Positions 1-64,000 of a stretch of DNA of 64,000 nucleotides are shown here, piece after piece (position 1 is the first letter of the stretch; each line of letters begins with the position of its first letter). The notes beneath the pieces are model-generated. The model saw nothing but the letters and a program-made list of their open reading frames with translations, did no database searches and had not been told where the DNA came from. The stretch is from NCBI GenBank assembly GCA_964016885.1, contig OZ024744.1, positions 40,796,001-40,860,000 on the forward strand, in the 5' to 3' direction. The position numbers and the translations under genes were made by a program. The DNA is from Eledone cirrhosa. Its lineage: Eukaryota.

Positions 1-1790
1 AGATTTAATTTTGTTTATTTTTTAAAGAATGTCACCCCAACATGATATTTCTAAAATCGTATATAAGTACAGTAGTACTTTGACTTTTAGGAGCCTTCTA
101 TGACTTTCTGGAACCTTCTAGACACTTTTGGAACTTTCTAGAACTTTCTGAGTATTTATGACATGCATGGTGAATAGCTGTGTAGTGAGGACAAGCAGTT
201 ATATAATCTTCAAATTGAAAACAAAGAACATGTTGGATATACAACTGGAAAGACTGTGAGTTCCAAAACTAATCATCCATCCAAAAGAAAAAAAGTGACC
301 TTGGAGAAAACTACAACAGCAGTAACAACAACAACACCTTCAGCTTCCGAATCAGAGACCCAATCAGAGAGTGAATATGAAGAGTCCGAAAGTTCTGGAG
401 AACAATTTACAAGAAAACGAAAGAATTTACAAGAAAACCAAATTAGTAACATCTTCAGACTTATCAACCAGCAAATAGCAAATGTTTGTCAGCAGTCAGC
501 AGTTACCTTAAGAAGGGATTGATTTTGAGACACCTTCTAGTATTTACAGATCTACTGTTAACGAAGTTGTTAAACTTAAAGAAGAAATGAAGAAAACACA
601 GCACTTAGAAAATTAGCCTATGCATTTTAATGGTAAATAAATTGAAGGCCAAGAATATCATGTGCTTGTTTTGAAGAATGAAAGAAGAGAAGTTCAGTTA
701 GACACATTAGATTTATCAAATAGAAAAGCATATACCATTGTCAAAGGCATAACAGCTGTTCTGGATGAATACATTTTATGGAAAAGCATAAAAATAATTG
801 TTGCGTACACTACAAATGGGAGCAGGAATAGGATTGTAATTCAGTTACAAAGACTATTTGCTCAAAAGAAACTGGAAAAACCATAATTCATTGGCTGTCA
901 ACATCATGTTCGGGATTGAGTGCTTCGCATATGACAAACTTGGAGGAAAAAACACATCACCCAATATCGAACATCCATTTATACGTGAACTTGTTAATAA
1001 CTAGAATAGCTTTAGAAGATTACTGAAACAGCAGGCTGGCATGATGATATGAACATTTTTATTTCATTTAACTTGAGTTTTTTACTTTTTCAAAGAAACT
1101 GGAAAATTTCCAAAAGATGGAATTATAGAGCAATACTAGTTATTTTTGGCTTTTATTCTTCTACCAGAGAAAAGACACTTGCTATTCGAAATTTGTAGAT
1201 TCATCTTTTACAGATGGGTGGACCATTGGTTTACTGACCAAATCTACAATGCATATGATTATCAGAAGCTATGTAGCAGCTTAAAGTCTCACAAAAAAGC
1301 ATTAAACTCTGTGAAAAGGTTTTGGAATCCAGAACCATTGAAACTCAAAATTCAGTGTGAAGAACAAGCAATCAAGTGCCTTCAAGTACTTTATGACATC
1401 TATAAAATGAAAGAGAAAGATCAGCCTAGAGTTATTTTGTCTAATAAAACACAATAATTGTATATTATGCTATAATTATGCTAACATTATGCTAAATATT
1501 CCACATGCTGTTTCTTTATATAGTTATTCTTACTTGTAGATGTAAGTTTCTAATTGTATATACAAGTTTGCAGTTTTTGCTTATTTCAAAGTTTGTATGT
1601 TATGCTATAGCTATAAACTGTTAAATGAGTTAAAATAGATAAGTACAATCTAATTACATCATTAGCATACTAAAAAATAAACCTGAAATATTTTATTTTT
1701 TTAACCTTATGGCATACATGGTAAAATCAGATTTTTGTTTCAGGGTGACCTTTTTTTAAAATTGAAACAAATTAATGCATTTTTCAAGTG
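1..1790 (+). mobile_element. Degraded DNA transposon, hAT-superfamily-like (hATm-like) transposase relic with imperfect terminal inverted repeats
   Basis: Broken ORFs 256-522, 662-886 and 1146-1457. Motifs HFNGK, YTT and FIGCQHH (C-x-x-H) resemble hAT-type DDE transposases. 5-38 (ttaattttgtttattttttaaagaatgtcacccc) is an imperfect inverse of ~1743-1776. The left end runs off the window. Confidence 0.55.
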
Positions 1791-1918
1791 TGTATATATA
1801 TATTAATAAAAGGAATTCCAACTTTGTCTGTTTTACTCGTTTTATTTACAATCCTTTAAAATTATAATGATATTATACGGAAATAGTATGGTAGAATATT
1901 AAGTGTTAAATGTTAATT

Positions 1919-1955
1919 GAACAAGTAATTTCATGCTTTCACAATCTTCAGGTTA
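1919..1955 (-). ncRNA. Degenerate hammerhead ribozyme motif in PLE 3' region
   Basis: Minus strand reads aac-CTGAAGA-ttgt-gaaa-gcat-GAAA-ttactt-gtt: core boxes and short stems present, stem III poor. Confidence 0.4.
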
Positions 1956-2361
1956 ATATTCAGTGATGACAGTCAAGTTTGCAATTTTCGACTGTAATGA
2001 GATGGGTAAAATCTGTGCCTTATATACAGTGAAAAGTGGCTACAGAATGCTAAGTTTTGCAAACTGTATTTCGACCAATCGGTGTGTGGTTTCACTAGAT
2101 TACTAAAGCTGATTGGTTTAGGCGTAACGGTTGGTTGAGCATGTCTAACGACTTCTATTTGACCCTATCCAGAGCACAATTGGTTTGTTATTTTTAGAAA
2201 TGATGAAAATATCATTTTCTATGGTTTTTATAAAAAATCTTCAGTAATCATCAACATCAACAACACTTTTATTATTATTGTTATTAGTGGTGGTAGTCGA
2301 CATGGTCGTAGGCACAGTCATAGTAGAAGTAATACCCCTAAGCATTATTATTGTTCATTTA

Positions 2362-2488
2362 CGTCCCTTTACGATCTGAGTTCAAATCCCGCCGAGGTTG
2401 ACTTTGCCTTTCATCCTTACGGGGTCGATAAAATAAAGTACCAGTAATGAACTGGGTAATTGCTGGCCTTGTGCCTAAAGTAGAAACA
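2362..2488 (+). mobile_element. 5'-truncated tRNA-derived SINE with Nin/Deu-like domain, 15-bp target-site duplication
   Basis: B-box gagttcaaatccc, then gcctttcatccttacggggtcgataaaataaagtacc. Flanked by attattgttcattta at 2347-2361 and 2489-2503. Confidence 0.85.
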
Positions 2489-3571
2489 ATTATTGTTCAT
2501 TTAGCTTGGGTTGGAATTAATCAATAAATTTATTTTCTTTAATTTTTCTCTTGATTTTACTTGGGCTGTGTAGTTTGTAGAATGGAAAATTATAAATATT
2601 TTTTGACCACATGTTGCTAGATGGTATGTAATGGACATTTGGGTCTCTGATTTGCTGTCGGTGCACCCGTGCATGTTCCGATAGTGCATTTCCAGTTTGA
2701 CCGACGAATAGTTCTTCACAATTCGGGCATTTAATGCAGTAAATTAGATTTCTGCTTTTGCAGTTCATATTTGCATTTGGGAATATTTTTCCAGTTTTTG
2801 TGTTCATATATTGACCAGTATCGACTATCATTGCATTTAGATACAGTGAATGATTGGTCTTTGTTGTTAAGGTCAAACTTTTCGGCTGTCCTTTACTAAG
2901 AGTCAAAGATCGGTCTGTGATTAAACCTTTTAATTCATTACTTTGAGCAATGATCGGTAGGTTTGCTTTGGCAGTGTTGAAGATATTCTGGTAACATGGG
3001 TTGTGTGTCATTATAAATGGTATGACCAGTTCTTGGTTTCTTCTTCCTTGGGTTGTCCTAAGTTGTTGTATAAGTATTTTTATAGCCCGTTGTATGCCAC
3101 TTTCTATAAGTAGAGTTGGGTATTTTTGTTTGAGCAACAATTCTCTGTTCTGTTAGGCGTTTGTTCCTGGTATTCGTATCTTCTACAATAGTACAAATTC
3201 TTCTGGCTAGGCAGCATGGGGTGTTGCGTTTTGTATGAGGTGGATGGCATGACTTAAAATTCCATGTTGATGAGTGTCTGCGTGTTTATAGTATATATCC
3301 GTGGTAATGGTGGTGTCGTTTTTGATTACCATTATAGCTAGGAATGGTAATTTGGTACTACTCATCACTTTTGTGAAGTGGAGAGATGGGTGTAGGTTTT
3401 TCATCCAGAGTATCTAGAGATTCTGTCCAGCTGATGAAACAGTCATCAAGGTATCTCTTCCAAGACTTTTCAATGTATTTTCTAAATTCAGTGCTAGATT
3501 TTTCCTCTATTTCTTGGTAGAGTTGTTGTTCTAAGTATCCCATTACAGAGTTCGCATTTCTGCGTGTTAAA

Positions 3572-5495
3572 TTGGGCATTTCTGCATGTAAAAAAAACAA
3601 AAAAAACAGAGGATGTAACAAAAAAAGAACAATGAAAAATTTCCCAATAGGGAGTAAACTTCTGAGTGCCATCGTGGAGAAAGCCCATTAAAAAAGCCAC
3701 AGTGACCCTGGCCACCAGGGCAAGTGCTCTCTCCCAGTTTTCCACCTTTACAGGCACATACTCAGAGTAGGCCCATTCACTCGGGCCATTCTTGCTTCTC
3801 TCACCCATCTTTCAACAAAATGCTGGGAAGAGAGCACTTCCCTCTCTACCCTGATTTTCCTTTTCAAATGAAATTTGAAAAAGTTATTCAGGGCATCACC
3901 GAAGAGGTAAGTGCTCGTCTTCAGCCCTTTCAAACGTGTCCACCATACTATCTCTTTTGCCATGGCCACCAAACAGATAAAAACTGCCTGCCCTTCCCGG
4001 CTAAAGGAAGGGGGCGGGGCAATTCCTCACGATGGACTCAGCTGATAGCCGGATCCATCCTACACGCGGTTCGACATAAACCCACAAGTCAGTCGCAATG
4101 CTCGGACACTGGACCACTGCGTGCAGGACGGTTTCGTCGCCAAGCACGCATCTTGGACATGCCCGGCTGATGCCACTTCCATGCCTGTAGAGTTTATCCC
4201 GAACTGGCAAAGCTCCGCGGTAGCACTGCCAGGCTAGGGATTTCTGGAAGTTGTCCATAGGCCACGGCCCGAAAGTTCTTCCGAAGAGATTTGCTAGTTG
4301 ATTTTCTTTGACGCCTAGAGTTTCCCCAAGTACATCGTCGCTCTTCCCCTCCACTAATCCTCTATAGAACGCCAAGGTGGTGTTTCCTCAATCACATTAC
4401 CCGTCTGGTCGAGGGCTGTGAGCGCCTGAAGACATTCCAGTCTCCAAGCGCTCCGTCTCGGTCTTCGCTTGACTCAGGACTGCAGCACCGTCAAGTGCAT
4501 GTCCAGCCCTCCACGTAGCGGGTGTTTTCAGCAGATGGACCGCCTGACCATCAGAGCGCGTCCCTTCCACAAAAACCGAAAGAGCAAATGCACCAGCACA
4601 GTCAGGCGAGGGTTAGGACAAGGCATGACGGTCAGGCGGTAGTAGATGACGGACGCGATGTACGCATTCGCCACCTCCACTCGACCTTTCAGGGATAGCT
4701 TCCTCTCAGCCCATTTCTTGGTGAGAGAAGCCACCCTGCTCGTCACCTCGTCCTAGTTTTTGTCCGCCTGGAGGACAGTTGAAACCGTCTGAGCAGGTTG
4801 GTGAGGCTTTTACACCCTCCTCCCTATCTGCTAATCCCACACAGTCCCAGCATGCATCTAATATCCCGTTCCAGTCGACCACTAACACTAAAGAGTGGGA
4901 CGTTCCAAGAAAGGTCTCCAGACGCCGGAAGAAATCATGCTGCCCTGCTCCTGTCGGGGCATAGATGGCCACTAGCCTGAAAGTATGCCCATCTCCGCTG
5001 GTCATGTCCAGCACCACCAAATTATCTTCTGGGTCCGGGAAGATGGCCCGTATGGCGAGATCCAAACTTCTACAAAGAGAACAGCAACTCCGCCCCCCGA
5101 TCCAGGACGGCTGGGAGATGCGTACACATCGTAGCCGCCGAAGATCGGTGTGAAGGCCCGTGCTTCGGAGATTCTGGTCTCGCTTATGGCCACCACATCT
5201 ATGTTTAGTGACCTGAGGTCGTTGAGCAGGTGGCCCTGCTTCCATGACGACCCCAAGATACGCGCGTTTATGCTGCCTATTCTGAGTGAGGTCATGTTGA
5301 AAAAGAGTGGAAAAAGATGGGAAAGACCACTTACCTCACTTCTCGTAGTGGCCTCCTCCAGGAAGATGTCCTTATAAATCCCCCTGGAGAGTGTTTGTCG
5401 GAAGTCTCCGATGTCCTTGGGGAATTTTTGTTTTAGTGTCATGTACGTTTTCTGTGTGATGAGAGTGATTTGTATGTGTGGAGGTGGTGTGAATT
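3572..5495 (-). mobile_element. L1/Tx1-clade LINE relic, internally deleted (APE endonuclease joined to post-RT and zf-RVT region)
   Basis: SLRIGSINAR..VAISETR and FRLVAIYAPT (APE); WAERKLSLKGR; LPVRDKL..CPRC...ETVLHAVVQC. The RT core is missing. Confidence 0.85.
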
Positions 5496-7724
5496 TATAG
5501 ACCTATCACATGTCTGTCCGTAATGTGGAAACTGTTAACAAGCATTGTGTCTGAGGGAATCTACCATCACCTCCACACGAACAACTTGTTACCGGACGAA
5601 CAGAAAGGATGCCGAAAGAAATCCTGTGGTACAAAGGACCAGTTACTTATTGATAAGATGGTAATGAGGAATTGCAGGAGAGACACACTGGTCTTGCCAT
5701 GGGATGGATAGACTACAAAAAAGCATTCAACATGATACCTCATTCTTGGATAACCAAAAGCCTAGAGATCTTCAGGGTGGCAGATAACATCAGACAGTTG
5801 TTGAGCAAAAGTATGAAGTCCTGGAAAACAGTTAACATCGGGTGGAGAATCCTTGGGAGGCGTGAAGATCAAGATAGGTATCTTACAGGGAGATAGTCTG
5901 TCCCCTCTGTTGTTTGTCCTTGCCCTGATACACCATTATACTGTGAAAGGTGAGAGCTGGATACAAGTTGGGAAAGGGAGCGCTTACCATCAATTACCTC
6001 CTCTTCATGGACGATCTTAAGCTCTTCGGGAAGAGTGAGAAGGAGTTGGATGTGCTTGTTGACACTGTAAGAGCAATCTTAAGAAAGGAATTGAATGCAG
6101 GAATTGAATTGAATAGGATCGATGCCATAAACACGCTTGCCATACCAGTAGTAACCTACAGTTACAATGTCATCAAGTGGTCAAGCACAGAGATCCGTAG
6201 GCTCGATACAAAAATTCGAAAATTCTTAACCATGCACAAAATGCATCACCCTAAGGCAGATATAGATAGAATATATCTCCCTAGGAAAGAAGGAGGACGT
6301 GGGTTAATCCAGTTAGACATTGCGTTGAAAACTGCAACAATTGGATTATCTACATATCTAAGGGAATCACATGATTGGATGATCAAACTCGTTTTGAAAC
6401 ACGAAAGCATCAAAAGATCATATTCCATTACAAAAGATGCACAAAGATACAGTAATGGACTACAAATTTCAGAAGTCCCATTTACTTCTGAAATGGTAAA
6501 CACAGAAAAAGCAAAGCAGGTAAAAGTAACTGCAAAAAAAGAACTGCTACAGAAACTGGCTAAGAAATGGCAAGAAAAGCCTCTGTATGGAAAATACCCA
6601 GAACGAGCTAACAATCCTGATGTTGACAAAACTTTAACCCATCAGTGGTTGGCATCCTCTGGACTGAAATCGGAGACTGAAGGACTGATTATATCGGCAC
6701 AAGATCAGTGTCTGCCAACAAAAAATTACCAAGCCAACATAATAAAAAATGGGTGCAACCCATTATGCCGTGTATGCAAAAAACAACCAGAGACCATTGA
6801 CCATATAATTTCAATGTGCAGTCCTATAGCTCCAACCGAATACCTAAACAGGCATGACAGAGCTGCACAATACATACATTGGATAATGTGTAAGCATTTT
6901 GACCTGCTCCATCAAAAGAATTGGTGGGAGCATCAACCACCTCCCATACTTGAAAAAGATCACATCTGAATCTTGTGGAACTTTAGCATCCAAACAGACC
7001 GAAAAATAGATGCAAATAGACCTGATATAATATTGAAGGACTTTCAAAAGAGGGTATGCCTGCTAATTGATATGTCTGTTCCAATAGACAAGAATGTATC
7101 TATAAAAACATTTGAAAAATTGAGCAATTATAAGGACCTGGAGATAGAAATTAGAAAAATGTGGAAATTGAGAACTAAAACAATACCAGTGGTTGTAGGC
7201 ACTCTGGGAATGATACCTAAGGGGTCTAATGACTACTTATCGCAAATCCCAGGAAACCCGCGTATAGGAGTAATACAAAAGATAGTACTAATGGGAACTG
7301 CCCATATACTAAGGAAGATTCTGTCAATATAAGTACATCACAAGTCTAAACACTAAAGATGCATGTGTGAATATGTATGTTCTTTCTTGAACATGGCGGA
7401 CCTTGTTGTCTCTTGATGTCACTGGTTGTGACTTGGTGATAACTCGTATGAACATAAAGCAAGATAAATGCAACTATAATAATAATAAAGTCAAAGTGAT
7501 CCCGATTGTCATAGGCGCACTAGGGACTATCTCAAAAAGTTTCCAGGGATGGTTAAAGAAAATTGGCCCCTTCACGCTTTTTGGAACGCTTCAAAAGGCA
7601 TGCTTGCTGGGAACAGCAAGAACCCTCCGATACGTCCTGAATATCTGAGGCTGCAGGTAGTGGCTGGATATTCATTTCAACAAAATTTCCAGTTAACTAA
7701 CACCAATGACTGAGACTCAAAGAG
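5496..7724 (+). mobile_element. Composite R4/Dong RLE retrotransposon: family A RT (5496-6068) + family B 3' half (6067-7480) + family A 3' end (7487-7724)
   Basis: YRPITCL, WIDYKKAF and LFMDDLK match family A. The sequence then switches to one near-identical to 8227-9628 (family B). CCHC, RHD and RPD..DMSVP (RLE) are present, with (TAA)n after each 3' end. Confidence 0.85.
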
Positions 7725-7759
7725 AAATAACAACAATAATAATAATAATAATAATAATA

Positions 7760-9625
7760 ATATACAAAATCACTGGAAGCTGGAGAAGTTAATATTAATT
7801 GTGGAACTTTTCAGGGTGACTCTTTATCACCGCTTTTATTCTCCATCGCACTTATACCATTAAGTAAAATGCTCAATGAAACAAAACATGGATATAAAGT
7901 CTTTGACAAAACCATTAATCACTTGTTCTACATGGATGACCTGAAACTATTTGCAAAAAATGATGAACAATTGCAAGGGCTATTATCCACTGTGGAGCAG
8001 TTCAGTGATGACATTAAAATGGAGTGTGGACTAGATAAATGCGTCGAAGCAACGTTCACCAGAGGAAAGCTGCTGAAAAGTTCAGACATTAATTTTGAAC
8101 GGGGGGGAATGTGATAAGAGAAATTAATCAAGAGGAAACTTACAAATATCTAGGTGTTTGTGAAGGAGACGGAATCAAGCACTCCCCAATGAGGGAAAGG
8201 ATAAGGAAGGAATGTTACCACAGAGTAAGAGCAGTCTTAAGAACGGAATTGAATGCAAGGAATAGGATCGATGCCATAAACACGCTTGCCATACCAGTAG
8301 TAACCCACAGTTACAATATCATCAACTGGTCAAGCACAGAGATCCGTAGGCTCGATACAAAAATTCGAAAATTCTTAACCATGCACAGAATGCATCACCC
8401 TAAGGCAGATACAGATAGAATATATCTCCCTAGGAAAGAAGGAGGACGTGGGTTAATCCAGTTAGATATTGCGTTGAAAACTGCAACAATTGGATTATCT
8501 ACATATCTAAGGGAATCACATGATTGGATGATCAAACTCGTTTTGAAACACGAAAGCATCAAAAGATCATATTCCATTACAAAAGATGCACAAAGATACA
8601 GTAATGGACTACAAATTTCAGAAGTCCCATTTACCGCTGAAATGGAAAACACAGAAAAAGCAAAGCAGGTAAAAGTAACTGCAAAGAAAGAACTGCTACA
8701 GAAACTGGCTAAGAAATGGCAAGAAAAGCCTCTGTATGGAAAATACCCAGAACGAGCTAACAATCCTGATGTTGACAAAACTTTAACCCATCAGTGGTTG
8801 GCATCCTCTAGACTGAAATCGAAGACTGAAGGACTGATTATATCAGCACAAGATCAGTGTCTGCCAACAAAAAGTTACCAAGCCAACATAATAAAAAATG
8901 GATGCAGCCCATTATGCCGTGTATGTAAAAAACAACCAGAGACCATTGATCATATAATTTCAATGAGCAGTCCTATAGCTCCATCTGAATACCTAAACAG
9001 GCATGACAGAGCTGCACAATACATACATTGGATAATGTGTAAGCATTTTGACCTGCCCCATCAAAAGAATTGGTGGGAGCATCAACCACCTCCCATACTT
9101 GAAAAAGATCACATCTCAATCTTGTGGAACTTTAGCATCCAAACAGACCGAAAAATAGTTGGAAATAGACATGATATAATATTGAAGGACTTTGAAAAGA
9201 GGGTATGCCTGCTAATTGATATGTGCGTTCCAATAGACAAGAATGTATCTATAAAAACATTTGAAAAATTGTGCAAGTGTAAGGACCTGGAGATAGAAAT
9301 TGGAAAAATGTGGAAATTGAGAACTAAAACAATACCAGTTGTTGTAGGCGCTCTAGGAATGATACCTAAGGGGTCTAATGATTACTTATCGCAAATCCCA
9401 GGAAACCCGCGTATAGGAGACATACAAAAGATAGTAGTAATGGGAACTGCCCATATACTAAGGAAGATTATGTCAATATAAGTACATCACAAGTCTAAAC
9501 ACCTAAAGATACATCTGTGAGTATGTATGTTCTTTCTTGAACATGGCGGACCTTGTTGTCTCTTGAGGTCACTGGTTGTGACTTGGTGATAACTCGTATG
9601 AACATAAAGCAAGATAAATGCAGCT

Positions 9626-9630
<5 letters not shown>
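7760..9630 (+). mobile_element. 5'-truncated R4/Dong-type RLE retrotransposon, family B
   Basis: ORFs 7869-8114 (FYMDDLK) and 8111-9481 (YKYLG, CRVC, RHD, RLE). Flanked by (TAA)n on both sides. Confidence 0.9.
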
Positions 9631-9660
<30 letters not shown>

Positions 9661-12600
9661 TACCCCCCGCTAAGGCAGGCATCCTAGTACTCCCACTAAA
9701 TGAGGAAGGCATCAAAAGATATAAATAGACTGATTTGATGACCCGGTCAAAACATCAAAAAGTTAAAAATAAAAATAAAAACAGCACAGCAGCAACGAAT
9801 AACGTAAAGAAAAGAAAAAAAGAAAAGAAAAACAAACAGACAGACAGACAAGCAAAGAAAACTAAGTCAGACATTCAAACATTACATTACAATGAAACTT
9901 ATGCTTATTTTTTAAAGTTTTTGCCTATTTGTTTGTTTGTTTATTTATGTTCATCTACAGCGTGTCAGTGCCACGCTAAAATCACCGAGGGTGATGAAAT
10001 CACCGGTGGTTATGTAACCATACATTCACCAATCCTCGATAAGAGTGTTTCAATGTCGAACCTAAAAAGTTCGAATAACGGTGAAGTGGAGACTGGAATG
10101 TCATATGACAGACTCTCACCCAGCAGGTGCTCCCTGGCCTAGCAGCAGGTAACTGGCTGTCATCCAAATACTGCTGGTGTTGGAGGAAGAAGAAGGAAAG
10201 GGCCCAGAACCAACTGGACGAAATAATTGAAGATTTGGTTGATATCCTAAACTTAGTGGTAGATGAAATGAATAATGATAGTGGGAAACCTATGAACCTA
10301 AGATTTGTAGACAGTAAAAAGTTAAAAGAAACAACAGCTAAGGTAAACAAAGTCATCCCATACCTTGAGGCGAGGAGCCTTCACCAGTGCAACAATATCC
10401 TCAAAGCAACAGCAAATGCGGTGAGGAAATTACTTGGCATAAAAGCGAGAGGTAACAACAAACAAGAAAGATCAGAACCTTAGTGGAAGAAACGACTGAA
10501 TGGTCAAATCAGGGAAATGAGAAATGACATTGGAAAGCTTGAGTCCCTACTGAATGGGACACTAAAAAATATAGACACTAAAAATAGACTGGAAATAAAG
10601 TACAAACTAGGAGGAAAAAGCTAAATATTATCATAGAGGAACTGAAGCAACGCATTGTAGCAAAGAGTGCAAAAATCAGGCGATACAAGAACAGAGTCAG
10701 CCAGTATAGACAGAACCGCATGTTCGACAACAACCAGAAGATGCTCTTTGGACAGCTTCAAGGGAAAGAAAGAGACAACGACTTGATCCCTGAGGCCGAA
10801 CAAACTAAAACATTCTGGAGAGGAATATGGGAGCAGGATGTTAAACATAATGACCAGACAGTGTGGATTGAGACAATACAGAAGGAGATCAGTGAACAGG
10901 CACACCAACAAACTGATTTGAGTATCACAGTTGAAATTCTTAAGGGGCAGGCCAAAAAACTAACCAACTGGAAATCACCAGGCCCAGATGGTGTGCAGGG
11001 GTATTGGATTAAAAATATAACATCCCTCCACCCGAAACTGACAACCATGTTCAATGACTGCTTTATGTCAGGTGAGGTACCAGAGTGGTTGACAAAAGGT
11101 ACCACAGTTCTGGTAATGAAAGACCGAATCAAGGGTAATGATGTTACCAACTATAGACCTATCACATGTCTGTCCGTAATGTGGAAACTGTTGACAAGCA
11201 TTGTGTCTGAGGAAATCTACCATCACCTCCACACAAACAACTTGTTACCAGACGAACAGAAAGGATGCCGAAAGAAATCCTGTGTTACAAAGGACCAGTT
11301 ACTTATTGATAAGATGGTAATGAGGAATTGCAAGAAGAGACACACTGGTCTTGCCATGGGATGGATAGACTACAAAAAGGCATTTGACATGGTGCCTCAT
11401 TCTTGGATAACCAAAAGCCTAGAGATCTTCAGGGTGGCAGATAATATCAGACAGTTGTTGAGCAAAAGTATGAAGTCCTAGAAAACAGAGTTAACATCGG
11501 ATGGAGAATCCTTGGGAGGCGTGAAGATCAAGAGAGGTATCTTTCAGGAAGATAGTCTGTTGTTTGTCCTGCCCTGATGCTCCAGACCATTATACTGCGA
11601 AAAGTGAGAGCAGGATGCAAGTTGGGAAAGGGAGAGCTTACCATCAATCACCTCCTCTTCATGGACGATCTTAAGCTCTTCGGGAAGAGTGAGAAGGAGT
11701 TGGATGTACTTGTTGACACTGTCCGTATTTTTAGCAATGATATATGCATGCAATTTGGTATTAGTAAGTGTGGAGTCCTTATGATGAAGAGGGGTAAATT
11801 GAGCAGAAGCAACGGAATCCAGGTACCAACAGGTGAGATGATAAAGGAAATTGACTCTGAAGAAGGATACAAGTATTTGGGTGTTCTGGCGGCTGATGAC
11901 ATCAAGAACAATAAAGTGATAAGATCTGAATACATTCGGAGAGTAAGGAGCGTATTAAAATCACGTCTGAACAGTAGGAATGCCATAAGTGCAGTAAATT
12001 CCCGAGCTGTGTCTATTATTAAGTACAGTGCGGGAATAATGAGATGGAATGTTGCTGAACAAAAAGAAATGGATAGGAAGACTAGGAAGCTATTGACTAT
12101 CTACAACATGTTCCACAAGAGGAGTGATGTCGATAGACTCTACTTAAGGAGATCTGAAGGTGGAAGAGGTCTTATTAGCATAGAGGACTGTGTTCAGATG
12201 GAGAAAAACAACCTACACAAATACGTGACTGATAGTAAGGAGCCAATGCTCAGAATTGTACTGAAGGAGAGGACAATAGACCAGGGGATGTCCAGGGAGG
12301 AAATAACAACGAGGAGAAAGAGCAGCCTTCAGGAAAAATCCCTTCTTTCAGAAAACTGAGTTCAGAGATCCACAGACATGGAACTGGTTGAAAAGAGGAG
12401 ACCTTAAAAAGGCTACAGTAAGAATGCTAATGGCTGCACAAGAGCAGGCCCTCAAAACGAAGTGGGTGAAACACCATATTTACAAGGAGGAGGCTAGCCC
12501 ACTGTGCAGGGTCTGTGGAGAAAGAGAGGAGACTGTGGCTCACATTGTATCCGAGTGAAAACACCTAGCCCAGACTCACTAGAAAGGTGGAGACATGATG

Positions 12601-13150
12601 TGATGGGCAGGGTGATCCACTGGCACCTATGCAAAGTAAACCATTTGCCACATTCTGAGAAGTGGTATTAGCATAAGCCAGAGTGGGTGATAGAAAACGA
12701 TCAGGTCAAGGTGCTGTGGGATTTTAGGATACAGCCGGACAAGAAACTGGAACACAATAGATCTGATCTGGTGGTTTTGGACAAGGAAAAAAGATTGTGC
12801 CTGATTGTGGGTGTGGCCTGCCCATTCGACACGAGAGTGCAAGAGAAGGAGAGGGAGAAAATTAACCGATACCAGGACTTAAAGTGAGAGGTAAAAAGGA
12901 TTTGGAACTGCTATGAAGTCAAAGTGGTCCCGATTGTCATAGGCGCACTAGGTACTATCTCAAAAGGTTTCCAGTGATGGTTAAAGGAAATTGGCCCCGC
13001 CCCGCTTTTTGGAACACTTCAAAAGGCATGCTTGCTGGGAACAGCAATAACCCTCCAATACGTCCTGAATATTTGAGGCTGCAGGTAGTGGCTTGATATT
13101 AATTTCAACAAACTTTCCAGTTAACTAACATCAATGACTGAGACTCAAAG
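9661..13150 (+). mobile_element. Near-full-length degenerate R4/Dong element, family A (internal deletion near 10230, several stops)
   Basis: Collinear with the 20044-23436 ORF. Ends gactgagactcaaag + (AAT)n. Confidence 0.9.
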
Positions 13151-13167
13151 AATAATAATAATAATAA

Positions 13168-14832
13168 TCGGGTGGAGAATCCTTGGGAGGCGTGAAGATC
13201 AAAGAGGACTCTTCCAGGGAGATAGTTTGTTCCCTCTGCTCATTGTCCTTGCCCTGATACCCCTGACCATTATACTGTGAAAAGTGAGAGCAGGTTACAA
13301 GTTGGGAAAGGGAGAGCTTACCATCAACCACCTCCTCTTCATGGACGATCTTAAACTCTTTGAGAAGAGTGAGAAGGAGTTGGATGTGCTTGTTGACACA
13401 GTCCGTATTTTCAGCAATGATATATGTATGCAATTTGGTATTAGTAAGTGTGGAGTCCTTGTGATGACGAGGGGTAAGTTGAGCAGAAGCAACGGAATCC
13501 AGGTACCAACAGGTAAGATGATAAAGAAAATTGACACTGAAGAAGGATACAAATATTTAGGTGTTCTGGAGGCAGATGACATCAAGAACAAAAAAATGAA
13601 GGAATTGATAAGATCTGAGTACATTCGGAGAGTAAGGAGCGTATTAAAGTCACATCTGAACAGTAGGAATGCCATAAGTGCAGTAAATTCCCGAGCTGTG
13701 TCTATTAGTAGGTACATTGTGGGAATTCTGAAATGGAATGTTGCTGAACAAAACAAAATGGATAAGACGACTAGGAAGCTATTGACTATCTACAGCATGT
13801 CTCGCAAGAGGTGTGATGTCGATAGACTCTACTTAAAGTGATCTGAAGGTGGAAGAGGTCTTATCAGCATAGAGGACAGTGTTCAGATGGGGAAAAACAA
13901 CCTGCACAAGTATGGGACTGACAGTAGGGAGCCAATGCTTACAATTGTACTGAAGAAGAAGACAACAGCCAAGGGATGTAAAAGGAGGAAATAACAACAA
14001 GGAGGAAGAGCAACCTTCAGGAAAAATCCCTTCATAGTACCTTCTTTAAGAAAACAGAATTTAGAGATCCTCAGAGATGGAACTGGTTAAAAAGAGGAAA
14101 CCTTCAAAAAGCTACAGAAGGAATGCTAATGGCTGGACAAGAGCAAGCCCTCAGGACAAAGTGGGTGAAACACCATATTTACAAGGAGGCTAGCTGTGGG
14201 GAGAGAGAGGAGACTGTGGCTCACATTGTATCCGAGTGTAAACATCTAGCCCAGACTCACTATAAGGGCTGGAGATATGATGTGATAGGCAGGGTGATCC
14301 ACTGGCACCTATGTAAAGTAAATAATTTACCACATTCTGAGAAGTGGTATGAGCATAAGCCAGAGTCGGTGATAGAAAACGATCAGGTGAAGGTGCTATG
14401 GGATTTTAGGATACAGACGGACAAGAAATAAGAATACAATAGGCCTGACCTGGTGGTTTTTGACAAGGAAAAAAGATCGTGCCTGATTGTAGATGTAGCC
14501 TGCCCATTTGACACAAGAGTGCAAGAAAAGGAGAGGGAGAAAATTAACCGATACCAGGATTTAAAGTGGGAGTTAAAAAGGATTTGGAACTGCCATGAAA
14601 TCAAGGTCGTCCCGATTGTCATAGGCGCACTAGGTACTATCTCAAAGAGTTTTCAAGGATGGTTAAAGAAGATTAGTCCAGCCCTGCTTTTAGGAACACT
14701 TCAAAAGGCATGCTTGCTGGGAACAGCAAGAACCCTCCGATACGTCCTGAATATCTGAGGCTGCAAGTAGTGGCTTGATATTCATTCCAACAAACTTTCC
14801 AGTTAAATAACATCAATGACTGAGACTCAAGA
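13168..14832 (+). mobile_element. 5'-truncated R4/Dong family A copy
   Basis: RT-thumb-CCHC-RLE fragments (ORFs 13284, 14123, 14453). Starts directly after the preceding TAA tail. Confidence 0.9.
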
Positions 14833-14909
14833 ACAATAATAATGATAATAAATGTTTATTTTATCAACCCCGTAAAGATGAAAGGCAAAGTTAACCTATA
14901 ATAATAATG

Positions 14910-16480
14910 GTTTCATTTATTGGCAACAAGGGCCAACATATAGAGGACAATACAATAGACGACGACAGTGGGGGTTTTACATCATGTAAAAAATAAGAAA
15001 ACAATAACAATAAACAAGAAAAATACGACAATGAAAAATTCCCCAATAGTGGGGGGATGACCACCCAGGGTTGTTTCAGGTACCCACCAATCCTGAATCA
15101 CCCAATGTTTTAAGGGTACCCAAGAAGGGCACCCCTCTCCTACTCAAATTCACCAGCTTACAGGCGAATGATCAGAGTAGGCCCTCTCACATGGGCCATT
15201 TTCGCCACATTCACCCACTTTTCAGCAAATGTCCTGCGGGGCAGCACTTCTATCTCTACCCTCCCCTCCTTTCCAAGTGAAATTTGAAGAAGTTGATGAG
15301 GGATTGGCCGAAGAGAAAAGTGCTTGTCTTCAATCCTTTCAATCTGGTCCACCTTACCTCTTTCGTAACTGCCACCAGACAGAGGAAAGTTGCCTGCCCT
15401 TCCTGGCCAAAAGAAGGCAGTGGGTCTATCTTTAATATGGACTTGGCCGATAGCCGGATCCGTTCTACATGCGACAATAGCTGTTCGACATGACTCCACA
15501 AGTCAGTAATGCACAGACATTGGACGAGTGCATGCAGAACGGTTTCGTCGCTCTGTGTGCATCTCGGGCAGGTCCGTCTGACAGCACTTCCGTGCCTGTA
15601 GAGTTTATCTTGAACCGGCAGTGTCCCCCAGTAGCACTGTGAAGTGAGGGATTTCTGGAAGTTATCCACCATCCCCGGCTTGAAAGTCCTCTGTAAAAGA
15701 CTGGTTAGTTCAACTTCATTGAAGCCCAAAGCCTCTCCGAGTGCATCATCACACTTGTCCACCACTAATCCTCTATAGAACTCGAGAGTGGAAGTTCCAC
15801 TGATTGCATTGCCCACTTGGTAGAGGGCAGTGAGTGCTTGGCAACATTCCAGGTGCCAGTCACCCAGTCTTAGTCTCTTCTTGACCCAGGACTGCAGCTC
15901 AGTCAAACAAATGAGCTGCGGAAAGAACCATCTGATAAACGGTGACCACACCTGTTCACCATTTAGGCAGAATATCTGGAGTGCCACAGCCTCAGTGCAT
16001 GTCTGCGCATCATTAGCCAAGGCATGCCCAGCCCTTTGCGTAGAGGGTGCTGGCAGCAGATGGACCGCCTCACCAACGGGACTTGTCCTCTCCACAAGAA
16101 TTTGAAGAGGAGCCGTTCCAACATGGCGAGGTGCGGACGGGGGCAATGCACGACGGTGAGGCGGTAGTAGATGACGGACGCAATGTACACCTTCGCCACC
16201 TCTGCACGAACTTTCAGTGATAGCTTCCTCGCAGCCCATTTTTGGGTGAGACTGGCTACTCTGCTCGTTACCTCATTCCAATTCTTTTCCACCTGGAGAT
16301 CTGATCCGAACCAAACCCCGAGCAACTTTACCAGTCCATCCATTCAGCTCCCCACGACACTGTTGGATGGCATGGACTTGCCTCTCCAGGTGCTGAGCTG
16401 CAAGCCCACCGACTTTTCCGGATTAAGTTTCGCCCCTGTCAACCTTTCACATTCCATCAATAAGGTGCCGACCACCTCAT
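14910..16480 (-). mobile_element. 5'-truncated L1/Tx1-clade LINE
   Basis: GAKLNPEKS, VKLLGVWFG, WAARKLSLK, LPVQDKL..CPRC..ETVLHALVQC. Related to 3572-5495. Confidence 0.85.
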
Positions 16481-16482
16481 AA

Positions 16483-17915
16483 TAGATAAGAAATGAAAAG
16501 GAAAAGGAAAAAGAAGAATATTTAATCAAACAGTTTTGTGTAAATATGATGAAATTCTTCTGTCATTTTGTTCATTCCTCCAGGGTGTGATGTTAATAAC
16601 CCACAAACATATCCCCCCTCATGTATTTTGAGTACCGAATGTGTAGCAGATTCAGAATATTTTCTGAGAATATGCACTTTCAAGTCTTTTTCAAAATTGC
16701 AGCCATTTGATGCAAAATGTTCAGCAAGTTCTGTCAAACTACTGCTATTGTGCCTGACATCATATCTGAACCCATTGAATCTTTTGTTTAATTGCTCTGT
16801 TGTACAACAAGATGTGTTTCGTGCATTCCGCTGCATACACCAAATGGGAATCTCTACACGTCCCACCTTCTGTGTTAATCATAACATTTCTGTTATAATT
16901 CCTGATGAAATTCACCTCACTCATGTTGTTGCACAATGAACAGGTCTTACCCCTCTTGTGGCTGTTTTTCAAGGTACAGCATGTAGATTCTCCAATGCTA
17001 GTTTTCTTAGAGTCAGAAGTATAGGTTAATAGTTCTCTTATATTTTTATTCCATCTAAAGACTACAATAGGCGGTTGAGGAAATATTTGTTTGAAACGAG
17101 GATATTTTTCCGCAGTATGCTGGTAAATTTCATTAACATTTTTGAAATGCCAGCGAAATTTCTGTGCCAGTTAATCACTAAAGAAATTCTGTCACATATT
17201 GTACTTTGTTTGTTAAGATTATACATGAAAGTTTGACTTTCTTTACTAATCTTAGCTATGTCATTTGCTATTTCCTTTAATCGTGATTCACTGTAACCAC
17301 ATTTGGCATAATGGTGTACAAAAGCATTTGCACGTTTCCAGTAATCCCCTATATCAGTACAAATCTGTTTTATCCTAAAATATTAGGGTTTGGGATTTGA
17401 CCAAATTATATGATGTGGATGATTGGAGTGGCGGTTGAGGTAAATATGGGATGATGTGGGCTTGCAAAATAACTGTCATTATTCTGCCTCCAGAAAACTT
17501 AACTTTTGTGTCCAAAAATTCAAAGCTAATTTTTGAAAAACCAGACATAAATTTTATGTTTGACTTAAAGCCATAGTTTTTAACATAACAGTCACAGAAA
17601 TGCTAGAAGTCAATTAAACTATTCTGTGATTCTTCCAAGACAAAAAAGACTTGAATTTACATAAAACTGTTTGATTAAATATTCTTCTTTTTCATTTTCT
17701 TTTTTTTCCTTCTCTTTTTTCCTCATGTGGATGCAGGTTCGCCTCGTTCATATTTTAGATTTGAATTTCTATAATTTTGAATTTTTATCACTTTTTATTT
17801 TGAACTCGACAAAGAAAGACTAACTGTCGAAATATTGTTCAATAAAATATCTATTGCAATCGCATCGCGCTCTTCGTATTGTCTATTTACCTTTGTGAAG
17901 AGTTACGTCAATCTT
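16483..17915 (-). mobile_element. Degraded Penelope-like element with inverted pLTR at its 5' side (17655-17915, + strand)
   Basis: GGTCRDSHLVYAAECTKH..., ELAEHF, (N)FLDTKV on the minus strand. 17655-17695 is the inverse of ~16505-16545. Confidence 0.75.
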
Positions 17916-17934
17916 TTTATAATAACAATAATAA

Positions 17935-18112
17935 TTGTTTCTACATTTGGTTCAAGGCCAGCAATTACCCTGTGCATTACTGGTACTTTATTTTATCGAC
18001 CCCATAAGGATGAAAGGCAAAGTTAACCTCGACGGGATTTGAACTCAGACCGTAAAGGGACGTAACTATGCTAGAAAGCATGGCGTCCAACCCTCTACTG
18101 ATACTGCCAATT
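17935..18112 (-). mobile_element. Nin/Deu-domain tRNA-SINE
   Basis: Reverse complement of the 2362-2488 family, including the head. Confidence 0.8.
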
Positions 18113-18137
18113 CACAATAATAATAATAACAATAATA

Positions 18138-18845
18138 ATACAGAAGGAATGCTAATGGCTGCACAAGAGCAAGCCCTCAGGACGAAGTGGGTCAAACACC
18201 ATATTTACAAGGAGGAGGCTAGCTCACTGAGTAGGATGTATGGGGAGAGAGAGGAGACTGTGGCTCACATTGTATCCGAGTGTAAACATCTAGCCCAGAC
18301 TCACTATAAAGGCTGGAGACATGATGTGATGGGCAGAGTGATCCACTGGCACCTATGCAAAGTAAACAATTTACCAAAGTCAGTGATAGAAAACGATTAG
18401 GTGAAGGTACTGTGGGATTTTAGGATACAGACGGACAAGAAATTAGAACACAATAGGCCTGACCTGGTGGTTTTTGACAAGGAAAAAAGATCGTCCCTGA
18501 TTGTAGATGTAGCCTGCCCATTTGATACGAGGGTGCAAGAAAAGGAGAGGGAGAAAATTAACCGATACCAGGACTTAAAGTGGGAGTTAAAAAGGATTTG
18601 GAACTGCCATGAAATCAAGGTCGTCCCGATTGTCATAGGCACACTAGGTACTATCTCAAAGAGTTTCCAAGGATGGTTAAAGAAAGTTAGTCCAGCCCCG
18701 CTTTTTGGAACACTTCAAAAGGTATGCTTGCTAGGAACAGCAAGAACCCTCCGATACGTCCTGAATATCTGAGGCTGCAGGTAGCGGCTTGATATTCATT
18801 CCAACAAACTTTCCAGTTAAATAACATCAATGACTGAGACTCAAA
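18138..18845 (+). mobile_element. 5'-truncated R4/Dong family A copy in a (TAA)n tract
   Basis: EGMLMAAQEQ...RYVLNI, with TAA repeats on both sides. Confidence 0.9.
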
Positions 18846-18886
<41 letters not shown>

Positions 18887-18887
18887 T

Positions 18888-21800
18888 AAATGGAAGAAGA
18901 AGAACCCCCCCCCCCCCCCCCCTCCTCTCCTCTGGCTACACTATATAGGACAGCTAAACTCACCAACACCAGAAACTAGATACACCACCCACCCCATCAT
19001 CTGTGTACACTAAACACAACAGCATTTTCACCTTCACCGCCACCGCTCACTACGGCCATCATTACTACCACTATCCCATCACCGCCGCCACCACCCCTTG
19101 ACTCCTTCACTGCTGCTGCCACCGCTACAGCACCATCACTACAGTAATACGGCTCAAATATTCAAATATTCAACTTTGTATTGTACACTGTATATCCAAA
19201 AAAAAATAAAATGGCTATAAATGGAAGAAGAAGAACCCCCCCCCTCCTCTCCTCTGGCTACACTATATAGGACAGCGAAACTCACCAACACCAGAAACTA
19301 GATACACCACCCACCCCATCATCTGTGTACACTAAACACAACAGCATTTTCACCTTCACCGCCACCGCTCACTACGGCCATCATTACCACCACTATCCCA
19401 TCACCGCCGCCACCACCCCCTGACTCCTTCACTGCTGCTGCCACCGCTACAGCACCATCACTACAGTAATACGGTCGCATCACCGCCACCACTGCCTCGG
19501 TATCGACATCACCACCACCACTGTCTCAGTATCGCCAACGCCGCCAGTCTCTGCTGGCTACCACTTCCACATTATAGAATTCCTACTACTAACAAAGAGG
19601 AAGGCATCAAAATATATAGATAGACTCAAAAGAAAAAAGAAAAAACAAACAACAAAAGCAGCACAGCAACAACAGTAAAAAACGAGAAAAACAGAGAAAA
19701 ACAAAAACAAAAAAAGAAACCCCAAAAACGTAAAGAAAATAAGAATGAAGAGAGAAGCAGGCGGACGGACAGAGAAGAGGGGGGAAAAAGTAAAACTTAA
19801 AAAACAAAAACTAAGTCAGACATTCGAATACTACATTACAATGAAACTTATGCTTATTCATTTTTGGGGCCCTTTCTGCCCGTGTGTTTGTTTGTTTATG
19901 TGTGTCCGTATACAGCGTGGTGATAATGCCACACAAGGGTCAAGTGGGATGGCGGATCCACAGATGGCTATGTAAACATACATTCGCCAATCCTCGATAA
20001 GAGTGTTTAAATATCGAACATAAACAGTTCGAATAACGGTGAAATGGAGACTAGAACGTCATGTGACAGACTCTCACCCAACAGGTGCCCCCTGGCTCAG
20101 CAGCAGGAACCTGACTGTCAACCAAATACTGCTGAAGTTGGAGGAAGAAGAAGAAGGAAAGGGGCCAGAACCAACTGGACGAAAGAATTGAATAGAACTG
20201 TTATGCAATGCTACCTGAAAAGTAACCCCAAGGAGAGGGGCTACAGGAGACGGATGCATAACATCTGGAACGAGATTGGTTTATTTAAATTAGATGAACA
20301 AAAATTGGCCGGGCAGGCTCGGGTAATAAGAACTAATGGGTGGATAAGCGAGCTGGAACTGGAGGAACTGAGCAGAGAGAATGGCTTGGAGATGGCGGGT
20401 GTAGTATGCCAGACAAGCGAGCCGGCGGGAAATGAAGGTGAGGAGGTCCTGAGAACGGAGGAACCACCCGAAGCAGACAATGATCTGAATACTGAGATAA
20501 ATAATACCTGGAACAGAGATACGGCCACTGAGGAGATGAATGCTGACGGGCTAGGACAAGATTCGGTTGACATCCTAAATTTAGTGGTAGATGAGTTGAA
20601 CAATGATAGTGGGAGACCTATGAACCTAAGATTTGTAGACAGGAAAAAGTTAAAAGAAACAACAGCTAAGGTAAACAAAGTCATCCCATACCTTGAGGCG
20701 AGGAGTCTTCACCAGTGCAACAATATCCTCAAAGCAACAGCAAATACGGTGAGGAAACTACTTGGTATAAAAGCGAGAGGAAACAACAGACAAGAAAGAG
20801 CAGAGCCGTGGTGGAAGAAGCGACTGAGTGGGCAAATCGGGGAAATGAGAAATGACATAGGAAAGCTTGAGTCACTACTGAATGGGACACTAAAAAACAT
20901 AGGCACTAAAAATAGACTGGAAATAAAATACAAAACTAGGAGTAAAAAGCTAAATATTATCATAGAGGAATTGAAGCAACGCATTGTAGCAAAGAGTGCC
21001 AAAATCAGGCGATACGAGAACAGAGTCAGTCAGTATAAACAGAACCGCATGTTCGACAACAACCAGAAGATGCTGTTTGGACAGCTTGAGGGGAAAGAAA
21101 GAGGCAACGACTTGATCCCTGGGGCGGAACAAGCTAAAACATTCTGGAGAGGAATATGGGAGCAGGATGTTAGACACAATGCCCAGGCAGGGTGGATTGA
21201 GACAGTACAGAGGGAGATCGGTGAGCAGGCACAGCAACAGACTGATTTGAGTATCACAGTTGAAACTCTTAAGGGGCAAGCCAAAAAACTAACCAACTGG
21301 AAATCACCAGGCCCAGATGGTGTGCAGGGGTATTGGATTAAACATTTAACATCCCTCCACCCGAAGCTGACGGCCATGTTCAATGACTGCTTGGTGTCGG
21401 GTGAGGTGCCAGAGTGGTTGACAAAAGGTACCACAGTTCTGATAATGAAAGACCGAATCAAGGGTAATGATGTTACCAACTATAGACCTATCACATGTCT
21501 GCCCGTAATGTGGAAACTGTTGACGAGCATTGTGTCTGAGGAAATCTACCATCACCTCCACACAAACAACTTGTTGCCGGACGAACAGAAAGGATGCCGA
21601 AAGAAGTCACGTGGTACAAAGGACCAGTTGCTTATTGATAAGATGGTAATGGGGAATTGCAGGAGGAGACACACTGATCTTGCCATGGGATGGATAGACT
21701 ACAGAAAGGCATTTGACATGGTGCCTCATTCCTGGATCACCAAAAGCCTGGAGATCTTCAGGGTGGCAGATAACATCAGACAGTTGCTGGGCAGGAGTAT

Positions 21801-23510
21801 GGGGTCCTGGGAGACAGAGTTGACATCAACTGGAGTATCCTTGGGAAGCGTGAAGATCAAGAGAGGTATCTTCCAGGGAGATAGCCTGTCCCCTCTGTTG
21901 TTTGACCTTGCCCTGATGCCCTTGACCATTATGCTGCGAAAAGTGAGAGCAGGATACAAGTTGGGAAGGGGAGAGCTTACCATCAATCACCTCCTCTTCA
22001 TGGACGATCTTAAGCTCTTCGGGAAAAGTGAGAAGGAGTTGGATGTGCTTGTTGACACTGTCCGTATTTTCAGCAGTGATATATGTATGCAGTTTGGTAT
22101 TGGTAAATGTGGAGTCATTGTGATGAGGGGGGGTAGGTTGAGCAGAAGTAACGGGATCCAGATACCAACAGGTGAGATGATAAAGGAAATTGACTCTGAG
22201 GAAAGATACAAGTATTTGGGCGTTCTGGAGGCTGATGGCATAAAGAACAAAAAAATGAAGGAATTGTTAAGAACTGAATACATTCGGAGAGTAAGGAGCG
22301 TATTGAAGTCACATCTGAACAGCAGAAATGCCATAAGCGCAGTAAATTCCCGAGCTGTGTCTATTATTAGGTACAGTGCGGGAATTCTGAGATGGAATGT
22401 TGCTGAACAAAAAGAAATGGATAGGAAGACTAGGAAGCTATTGACTATCTACAACATGTTCCACAAGAGGAGTGATGTCGATAGACTCTACCTAAGGAGA
22501 TCTGAGGGTGGAAGAGGTCTTATCAGCATAGAGGACTGTGTTCAGATGGAGAAAAACAACCTATACAAATACGTGACCTATAGTAAGGAGCCAATGCTCA
22601 GAGCTGTACTGAAGGAGGGGACAGTAGGCCAGGGGATACCCAAGGAGGAAATAACATCAAGGAGGAAGAGCAGCCTTAAGGGAAAATCCCTTCATAGTAC
22701 CTTCTTTGAGAAAACTGAATTTAGAGATCCACAGACATGGAACTGGTTGAGAAGAGGAGACCTCAAAAAGGCTACAGAAGGAATGCTAATGGCTGCGCAG
22801 GAGCAGGCCCTCAAAACGAAGTGGTTGAAGCACCATATCTACAAGGAGGAGGCTAGCCCACTGTGCAGGATCTGTGGAGAGAGAGAGGAGACTGTGGCTC
22901 ACATTGTGTCCGAGTGTAAACACCTAGCCCAGACCCACTATAAGGGCTGGAGACACGATGTGATGGGCAGGGTGATCCACTGGCACCTGTGCAAAGTAAA
23001 CAATCTACCACATTCTGAGAAATGGTATGAGCATAGGCCAGAGGCTGTGATGGAGAACAGTCAGGTGAAGGTGCTGTGGGATTTTAGGATACAGACGGAC
23101 AAAAAACTGGAACACAATAGACCTGACCTGGTGGTTGTGGACAAAGAAAAAAGATCGTGCCTGATTGTGGATGTGGCCTGCCCGTTCGACACGAGAGTGC
23201 AAGAGAAGGAGAGGGAGAAAATTAACCGATACCAGGACCTAAAGTGGGAGGTGAAAAGGATTTGGAACTGCCATGAAGTCAAAGTGATCCCGATTGTCAT
23301 AGGCGCACTGGGGACTATCTCCAAAGGTTTCCAGGGATGGTTAAAGAAAATCGGCCCCTTCACGCTTTTTGGAACGCTTCAAAAGGCATGCTTGCTTGGA
23401 ACGGCAAGAACCCTCCGATACGTCCTGAATATCTGAGGCTGCAGGTAGTGGCTTGATATTCAATCCAACGGACTTTCCAGTTAACCAACATCAATGACTG
23501 AGATTCAAGG
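18888..23510 (+). mobile_element. Full-length R4/Dong family A element with long 5' UTR
   Basis: Bounded by (TAA)n at 18848-18885 and 23511-23562. Single intact ORF. 5' UTR shared with 23720-25195. Confidence 0.9.
20044..23436 (+). CDS. R4/Dong-clade reverse transcriptase with CCHC finger and restriction-like endonuclease (1130 aa, intact)
   Basis: KSPGPDG, YRPITCL, QGDSLSP, FMDD, YKYLG, CRIC..H..C, RHD, RPD..VDVACP..EK motifs. Confidence 0.95.
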   Translation: METRTSCDRLSPNRCPLAQQQEPDCQPNTAEVGGRRRRKGARTNWTKELNRTVMQCYLKSNPKERGYRRRMHNIWNEIGLFKLDEQKLAGQARVIRTNGWISELELEELSRENGLEMAGVVCQTSEPAGNEGEEVLRTEEPPEADNDLNTEINNTWNRDTATEEMNADGLGQDSVDILNLVVDELNNDSGRPMNLRFVDRKKLKETTAKVNKVIPYLEARSLHQCNNILKATANTVRKLLGIKARGNNRQERAEPWWKKRLSGQIGEMRNDIGKLESLLNGTLKNIGTKNRLEIKYKTRSKKLNIIIEELKQRIVAKSAKIRRYENRVSQYKQNRMFDNNQKMLFGQLEGKERGNDLIPGAEQAKTFWRGIWEQDVRHNAQAGWIETVQREIGEQAQQQTDLSITVETLKGQAKKLTNWKSPGPDGVQGYWIKHLTSLHPKLTAMFNDCLVSGEVPEWLTKGTTVLIMKDRIKGNDVTNYRPITCLPVMWKLLTSIVSEEIYHHLHTNNLLPDEQKGCRKKSRGTKDQLLIDKMVMGNCRRRHTDLAMGWIDYRKAFDMVPHSWITKSLEIFRVADNIRQLLGRSMGSWETELTSTGVSLGSVKIKRGIFQGDSLSPLLFDLALMPLTIMLRKVRAGYKLGRGELTINHLLFMDDLKLFGKSEKELDVLVDTVRIFSSDICMQFGIGKCGVIVMRGGRLSRSNGIQIPTGEMIKEIDSEERYKYLGVLEADGIKNKKMKELLRTEYIRRVRSVLKSHLNSRNAISAVNSRAVSIIRYSAGILRWNVAEQKEMDRKTRKLLTIYNMFHKRSDVDRLYLRRSEGGRGLISIEDCVQMEKNNLYKYVTYSKEPMLRAVLKEGTVGQGIPKEEITSRRKSSLKGKSLHSTFFEKTEFRDPQTWNWLRRGDLKKATEGMLMAAQEQALKTKWLKHHIYKEEASPLCRICGEREETVAHIVSECKHLAQTHYKGWRHDVMGRVIHWHLCKVNNLPHSEKWYEHRPEAVMENSQVKVLWDFRIQTDKKLEHNRPDLVVVDKEKRSCLIVDVACPFDTRVQEKEREKINRYQDLKWEVKRIWNCHEVKVIPIVIGALGTISKGFQGWLKKIGPFTLFGTLQKACLLGTARTLRYVLNI

Positions 23511-23522
23511 AATAACAATAAC

Positions 23523-23562
<40 letters not shown>

Positions 23563-23563
<1 letters not shown>

Positions 23564-26500
23564 GGGAAGAAGACACACATGGTGGATAGGTCGAGAAATC
23601 GCTCCCGTAAGTTTTGATTTTTTAACATATTTAAATCAATTGTGAAATAACAATTCTTAGTACAAATGTTGCATAAAACATCCAGCTTGAGTCCCAAAAA
23701 ATTCGGATCCACAATATATTGTTATATCGCTCAAATATTCAATTTTGTATTATACATTTTATATTCAAAAAAGAAAATGGTTATAAATGGAAGAAAACCC
23801 CCTCTGTCTACACTATATAGAACAGCCAAATAACAGCAATTTCGCCAACATCAGAAACTAGATACACCACCTACCCCATCACCCCTCTGTGTACACTAAA
23901 CACAACAGCCAGATAACGGCAATTTCACCACCACCACCACCAATCTCAGCATAATAATAATAATTACTATTACTATTGCCTCAAGTTTTAGTTTTAACAA
24001 AATGTTTAATTCCAATATTAAGAAAAATATGTCAACACATATACGCGACTAACGATAATTTCACTAAAGATAATTTCACCACCAATACCACCACCACTAC
24101 CACGATGAAAACTCTGGTCAAGTCGACTCAAATTTCTACTCCAACTTCAACACCATCACTACAGTAATACGACCACATCATCACCACCACCACTGCCTCA
24201 TTATCGCTACCGACGCTACTCTCTCCCACTACCTCTTGCTAGTTGCTGCTGGCACAGCACCGCCACCACCACCGCCGCCGCTGCCTCAATATCACTACCG
24301 CCGCTATTCTCTCCCGCTACCTCCTGCTACATTGTAGAATTCTCACTAAAAGAGGAAAACATCAAAATATATAAATAGACTGAATTGATGACCCGGTCAA
24401 AATAAAAAAAAAAACAATAATCAAAATCAAGTTTTAGTTTTAACAAAATGTTTAATTCCAATATTAAGAAAAATATGTCAACACATATACGCGACTAATG
24501 ATAATTTTACTAAAGATAATTTCACCACCGGTGCCACCACCACTGCCACGATGAAAACTCTGGTCAAGTCGACTCAAATTTCTACTCCATCTTCAACACC
24601 ATCGCTACAGTAATACGACCACATCACCACCACCGCTGCCTCACTATCGCTACCGCCGCTATTCTCTCCCAATACCTCCTGCTAGTTGCTGCTGGCACAG
24701 CACCGCCATGCCGCTGCCTCATTGTCACTACCGCCGCTATTCTCTCCCGCTAGCCCCTGATACATTGTAGAATTCTCACTAAAAGAGGAAGGCACCAAAA
24801 TATATAAATAGACTGAATTGATGACCCGGTCAAAATCAAAAAAAAAACAAAGATCAAAATCAAAGCAGCTCAGCAACAACGAAAAACTTAAAGGAAATAA
24901 AAATGAAGAGAAAAACAAACGGACAGACAGAGAAGGGAAGGGAAAAACTAAGTCAGACATTCAAACACTACATTACAATGAAACTTATGCTTATTCATTT
25001 TTGGGGTTTTTTCTGATTGTTTGTTTGTTTGTTTATTTGGGTTCGTCTACAGCGTGATAATGCCACACAAAAGTCACGTGGAGTGACGAAACCACCGGAG
25101 ACAAATAATTCACCGGTGGTTATGTAACCATACATTCACCAATCCTCGATAAGAGTGTTTAAATGTCGAACCTAAACAGTTCGAATAACGGTGAAATGGA
25201 GACTAGAATGTCATGTGACAGACTCTCACCCAACAGGTGCTCCCTGGTTCAGCAGCAGGGACCTGGCTGTCAACCAAATACGGCTGGTGTCGGAGGAAGA
25301 AGAAGAAAAGGGACCAGAACCAACTGGACGAAATAATTGAATAGAACTGTCATGCAATGTTACCTGAAGAGTAACCCCAAGGAGAAAGGCTATAGGAAAA
25401 GGATACATAACATCTGGAACGAGATTGGTCCATTTAAATTAGATGAACAAAAACTGGCCGGCAGGCTGGGGTAATAAGAACTAATGGGTGGATAAGCGAG
25501 CTGGTACTGGAGGAACTGAGTACAGAGATTAGCTTGGAGATGGAGGGTGGAGTATGCCAGGCAAACGAGCCAGTGGGAAATGAAGGTGAAGAGGTCGAGA
25601 GAACGGAGGAACCACCCGAAACAGACAATGATCTGAATGCTGAGATAAATAATACCTGGAACAGAGATACGGCCACTGAGGAGATGAATGCTGACGGGCT
25701 AGGACAAGATTTGGTTGATATCCTAAACTTAGTGGTAGATGAAATGAACAATGATAGTGGGAAACCTATGAACCTAAGATTTGTAGACAGGAAAAAGTTA
25801 AAAGAAACAACAGCTAATGTAAACAAAGTCATCCCATACCTTGAGGCGAGGAGCCTTCACCAGTACAACAATATCCTCAAAGCAACAGCAAATGCGGTGA
25901 GGAAACTACTTGGTATAAAAGCGAAAGGTAACAACAGACAAGAAAGAGCAGAGCCTTGGTGGAAGAAACGACTGAGTGGTCAAATCAGGGAAATGAGAAA
26001 TGACATTGGAAAGCTTGAGTCCCTACTGAATGGGACACTAAAAAACATAGACACTAAAAATAGACTGGAAATAAAGTACAAAACTAGGAGGAAAAAGCTA
26101 AATATTATCATAGAGGAACTGAAGCAACGCATTGTAGCAAAGAGTGCAAAAATCAGGCGATACAAGAACAGAGTCAGCCAGTATAGACAGAACCGCATGT
26201 TCGACAACAACCAGAAGATGCTCTTTGGACAGCTTGAAGGGAAAGAAAGAGACAACGACTTGATCCCTGAGGCCGAACAAACTAAAACATTCTGGAGAGG
26301 AATATGGGAGCAGGATGTTAAACATAATGACCAGGCAGTGTGGATTGAGACAATACAGAAGGAGATCAGTGAACAGGCACACCAACAAACTGATTTGAGT
26401 ATCACAGTTGAAACTCTTAAGGGGCAGGCCAAAAAACTAACCAACTGGAAATCACCTGGCCCAAATGGTGTGCAGGGGTATTGGATTAAAAACATAACAT

Positions 26501-28655
26501 CCCTCCACCCGAAACTGACAACCATGTTCAATGACTGCTTGATGTCAGGTGAGGTACCAGAGTGGTTGACAAAAGGTACCACAGTTCTGATAATGAAAGA
26601 CCGAATCAAGGGTAATGATGTTACCAACTATAGACCTATCACATGTCTGTCCGTAATGTGGAAACTGTTGACAAGCATTATGTCTGAGGAAATCTACCAT
26701 CACCTCCACACAAACAACTTGTTACCGGACGAACAGAAAGGATGCCGAAAGAAGTCACGTGGTACAAAGGACCAGTTACTTATTGATAAAATGGTAATTA
26801 GGAATTGCAAGAGGAGACACACTGGTCTTGCCATGGGATGGATAGACTACAAAAAGGCATTTGACATGGTGCCTCATTCTTGAATCACCAAAAGCCTGGA
26901 GATCTTCAAGGTGGCAGATAATATCAGACAGTTGTTGGGCAAAAGTATGAAGTCCTGGGAAACAGAGTTAACATCAACTGGAGAATCCTTGGGAAGCGTG
27001 AAGATCAAGAGAGGTATCTTCCAGGGAGATAGTCTGTCCCCTCTGTTGTTTGTCCTTGCCCTGATGCCCCTGACCAGTGTACTGCGAAAAGTGAGAGCAG
27101 GATACAGGTTGGGAAAGGGAGGGCTTACCATCAATCACCTCCTCTTCATGGACGATCTTAAGCTCTTCGGGAAGAGTGAGAAGGAGTTGGATGTGCTTGT
27201 TGACACTCCGTATTTTCAGCAATGATATATGTATGCAATTTGGTATTAGTAACTGTGGAGTCATTGTGATGAGGAGGGGTAGGTTGAGCAGAAGTAACAG
27301 AATCCAGATACCAACAGGTGAGATGATAAAGGAAATTGACTCTGAGGAAGGATACAAGTATTTGGGCGTTCTGGAGGCTGTTGACATCAAGAACAAAATA
27401 ATGAAGGAATTGATAAGAACTGAATACCTTCGGAGAATAAGGAGCATATTAAAGTCACATCTGAACAGTAGGAATGCCATAAGTGCAGTAAATTCCCGAG
27501 CTGTGTCTATTATTAGGTACAGTGTGGGAATTCTGAGATGGAATGTTGCTGAACAAAAAGAAATGGATAGGAAGACTAGGAAGCTATTGACTATCTACAA
27601 CATGTTCCACAAGAGGAATGATGTCGATAGACTCTACTTAAGGAGATCTGAAGGTGGAAGAGGTCTTATCAGCATAGAGGACTGTGTTCAGATGGAGAAA
27701 AACAACCTACACAAATACGTGACTGATGGTAAGGAGCCAATGCTCAGAACTGTACTGAAGGAGGGGGACAATAGACCAGGGATGTCCAAGGAGGAAATAA
27801 CATCAAGGAGAAAGAGCAGCCTTCAGGAAAAATCCCTTCATAGTACCTTCTTTGAGAAAACTGAATTTAGAGATCCACAGACATGGAACTGGTTGAAAAG
27901 AGGAGACCTTAAAAAGGCTACAGAAGGAATATTAATGGCTGCGCAGGAGTAGGCCCTCAAAACGAAGTGGTTGAAACACCACATTTACAAGGAGGAGGCT
28001 AGCCCACTGTGCAGGATCTGTGGAGAGAGACAGGAGACTGTGGCTCACATTGTATCCGAGTGTAAACACCTAGCCCAGACTCACTATAAGGGCTGGAGTC
28101 ATGATGAGATGGGCAGGGTGACCCACTGGCACCTATGCAAAGTAAACAATTTACCACATTCTGAGAAATGGTATGAGCATAAGCCAGAGTCGGTGATAGA
28201 AAACGATCAGGTGAAGGTGCTGTGGGATTTTAGGATACAGACGGACAAGAAACTGGAACACAATAGACCTGACCTGGTGGTTTTGGACAAAGAAAAAAGA
28301 TTGTGCCTGATTGTGGATGTGGCCTGCCCATTCGACACGAGACTGCCAGAGAAGGAGAGGGAGAAAATTAACCGATACCAGGACTTAAAGTGGGAGGTAA
28401 AAAGGATTTGGAACTGCCATGAAGTCAAAGTGATCCCGATTGTCATAGGCGCACTAGGGACTATCTCAAAAAGTTTCCAGGGATGGTTAAAGAAAATTGG
28501 CCCCTTCACGCTTTTTGGAACGCTTCAAAAGGCATGCTTGCTGGGAACAGCAAGAACCCTCCGATACGTCCTGAATATCTGAGGCTGCAGGTAGTGGCTT
28601 GATATTCATTTCAACAAACTTTCCAGTTAACTAACATCAATGACTGAGACTCAAA
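23563..28655 (+). mobile_element. Full-length but disrupted R4/Dong family A element
   Basis: ORF pieces 25534-26883, 26911-27225, 27176-27952, 27971-28582. Followed by (GAA)n. Confidence 0.9.
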
Positions 28656-28656
28656 A

Positions 28657-28703
28657 AAGAAGAAGAAGAAGAAGAAGAAGAAGAAGAAGAAGAAGAAGAA
28701 GAA

Positions 28704-28735
<32 letters not shown>

Positions 28736-28772
28736 AGAAGAACGAGGAGGAGGAGGATAAGAAGAAGAAGAA
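28657..28772 (+). repeat. (GAA)n microsatellite
   Basis: Direct reading. Confidence 0.95.
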
Positions 28773-29014
28773 CTACATTTTGATTCGCAGTGCATTGTGT
28801 ATCTTAGTTATATTTCAAATCACTTGCAACGTCCCATATTTTATTAAAACAAACAACAAAACCTATATACTTGTCCAGGCTTTTCTACATCATATTATTA
28901 TTAATTATTATTATTGAAATTATTTGAGTGACTTTATCCTTGTATTGTTTCCAATGTCCTGGGCCATTGTGGCCAATAAAACAAATTATTAATATTATTA
29001 CTATTAGCAGTAAA

Positions 29015-29445
29015 TTGGCAGTATCAGTAGAGTACCAGACACCATACTTAGTGGCATATACATATGACCCTTTACATTCTAAGTGCAAATCCCACCGAGG
29101 TTAGCTTTGCCTTTCATCCTTACGGAGTCTATAAAATAAAGTACCAGTCACACATTGGGGTGGGATTAATTGACTTTCAACTCCCCAAAAACTTATTGGC
29201 CTTGTGCCTTAATCAGAAAACGCTATAATCATTATTATTGGATTGGCAGAATTGGTAGGGCATGCTTTGCAGCATCAGGTTATGACCCTTTACATTCTGA
29301 GTTCAAATCCTGCCGAGGCTGGCTTTGCTATTCATCCTTACGGGGGTCTATAAAATAATGTACCAGCAATTCACTAGCGTGGAATTAATCGACTTTCGCC
29401 TCCTCCAAAATTATTGGCCTTGTGCCTTAATCAGAAAACATTATC
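29015..29445 (+). mobile_element. Two tandem Nin/Deu-domain tRNA-SINEs
   Basis: tggcag..t.ggtag heads, gagttcaaatcc, ttcatccttacgg.gtctataaaataa.gtacc in both copies. Confidence 0.8.
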
Positions 29446-29457
29446 ATTTTTATTATT

Positions 29458-29993
29458 CTTTGAGTCTCAGTCATTGATGTTAGTTAACTGGAAAGTTTGT
29501 TGAAATGAATATCAAGTTGCTACCTGCAGCCTCAGACATTCAGGACGTATCGGAGGGTTCTTGCTGTTCCCAGCAAGCATGCCTTTTGAAGTGCTCCAAA
29601 AAGCGGGGCTGGACTAATCTTCTTTAACCATCCTTGGAAACTCTTTGAGATAGTACCTAGTGCACCTATGACAATCGGGACGACTTTGACTTCATGGCAG
29701 TTCCAAATCCTTTTTACCTCCCACTTTAAGACCTGGTATCAGTTAATTTTCTCCCTTTCCTTTTCTTGCACTCTCGTGTCAAATGGGCAGGCTACATCTA
29801 CAATCAGGCACGATCTTTTTTCCTTGTCCAAAACCACCAGGTCAGGCCTATTGTGTTCCAGTTTCTTGTCCATCCACATCCTAAAATCCCATAGCACCTT
29901 CACCTGATCATTTTCTATCACCGACTCTGGCTTATGCTCATACCACTTCTCAGAATGTGGTAAATTGTTTACTTTGCATAGGTGCCAGTGGAT
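29458..29993 (-). mobile_element. 5'-truncated R4/Dong family A copy, opposite orientation
   Basis: Inverse of the family A 3' end, flanked by (TTA)n. Confidence 0.9.
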
Positions 29994-30393
29994 CCATTAT
30001 TATTATTATTATTATTATTATTAATTAGTGGCTTTTTACCTGGAAGTATACTGCACACACCAGCATGAATATATATTGATTCTGTTTTTCAACTTAAATC
30101 TGTCAGACATACCATTTCCAAATGAAATTTCTCTTTGTGTTAATTTATTCGATAGAATCTGGTCAGATTTTACATTTATTGATTATTTTCGATCTCCTGG
30201 GCTGCAGAAGATTGTACAAACATATTGAGCTTCAAATTTCCTTGGCATATCTCATCCAAGTTTGATCTCTAGACTTGTTACACTTGTTTGTATATATATC
30301 ATCATCATCATCGTTTAATATCCATCTTCCACACTGACATTCTGATTCAACCTGGAATAACTTATATATATATATATACAGTATATATATATT

Positions 30394-30426
<33 letters not shown>

Positions 30427-30548
30427 TACACACACACATACACACACATATATATATATATATACACACACAAACAAACACATATTAATATATATAAATC
30501 AAGATAGAACCACTTTGAAACTAGTTATATATATATATATATTTATAT

Positions 30549-30581
<33 letters not shown>

Positions 30582-30846
30582 GCGGCGATGAATTAGTTTT
30601 GCGAGGTTTTTTATATGAAATCGTGTGTCGAAACAGATATTGTTATATTTGGGGAGGGTCATATTTGCGTAATATTGCCAGAATTAATAACAGAACACAC
30701 TCACTGTTTGGTTGGTTTTCGCTTCTCGCTGTCTTTTATATATATATATCTGCGATCTAACTTACTCGGTCCTCAATGTTGCCATTGACTGACCGGCGGT
30801 CAAAAATAATACAGATACAATATAGACAAACACATATATATATAGT

Positions 30847-30889
30847 TTACATAAATCTTTCGTTGCACATCTGCAACATCGTCAGTGGT
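30847..30889 (-). ncRNA. Hammerhead ribozyme motif in 3' pLTR
   Basis: cca-CTGACGA-t-gttgca-gatg-tgcaac-GAAA-gattta-tg. 6-bp stem II; stems I/III weak. Confidence 0.6.
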
Positions 30890-31157
30890 GTTATATTCAT
30901 TGTTCCTCCTGTTGTGTTGTATGTCTACGCCATTTTTTTTGTTCAGTCTGTCTATATATTTATTTATTTATTTGCTTGTTTGTTTATCTTATTTTATTTT
31001 GTCTTCTTTGCGCATGCGTTTGCGTGTGTGTATAGTGTTATGTGTGATGTGTGACTAGTGTGTATCGTGTTGTGTCTGCTGGGTGACTAGTGTGTGTTTA
31101 TGTGCTTGTGTATGTATTTATTTATCTTATTTTATTTAATTTAATTTACTTATTTAT

Positions 31158-34100
31158 TTATACTTCTCTTAGGTCAGTGTTGTTTGTTTGGGTGTTGTTG
31201 TTGTTCCACTCATTCTTTCTGTTTAGCTTTGGTTTTCTAATTTCTATTTCACTGGCCTCTCTGATTTGCCTATCTGCTGGGTCATTCCTATGTTTAGATA
31301 TTATTCTAATTTCTATGTTGTCTATGTTACCGTCATGATGTTGTCTAGCATGTTCGTATAGTACTGACCCGTTTTTTCGTCCTTTTAGTTCCCCCCAGTG
31401 TTGGTCTATCCTTTCACCTATGCTACGAGCTGTCTCACCTATGTATGTTGTTGTCGTGTTTCTGCAAGTACCCTCTGTACATCTTATGCTATAGACTACG
31501 TTTCTAGTTTTACAGTTTATCCGGGGGTTCACCTTACATATGATACATTTCCTATTGGTACAGTGGGTTTTCTTAAAAGGGTAGGTTTTGCTGATCAGGG
31601 ATTTTATGGTGGTTCCTGGCTTTTCTACCACCTTTATTTTTAAGTGGGTCTTTCTCAGGGCCTTTCTACACTGGTTAGCTAATTTCCCTCCAGGGGTGGC
31701 GTCCACAAACATGACACTCTGATATCTCTGGTTGTCGTACCATGATGTGGCCTTCCCTATCTTATGTCTAGCCCTATCTAAGCTATTCCATGATTTGCTC
31801 CTGTATAGTGGGCAAATTCCTTTCATGTCCAGTTCTGTGAGGGTCTTATACTTTTCCATGGCTCCTTCGTATACTCTGACTCTGTCTCTTTGGTTGTAGC
31901 CAGAGAACTGCATGCGGTTGATGAAGTGTTGGATGTGTCCTTCCATTTCTGTTGGGTCGCACATGCTGGACACATTCTTCATCACTCGTACCAAATCTGC
32001 GATCAGAATATTAAACTTAGCACTACTGGACATTGCTGAGTTTTTGAGTATCAGGTATTTGGAGGCCATGGGTTTAGCATAGTGTGAGTGGAGAATTTGG
32101 GCTCTCTCGTCTATAGTGTTAATCCAGAGTTCTGTGTCTAATACAGGTAGTCTATTGTTAGGGTGTTTGGAAGGGAAGTCTATAGTTACAGTTATACTCT
32201 GGTGTATGGAATTAGCTATCTGCTGGATGCTTTCCATCGTGCTACGTTCTAAATCAAACTTGTTAGTGCTCTCTAGTGGGGGTGTTCTTATAACTATATT
32301 GATATCGTCTACATAACGAGAGTACATGATGAGGTCTATGGAGCTTTCATTAAGGAGATCTTTAAGTCTCCTTTCCCACCATACCATGAAAAGGTTGGCA
32401 ACATCGCCAGCTATGCTGACGCCGATGGCTGCTCCCTCATTTTGGGTGTAGATTTTCTCATTGAACTTAAATATGTGGCCCTTTAGGGTAGTTTTGATAC
32501 TAGCCCCTATTGCATGTGCGACCATTTTTCTTACCTGATCAGTGTTTTGGGGGGTCCGTATAGCTTTGGTCCACCCAATCCACCTTCCTATGGGAGTCTT
32601 TTTAGCCATTGAGGTTATGGTGGGGGGTCTACCTCTTATAGGTCTACTAGGGCAGAAACATCTAAGGTCATGGCTGTCTAGGTAGTCAGTGTCGTAGGTA
32701 AGTCTAAGTAGGAGGCCTAGTTCGTCTGTGTCGACGTCGCAGAACTCCACCTCACTCTCAATGATCATCTCCACACATCTTTTCACAGCAAAATCAATGT
32801 TAATGGATGGGTACAGTGACACCACATCCATGCTGCCTATTATGCAGTTGGATAGGCTCCTGTTTTTGTTGCACTCACTGATTCTGCTGAGGAGGTCCTC
32901 TGTACTTTCACATACATCTGGGGACATCTTGATTATGGGGCGTATAACCATTGAGAGGAAGTAGGAGATCCTGTAGTTGCTAGCTATATTAGCTCCGCAT
33001 ACAGGTCTTGTTGGTGGTCCTATTGTCGGGTCGTCGACTGTCTTGTGGTCTTTGCGGAGCCCATACAAGGGTGGTATGCCATTGTTAGACGCCTGGAAGT
33101 TGTTGGCAGTGCGTCTGCTTGGCTTTAGGATGTCAGTCCACATCATCATGTGAGCGTTGAGGATTTTTTCTCTCCCATCGTGTGTTAGTTGTGCAACTTC
33201 GCTCGTGTTGGTGATGTGGGGTTGCATTGCCTCGATGTAGTTCGGCATGCTATCTATTGACATCCTACCAGACTTATCTGTGGGTAGACACACTACCTCA
33301 CCATCCCTTGTGCGCTGCTTGAGGCTAACCAAGCCTTCTACAGGTTTTATCCCAAGTTGTTGGGCCTCTGGTCTGCTCTGTCTCATAGTGTACCTGTCTA
33401 CTACTTGTCTAATCTTATTTCTAGCTATGGTGAACTGTGCCTCCGTCTCGTCATCTATTTGTTGTGGTATGCAAACTCTTTTATTAAAGGGTAACCTCGT
33501 AGGATAGATATTACCCATCTTATATGTTTTGTCAGCTGGGTTGAAAAATAGTTTCTCTAAGGGGTTGTCGTTATTTCTATCGTCATAGTTGTGTGTGTTG
33601 CTATTATTGTTATCATGGTGGTTGTTGTTGTTTCTATCCTTAGCATTAATATTATTATTGTTATGATTGCTAGATGTATTGTTGTTTACTTCACCGTTAT
33701 TGTTGTTGTTGTTACTGCTATTTCTACCATTGTGGTTGTTACTATTATTATGTTTCTTGTTTTTGTTGATGTTGCTACATGTACTATTTCCATTATTACC
33801 ACTGTGGTTATTGTTGTTGTTGTTGTTCGTATTGTTACCGTTATTACTACTGTGGTCACTGTTGCTGTGTCTGTGGTTAACGTTTCTATTATTATTATTA
33901 TTGTGGTTGTTGTTGTTCTGTCTATCGCTAGTATTATTACCATTATCACTATTTCTCACTTTCCTGCCATTGTTATGGTTATGGCTGTTATTTCTATACC
34001 CAGAGTTATTGTTTATATTACTACTACCGTTATTATTGTTGTTGTTGTTTACCTTTGCATTCCAACGTATTTTTGTGAAACACTTTTCCAGCTCCGTTTT

Positions 34101-34790
34101 GCATTCCATAGGATTAATCTTTTTGTAGATGGCAAATTTTGGTGGTAACTTTAGGATTTGTTGTTCTTGTTCACTGATTAAAGTGTTCCCATAGATATTT
34201 ACTGTGTGGTCATTGGTAAATTCTTCCGGTAGTTTTACATCACTCATACGGATGTTGTCGATGTTATCTGGGTATTTTTGAGAATATTCGATTTTCCTTT
34301 CTTGTAGTTTTTTCTTATTCATCCATTCTAATTTCTTCTTGAAATGCCTACAGCATTCGTTTTGAGCATATTTCGTTTCGCGTCGGATGACGCTCATGAA
34401 GTCATCTCTCTCGTTTGCTGTGATGAGATTTCGGATTTCCTTACCGTTGATGCGTTTTTGTCTGTAGAGTGCGTTGACTTTTGTGTATGTTGTTCTTTTC
34501 ATATTAACTGTTATTGTGTGTTTTAGCCGTTCAGCTTGTGTTTTGTTCAATAATAAATTATTTACTTGTTTTGATATGTTTGTTGTGTATGTTTTGGAGG
34601 AAACACAGTGTTTTAAGAAGCGGATTTGTTCTGTTGTTATTGTAGTTTTTATATAACAGAAAACAGTGTCTTTCAATAACCTTTCAGCTTGGCACAAGCT
34701 AATGCCATAGCGGCGATGAATTAGTTTTGCGAGGTTTTTTATATGAAATCGTGTGTCGAAACAGATATTGTTATATTTGGGGAGGGTCAT
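31158..34790 (-). CDS. Penelope-like (Neptune-type) RT + Cys linker + GIY-YIG endonuclease, 1210 aa, intact, with Asn-rich insert
   Basis: TDKSG, GLRKDHK, SMDVVSLYPS, GAAIG, RYVDD, LPVLD, YAKPMAS, CxxxxCxxC, VVYSIRC..YIGET. Confidence 0.93.
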   Translation of the reverse strand: MTLPKYNNICFDTRFHIKNLAKLIHRRYGISLCQAERLLKDTVFCYIKTTITTEQIRFLKHCVSSKTYTTNISKQVNNLLLNKTQAERLKHTITVNMKRTTYTKVNALYRQKRINGKEIRNLITANERDDFMSVIRRETKYAQNECCRHFKKKLEWMNKKKLQERKIEYSQKYPDNIDNIRMSDVKLPEEFTNDHTVNIYGNTLISEQEQQILKLPPKFAIYKKINPMECKTELEKCFTKIRWNAKVNNNNNNNGSSNINNNSGYRNNSHNHNNGRKVRNSDNGNNTSDRQNNNNHNNNNNRNVNHRHSNSDHSSNNGNNTNNNNNNNHSGNNGNSTCSNINKNKKHNNSNNHNGRNSSNNNNNNGEVNNNTSSNHNNNNINAKDRNNNNHHDNNNSNTHNYDDRNNDNPLEKLFFNPADKTYKMGNIYPTRLPFNKRVCIPQQIDDETEAQFTIARNKIRQVVDRYTMRQSRPEAQQLGIKPVEGLVSLKQRTRDGEVVCLPTDKSGRMSIDSMPNYIEAMQPHITNTSEVAQLTHDGREKILNAHMMMWTDILKPSRRTANNFQASNNGIPPLYGLRKDHKTVDDPTIGPPTRPVCGANIASNYRISYFLSMVIRPIIKMSPDVCESTEDLLSRISECNKNRSLSNCIIGSMDVVSLYPSINIDFAVKRCVEMIIESEVEFCDVDTDELGLLLRLTYDTDYLDSHDLRCFCPSRPIRGRPPTITSMAKKTPIGRWIGWTKAIRTPQNTDQVRKMVAHAIGASIKTTLKGHIFKFNEKIYTQNEGAAIGVSIAGDVANLFMVWWERRLKDLLNESSIDLIMYSRYVDDINIVIRTPPLESTNKFDLERSTMESIQQIANSIHQSITVTIDFPSKHPNNRLPVLDTELWINTIDERAQILHSHYAKPMASKYLILKNSAMSSSAKFNILIADLVRVMKNVSSMCDPTEMEGHIQHFINRMQFSGYNQRDRVRVYEGAMEKYKTLTELDMKGICPLYRSKSWNSLDRARHKIGKATSWYDNQRYQSVMFVDATPGGKLANQCRKALRKTHLKIKVVEKPGTTIKSLISKTYPFKKTHCTNRKCIICKVNPRINCKTRNVVYSIRCTEGTCRNTTTTYIGETARSIGERIDQHWGELKGRKNGSVLYEHARQHHDGNIDNIEIRIISKHRNDPADRQIREASEIEIRKPKLNRKNEWNNNNTQTNNTDLREV

Positions 34791-34824
34791 ATTTGCGTAA
34801 TATTGCCAGAATTAATAACAGAAC

Positions 34825-34876
34825 ACACTCACTGTTTGGTTGGTTTTCGCTTCTCGCTGTCTTTTATATATATATA
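34825..34876 (-). promoter_or_regulatory. Candidate TATA box and initiator in pLTR upstream of the PLE ORF
   Basis: Minus strand TATATAAAAG, then ~30 nt later aCAGTg. ATG follows ~40 nt further. Confidence 0.4.
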
Positions 34877-34974
34877 TCTGCGATCTAACTTACTCGGTCC
34901 TCAATGTTGCCATTGACTGACCGGCGGTCAAAAATAATACAGATACAATATAGACAAACACATATATATATAGT

Positions 34975-35017
34975 TTACATAAATCTTTCGTTGCACATCT
35001 GCAACATCGTCAGTGGT
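34975..35017 (-). ncRNA. Hammerhead ribozyme motif in 5' pLTR (identical copy)
   Basis: Same sequence as 30847-30889. Confidence 0.6.
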
Positions 35018-36829
35018 GTTATATTCATTGTTCCTCCTGTTGTGTTGTATGTCTACGCCATTTTTTTTGTTCAGTCTGTCTATATATTTATTTATTTATT
35101 TGCTTGTTTGTTTATCTTATTTTATTTTGTCTTCTTTGCGCATGCGTTTGCGTGTGTGTATAGTGTTATGTGTGATGTGTGACTAGTGTGTATCGTGTTG
35201 TGTCTGCTGGGTGACTAGTGTGTGTTTATGTGCTTGTGTATGTATTTATTTATCTTATTTTATTTAATTTAATTTACTTATTTATTTATACTTCTCTTAG
35301 GTCAGTGTTGTTTGTTTGGGTGTTGTTGTTGTTCCACTCATTCTTTCTGTTTAGCTTTGGTTTTCTAATTTCTATTTCACTGGCCTCTCTGATTTGCCTA
35401 TCTGCTGGGTCATTCCTATGTTTAGATATTATTCTAATTTCTATATTGTCTATGTTACCGTCATGATGTTGTCTAGCATGTTCGTATAGTACTGACCCGT
35501 TTTTTCGTCCTTTTAGTTCCCCCCAGTGTTGGTCTATCCTTTCACCTATGCTACGAGCTGTCTCACCTATGTATGTTGTTGTCGTGTTTCTGCAAGTACC
35601 CTCTGTACATCTTATGCTATAGACTACGTTTCTAGTTTTACAGTTTATCCGGGGGTTCACCTTACATATGATACATTTCCTATTGGTACAGTGGGTTTTC
35701 TTAAAAGGGTAGGTTTTGCTGATCAGGGATTTTATGGTGGTTCCTGGCTTTTCTACCACCTTTATTTTTAAGTGGGTCTTTCTCAGGGCCTTTCTACACT
35801 GGTTAGCTAATTTCCCTCCAGGGGTGGCGTCCACAAACATGACACTCTGATATCTCTGGTTGTCGTACCATGATGTGGCCTTCCCTATCTTATGTCTAGC
35901 CCTATCTAAGCTATTCCATGATTTGCTCCTGTATAGTGGGCAAATTCCTTTCATGTCCAGTTCTGTGAGGGTCTTATACTTTTCCATGGCTCCTTCGTAT
36001 ACTCTGACTCTGTCTCTTTGGTTGTAGCCAGAGAACTGCATGCGGTTGATGAAGTGTTGGATGTGTCCTTCCATTTCTGTTAAGGATAGAAACAACAACA
36101 ACCACCATGATAACAATAATAACAATAATGATAATAATAATAACAATAATAGCAACACACACAACTATGACGATAGAAATAACGACAACCCCTTAGAGAA
36201 ACTATTTTTCAACCCAGCTGACAAAACATATAAGATGGGTAATATCTATCCTACGAGGTTACCCTTTAATAAAAGAGTTTGCATACCACAACAAATAGAT
36301 GACGAGACGGAGGCACAGTTCACCATAGCTAGAAATAAGATTAGACAAGTAGTAGACAGGTACACTATGAGACAGAGCAGACCAGAGGCCCAACAACTTG
36401 GGATAAAACCTGTAGAAGGCTTGGTTAGCCTCAAGCAGCGCACAAGGGATGGTGAGGTAGTGTGTCTACCCACAGATAAGTCTGGTAGGATGTCAATAGA
36501 TAGCATGCCGAACTACATCGAGGCAATGCAACCCCACATCACCAACACGAGCGAAGTTGCACAACTAACACACGATGGGAGAAAAATCCTCAACGCTCAC
36601 ATGATGATGTGGACTGACATCCTAAAGCCAAGCAGACGCACTGCCAACAACTTCCAGGCGTCTAACAATGGCATACCACCCTTGTATGGGCTCCGCAAAG
36701 ACCACAAGACAGTCGACGACCCGACAATAGGACCACCAACAAGACCTGTATGCGGAGCCCACACTACTCAGCCCACACTACTCATGCTAGCATGGAAAAT
36801 GGACGTTAAACGATGATGATGAAGATATG

Positions 36830-37145
36830 TATACTTCGTTTTTGAATTTGTTTTGCAAGATTTCTAATCTGAAAATGTGTGTTAAAACAAATATTGTTAT
36901 ACTTTGGGAGGGTCATGCTGCAAAACACACGCACCTGTTGGTTTTCACTTCAATTTATTATAAATTTCTGGTTGGTTCAATAACCAGATGGTTTTTATAT
37001 AAAGCTCTTTTGTCACACATTCTGTGACCTCCTCAGTGACTGATTTGTTATTTTGTATCTCTCTCTTGTTTTGTCCTACACCACAAGAACAAGATGGTGT
37101 AAGACAGAACAAAGGAGAGACACAAAATAACAAATCAGTCACTGC
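36830..37145 (-). mobile_element. pLTR/ORF-start fragment of a related Neptune-like family with a 110-bp fold-back
   Basis: Encodes [22 protein letters not shown], similar to the start at 34790. Hairpin at 37035-37144. Confidence 0.7.
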
Positions 37146-37229
37146 TGATAATGGACATTTAAGGATAATGATGATGATAGAAAGGACAATGTTGATGATG
37201 ATGATAATTATTATGATGTTGCTGCTACT

Positions 37230-37260
<31 letters not shown>

Positions 37261-37799
37261 ATGAGGAGGAGGAGGAGGAGGCGGAGGGTGTTGTTTCTGT
37301 TCTGCTAGAAGTCAAGCCTTAAACAATCATCAGTCTTATGATCAAAAGATTCTTGCCATGGCCCTCCCATATTTTCAGAAATAATTTATCTCATTCTGTA
37401 CTATGTACTATACAAAATGTCGTCCCCAATTTATTTTTATCCTAAGAAAGTTGAGGGTGATTTGAGAGAAATGTGGTTATTGTCTCTAGCAGATCATGTA
37501 CCAATATAGATTTCTCATTGTTGGCTTTAAATAGTTTCCAAAACACTTTTAAATACTTGTCAATGGTTTCTAATATTTTCACTATCTAGAACAACTTGAA
37601 CGCCTTTTATTTAACCTTCAGCACGCTGTTGGTGACAAATTGTAATCTCCCTTTGATACATAATGCAATATCAAAGGACGCAATTCATAAAAAAATTCAA
37701 CATCCTAAAGGTTAAGTTTCTTTTTATATTAAACTGCTTGAAACCATCCCCATTTAATGACATAAAACTACCTTCTATTACATTAAAGTGATTATGTTA

Positions 37800-38152
37800 A
37801 AGGGTGGTGGGTTGGCAGTATTGGTAGAGCATTAGACAACATGCTTTGTGATATATGGTTATGTTCCTTTGTGTTCTAATTTCAAATCCCTCCAAGGTTA
37901 GCTTTGCCTTTCATATTTATGGGTTTGTTAAAATAAAGTAGAAGTAATACACTGGGGATTGATTTAATCAACTTTCCCCACCATTATATTAAAGGCGGTG
38001 GATGGCAGTATCAGTAGAGTTACAGCCCTTTATGGTCTGAGTTCAAATCCCGCCGAGGTTAACTTTCCCTTTCATCCTTACGGGGTCAATAAAATAAAGT
38101 ACCAGTAATACACTGGAGTAATAGCTGGCCCTGTGCCAAAAGTAGAAACAAT
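37800..38152 (+). mobile_element. Two tandem Nin/Deu-domain tRNA-SINEs
   Basis: Same diagnostic motifs as 2362-2488. Confidence 0.8.
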
Positions 38153-38425
38153 TATATTAAAGTGATTTATCCAATGGAAAGTATGATTTGAAGGAACATA
38201 GGATTCATTTTCTAGTAGTTTGAGTAACTCTGCCAAAACTTCCCCTCTTATTTCTCACTCCACTTAGTAGTATTAGTCATGGACTGGGACTTGGTGTATT
38301 GGATAACTACTCCTTGCTCATATGCTCATACACTCTAAGTTTCATATGGTCTCAAGGGCAGGATGCCATTCTTAATGCTAACTACTACTGTCTAGCTGAT
38401 GCCAGCATGAGAAGTCAGAAATTGA

Positions 38426-38434
38426 AGATGATGA

Positions 38435-38468
<34 letters not shown>

Positions 38469-38514
38469 GATGATAATGATGATGTTGAAGATGATGATAA
38501 TGATGATGACGATC

Positions 38515-38547
<33 letters not shown>

Positions 38548-38700
38548 GTGATGATGACAATAATGGTAATGATGAAGATGATAATGATCATAATGATGTT
38601 GATGATGATGATGATGGTGGTGATGATGATGACGATGATGATGATGATGACGATGATGATGACGATGATGATGATGACGACGATGATGATGATGATAAGG
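38426..38700 (+). repeat. (ATG)n microsatellite
   Basis: Direct reading. Confidence 0.95.
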
Positions 38701-39780
38701 ATGAATTCCCATATATGCTACTACATATTCAATTTCAGATTTTTTGTGCAAACTATTTCCAAACTTATTCACTAGAGATCTTTTTTACAATTGGCATTAC
38801 ATCTGTCTTCTTCAGTAACAACATTACTTGCAATTTATATCTGGGAAACTGAAACTTTTAAGCATATATTTGTCACTTGTCATTTGCTTACAATTCTAGC
38901 ATTTCAATCTATTGAAGGCAAACATGGGTAAAATGGTTAGTTTCCATCAATATATCGATAACGCCTACTGATTTTTATCCATTCTTAGAAAAACAAACAA
39001 ATGTTCGTTAAATCAAACCCTGCAATGCCCTCCTCTCTCTTCTACTATCTATTTATCTATCTAATAATTCCACCAACCTATCACATTAGACCTTCTTAGT
39101 TCAGAAACTTTTGGGGGAACCCCAAAGTCTAATATTGTTATATAGTTGTAATATAAATATACTCCTCTACCTTTTTTCCCAGAACCCCAGATACTCCTTT
39201 GCAGAACTCTTGGGTTCCACGGAACCCACTTTGGGAACCACTGCATTAAATTTGATTTTATTAACCCCAAAAAGATGAAATGCAAAGTTGACTACATTGC
39301 AATTTGAACTCAGAAATGCTTCAAAGTATTTTGGTCTACACTTGAATGACTCAGTCAATTCGCAGCCTATGCAAACATAAGGCTATTTAACTGTTTAGTA
39401 TATATTTATATATAATCAATGCTGGTGTTACAAAGAATTCACATAGCACACCTTGTAAAGTGGTGATAAGAACGACATCCAGCTATAGAAACCAGGTGTA
39501 AAAGGGTTGGAGAACTCCTCAGTTGTGTCAAGGGCACAATAACCTTCCTAGTGCTAAATACATAATACAAAACACCCTGTACACTGTAAAATGCTTGGTG
39601 ATAAGAAGGGGCACACACCCATAGAAGCTTTGCTAAAACAAAAGATAAAGATAACATTTCTAGTGCTGGTACCACAGTAAAATGCACTGTGCCTTCTGTT
39701 GAGTATAGGAATATAAGTAATAGGATGTAGCTCCCAACCTATCTCAGTGATTAGTGGCTCTTGGTAGAAAATGGACATTT

Positions 39781-40017
39781 AATGATGATAATGATGGTGA
39801 TGGTGGTGGTGGTGGTGATATTGTAGATGATGATGATGATGATGATCATGACGTTGAGGGTGATGATGATGATGATGATGATGATGATGGTGTTGATGAT
39901 GATGATGATGATGATGATGATGTTGATGATGGTGTTGATGACGAGGTTGATGATGATGGTAATGAGGGTGATGATGATGATGATGATTATGAAGATGAGG
40001 ATTATAATGATGATGAA
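39781..40017 (+). repeat. (GAT)n microsatellite
   Basis: Direct reading. Confidence 0.95.
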
Positions 40018-40172
40018 TCACAGCAGAATGAATGACCCCTTCATAATATATGCTGAATGCAGATTGATTTTTGTGTGAAACAGCTAAAGTTTTTCAGTAG
40101 TTTAATAGCATCTATGGTCACTAAGTTTACATATATTAGCAAAAGTACACTTAAGAAACTTGGTTCCTCTTT

Positions 40173-40280
40173 CTAGCATTGTGTAAATGTTACTACTGCT
40201 GGCCAGTGAATGACACTTGCCATGGCTTCACTTGTAACTCTACGATGAATAGCTGCTGCTAAACCCACACAGGGGATTTG
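40173..40280 (-). CDS. Candidate terminal coding exon of an unidentified host gene (QIPCVGLAAAIHRRVTSEAMASVIHWPAVVTFTQC*)
   Basis: Non-repeat sequence, ttccacttag acceptor, phase 0 compatible with 42232-42347. Confidence 0.45.
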   Translation of the reverse strand, partial: QIPCVGLAAAIHRRVTSEAMASVIHWPAVVTFTQC

Positions 40281-41156
40281 CTAAGTGGAAATTATCTTTT
40301 TTTATCCCACCGAACATCATCATCATCTGGTCGAGCTTGCTCGGACATTTATGAGACTAGCACGCCATCCATCACAAACATATTAAACAGTTAATATTTT
40401 CAGTGGCATATATAATAATATATATTGTACAAGTTATTAATAGTTAAGTAGGGTGAAGTACACACAGACATACTGCAATTATGATAAAATTTCATGTTGA
40501 AATGTATTCAGTTTTTGATTTTGTTTTAGTAAGAAACATTTATTGTGTAGGATGTATAATTGTGATATCAGAAAGAAGAAATAAATGGTGATGTGGAAAA
40601 TATTTTATTGTAAAACCATTATAATTTAAAATCCCGGAAATAGCTTGGGTAATTGATGTGTTAAAGCTATATTGGTATTAATGTTTTCTGGTGGAGGAAA
40701 ACCATTAATATTATAAGTGATAATTAGGAGAACAGATATGGAGGTGTTGGGTGTATGTTATATCAGAAACCTACAATTGCATTTGCAAGTATAATGTAAA
40801 AATGTAGGTTAGGTACAAATATAATTATAAAGCTATAATATATAAGTTATCTGAATTTTGACTTAATGATGGGATAATATGTATGTCTAAAAGTATTCTT
40901 GAGTGTAATGTAATTATATGAGGGTGGTGATGTACATAAATAGGAAAATCAAATATATATATATATGTGTGTGTGTGAGTGTGTGTGTATATCATGTTTT
41001 ATATAAAAATGGCTTCTACAGGACTAGAACTGTTTCAAAAGAAATCATCAGGAAAGCGTGGTGTTTACACTCTACTAATGTATTGAGTACCTTACTAACT
41101 ATGGTGACCCCCAATTGAACCTGGGACTCACACAAACACGCATACATACATATATA

Positions 41157-41643
41157 TGTACAGCCACCGGAAATAACATCTGTGAAATAAACAGCTCCAT
41201 CTATATGCTTAGCTAGCTACCTCACCGTCAAACAAACAACCCTTAAAGCCACCAAAAATAAAACACCTACGCAGCGGCTAAACATCAAACGATTATTTCT
41301 GTATAAATAGAGTGATTCCAAACACTTTCGCCAGTTGACTTTGGCAGAGTCAACTCGCGTATCGTTGTTCCTCTCCTCTGCCACACTTGTCACTCACATA
41401 CGCCTTGCACCTCTGTATCGTAGCTTCATTTATGAAAATAAATAGCTGACTGAAACTACATCTCTCACCTTGCTCGTCCTTTTAACTTGTGCTTTCGTCT
41501 GTTCATCCTTATCGTATGAGACAACAGTCCTTTTAAGGGCTACCCTCGGATCCGATCAGACCGTATGCAATAACAGTCCTTTTAAGGGCTATTCCCGGAT
41601 CTGATCAGAAGTAGTGACCAGACTGACTAACCACATCGCTACA
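41157..41643 (+). mobile_element. Solo LTR
   Basis: TGTA...TACA ends in a (TA)n tract. TATAAATA at ~41302, AATAAA at ~41437, internal duplicate aacagtccttttaagggcta. Confidence 0.6.
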
Positions 41644-41724
41644 TATATAACACATATATATATTATATATATATTATATATATATAATATATATATATAC
41701 ATAACATATATATATATACATAAC

Positions 41725-41755
<31 letters not shown>

Positions 41756-42231
41756 TATTATATATATAATATATATATTTATATAATATATATATATGAA
41801 TAAAAATAACCAGGATTAAATTACATTAAATTATTTAATTGATTTATTGATTTACGAATGTTTCTATTGATATTCTTTGCCTTATATGGTTGCGTTATCA
41901 ACTTGCCTAAACTATTATATATATATATATATGTACATATATGTGTGTGTATATATCCTCCTCCTCACCATCATCATCACCATCATTGTCATCATCATTA
42001 TCATGTTACGTCAGATTTCCATGCTGGCATGGGTTAGATAGGCTGTCATGGTGTGAAACAAGATAGGCTAGAGTGACCAATCTAGCTAGTTATCTTCCAC
42101 ATTTGGCATGGTTTTTATGGCTAGATGCCCTTTCTTACACCAAAAACCGCACCTGAGTGCACTTTTTCTGACACCAGTACTATTTTGTAAAATGGTAGTG
42201 GATGCATTTATCATGGTACAAATACAAACAC

Positions 42232-42347
42232 TTTACAAGCTGTACTGAGTGTATTAAAGAGGTTGTCATATGCTTGGCTAGACTGAAGAATTATCACAAT
42301 CGCTACATTGTTTTCTTTCAGTTGCCAATTACTGTAGCACAAGTGAA
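42232..42347 (-). CDS. Candidate internal host exon (HLCYSNWQLKENNVAIVIILQSSQAYDNLFNTLSTACK)
   Basis: Strong polypyrimidine + cag acceptor, open frame, weak GT donor. Confidence 0.5.
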
Positions 42348-42529
42348 CTGAAAGAAAGGTTAAGGATAAAAAGAAGTAAACATAGTGTGCAAGAGGTGGC
42401 TTCTGGTCTCTCACCAAGTTTACTTTTAGTGTGACAGTACTTCTACTGGTTAGCAGGTCCTCTGAAATATTGTAAATTGCCAGTCAGCTCACTCACGTGT
42501 CACATCCTTAATGAGAGTCAGTTTCTTAT

Positions 42530-42905
42530 TAATCATCTTGCCAACAACAACCCTTTGAATTCTATGTGTCTAACACCCGTGGGCATGCCTACAAAGTCAC
42601 AAAACAACACAGCTTCCAGCACTTTTTGAAAAAAATGTTCATGCCCTGAGTTGCTGAAGCATCAGTTATTAGCTGTCGGGACACTGCATCCTTCAAAACA
42701 TCCATGCTTCCTGAAATTCACCAAAACTACACCTGATATTCCCCCTCCATACACACACACGTGTGTGTGTGGTGGGGTGTGTGTCAGTGTGGATATCATG
42801 ACTCATACACTCTTCACTTTCCTGACATTTGTACATTATTCTATGTACTATACTTGTACTTTTGATGAGCTGTAGTGCACCTGAGCACTGTACACAATAA
42901 TTTCA
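42530..42905 (+). mobile_element. CR1/L2-type LINE 3' fragment
   Basis: NTRGHAYKV motif, (TTA)n tail; same family as 46235-46700. Confidence 0.75.
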
Positions 42906-42917
42906 TTATTATTATAA

Positions 42918-43712
42918 CTTCAGCCCATGTCTTCCTTGTTCTCCCTCTTCCACAGACTCCATCCACCTTAAGAACTTGGAACTTTTTTTATACAACTCTC
43001 TTTATGCATAACATGCCCAAGCTCTCTTGCACACTACATTCAATTCTTCTTATCCTCAATGTTTTTTCTCAGATCACTTGTGCTGTCATTCATGTACACT
43101 AACATTACCCATCCAGTAGAGCATACCTGCTTCATTTCTTTTTAGCTGATATAATCTTCAGCACTTGAAGCCTATGTCTAGCTGGTATGTAGCATAGCTG
43201 TTTGAACATAAGCATCATATAATATACCCTTCACTCAGAGGGAAGCCCTTTGTTGCCAGTAGAGGTAACAGCTCCTTGATCTTCTTCCACCCTGTTCTCA
43301 CTCTGGTTACATTTTCAGTACATCCACTGCCAATGAGATCACCTAGATAGTAAAAGCTATCTACCACTTCCAGGGAACTTTCTGAACATTTGAGAAAGTT
43401 TATTTCTTGAGTATCTCAGTACCCTTACAGTTGAATACTCTTGTACATCTACCACATATAATGTCTACACTTCCTGTCAGTCTACCTATGTCACACTACA
43501 TCTCTTGTTTGTCCACTGCCTAATTTGTGTACACTGTGTGGAATTCCTACCTACTCATTTTCTACCTATTCAACATGGTCATTTACCCGATGGTAGCAGT
43601 ATCTTATTCTCTTTCCTGATTTCTTAAACCTTAGTTTTTGCTAGATTAATTTTGAGGCTCTTTGATTCAAGATTTTGCTTCCATTTTGGGACTTCTCTAA
43701 ATCTACAATTTC
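42918..43712 (-). mobile_element. Old RTE-clade LINE fragment
   Basis: LESKSLKINLAKTKV, FYYLGDLI, GRGRTRKTWAE on the minus strand. Confidence 0.75.
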
Positions 43713-44067
43713 TGCTATTAGGTCTTTGAAACATTAGTTGATTATAATATAATTCTATATAGTGAGTTGTTTGTAAATATACTTTTATTATTGAATATCT
43801 GCCATTTGACAATATCATTAAGAAAATTTTGATGGAAAGCCTGTTGTAACCACTGCATCATGTTGAGAAATTGTGTGAACTAGAAAAAAAAAGAGAATTA
43901 TTTCTTTAGATTTAATTTACTATGGGTTTTATACCTTTTTCGCATATGCATAACATCAAGTAATGTTACTTAAGTAAAACAATTATAGTTTTATGATGTT
44001 TATACTATATAATGAAATGAATACTAATTTTGAAAATCAAAATAGTTATTAATTTCAAATAAGTTAA

Positions 44068-44292
44068 CCCTTTAGCATTTACATTACTATACATATATAT
44101 ACTATTGTATTTTTATGGTAAAGGGTTAATCTTACATAATTATCTCACATAATATCAAATCTACAAGAATTTGATGTTATTTATTTTGAGAACAATACCT
44201 TAACAGTGGTATGAGAAGTCAGTTATGGCTGGTTTGAACAGAAAGAGGTGAGAGAAATCAGGCCAGATACAGCTGGTTTAAATGCTAAAGGG
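44068..44292. mobile_element. piggyBac-like MITE
   Basis: TTAA-ccctttagcattta ... taaatgctaaaggg-TTAA: 14-bp TIR starting CCC, with TTAA TSD. Confidence 0.8.
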
Positions 44293-44296
44293 TTAA

Positions 44297-44615
44297 ATAC
44301 CTCTCACCTGGGATGTCACATGCAGCAACACATTCTCCAGTGGCAACCTGGTGCAGTCTGCAACTAACCCAGACACTGCAGCACTTGAGGCTGAGGAGGG
44401 TAAACTCTTAAAATATCGGTCGCTCTCCGACAAGAGTGCCTAGCAGTGGAGACTTCTGGTGTCTTTGGCCCTAGGGCAAGCCTCCCTACTTACCACCATA
44501 GGTGCTGAGTTGGCAAGCCACAGGTGTGAACCTTGTGAGATGGAATGGCTCTTCCAGCGCATCTTTCTTACCATCCTCCGGGGAAATGCCTTCTCTATTC
44601 TGTCCGCTGGGACTG
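44297..44615 (+). mobile_element. CRE-like RLE retrotransposon 3' fragment
   Basis: TWDVTC, KLLKY, AVETSGVFGP, FQRIFLTILRGNA motifs. Confidence 0.7.
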
Positions 44616-44761
44616 TGGGCGGCCAGTACATTGGACTCCATTTGTTCATAACAATGAGAGATGGAGAAGGCAATGAGATAAAGGCGATCACAGTGGGAGT
44701 TTGGCTCCTCTGTGTTCAGACTGGGTGTATATGTATGCGTATGTTTACCATTATTATTATA

Positions 44762-45060
44762 ATTAAAGGTGGAAAACTGGGAGAGGGCACTTGCCCTGGT
44801 GGTCAGGGTAACTGTGGCTTTTTAATGGGCTTTCTCCACGAATGTTCCTCAGAAGTCTCCCCCCTATTATGGAATTTTTTCATTGTTCTATTATTACATC
44901 CTCTGTTTTTGTTTTTTTACACGCAGAAATGCCCATTTGTACCGTCCTGTATTGTCCTGTACTGTCCTTAATGTCTACTTTGTGTAAACCCTTGTGGTTA
45001 ATAAAGAAAGCATTATTATTATTATTATTGTTATTGTTATTGTTATTGTTATTATTATTA
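44762..45060 (+). mobile_element. L1/Tx1 3' UTR fragment with (TTA)n tail
   Basis: Matches the inverse of 3572-3750; AATAAA precedes the tail. Confidence 0.75.
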
Positions 45061-45152
45061 TCACTTCACTTCATTGAAAACATTAATCCTAAAGTGTCTA
45101 ACTTCGTTTGTATGGTCTGTAAGCATTGTACAGAAACAGGTGAAAATCTGAC

Positions 45153-45227
45153 CTTTCCTCATAACACATGCCAAGTGTTTCTCTTTTCCATTTTCTGTCT
45201 CCGCAACTACTGCATGTAATGTTGTTG
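45153..45227 (-). CDS. Candidate internal host exon (TTLHAVVAETENGKEKHLACVMRK)
   Basis: 75 nt, ag acceptor, AAAG/gtcaga donor in phase 1, matching the phase-1 start of 42347. Confidence 0.45.
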
Positions 45228-45993
45228 CTACCAATCACAAATTTAGGATAATTTCAGTAATTATATATAAGTAATGTCAAATGACACATAATTTAAGGAG
45301 CATACATTTGCCACTGTGGCATCAGGTAATTTTGAAAATATAGATAGTTATTAAGCGAACATAAGATTAAATAAAATAAATAAATTTTAAAATGTTGGTA
45401 TAGTTCCTGATGGTAGTAATTGTACAAAACTATTCATAAGATATCCCTCATTCAAACATTACAATATATAGTTATAAAAAAAAAAAACAGTGATTTGAAA
45501 AAAATGAAAAGAAAAGAATTTGAAAAATGGTGTATAGATGTTTATATACGCATATTACAGGAAAATATTACCTTACAGAGATGTTATAAGAATTTGCTCT
45601 TCATTCATAATTCCAGGATGTATGTGTGTGTATGTGTGTGTGCTTGTGTGTGTGTGTGTGTGTTTGCTTGTGTGTGTGTGAGCACTTGTGTGTGTGTGTG
45701 AATCAATTCATTATTTTTAAAAATCTTAAACATCATGTAATGATTTTAGCAGAAAATATCTAAAACCAAGTTTGTTAATTCAAATGTTTATAGTATTTTT
45801 ACAAGTGGATAGATTATGGTCATAATATGCAGTATTTTAGTTAAAGAATTTAATTTTTAATGTTTTAATGTAATGTAGTCATGAAGCTGTTTTGTACTTT
45901 TCAATAATGACATGGTAATAGTTTCATGTAATTCAAATGTTCACAGCACCTTTTCTAATTTGCAATATTAGAGTTAAAGAATTTAATTTTTAA

Positions 45994-46209
45994 CCCTTTA
46001 GTATTTACATTACTCTGTATTCACTATTGTTTCTACTTTTGGCACAAGGCCAGCAATTACTCAGTGCATTACTGGTACTTTATTTTATCGACACCGTAAG
46101 GATGAAAGGCAAAGTTAACCTCGGCGGGATTTGAACTCAATCCGTAAAGGGACGTAACTGTGCTGCAAAGCATGGCATCCGACCTTCTACCGATACTGTC
46201 AATCCACCA

Positions 46210-46240
<31 letters not shown>

Positions 46241-46883
46241 TATTACTGTATTCAGTGCTCAGGTGCACTACAACTCGTCAAAGGTGCATGTATAGTACAT
46301 AGAGTAATATACAAATGTCAGGAAAATGAACAGTGTATGAGTCATGATATACATGTGTGTAAGGAGGGGGAATATTAGGTGTAGTGTTGGCGAATCTCAG
46401 GAAGTATGGAGGTTTTAAAGGATGCAATGTCTCAACAGCTAACAACTGATGCAGGGAGTTTGTTCCATGCCTCAGCAACTCTGAGCATGAAAAAATGTTT
46501 CTGAAAGTCATGGGAGCTGTGCTGTTTTCTAACTTTGTAGGCATGCCCACGTGTGTTAGACACATGGAAGTTAAAGAGGTTCTCAGGGTTGTTGTTGGCA
46601 AGATGGTTAATAATTTTGTGGTTGTTTACCAAGTCAGTTGCCAGACATCAGAACTTCAATGTATACATGCCCAGGGAAGCAAGGCATTCAGAGTATGATA
46701 GATGCCTGATGGGGGGTTTTCACATAAAAGGCTTTATTTCACATAATATTGAATCTACAAGATTTTAATATTCATTTTGAGAACAATACCTTAACATAAG
46801 TATGAATGGCCAGTTACGACCAGTTTGAATAGAAAGGGGTAAGAGAATTATGGCCAGATATGGTCTGTTTAAATGCTCAAAGG
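45994..46883. mobile_element. Second piggyBac-like MITE interrupted by a Nin-SINE (46025-46205, -) and a CR1/L2 fragment (46235-46700, -)
   Basis: Left TIR ccctttagtatttac; right half 46735-46883 homologous to 44150-44292; TRGHAYKV..WNKLPASVV. Confidence 0.75.
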
Positions 46884-47540
46884 TTATTGTGATGCAGTCA
46901 TGATGCTGTTTTGTACTTTTCAAGAATGTTTTGCTGATGTAGTTTCATGATGTACAGGACATTATTTAAAATTAATTTAGTTAGAATATGTTTAGCGTTC
47001 CAACAGTAACACACACTGGGAATTATATTTCCTTTACTAATTTAAAACACTGAATGTGGTGTTTTATGTGAAATTAAATATCTTAAAGCTAATCTTATTT
47101 CTATGACGCTTTTTGAGTACAAAAATAGTGTAGTTCAAAGAAGAAAAAAAAACATGAGGGTTGGCGACAGACTTTGAAAATTCTTTCTTTTAATGAATAG
47201 GACATGAGGGAATTATTAATTTGTGTATTTATGATTTAAAATCTTTTATTAATTGTTATAAATAACATTCAGTATCTGAAATGGAAACAAATAGGCAGAT
47301 TGATGTTTTATGTTGGTTTCTAGAACAAATAGAAACAAAATATATATATATAACCCTTCCAGCTACAGCTGTTAATGGTTTTAGAATATTGAAAATGGAG
47401 AAAATGTTAGCAGCCAATAGAAACAGATGATTATAATTTTTCATATATATATATATATGTATATATATATAATATATATATATATGTATATGTATATATA
47501 TATATGTATATGTATATGTATATATATATATACATATATA

Positions 47541-47795
47541 TCGTGTAGGTGTCACGACAAAAAAACACACAGTCCACGCTGTAATGTGGCCGTGTAGGCA
47601 ACACGGTAAAAACCTCCCAGACCCACACTGTAAATGTGGTTGGTGTTAGGAAGGGCATTCAACTGTAGAAAACCTGCCAGACAGTCCTATGCGAGCAAGA
47701 CAATCACTCTTGCCTCAAGTGGGACTACCCCCGTCCAAACCCATGCAAGCGTGGAACACGGACGTTAAACGTTGATGATGATGATGATGATGATG
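47541..47795 (+). mobile_element. RTE LINE 3' UTR with (GAT)n tail
   Basis: ggaagggcatt..ctgtagaaa, ggacgttaaac + (gat)n; same as 55427-55675. Confidence 0.85.
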
Positions 47796-47840
<45 letters not shown>

Positions 47841-47849
47841 GTATATGTA

Positions 47850-48503
47850 TATCATCATCATCGTTTAACGTCCATGTTCCATGCTTGCATGGGTTTGGAC
47901 GGGAGTTTTCCCACTTGAGGCAAGAGTGGTTGTCTTGCTCGCATAGGACTGTCTGGCGGGTTTTCTACGGCTGGATGCCCTTCCTAACACCAACCACATT
48001 TTCAGTGTGGGACTGGGAGGTTTTTACCGTGTTACCTACACGGCCACATTACAGCGTGGTCTGTGTGTTTTTTTTGTCGTGACACCTACACAAACTCATT
48101 TGTTTCGGCCTGGATGTTGTGGCACCAACGTAACTTTACATTGAAAGGGGCGGTGTGGATGTGGTGGGTGGTGGTGGGATGGGGGTGTATTTTGTTAGAG
48201 ATGCCTACTGACTGTAGTAGGTTTACTTTGTATTTAGGCAAGGCGGGTCTTCTTTATTACTGAGTGCCGCCAAAGATCTCGGTCCAGTGACATTGTCTTG
48301 GAGAGGTGTAAGTGTGTGAGGTCAGAATTTATCAGGTCATCCCAGGTTTTTCTGGGTCTGCCTACTCCGTGGCAACCGTCTATCTTTATTGCCCTGCACT
48401 TTTTTATACAGCTGTCATCTTTCATGCGCATCACGTGACCATACCAACGTAGCCTTCTCTCGAGTAAACAACATCTGATCCCTCTTATTCCTAATTTTTC
48501 CCT
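47850..48503 (-). mobile_element. 5'-truncated RTE LINE
   Basis: RRLRWYGHVMR..GRPRKTWDD. Confidence 0.9.
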
Positions 48504-48672
48504 TATGTATATGTATATATATATATATATATGTATATGTATATGTAGGAGGTGAGTTTTATTGTAGTACAATAAAGCAAAGCAGATATCGGATAAGAAG
48601 CACTCTACAGTTTGTAGGACTGGAGTATACATAATATATAAGAACAAAAGATGGTTAAAAGAGTTCCATGTA

Positions 48673-48739
48673 TTTTATTATGCGCATTTCAAAAACAAAT
48701 ATCATCATGCAATAATATTTGTGTTTTCATCAGATAAAA
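48673..48739 (-). ncRNA. Type I hammerhead ribozyme (mirror copy)
   Basis: Inverse of 51106-51172. Confidence 0.75.
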
Positions 48740-51105
48740 CAGGAAGACATGATATGAAGGTTAAAAAACACTTGTGGATAGTGCAGTTTTAAATCAACAT
48801 ATGAGAAGTAGTTTTAGATTGATGTGTGATATTGGGAAAAATATTTTATTTTGAGGGGTGGGTGGGTGGAAAGGATGAAAAAGAGGAGGAGATGAGAGTA
48901 AAAAGTGGAGAGGGGGGAGTATAATGAGGAAGGATGAGATAGGAGGAGAGATGGGTGATAGAGAGAGAGAGATAGCTTTTATAACTGAGAAAGATATATT
49001 GTTTTACATAGAGAGGTTGAAAACCGTTGGAAGATGATGTATAAATTAAAAGAATTTGAAAATTAACGAAGAGAAAAATAATGTAAAGTTAAGGTTTGTA
49101 TATTGAGGGGTTTAATAATATGTGCGATGAAAAGAAAATGTTAATATGTATTAAGAATAATATTTAAGGGTTTAATAACATGTGCGATGGAAAGAGAACG
49201 TTAATATGTATTAAGAAAGATATTTAAGGGTTTAATAATATGTGCGATGGAAATAAAATGTTGATATGTATTATTAAAAAGAACAACAGGTAATTTAAGT
49301 AAGGATATATTGTGAGATGAGCATGAATGAGTTAGATGAAAGGGAGAAAAGATTAATGAATTGAGGATGAATAATCTAACGTCAAAAAGATGTTTATGTT
49401 TACGAAGGATTTTTACAAGGTGATATAGAGTAAGAATGTATTGTATTATGTAATAATTGATTCTATGTTAGGCAACAGTGAGAAAAGGTACAGATTAGGG
49501 GTTAGACATTAAAAGAAAAAGAGAAGAAAGGGAAGTGATAAATAGGAGCGATATAGAATGAGTAACAAGTATTATAGAATGTATAATAACCTTTGAAATA
49601 AGGTAGAAAGATGGGTATATTTTTAAAGAAGTGTATATATATATATGTGCCTTTGAGAAAAAGATTCTAAATTGATAAAGATTTGGATATTAGCTGTATA
49701 CTTTGTGGAATGTTTTGTGGAATTTATGCAAGCAGATAGAAAACAAGTCAGTGCGTCTATTTATTATAGAATCTAAATTAAATAAAAACTTAATTTACGA
49801 ATGTAAAGTTATAACTGACACCAATTCCTTCACCTATTTTGGCTCCACTTCTACCTCTTTTAAAGCTCGTCTTTATAACCATCATTCGTCTTTTAAATAC
49901 AAACTTAAAAGAACCAACACTGCTCTCTCAGAACTCATATGGTCCTTGAAAGACAAAAATATTAAATATAGCATCTTTTGGAAGAAGGTTTCTTCTGCGT
50001 CTTTATACTTGAACAGTTCTCTATCCAAAATTTGCAATCTCTGTCTAAATGAAAAATTTACCATTATATCTAATTTAGATTCTATAATAAATAGATGCAC
50101 TGACTTGTTTTCTATCTGCTTGCATAAATTCCACAAAACATTCCACAAAGTATACAGCTAATATCCAAATCTTTATCAATTTAAAATCTTTTTCTCAAAG
50201 GCACATATATATATACACTTCTTTTAAAATATACCCATCTTTCTACCTTATTTCAAAGGTTATTATACATACTATAATACTTGTTACTCATTCTATATCG
50301 CTCCTATTTATCACTTCCCTTTCTTCTCTTTTTCTTTTAATGTCTAACCCCTAATCTGTACCTTTTCTCACTGTTGCCTAACATAGAATCAATTATTACA
50401 TAATACAATACATTCTTACTCTATATCACCTTGTAAAAATCCTTCGTAAACATAAATATCTTTTTGACGTTAGATTATTCATCCTCAATTCATTAATCTT
50501 TTCTCCCTTTCATCTAACTCATTCATGCTCATCTCACAATATATCCTTACTTAAATTACCTGTTGTTCTTTTTAATAATACATATCAACATTTTATTTCC
50601 ATCGCACATATTATTAAACCCTTAAATATCATTCTTAATACATATTAACTTTCTCTTTCCATCGCACATGTTATTAAACCCTTAAATATTATTCTTAATA
50701 CATATTAATATTTTCTTTTCATCGCACATATTATTAAACCCCTCAATATACAAACCTTAACTTTACATTATTTTTCTCTTCGTTAATTTTCAAATTCTTT
50801 TAATTTATATATTATCTTCCAACGGTTTTCAACGTCTCTATGTAAAACAATATATCTTTCTCAGTTATAAAAGCTATCTCTCTCTCTCTATCACCCATCT
50901 CTCCTCCTATCTCATCCTTCCTCATTATACTCCTCCCTCTCCACTTTTTACTCTCATCTCCTCCTCTTTTTCATCCTTTCCACCCACCCCTCAAAATAAA
51001 ATATTTTTCCCAATATCACACATCAATCTAAAACTACTTCTCATATGTTGATTTAAAACTGCACTATCCACAAGTGTTTTTTAACCTTCATATCATGTCT
51101 TCCTG

Positions 51106-51172
51106 TTTTATCTGATGAAAACACAAATATTATTGCATGATGATATTTGTTTTTGAAATGCGCATAATAAAA
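51106..51172 (+). ncRNA. Type I hammerhead ribozyme
   Basis: ttttat-CTGATGA-(long stem II aaacacaaatatt/gatatttgttttt)-GAAA-tgcgca-TA-ataaaa. Palindromic stem III; predicted cleavage after 51166. Confidence 0.8.
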
Positions 51173-51235
51173 TACATGGAACTCTTTTAACCATCTTTTG
51201 TTCTTATATATTATGTATATGTATATATATATATG

Positions 51236-51320
<85 letters not shown>

Positions 51321-51401
51321 GTATATGTATATATATATATGTATATGTATATGTATATATATATATGTATATGTATATGTATATATGTATATATGTATAT
51401 G

Positions 51402-51434
<33 letters not shown>

Positions 51435-51457
51435 ATGTATATGTATATATATATATG

Positions 51458-51527
<70 letters not shown>

Positions 51528-52385
51528 ATACAATAACAGAGATAGTTTAAAGCTAAACTCTGACTGGTAACCATCTCACTCAACAAACATTAGGTTATAT
51601 TAAAATATAAACCCAATTTAAGTGTTTGGGGTGCTAACAATATGTATAATGTGGAAAAACCAGTTGTATTATTTTATGAGATATAATTAAAGTTAAAGTA
51701 TTTCCAAACAATTGTTTCATTATAAGTTTTCTACAAGTTTAGGAGAATGTTTCCAGTTTATGTAGAAGCCTAATATATATTCATGTAAGAATATATTTAG
51801 GTGGGCACTTATAAATCATCAGTGGAAGCCCATTAAACATTGATATAAGAAAACAATTTCTTACCGCTGTCAAAAATCATGTTCGTAAAGTACCTCTCTC
51901 TCGCCTCAAATGACCGCTAAACTTGAAATTCCAGCAGTTTTTGACTGAGGAAGTATCATAGCGACACGAAGCGGGAAGGGGAGACAACTCACGAAATGAG
52001 GAAAAAATTAATAATATACACGCGGGTTAATTAGTTTTTTTGAAAACATTATCAATCCAACGTGTTTAAGAACTCAATTGAAAATAAAAAAATAAATATA
52101 TGCTTGTATAAATTACACACGCATATAGATATTTTCTTAGGCTAAATCAGAAGTTGTACCCGAATAAGAACCGCTTCTCATAACCGCAGTAAATGCAGAA
52201 AGTTATGCTATAAAGGGCAAGTGGGAATATAATTCTCCGGCCGAATTATTAAGAGTAAAATATAAAACACACGCGGGTTAATTAGTTATGTCAAAACCAA
52301 TATTAATTCCTCGTGTAAAGAACTCAATTAATAAAAGAAAATAAATACATATATGCTTGTAATTATATACGTAGGCATATATATA

Positions 52386-52444
<59 letters not shown>

Positions 52445-52445
52445 G

Positions 52446-52502
<57 letters not shown>

Positions 52503-52565
52503 GTATATATATATGTATATATATATATAGGTATATATATATATATAGGTATATATATATATAGG

Positions 52566-52600
<35 letters not shown>

Positions 52601-52609
52601 CTATATATG

Positions 52610-52683
<74 letters not shown>

Positions 52684-52691
52684 TGTATATG

Positions 52692-52777
<86 letters not shown>

Positions 52778-52778
<1 letters not shown>

Positions 52779-53535
52779 CATCATCATCATCATCGTTTAA
52801 CGTCCATATTCCACGCTTGCATGGGTTTGGACGTGGGTTTTCCCACTTGAGGCAAGAGTGGTTGTCTTGCTCACATAGGACTGTCTGGCGGGTTTTCTAC
52901 AGCTGGATGCCTTTCCTAACACCAACCACATTTACAGTGTGGAACTGGGAGGTTTTTACCGTGTTGCCTACACGGCCACATTACAGCGTGGACTGTGTGT
53001 TTTTTTGTCGTGACACCTACACGACCTCATTTGTTTCGGGCTGGATGTTGTGACACCAACATAACTTTACATTGAAGGGTTGGTGTGGATAGGGTGGGGG
53101 TAGTTGTACGTGGTATATTTTGTTAGAGGTGCCTACTGACTGTAGTAGGTTTCACTTTGTACTTAGGTAAGGCGGGTCTTCTCTATTACTGTGTAGCGCC
53201 AAAGATCTCGGTCCAGTGACATTGTCTTGGAGAGGTGTAAGTGTGTGAGGTCGGAATTTATCAAGTCGTCCCAGGTTTTTCTGGGTCTGCCTACTCCATG
53301 GCTACCATCTATTTTTATTGCCCTGCACTCTTTTATACAGCTGTCGTCTTTCATGCGCATCACGTGACCATACCAACGTAGTCTTCTCTCGAGTAAACAA
53401 CATCTGATCCCTCTTATTTCTAATTTCTCCCTTAGTACGTTTATGCTTTGCCGTTCACGTATGTTACTATTACACATCCAGCGGAGCATGCAAGCTTCGT
53501 TTCTCTCCAGTCTGCGTATATCCTCTGCACACAAT
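52778..53535 (-). mobile_element. 5'-truncated RTE LINE
   Basis: ORF 53163-53534 (MLRWMC, RLRWYGHV), 3' UTR and (GAT)n tail. Confidence 0.9.
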
Positions 53536-53692
53536 GCCTTTTCAATGGCTATTTCTGTCCAGAAATAGCCGTCGAAGCAGCTTGAGCTCTGCCGTCGGGG
53601 TCATAATTTTTCCTATTTCCCACTCTACTACACTAAGTATTGAGTACTCTGGTGCGTTATGGTCCATCTGGTTCCTTACCACAATTCCTTTG

Positions 53693-53758
<66 letters not shown>

Positions 53759-53866
53759 GGATATGTGTTCCTACACGCACAAAGCGCTAAGGGACACATG
53801 TATTGTCCAACCATATGCCAATGTGGTTCAATGGCAGGTTAATAAATTAACGAGCCAGAACATATA

Positions 53867-54224
53867 TAATCAGGTTTAGCAAATAATGAAAAAGTTTCAA
53901 AATAAATTTTAAAAAATTGACTTTACTTACTATAGTTACCTTTACCGAATCAGTTTCGAATCTCAAAAATAAACGGAGACCATACGGCCTTCGTTGCAAA
54001 GAAAGATTCTCGTCAGAAGGTTCTTTTCATTCGAAGAATATAAAATTCTTGAATTTAAATTACGAACTAGCGCTATCCAAAACTGTTCCCGAGATGAGAG
54101 TAAATGAGTGGTCTCCGTTTATTTTTGAGATTCGAAACCGATTCGGTAAAGGTAACTATAGTAAGTAAAGTCAATTTTTTTAAATTTATTTTGAAACTTT
54201 TTCATTATTTGCTAAACCTGATTA
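53867..54224. mobile_element. MITE with ~115-bp terminal inverted repeats in TA context
   Basis: 53867-53981 is the inverse of 54109-54224. Confidence 0.8.
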
Positions 54225-54280
54225 TATATATATATATAAATATATATATACATATATATATATATACATATATATATATA

Positions 54281-54367
<87 letters not shown>

Positions 54368-54517
54368 TTATTTACGTAAAGCACGGAGCATATGTGCATA
54401 AACACTCATGCACCGTACTGTATTATGGCAGTATTGTGTTAGCTCAATGTACAAGAACAGAGCCGTTATATACAAAAGAAACCAAAGAACGCTTAAATAC
54501 TCAGACAGTCTTTATTT

Positions 54518-54563
54518 ACTTACAGTGTTTCGTCCTCAACTTTTGGCAGGAATCATCAGAGCC
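54518..54563 (-). ncRNA. Hammerhead ribozyme motif
   Basis: gct-CTGATGA-t-tcct-loop-agga-c-GAAA-ca-c-tg-TA-agt on the minus strand. Confidence 0.65.
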
Positions 54564-54776
54564 TAATAAATACAGTGTTGAGTATAATCTCCACAAAACC
54601 TAGTCACACGAACAAACAGAATAAAGATAGGGAGATTGGAGATGGCGAACAAAGTCGTGCATGCTGTGGTTGTTAAGCATCTCTGCTAAATGCCAATTTC
54701 GAATCTCCCTATATATATTCTGATTGTTCGTGTGACTAGGTTTTTGTGGAGCTTATACTCAACACTGTATTTATTA

Positions 54777-54822
54777 GGCTCTGATGATTCCTGCCAAAAG
54801 ATGAGGATGAAACACTGTAAGT
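54777..54822 (+). ncRNA. Hammerhead ribozyme motif
   Basis: gct-CTGATGA-t-tcct-loop-agga-t-GAAA-ca-c-tg-TA-agt. Confidence 0.65.
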
Positions 54823-54834
54823 AAATAAAGAAGC

Positions 54835-55675
54835 CGCTAAAGAGTTCTCTCTAAAAATGAAAGGCAGGATGCCTGCATACAAACAGCAATGTTACATGGC
54901 AGTGAGACCTGGGCATTGTGTGCAGAGGATATACGCAGACTGGAGAGGAACGAAGCTTGCATGCTCCGCTGGATGTGTAATAGTAATATATGTGAATGGC
55001 AAAGCATAAACGAACTAAGGGAAAAATTAGGAATAAGAGGGATCAGATGTTGTTTACTTGAGAGAAGACTACGTTGGTATGGTCACGTGATGTGCATGAA
55101 AGACGACAACTGTATAAAAAAGTGCATGGCAATAAAAATAGACGGTAGCCATGGAATAGGAGGACCCAGAAAAACCTGGGACAACTTGATAAATTCCGAT
55201 CTCACACACTTACACCTCTCCAAGAGAATGTCACTGGACCGAGATCTTTGGCGCATACAGTAATAGAGAAGACCTGCCTTGACTAAATACAAAGTAAAAC
55301 CTACTACAGTCAGTAGGCACCTCTAACAAAAATACACCCCCGTCCCACTAACCCCACCCCATCCACACCACCCCTCTCAATGTAAAGTTATGTTGGTACA
55401 ACAACATCCAGCCCGAAACAAATGAGGTCGTGTAGGTGTCACGACAAAAAAACACACAGTCCACGCTGTAATGTGGCCGTGTAGGTAACGCGGTAAAAAC
55501 CTCCCAGTCCCACACTGTAAACGTGGTTGGTGTTAGGAAGGGCATCCAGCTGTAGAAAACCCACCAGACAGTCCTATGCGAGCAAGACAACCACTCTTGT
55601 CTCAAGTGGGAAAACTCCCGTCCAAACCCATGCAAGTGTGGAGGATGGACGTTAAATGATGATGATGATGATGAT
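54835..55675 (+). mobile_element. 5'-truncated RTE LINE
   Basis: MLHGSETW, RLRWYGHV, PRKTW; (GAT)n tail. Confidence 0.9.
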
Positions 55676-55694
55676 ATGTGTATATATATATATG

Positions 55695-55725
<31 letters not shown>

Positions 55726-55772
55726 TTATATATATATGTGCATATATATATGCATATAAATGTATATGTATA

Positions 55773-55811
<39 letters not shown>

Positions 55812-55917
55812 GTACTTATATATATATATATGCATATATATGTATATAATATATATATGTGTACATATATATATATATTTATATATAAATATATAATATA
55901 TATACATATATATGTAT

Positions 55918-55960
<43 letters not shown>

Positions 55961-56384
55961 GTATGGACTAGAATAGAAATAATAACTGTTTATGTTGAAG
56001 ATATTCAATTCGCAAAACAAATCTACTATCGCCCACGAAATAATCCAATAATCTGTAGATATTAAAGTAGGGTATGTTTACAAGAAAACCTCAAGAAATC
56101 GATACCATTTAGTTAGTATCTTGGGACATTGTTATCAATGTTACAGTCACAGAGTTTACACCAAATCTGAGATGAGATTTAATACTTGAAAACAACAAAA
56201 CAAAGAATATACAACCAAATAAAAACAAAAACAAAAAACAAACAAAAAAAAGAAATAGCTGATATTGATTATTTTGAACCAACATAGACATTGAAACACT
56301 GACCATTTGATTTGTACATTTTTTTTTTATTGTTATCAACCATTGTTACTTTGCTTCTGTTATCACTGCATTGTATGCCCAATA

Positions 56385-56429
<45 letters not shown>

Positions 56430-56513
56430 CGTTGCTGCTGCTGGTAGTAGTAGTACTATATATACATATATATATATATATATATAGACAGATATATATA
56501 TATATATACATAC

Positions 56514-56544
<31 letters not shown>

Positions 56545-56679
56545 CATATATATACATATATATATACATATATATACATATATATATACATATATATACA
56601 TATATATATATACATATATATATACATATATATATACATATATATATACATATATATATACATATACATATATATATAC

Positions 56680-56717
<38 letters not shown>

Positions 56718-56827
56718 ATATATATATATATATACACATATATATACATATATATATACATATATATACATATATATATACATATATATATACATATATA
56801 TATACATATATATATACATATATATAT

Positions 56828-56862
<35 letters not shown>

Positions 56863-58091
56863 CAAAAAAGAAATTGCTTATCTCAAAGGTAGGTCTGACC
56901 TGACCTACTTAATGGCGCCATCAACCATCCTAACACAATAGGATACAATTATTGAAGGTGATGGGGAATGAAGTATAAGAAAATTACATATCGATCATAT
57001 TCTTCCAAGCTACGCTAAGCTTTACTAATAAAGGAGCTAAAATATCTCTATGAGTTTGTAATAGTAAGAAAAACACCACAATATAAAAAGAAAAAAACAA
57101 TTCAGAATTTGACTATACTTGTATCGTATGCCAATTTTATGTTATTTAATATTTACATTGATACTTATCTCTGATAATACCTGCTTACAGAATTAAAGAA
57201 TGGCAAACATATATTATTGGTAAATTTAAACAATTAAAAAGGGTGAGAGAATTTTTTCGATGAAATAAGTCAACATATTTTCTATATATGAATAATGAAA
57301 CAGAAATTTCTTTTCATTTGATCAACTAAACAAGGTAAATAAATGAAAAATATATAAATCAATAAATAAATATATAGTGTTCAATAACTTGAAGTGATGT
57401 CAGACGAAGCAAACAAAGAGAATTGTCTGGAAATTGGTGAAATGAAACACCTACACACCATCAATATCATGAGTGTGATTGGCTAACCATAATATACCAT
57501 AATTAATGTATCGTATGTGAGATATAAGTTACTATATTTGGTATTTCTTTATAGGGCAGCCCCTTGCTTGTTGCAGTGTGTTACAGTTGATCAACCAATG
57601 GAACTACAATATGCTCATGAAATTAATCCCCAAATGTCTGAACATTTATTTCATAGACACATACACTGAGAGATTTAGCATGACAGTAACTCCTTCCATC
57701 ATGGAAAGGCAGCCCCTAGCTCCACCCTGCTCACCTATGTCAACATACAAAAATGGATGTATATACTTCACCCCCATTTCCCCATCATCCAATCTATGCC
57801 AATACAGAAGGTCACCCCACCTTGAACCACAGGAATATGCTTGCTTAGGGTTCGGAAAGATACCTGACTGAAGTGAAGAGGCCATGTCAAACAAAAATAG
57901 AATGTATGAACTAACTGTGGTCCCCTGTCCAGCCTAGTCTCAGGGCAACTTCTTTTTCCAGCTTTTTTATAAACTACCTTTATAGCATTTCTACACTTTC
58001 TTTATACTTATACATACATATATTCTCAGTGTTTCAAATGCCGAAAATTCAGCTTTGTATATTGTTATTGTATATATAGTATATAGTAATA

Positions 58092-58235
58092 ATTGTTTCT
58101 ACTTTTGGCACAAGGCCAGCAATTAACCAGTACATTACTGGTACTTTATTTTATCGACCCCGTAAGGATGAAAGGCAAAGTTAACCTCAGCGGGATTTGA
58201 ACTCAAATCATAAAGGGAGGTAACTCTATGCTGCA
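58092..58235 (-). mobile_element. Nin/Deu-domain SINE
   Basis: Inverse of the 2362-2488 family. Confidence 0.8.
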
Positions 58236-58260
58236 AGAAATAATAATTATGAAGCCCAAT

Positions 58261-58292
<32 letters not shown>

Positions 58293-58396
58293 ATATATAT
58301 ATATATAATATATATAATATATATATATATATATATTATATATACATATATAATATATATAATATATATAAATATATATATTATATATACATATAT

Positions 58397-58745
58397 GGAG
58401 GCACATGGCTTCGTGGTTAGAGCATTGGCCTTACAATCGAAAGGTTGTGAGTTCAATTCTCAGACCGGGTGATGTGTTATTTCCTTGAGCAAGACACTTT
58501 ATTTTATATTGCTCCAGTTTACTCAGCTGTAGAAATGAGATGATAGGGACAGGTGTCCCTATGATTCCACTGCAAAGTGGTCGTGCAGGTGCCACGGCAA
58601 AAAAGCACCCAGCACTCACTGTAAATGAGGTTGGTGTTAGGAAGGGCATCCAGCTGTAGAAATCAAGCCAGAATCAGTTCCCGTCCCACCCTTGCAAGCA
58701 GGGAAAAGCGGACGTAAAATGATGATGATGATGATGATGATGATA
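58397..58745 (+). mobile_element. tRNA-derived SINE with CORE/V-like central block and RTE-derived 3' tail
   Basis: A-box tggcttcgtgg, B-box gagttcaattc, tccttgagcaagacactt. Tail ggaagggcatccagctgtagaaa..ggacgtaaaat(gat)n is shared with local RTEs. Confidence 0.85.
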
Positions 58746-58789
58746 TAATATATATAATATATATATATATATATCGAATGTATATATAT

Positions 58790-58825
<36 letters not shown>

Positions 58826-58828
<3 letters not shown>

Positions 58829-59025
58829 AGTAAGTAAGACCCCGACGGCTGAGCTCAAGCCGTTTCGACGGCTAATTCTGGACTCGCCCAGAACTAGCCA
58901 TCGAAATGGCTTGAGCTCAGCCGTGGGGGTCCTAGTCGTTCCTATTACCCACTCTACTACCCTAAGTATTGAGTACTTTGGTGCGTTATGGTCCACCTGG
59001 TTCCTTACTACATTTCCTTCGTTAT
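58826..59025. repeat. Unclassified interspersed repeat with ~95-bp GC-rich hairpin (second copy 53536-53695)
   Basis: gaccccgacggctgagctcaagcc..ggcttgagctcagccgtgggggtc plus a conserved ~90-bp flank, between (TA)n tracts. Confidence 0.7.
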
Positions 59026-59477
59026 ATATATATATAGAATGTATATATATACACACACATACATATATATACATACATATACATATGTGTGTATATATGT
59101 ATGTGTATATTTATGTATGTTTCTCTTTCTCTTAATTTTGAGTACATTTTTGATGGGCCACCTTCCTGGTGGCAAGGTTGTAAAAGAAAAGAAATTGTCA
59201 TCCCTTAAATCGCAAGAATGTTCTGCAAATTTTGAAGGTGCCAGCTATCGCAGCCATTTGTAGTCTATGAATTATGTATATATGTATGTATAGGCAGTAC
59301 CAATGAGGTTAAACTATTGTTCAAAATGCTGTGGTACACATGTGCACTGATCTATTGTTATCAGCAGATCCAAAAAGTGTGAATCATCACTTTAATCAAA
59401 TCATCAGTGTAGTGGTCCATCAACTTAGCAGTCAGATGCATACATTATCAACAGGTAAACCCACTGGGGCGAGGGTA

Positions 59478-59828
59478 AAGACAAAAGTGTCAGACAAAGA
59501 TGTCAGACAAAAGTATCAGACAAAAGTGTCAGACAAAAGTGTCAGACAAAGGTGTCGGACAAAGGGGCCAGACAAAGGTGTCAGGCAAAATTGTCAGACA
59601 AAGGTGCCAGACAAAGGTGCCAGACAAAGATGCCAGACAAAGATGCCAGACAAAGAAAATGCCAGACAAAGGTGCCAGACAAAGGTGCCAGACAAAGGTG
59701 CTAGATAAAGGTGCTAGACAAAGGTGCCAGACAAAGGTGCCAGACAAAGGTGTCAGACAAAAGTGTCAGACAAAGGTGCCAGACAAAGATGCCAGACAAA
59801 GGTGCTAGACAATGGTGCCAGACAAAGG
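59478..59828 (+). repeat. 13-bp minisatellite (agacaaaggtgcc)n
   Basis: About 27 degenerate units. Confidence 0.9.
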
Positions 59829-60732
59829 ATATAACTGGAAGTATCTAAATGGCAACCATTGGGTGATTGCCATTCTAGCACAAACCAATGAGCAATTGTA
59901 TTGTCCGTAACCACAACCATCACCACAACTGCTTTCAAAACACTCGTAACTCTACTACCACCACCACTACCACTGCCACAACTACCACTATCAGCACCAT
60001 AACCATCAACACCCCATCACTGTCACTACTATCTACCAGCACCATCACTATGACTTCCACTACCAGCACCACAACTGCCACCACCACCACCATCACCACC
60101 ACCACTGCCACCACCAACACCACCACCACCAACACCGCCATCACTACCACCACAACTGCCACAACTATCAATAATGAGTTGCTGTATTGGCCCACGTCCA
60201 TCAGCCAGCCACCTTTAATTGTATATTAATCACTATAAACCCTAACCAAAACCCTAACCCTAACCCTCTTTCCTTCATTAATGCTGGAGTTTCTTCCAGC
60301 CATGCAGATAAATTACTTTGGAACAAATCATTTTTGCCAATGCCAAGAAATTTCTGAGAAGGATATGTATTTACATGAATGTATGTATGTATGTATGTGT
60401 GAGTATTATGTATGTATGCACGTATGTGTGAGTATGTATGTATGCATGTATGTATGTGTGTGTGTGTGTATGTATGGATGGATGGATGTAAGTATGTATG
60501 TATGTGTTTGAAATTTCAACCGATGACAAAACCTGAGCGCAAGGCGACTGCCATCTTGTATGTATATATAAGTGTGTGTCTGTGTACGCGCGTGTGTTTG
60601 TGTGTCTGTATGCATGCATGTGTGCATGTGTGTGTGTATGTGTATATATGTATGTATATATATATATATATATGTATGCTTGCATGTACATACACACACA
60701 TACACACAAACACACGCACACACACACACAAT

Positions 60733-61337
60733 TATCATCATCATCATCATCATTTAACGTCCATCTTCAACACTTGCATGGGTTTGGATGGGATTTTTCC
60801 CACTTGAGGCAAGATTGGTTGTCTTGCTTGTATAGGACTGTCTGGCGGGTTTTCTACGGCTGGATGCCCTTCCTAACACCAACCACGTTTACAGTGTGGA
60901 CTGTGAGGTTTTTACCATGTTACCTACACGGCCACATTACAGTGTATTTTTGTTAGAAGTGCCTACTTACTGTAGGTTTCGCTTTGTACTTAGGTAAGGC
61001 AGGTCTTCTGTATTACTGTATAGCGCCAAAGATCTCGGTCCAGTGACATTGTCTTGGAGAGGTGTAAGTGTGTGAGGTCGGAATTTATCAAGTCGTCCCA
61101 GGTTTTTCTGGGTCTGCCTACTCCGTGGCTACCGTCTATTTTTATCGCCCTGCACTTTTTTATACAGCTGTCGTCTTTCACGCGCATCACGTGACCATAC
61201 CAACGTAGTCTTCTCTCGAGTAAATAACATCTGATTCCTCTTATTCCTAATTTCGCCCTTAGGTTCATTTATGCTTTGCCGTTCACGTATATTACTATTA
61301 CACATCCAACGGAGCATGCAAGCTTCGTTCCTCTCCA
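60733..61337 (-). mobile_element. 5'-truncated RTE LINE
   Basis: ORF 60990-61268 (RLRWYGHV, GRPRKTW). Confidence 0.9.
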
Positions 61338-62289
61338 ATATATATATATATATCCCACCCTTTGCAAGCAATGAAAAGTGGACGTAAAATGATAATGAAG
61401 TTTATGATGATGATGATGATAATGATTATGATGATGGTGATGGTGATAATGATGATGGTGGTGATGATGATGATATACTGATACATACATACATCTGTGA
61501 GGTGGGAAAAAGTTGAATGTGAACATGGAGAGAGAAATGACTGTGTGTGTGGCTCTGGGTGAGGGGTGAGAGAGAGAGATCTAGAGCTAAGCGGGGATAG
61601 TGTAGAAAGATGGTTGTGCAGTTTGTTAGTGATAATGACAATTAACAAGTAATACTAATCAATCTATACCAATAACTAGAGCAATTAATAGACATCACAT
61701 GACAATGTATCTCCATTTTCATTTCCCCATTGTATTGACGTGTTCATGTTTGTCAGATGGTAGGAGGTGCATGTGGCTGTGTGTGTATGGAAGGTTGTAT
61801 GTAAGTGGATATAAATATTTTTGGGTATGAATGCCTGTATACATGAGTGCATGAGTGTGTGTGTAAAGGTACATGGCTTTCTCGTTAGGATGTTTGGCTC
61901 AAAATTGTAAAGTAATGAATTCAATTCCTGGCAAGAAATTGTGTCCTTGAGCAAGACACTTTATTTTACCTTGCATATTTTCATTCATCTGTCAAAAATG
62001 AGTTGTACCTGTGATTCAAGAAAATAGATTTTTCATTCACTGTGCCACCCTGAGAAATATGTTAAGGGAGCACATGTCTGTAGGATGCTCAGTCACTCAC
62101 ATGATAATTTCATGAGCAGGCTGTTCCATTGTTATAATAACTGGAACACTTATTGGAACCAACAGACAACCAACATTCACAGACACACGGATACCCCACT
62201 CAGACAAACACACACATACTCATACACAAATACACATGTAGAAACCAAGCTCTTTTCCAACATTAGTTCTATGATAGAAGTAGAAAGAG

Positions 62290-62700
62290 CCTTACTACAG
62301 TGAAGGGAGCTAGATTTGTCAATTCCTGATGCAGAACAGGATAGATTAAAAGAGAAAGGCTTGGACAGCCTATGCTTAAGAGATTGAGAGACACTGTCAA
62401 CTCTCTCGTTGATCAATCTAATCAATACTCAATTTTCTGTGAGTGCTAAATCCTTGGGGGACAGGGTTGATGCATTGCCTGTGACCAGCTTTGGTAATCT
62501 ATTCAGTCCAAATGAGTTCGACATCTCCATTTCACTCAAAATTGGAGCTGATGTCTGTGAGAGATCTAGATATCCTTGTAGCAGGCCTCTTGACTCCACA
62601 GTACTTCTTAGATTGTTATTCTGTCTGAAGCTAGGCCACCAACAAGGTCCTTGTTGGCATTTTGCCGTACCAATGTATCAGGTAGTGCTTGTGAAGGTGA
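62290..62700 (+). mobile_element. CRE-like RLE retrotransposon fragment
   Basis: ALPVTSFGNLF..F.ISISLKIG..VC..C resembles the post-RT/Zn region of CRE-clade elements. Confidence 0.55.
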
Positions 62701-62705
62701 TTGGT

Positions 62706-62862
62706 TATTCCAGCACCTTAGTCTTACTATTCCAGCACCTTAGTCTTACTATTCCAGCACCTTAGTCTTACTATTCCAGCACCTTAGTCTTACTATTCCA
62801 GCACCTTAGTCTTACTATTCCAGCACCTTAGTCTTACTATTCCAGCACCTTAGTCTTACTAT
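62706..62862 (+). repeat. Perfect 22-bp tandem repeat x7 (tattccagcaccttagtcttac)
   Basis: Direct reading, no spacers. Confidence 0.95.
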
Positions 62863-63189
62863 CACCCATGACAATGCTGCGAGGCCTTGCCTGAAAAATT
62901 ATTTAGAGAGAAACGCCAGCACTCCTTGTTGTGGCATGTGATTCAACATGCTGGTCTTCTCTCACTTTGTTTTAAAATATAAATTGTGTTTATTTGTATG
63001 TCAAAAGCAGAACATATGTAAACATAACATGACATCGGCCTGTCTGGAAAGACAGTAACTCCAATTAAATAGGCACTTGGTCTGTGACCACCCATCCAAC
63101 AACTCATGCCAGCATGGAAAAACAAATGTTAAATGATGATGGTAGTGATCTGAACATACACATGCTTTTTCTTCTATTTCTCATTCTAT

Positions 63190-63225
63190 CTTCTGATGAA
63201 AGACTAGTCTCTGAAATGTTAAGAC
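63190..63225 (+). ncRNA. Degenerate hammerhead-like motif
   Basis: tctt-CTGATGA-aagactagtctct-GAAA-tgt-TA-aga; stem II imperfect. Confidence 0.4.
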
Positions 63226-63427
63226 TATTTTCCTACTATAGCCAATGTTAAACTAATATATATCTTCATTATACTGTATTGTTTGTTTTGTTGTCTTCTC
63301 TCTCTCTCTCTCTATGTATACATATATATAATATATACATATACACACACGCACACATATATATATATAATATATATATACATATATATATACATATATG
63401 GAGGCACATGGCTTAGTGGTTAGAGCG

Positions 63428-64000
63428 GTTAGTGGGGTGTCTACCCAAGTAGACACCCCAACCATCGATTACCTGTACTAGACACAGAGCTCTGGTTAGA
63501 TACAATTAACAACCAAAAACAAATCCTCCATTCCCATTATGCCAAACCCATGACTTCCAAACATCTGATCCACCGAAACTCGGCCATTTCGGACCATACC
63601 AAAATCAACATACTGATTGCGGATTTGGTACGGGTGATGAGAAATGTGTCCCGCATGTGCAACCCCGAAGAACTAGAGAGACACATACAACACTTCATCC
63701 ACCGTATGCAGTTCTCTGGCTACAATCAGAGAGATAGAATCAGAGTGTATAAAGGAGCCAGAACCAAATGGGAAAAAATGGTAAATAATGACATAAATGG
63801 GACCTGCCCCTTGTATAGGAGCAAATTTTGGAATAGAATAGAAAGAACTAGGAACAAGGCCAATAGAATAAACTCATGGTATGATAGCAATAAATACCAG
63901 AGTGTAATGTTCATCAATACAACCCCTAGAGGCGAACTAGCCTACAAATTTAGAAAGGCCCTAAAGAAACATAATCTCAATATTAAGATAGTAGAAAGAC
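63428..64000 (+). mobile_element. Neptune-like PLE fragment (open frame to window end) with short 5' fold-back, joined to a SINE head (63400-63427)
   Basis: PSRHPNHRLPVLDTELW..HYAKPMTSK..MQFSGYNQRDR, homologous to 31158-34790; hairpin ggggtgtctac-ccaa-gtagacacccc. Confidence 0.85.

What the first reader, a model, noticed from the sequence alone, without database searches (positions are those of the whole stretch)
19745..23510. Intact retrotransposon copy with pervasive A-to-G changes: possible ADAR-hyperedited RNA fixed in the genome
Seen: compared with sibling copies at 9661-13150 and 23563-28655, differences are dominated by sense-strand A>G, often clustered. At 21361-21410 all six differences vs 26508-26558 are A>G. 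At 21781-21830 there are six A>G and one T>C. The same bias appears in the 5' UTR (agagaagcaggcggacgg vs agaaaaacaaacggacag) and 3' UTR (caacggac vs caacaaac). Many changes recode conserved residues (DYKKAF>DYRKAF, ADDIK>ADGIK, KSMKS>RSMGS, D/E/S/R>G, T>A, I/M>V), so G is the derived state. A>G cannot create a stop codon, consistent with the ORF staying open. Known: ADAR A-to-I editing reads as G and is extensive in coleoid cephalopods. Inference: an edited transcript was reverse-transcribed and integrated, giving heritable RNA-editing-driven mutagenesis or defence of a LINE. Caveats: some T>C and CpG-type differences exist, several sites have a 5' G (disfavoured by ADAR), and a polishing or sequencing artefact could give the same pattern.
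Basis: partly seen in the sequence, partly recalled or inferred. Interest (0 to 1): 0.88.

Follow-up and report, generated by a model that had tools for sequence, protein, structure and literature searches.

The report
Retrotransposon lineage drifting from A to G
This is not one heavily edited copy but one of thousands of near-identical young copies of an active jumping gene whose lineage gained A-to-G and T-to-C changes step by step, likely from its own copying errors, with RNA editing probably adding a few local clusters.

Summary
The A>G differences are real, but this copy is not a hyperedited RNA. It is an intact Dong/R4-type LINE that inserts into (TAA)n. It is 99.4-99.8% identical to its 29 nearest copies and differs from their majority at 6 sites, 1 of them A>G. 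About 2,000 copies share one of the G alleles. Intermediates span 0-100% of the derived alleles, so the changes were fixed stepwise under purifying selection (dN/dS about 0.26). On that source lineage synonymous A>G (29) and T>C (18) are 12- and 7-fold above the host's neutral spectrum, and per base they do not differ significantly (p=0.09). Each new insertion carries about 2.5e-4 A>G and 2.0e-4 T>C per base, close to published R2 reverse-transcriptase error rates. ADAR likely adds a minority: synonymous A>G avoids 5' G (1/80) and A>G clusters locally (p 0.0003-0.007). That context did not replicate in 75 further young copies, and no hyperedited copy was found in 472 aligned segments. Earlier notes of this scan report ADAR-type scars in other LINEs of this genome and in other genomes.

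The parts
18847..18886 (+). (TAA)n array, target site upstream of the focal element and tail of the preceding 3' fragment
   Evidence: 59 of 74 5'-truncated young copies have >=4 TAA in the 30 nt upstream
18887..20043 (+). 5' UTR (5' end inferred from the TAA array and homology to the 5' region of sibling C); holds a 268-bp internal duplication and an A>G hotspot near 19755-19768 that was fixed in at least four steps
   Evidence: no Rfam match at E<=1
20011..23436 (+). Single open frame, 1141 aa stop-to-stop (first ATG 20044): RT (residues 487-738, FMDD), CCHC knuckle and PD..D restriction-like endonuclease motif at the C terminus
   Evidence: best PDB matches are R2 proteins, E 1.5e-30; CCHC and PD..D motifs read from the sequence, names recalled
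21366..21408 (+). Cluster of six lineage-fixed A>G, five of them fixed within one short ladder interval
   Evidence: codon-aware p=0.0003
21787..21822 (+). Six A>G and one T>C, fixed in four successive steps
23437..23510 (+). 3' UTR; lineage-fixed AA>GG at 23470-71; young copy L405 has three more private A>G at 23467, 23468, 23479
23511..23563 (+). (TAA)n tail and target of the next copy
   Evidence: 85 of 88 young 3' ends are followed by TAA repeats
23564..28657 (+). Older sibling C, member of the subfamily at the base of the ladder (nearest copies about 98% identical), ORF broken
9661..14849 (+). Older siblings A (9661-13168) and D (13167-14849), used as outgroup
29440..29994 (-). Antisense 3' fragment of the same family, a possible source of dsRNA in a read-through transcript (inferred)

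Best explanation
The window copy is an ordinary young member of an active (TAA)n-targeting Dong/R4-type LINE whose source lineage fixed A>G and T>C changes stepwise, likely through misincorporation by its own reverse transcriptase at each jump, with ADAR editing probably adding a minority of clustered A>G. Shown: subfamily ladder, polarity, purifying selection, excess of both transitions on propagating branches, and an age-independent A>G and T>C load on single copies. Inferred: a C put in place of T during first-strand synthesis reads as sense A>G, the same error in the second strand (or G opposite U) reads as sense T>C; at 2-2.5e-4 per base per jump the lineage needs roughly 300-400 serial retrotranspositions, while host DNA mutation contributes little. 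Inferred and less certain: low-level ADAR editing of the element's RNA supplies part of the A>G at hotspots.
For: 29 nearest copies 99.4-99.8% identical, 6 differences of the focal copy from their majority, 1 A>G. 2,006, 4,926 and 796 genome-wide motif matches. Continuous ladder of intermediates; A>G 27/51, 19/45, 23/61 in the three thirds of the ladder. dN/dS about 0.26. Synonymous sites: A>G 29 against 2.35 expected from the host's neutral spectrum, T>C 18 against 2.45; G>A 8 against 6.3 and C>T 5 against 6.1 (these two helped set the scale). Side-branch variants in >=4 copies: A>G 13, T>C 9, G>A 4, C>T 1 of 40. Poisson fit over 406 segments in six age classes: intercept A>G 2.5e-4 (p=8e-4), T>C 2.0e-4 (p=0.02), none positive for G>A or C>T. 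PMC11331410 (passages, sections 10 and 12): an R2 RT makes 1.17e-4 substitutions per base in cDNA and 1.01e-4 in the second strand, 47% at thymine, cytosine most often misincorporated, i.e. about 2e-4 per T by my arithmetic. ADAR part: synonymous A>G by 5' base T 9/43, A 13/106, C 6/62, G 1/80, p=0.0009, the U>A>C>G order of PMC3113232, absent from neutral singletons (49 of 161 at 5' G, p=0.001); A>G pairs within 10 nt 24 against 12.7, codon-aware p=0.004, other changes 21 against 20.4; five co-timed A>G in 40 nt, p=0.0003, other changes p=0.33; host encodes A_deamin domains.
Against: No measurement of this RT's errors and no RNA data. The reading of the R2 spectrum as product-strand T>C rests on the paper's text; its figures and supplements were not seen. 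The intercept could include assembly errors. RT error alone does not explain the 5' G avoidance (retroviral RTs showed no context bias in second-strand errors, PMC6009661 passages). Against the ADAR part: 5' A/T preference was strong in the first 54 young copies (p=7e-5) but absent in 75 new ones (p=1.0; pooled p=0.07); over all 69 sites the codon-aware 5' G deficit is only 12 against 17.9, p=0.03, and no 3' G preference; synonymous A>G alone do not cluster; co-timing of neighbours also holds for non-A>G changes, so blocks can be inherited together; several tests were chosen after seeing the data.
Confidence: 0.7

Rival explanations
1. ADAR is the main source of the lineage's A>G: low-level editing of the sense RNA is copied into new source elements at many jumps, and the RT supplies mainly the T>C.
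For: Synonymous 5' order matches ADAR exactly, and RT errors without context would put about 6-8 of 29 at 5' G instead of 1. A>G-only hotspots in the 5' UTR, at 21366-21408, 21794-21822 and the 3' UTR. Slightly higher predicted pairing around changed A (0.52 against 0.47, p=0.009). Side-branch A>G shared by >=2 copies prefer 5' A/T (24/582 against 13/622, p=0.045). Squid editing is concentrated in repeats (PMC9068888 passages).
Against: T>C is 7-fold in excess and cannot come from editing of the copied strand; A>G and T>C loads at insertion are about equal; context fails to replicate; 0 of 472 aligned segments with >=5 A>G in 100 nt; only 1 of 130 young copies has a small private cluster.
Confidence: 0.2
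2. GC-biased gene conversion between copies, or selection for G/C at silent sites, drives the lineage toward G and C.
For: Both A>G and T>C are weak-to-strong; GC rose from 43.9% to 45.9%; synonymous A>C plus T>G are 4 against about 1 expected; mosaic copies exist.
Against: A fixation bias of the size needed (about 8-fold) predicts about 8.6 GC-neutral synonymous transversions; 1 was seen (my arithmetic, P about 0.002). The excess is already present in private changes of new insertions.
Confidence: 0.06
3. One reading: one hyperedited transcript was integrated here, or founded the subfamily in a single burst.
For: Raw A>G dominance and clusters against older siblings.
Against: Shared with thousands of copies; intermediates at every level; constant A>G share along the ladder.
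Confidence: 0.01
4. Sequencing, polishing or transcription-coupled-repair artefact.
For: None found.
Against: Copies on both strands (1006 and 1000); contigs of other runs carry the same alleles, e.g. a 1244-nt contig in X5 with 3 differences over 21769-22400 and 835 nt in X4 with 1; private changes in resident copies are strand-symmetric in five of six comparisons (one intermediate class showed A>G above T>C, p=0.007).
Confidence: 0.03

Closest known systems
Dong elements (R4 clade non-LTR retrotransposons; PMC3812793 and PMC3774820, passages)
   Same: Single RT ORF closest to R2 proteins, C-terminal CCHC and restriction-like endonuclease motifs, insertion into (TAA)n, head-to-tail arrays.
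   Different: No named Dong sequence was compared; best database homologue 64% identical and unnamed; no 5' ribozyme detected by Rfam.
R2 reverse-transcriptase error spectrum in vitro (Roll-Seq, PMC11331410; passages, sections 10 and 12)
   Same: Transition-dominated, mostly at thymine with cytosine put in, about 1e-4 per base on both strands; matches type and size of the load found here.
   Different: Measured for a different enzyme in vitro; here it is an in vivo evolutionary record, with a 5' context and clustering that the passages do not describe.
ADAR A-to-I editing of dsRNA (PMC3113232, passages; cephalopod repeats PMC9068888, passages)
   Same: 5' U>A>C>G order at synonymous sites, local A>G clusters on the sense strand.
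   Different: Density is about 6% of A over hundreds of inferred rounds, not a one-molecule burst; T>C is nearly as high; no RNA evidence.
APOBEC DNA editing of LTR retrotransposons fixed in genomes (PMC4866542, passages)
   Same: A change made during the replication cycle is inherited in genomic copies.
   Different: There single copies are hypermutated and damaged; here no copy is hypermutated and the changes ride on the active lineage under purifying selection.

Membership tests
Dong / R4-clade RLE LINE | Single ORF with non-LTR RT | tested here: met
   RVT_1 E 3.9e-23; R2 structures best, E 1.5e-30
Dong / R4-clade RLE LINE | C-terminal CCHC knuckle plus PD-(D/E)xK endonuclease, no APE domain | tested here: met
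   Motifs read in the translation (motif names recalled); zf-RVT weak hit at 901-973 and no APE family
Dong / R4-clade RLE LINE | Insertion into (TAA)n | tested here: met
   59 of 74 5' junctions, 85 of 88 3' junctions; Dong target per PMC3812793
Dong / R4-clade RLE LINE | RT phylogeny within R4 with named Dong elements | not tested
   No named reference among the homologues
Dong / R4-clade RLE LINE | HDV-like ribozyme at the 5' end | tested here: inconclusive
   No Rfam match in 18800-25000; no custom model built
ADAR-hyperedited genomic copy | Dense A>G private to the copy relative to its nearest relatives | tested here: not met
   1 A>G among 6 differences
ADAR-hyperedited genomic copy | A>G far above T>C per base | tested here: not met
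   5.6% against 3.8%, p=0.09; young singletons 5.6 against 5.1 per 1e4
ADAR-derived substitutions (lineage level) | 5' neighbour U>A>C>G | tested here: inconclusive
   Met at lineage-fixed synonymous sites; weak over all sites; not replicated in new young copies
ADAR-derived substitutions (lineage level) | Local clustering of A>G | tested here: met
   not for synonymous sites alone
ADAR-derived substitutions (lineage level) | Double-stranded substrate | tested here: inconclusive
   Local pairing slightly higher; no strong hairpin at the clusters or 3' UTR, z about -0.5 to -1; inverted copies exist
ADAR-derived substitutions (lineage level) | Same sites edited in RNA of the host | not testable with these tools
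   No run on record as RNA; contigs only

The most novel reading that the evidence does not exclude
Host RNA editing acts as a heritable mutator of a living retrotransposon: light ADAR editing of its RNA is ratcheted into successive source elements, recoding its protein and UTRs without inactivating it, so a defence enzyme feeds the element's evolution.
Probability: 0.45. Interest if true: 0.7.

Novelty: new member of a known kind. Interest (0 to 1): 0.4.

Why it matters
The ladder of about 5,000 copies separates mutations made at each jump from mutations made while resident, and so gives an in vivo estimate of a LINE's per-jump error rate and spectrum and of the number of serial jumps. It also warns that comparing a young LINE copy with older neighbours can mimic ADAR hyperediting. 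If the ADAR share is real, RNA editing contributes to the sequence evolution of an active element and not only to dead copies. My paper searches (listings only) showed no report of either point, but the library lacks most subscription journals.

Tried and rejected
Search for hyperedited copies: 0 of 472 three-letter alignments (1.39 Mb) with >=5 A>G in 100 nt, 0 of 526 for T>C; 14 G>A hits were not reproduced in the ordinary alignments for the loci that printed (3 of 11 looked up) and several lie at alignment edges next to TAA arrays, so I dropped them. ADAR context in private changes of young copies looked strong and failed in the independent set. Co-timing of nearby changes is not specific to A>G. 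Side-branch A>G are not significantly close to lineage-fixed A>G (p 0.11-0.33). Folding of the 3' UTR and cluster regions gave no significant structure. Rfam gave nothing. No RNA holder listed; X24 raw reads gave no test. Low-depth near-identical contigs in runs labelled as other organisms (X5, X6, X8, X9; depth about 4-80 against over 1e5 in X1 and X2) were not taken as evidence of horizontal transfer. Rows left out: segments under 400 nt; segments with too few diagnostic sites (n<40, 60 or 90 by analysis); 35 and then 41 duplicate segments merged; one of an identical pair dropped (L393); 19500-19800 excluded from counts because of indels. Loci were chosen by similarity; those by exact motif, first 100 places on contig C1 only. 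Earlier-findings look-ups by sequence and by place returned nothing.
Full report
What the element is. Window 18887-23563 holds a full-length non-LTR retrotransposon between two (TAA)n arrays. One frame of 1141 aa (20011-23436) carries an RT domain and, at the C terminus, CCHC and PD..D motifs (motif names recalled). Its best solved relatives are R2 proteins. 59 of 74 5'-truncated young copies start directly after TAA repeats and 85 of 88 end in them, the target described for Dong elements of the R4 clade (passages). This explains the head-to-tail array in the window. An earlier AI note calls this genome an octopus; I did not test that. The genome encodes A_deamin domains at four places.

The observation. 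Against window siblings A and C the focal copy has 154 polarised differences: 69 A>G, 27 T>C, 15 G>A, 8 C>T, 35 transversions. Contigs of independent public runs carry the same alleles, so they are not a polishing artefact.

The copy is not unique. Its 29 nearest fetched copies are 99.4-99.8% identical; it differs from their majority at 6 sites, one A>G. A motif holding the derived G at 21366 has 2,006 matches, a motif shared by old and young copies 4,926, and a youngest-specific motif 796. From 423 fetched loci I aligned 441 segments. They form a continuous ladder from 0 to 100% of the derived alleles. A>G makes up 27 of 51, 19 of 45 and 23 of 61 changes in successive thirds. There was no founding burst.

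The lineage was under purifying selection. With 67 older segments as outgroup, 157 substitutions lie on the source lineage: A>G 69/1238, T>C 30/780, G>A 19/918, C>T 8/623; A>G against T>C p=0.09. In the ORF 68 are synonymous and 67 not, dN/dS about 0.26. None of 167 near-invariant columns in 55 homologues is altered. 54 of 86 young copies that span the ORF have no stop or deletion (insertions not scored). This is an expanding element, not a disarmed one.

Where the bias arises. Resident copies decay mainly by G>A and C>T. Scaled to that spectrum, synonymous A>G on the source lineage is 29 against 2.35 expected and T>C 18 against 2.45. Side branches shared by four or more copies show the same: A>G 13, T>C 9, G>A 4, C>T 1 of 40. 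Fitting private changes against transversions over 406 segments in six age classes gives an age-independent load of 2.5e-4 per A (p=8e-4) and 2.0e-4 per T (p=0.02), with no positive load for G>A or C>T. An R2 RT in vitro makes about 1e-4 substitutions per base on each strand, 47% at thymine, with cytosine most often put in (PMC11331410; passages and sections 10 and 12; figures and supplements not seen). Read on the product strand this gives sense A>G from the first strand and sense T>C from the second, at about the size seen. Dividing the synonymous excess (9.1% of A, 5.7% of T) by the per-insertion load gives about 370 and 290 serial jumps; this is my arithmetic and inferred. GC-biased conversion predicts about 8.6 GC-neutral synonymous transversions where 1 was seen (arithmetic).

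What is left for ADAR. For: lineage-fixed synonymous A>G by 5' base are T 9/43, A 13/106, C 6/62, G 1/80 (p=0.0009), the order given for human ADARs (PMC3113232 passages), while neutral singletons show no such avoidance. A>G cluster with each other (24 pairs within 10 nt against 12.7, p=0.004) and other changes do not. At 21366-21408, 134 copies have all A, 182 all G, and the commonest intermediates already have four or five G (6 and 11 copies); two copies with one or two of these G may be steps or recombinants. Young copy L405 has three private A>G in 12 nt of the 3' UTR. Against: the 5' A/T preference seen in 54 young copies was absent in 75 new ones, though most private changes are host mutations, so power is low; over all 69 sites the 5' G deficit is modest (p=0.03) and there is no 3' G preference; synonymous sites alone do not cluster; neighbours of any type tend to fix together; no hyperedited segment in 472; no strong hairpin; no RNA data. 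I put the chance that ADAR contributed some of the fixed A>G at a little over one half, and that it is the main source at about one fifth.

Comparison and verdict. The element works like, and meets the tested features of, Dong/R4; its RT was not placed on a tree with named members. It fails the test for an ADAR-hyperedited copy. Earlier notes of this scan report dense ADAR-type scars in CR1 and RTE copies of this same genome and elsewhere; I did not check them, and this family showed none. My searches (listings only) found no paper on A>G and T>C drift along a LINE source lineage. PMC6009661, PMC13586686, PMC9068888 and PMC4866542 were seen as passages. The headline claim is refuted; the remaining value is an in vivo record of per-jump mutation with a possible, unproven editing component. 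Interest 0.4.

Noticed in passing
window 30579-36081, minus strand ORF 31158-34811: Intact 1217-aa ORF flanked by 1375-bp direct repeats 99.9% identical (30579-31953, 34707-36081). No Pfam hit; RT-like and GIY-YIG-like motifs suggest a very young Penelope-like element (recalled, untested). A 625-bp inverted copy of 32992-33616 lies at 36137-36758.
   Followed up: partly
window 6067-7488 and 8225-9638: Second TAA-tailed family, two copies 95.8% identical, 36% identical in protein to the focal C-terminal half: another Dong-like lineage sharing the array.
   Followed up: partly
window 19769-19779 and 19720-19728 in loci such as L208, L232, L205, L242, L200: Boundaries between G and A runs and between C and A runs in the 5' UTR shift among young copies, which looks like slippage during copying.
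   Followed up: no
L002 (same contig, about 128 kb downstream, opposite strand): Shares two of the focal copy's rare alleles (21905, 22204), so it is a close sister in inverted orientation.
   Followed up: no
runs X5, X6, X8, X9 on window 20044-23512: Near-identical young and intermediate haplotypes at low depth in runs labelled as other organisms; carry-over is the simplest reading, transfer between species was not tested.
   Followed up: partly
L030, L029, L135: Mosaic copies with older alleles in one part, showing recombination or template switching between ladder steps.
   Followed up: partly
window 15256-16272, minus strand: 338-aa frame with a zf-RVT domain, unrelated to the focal protein by BLASTP.
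   Followed up: no
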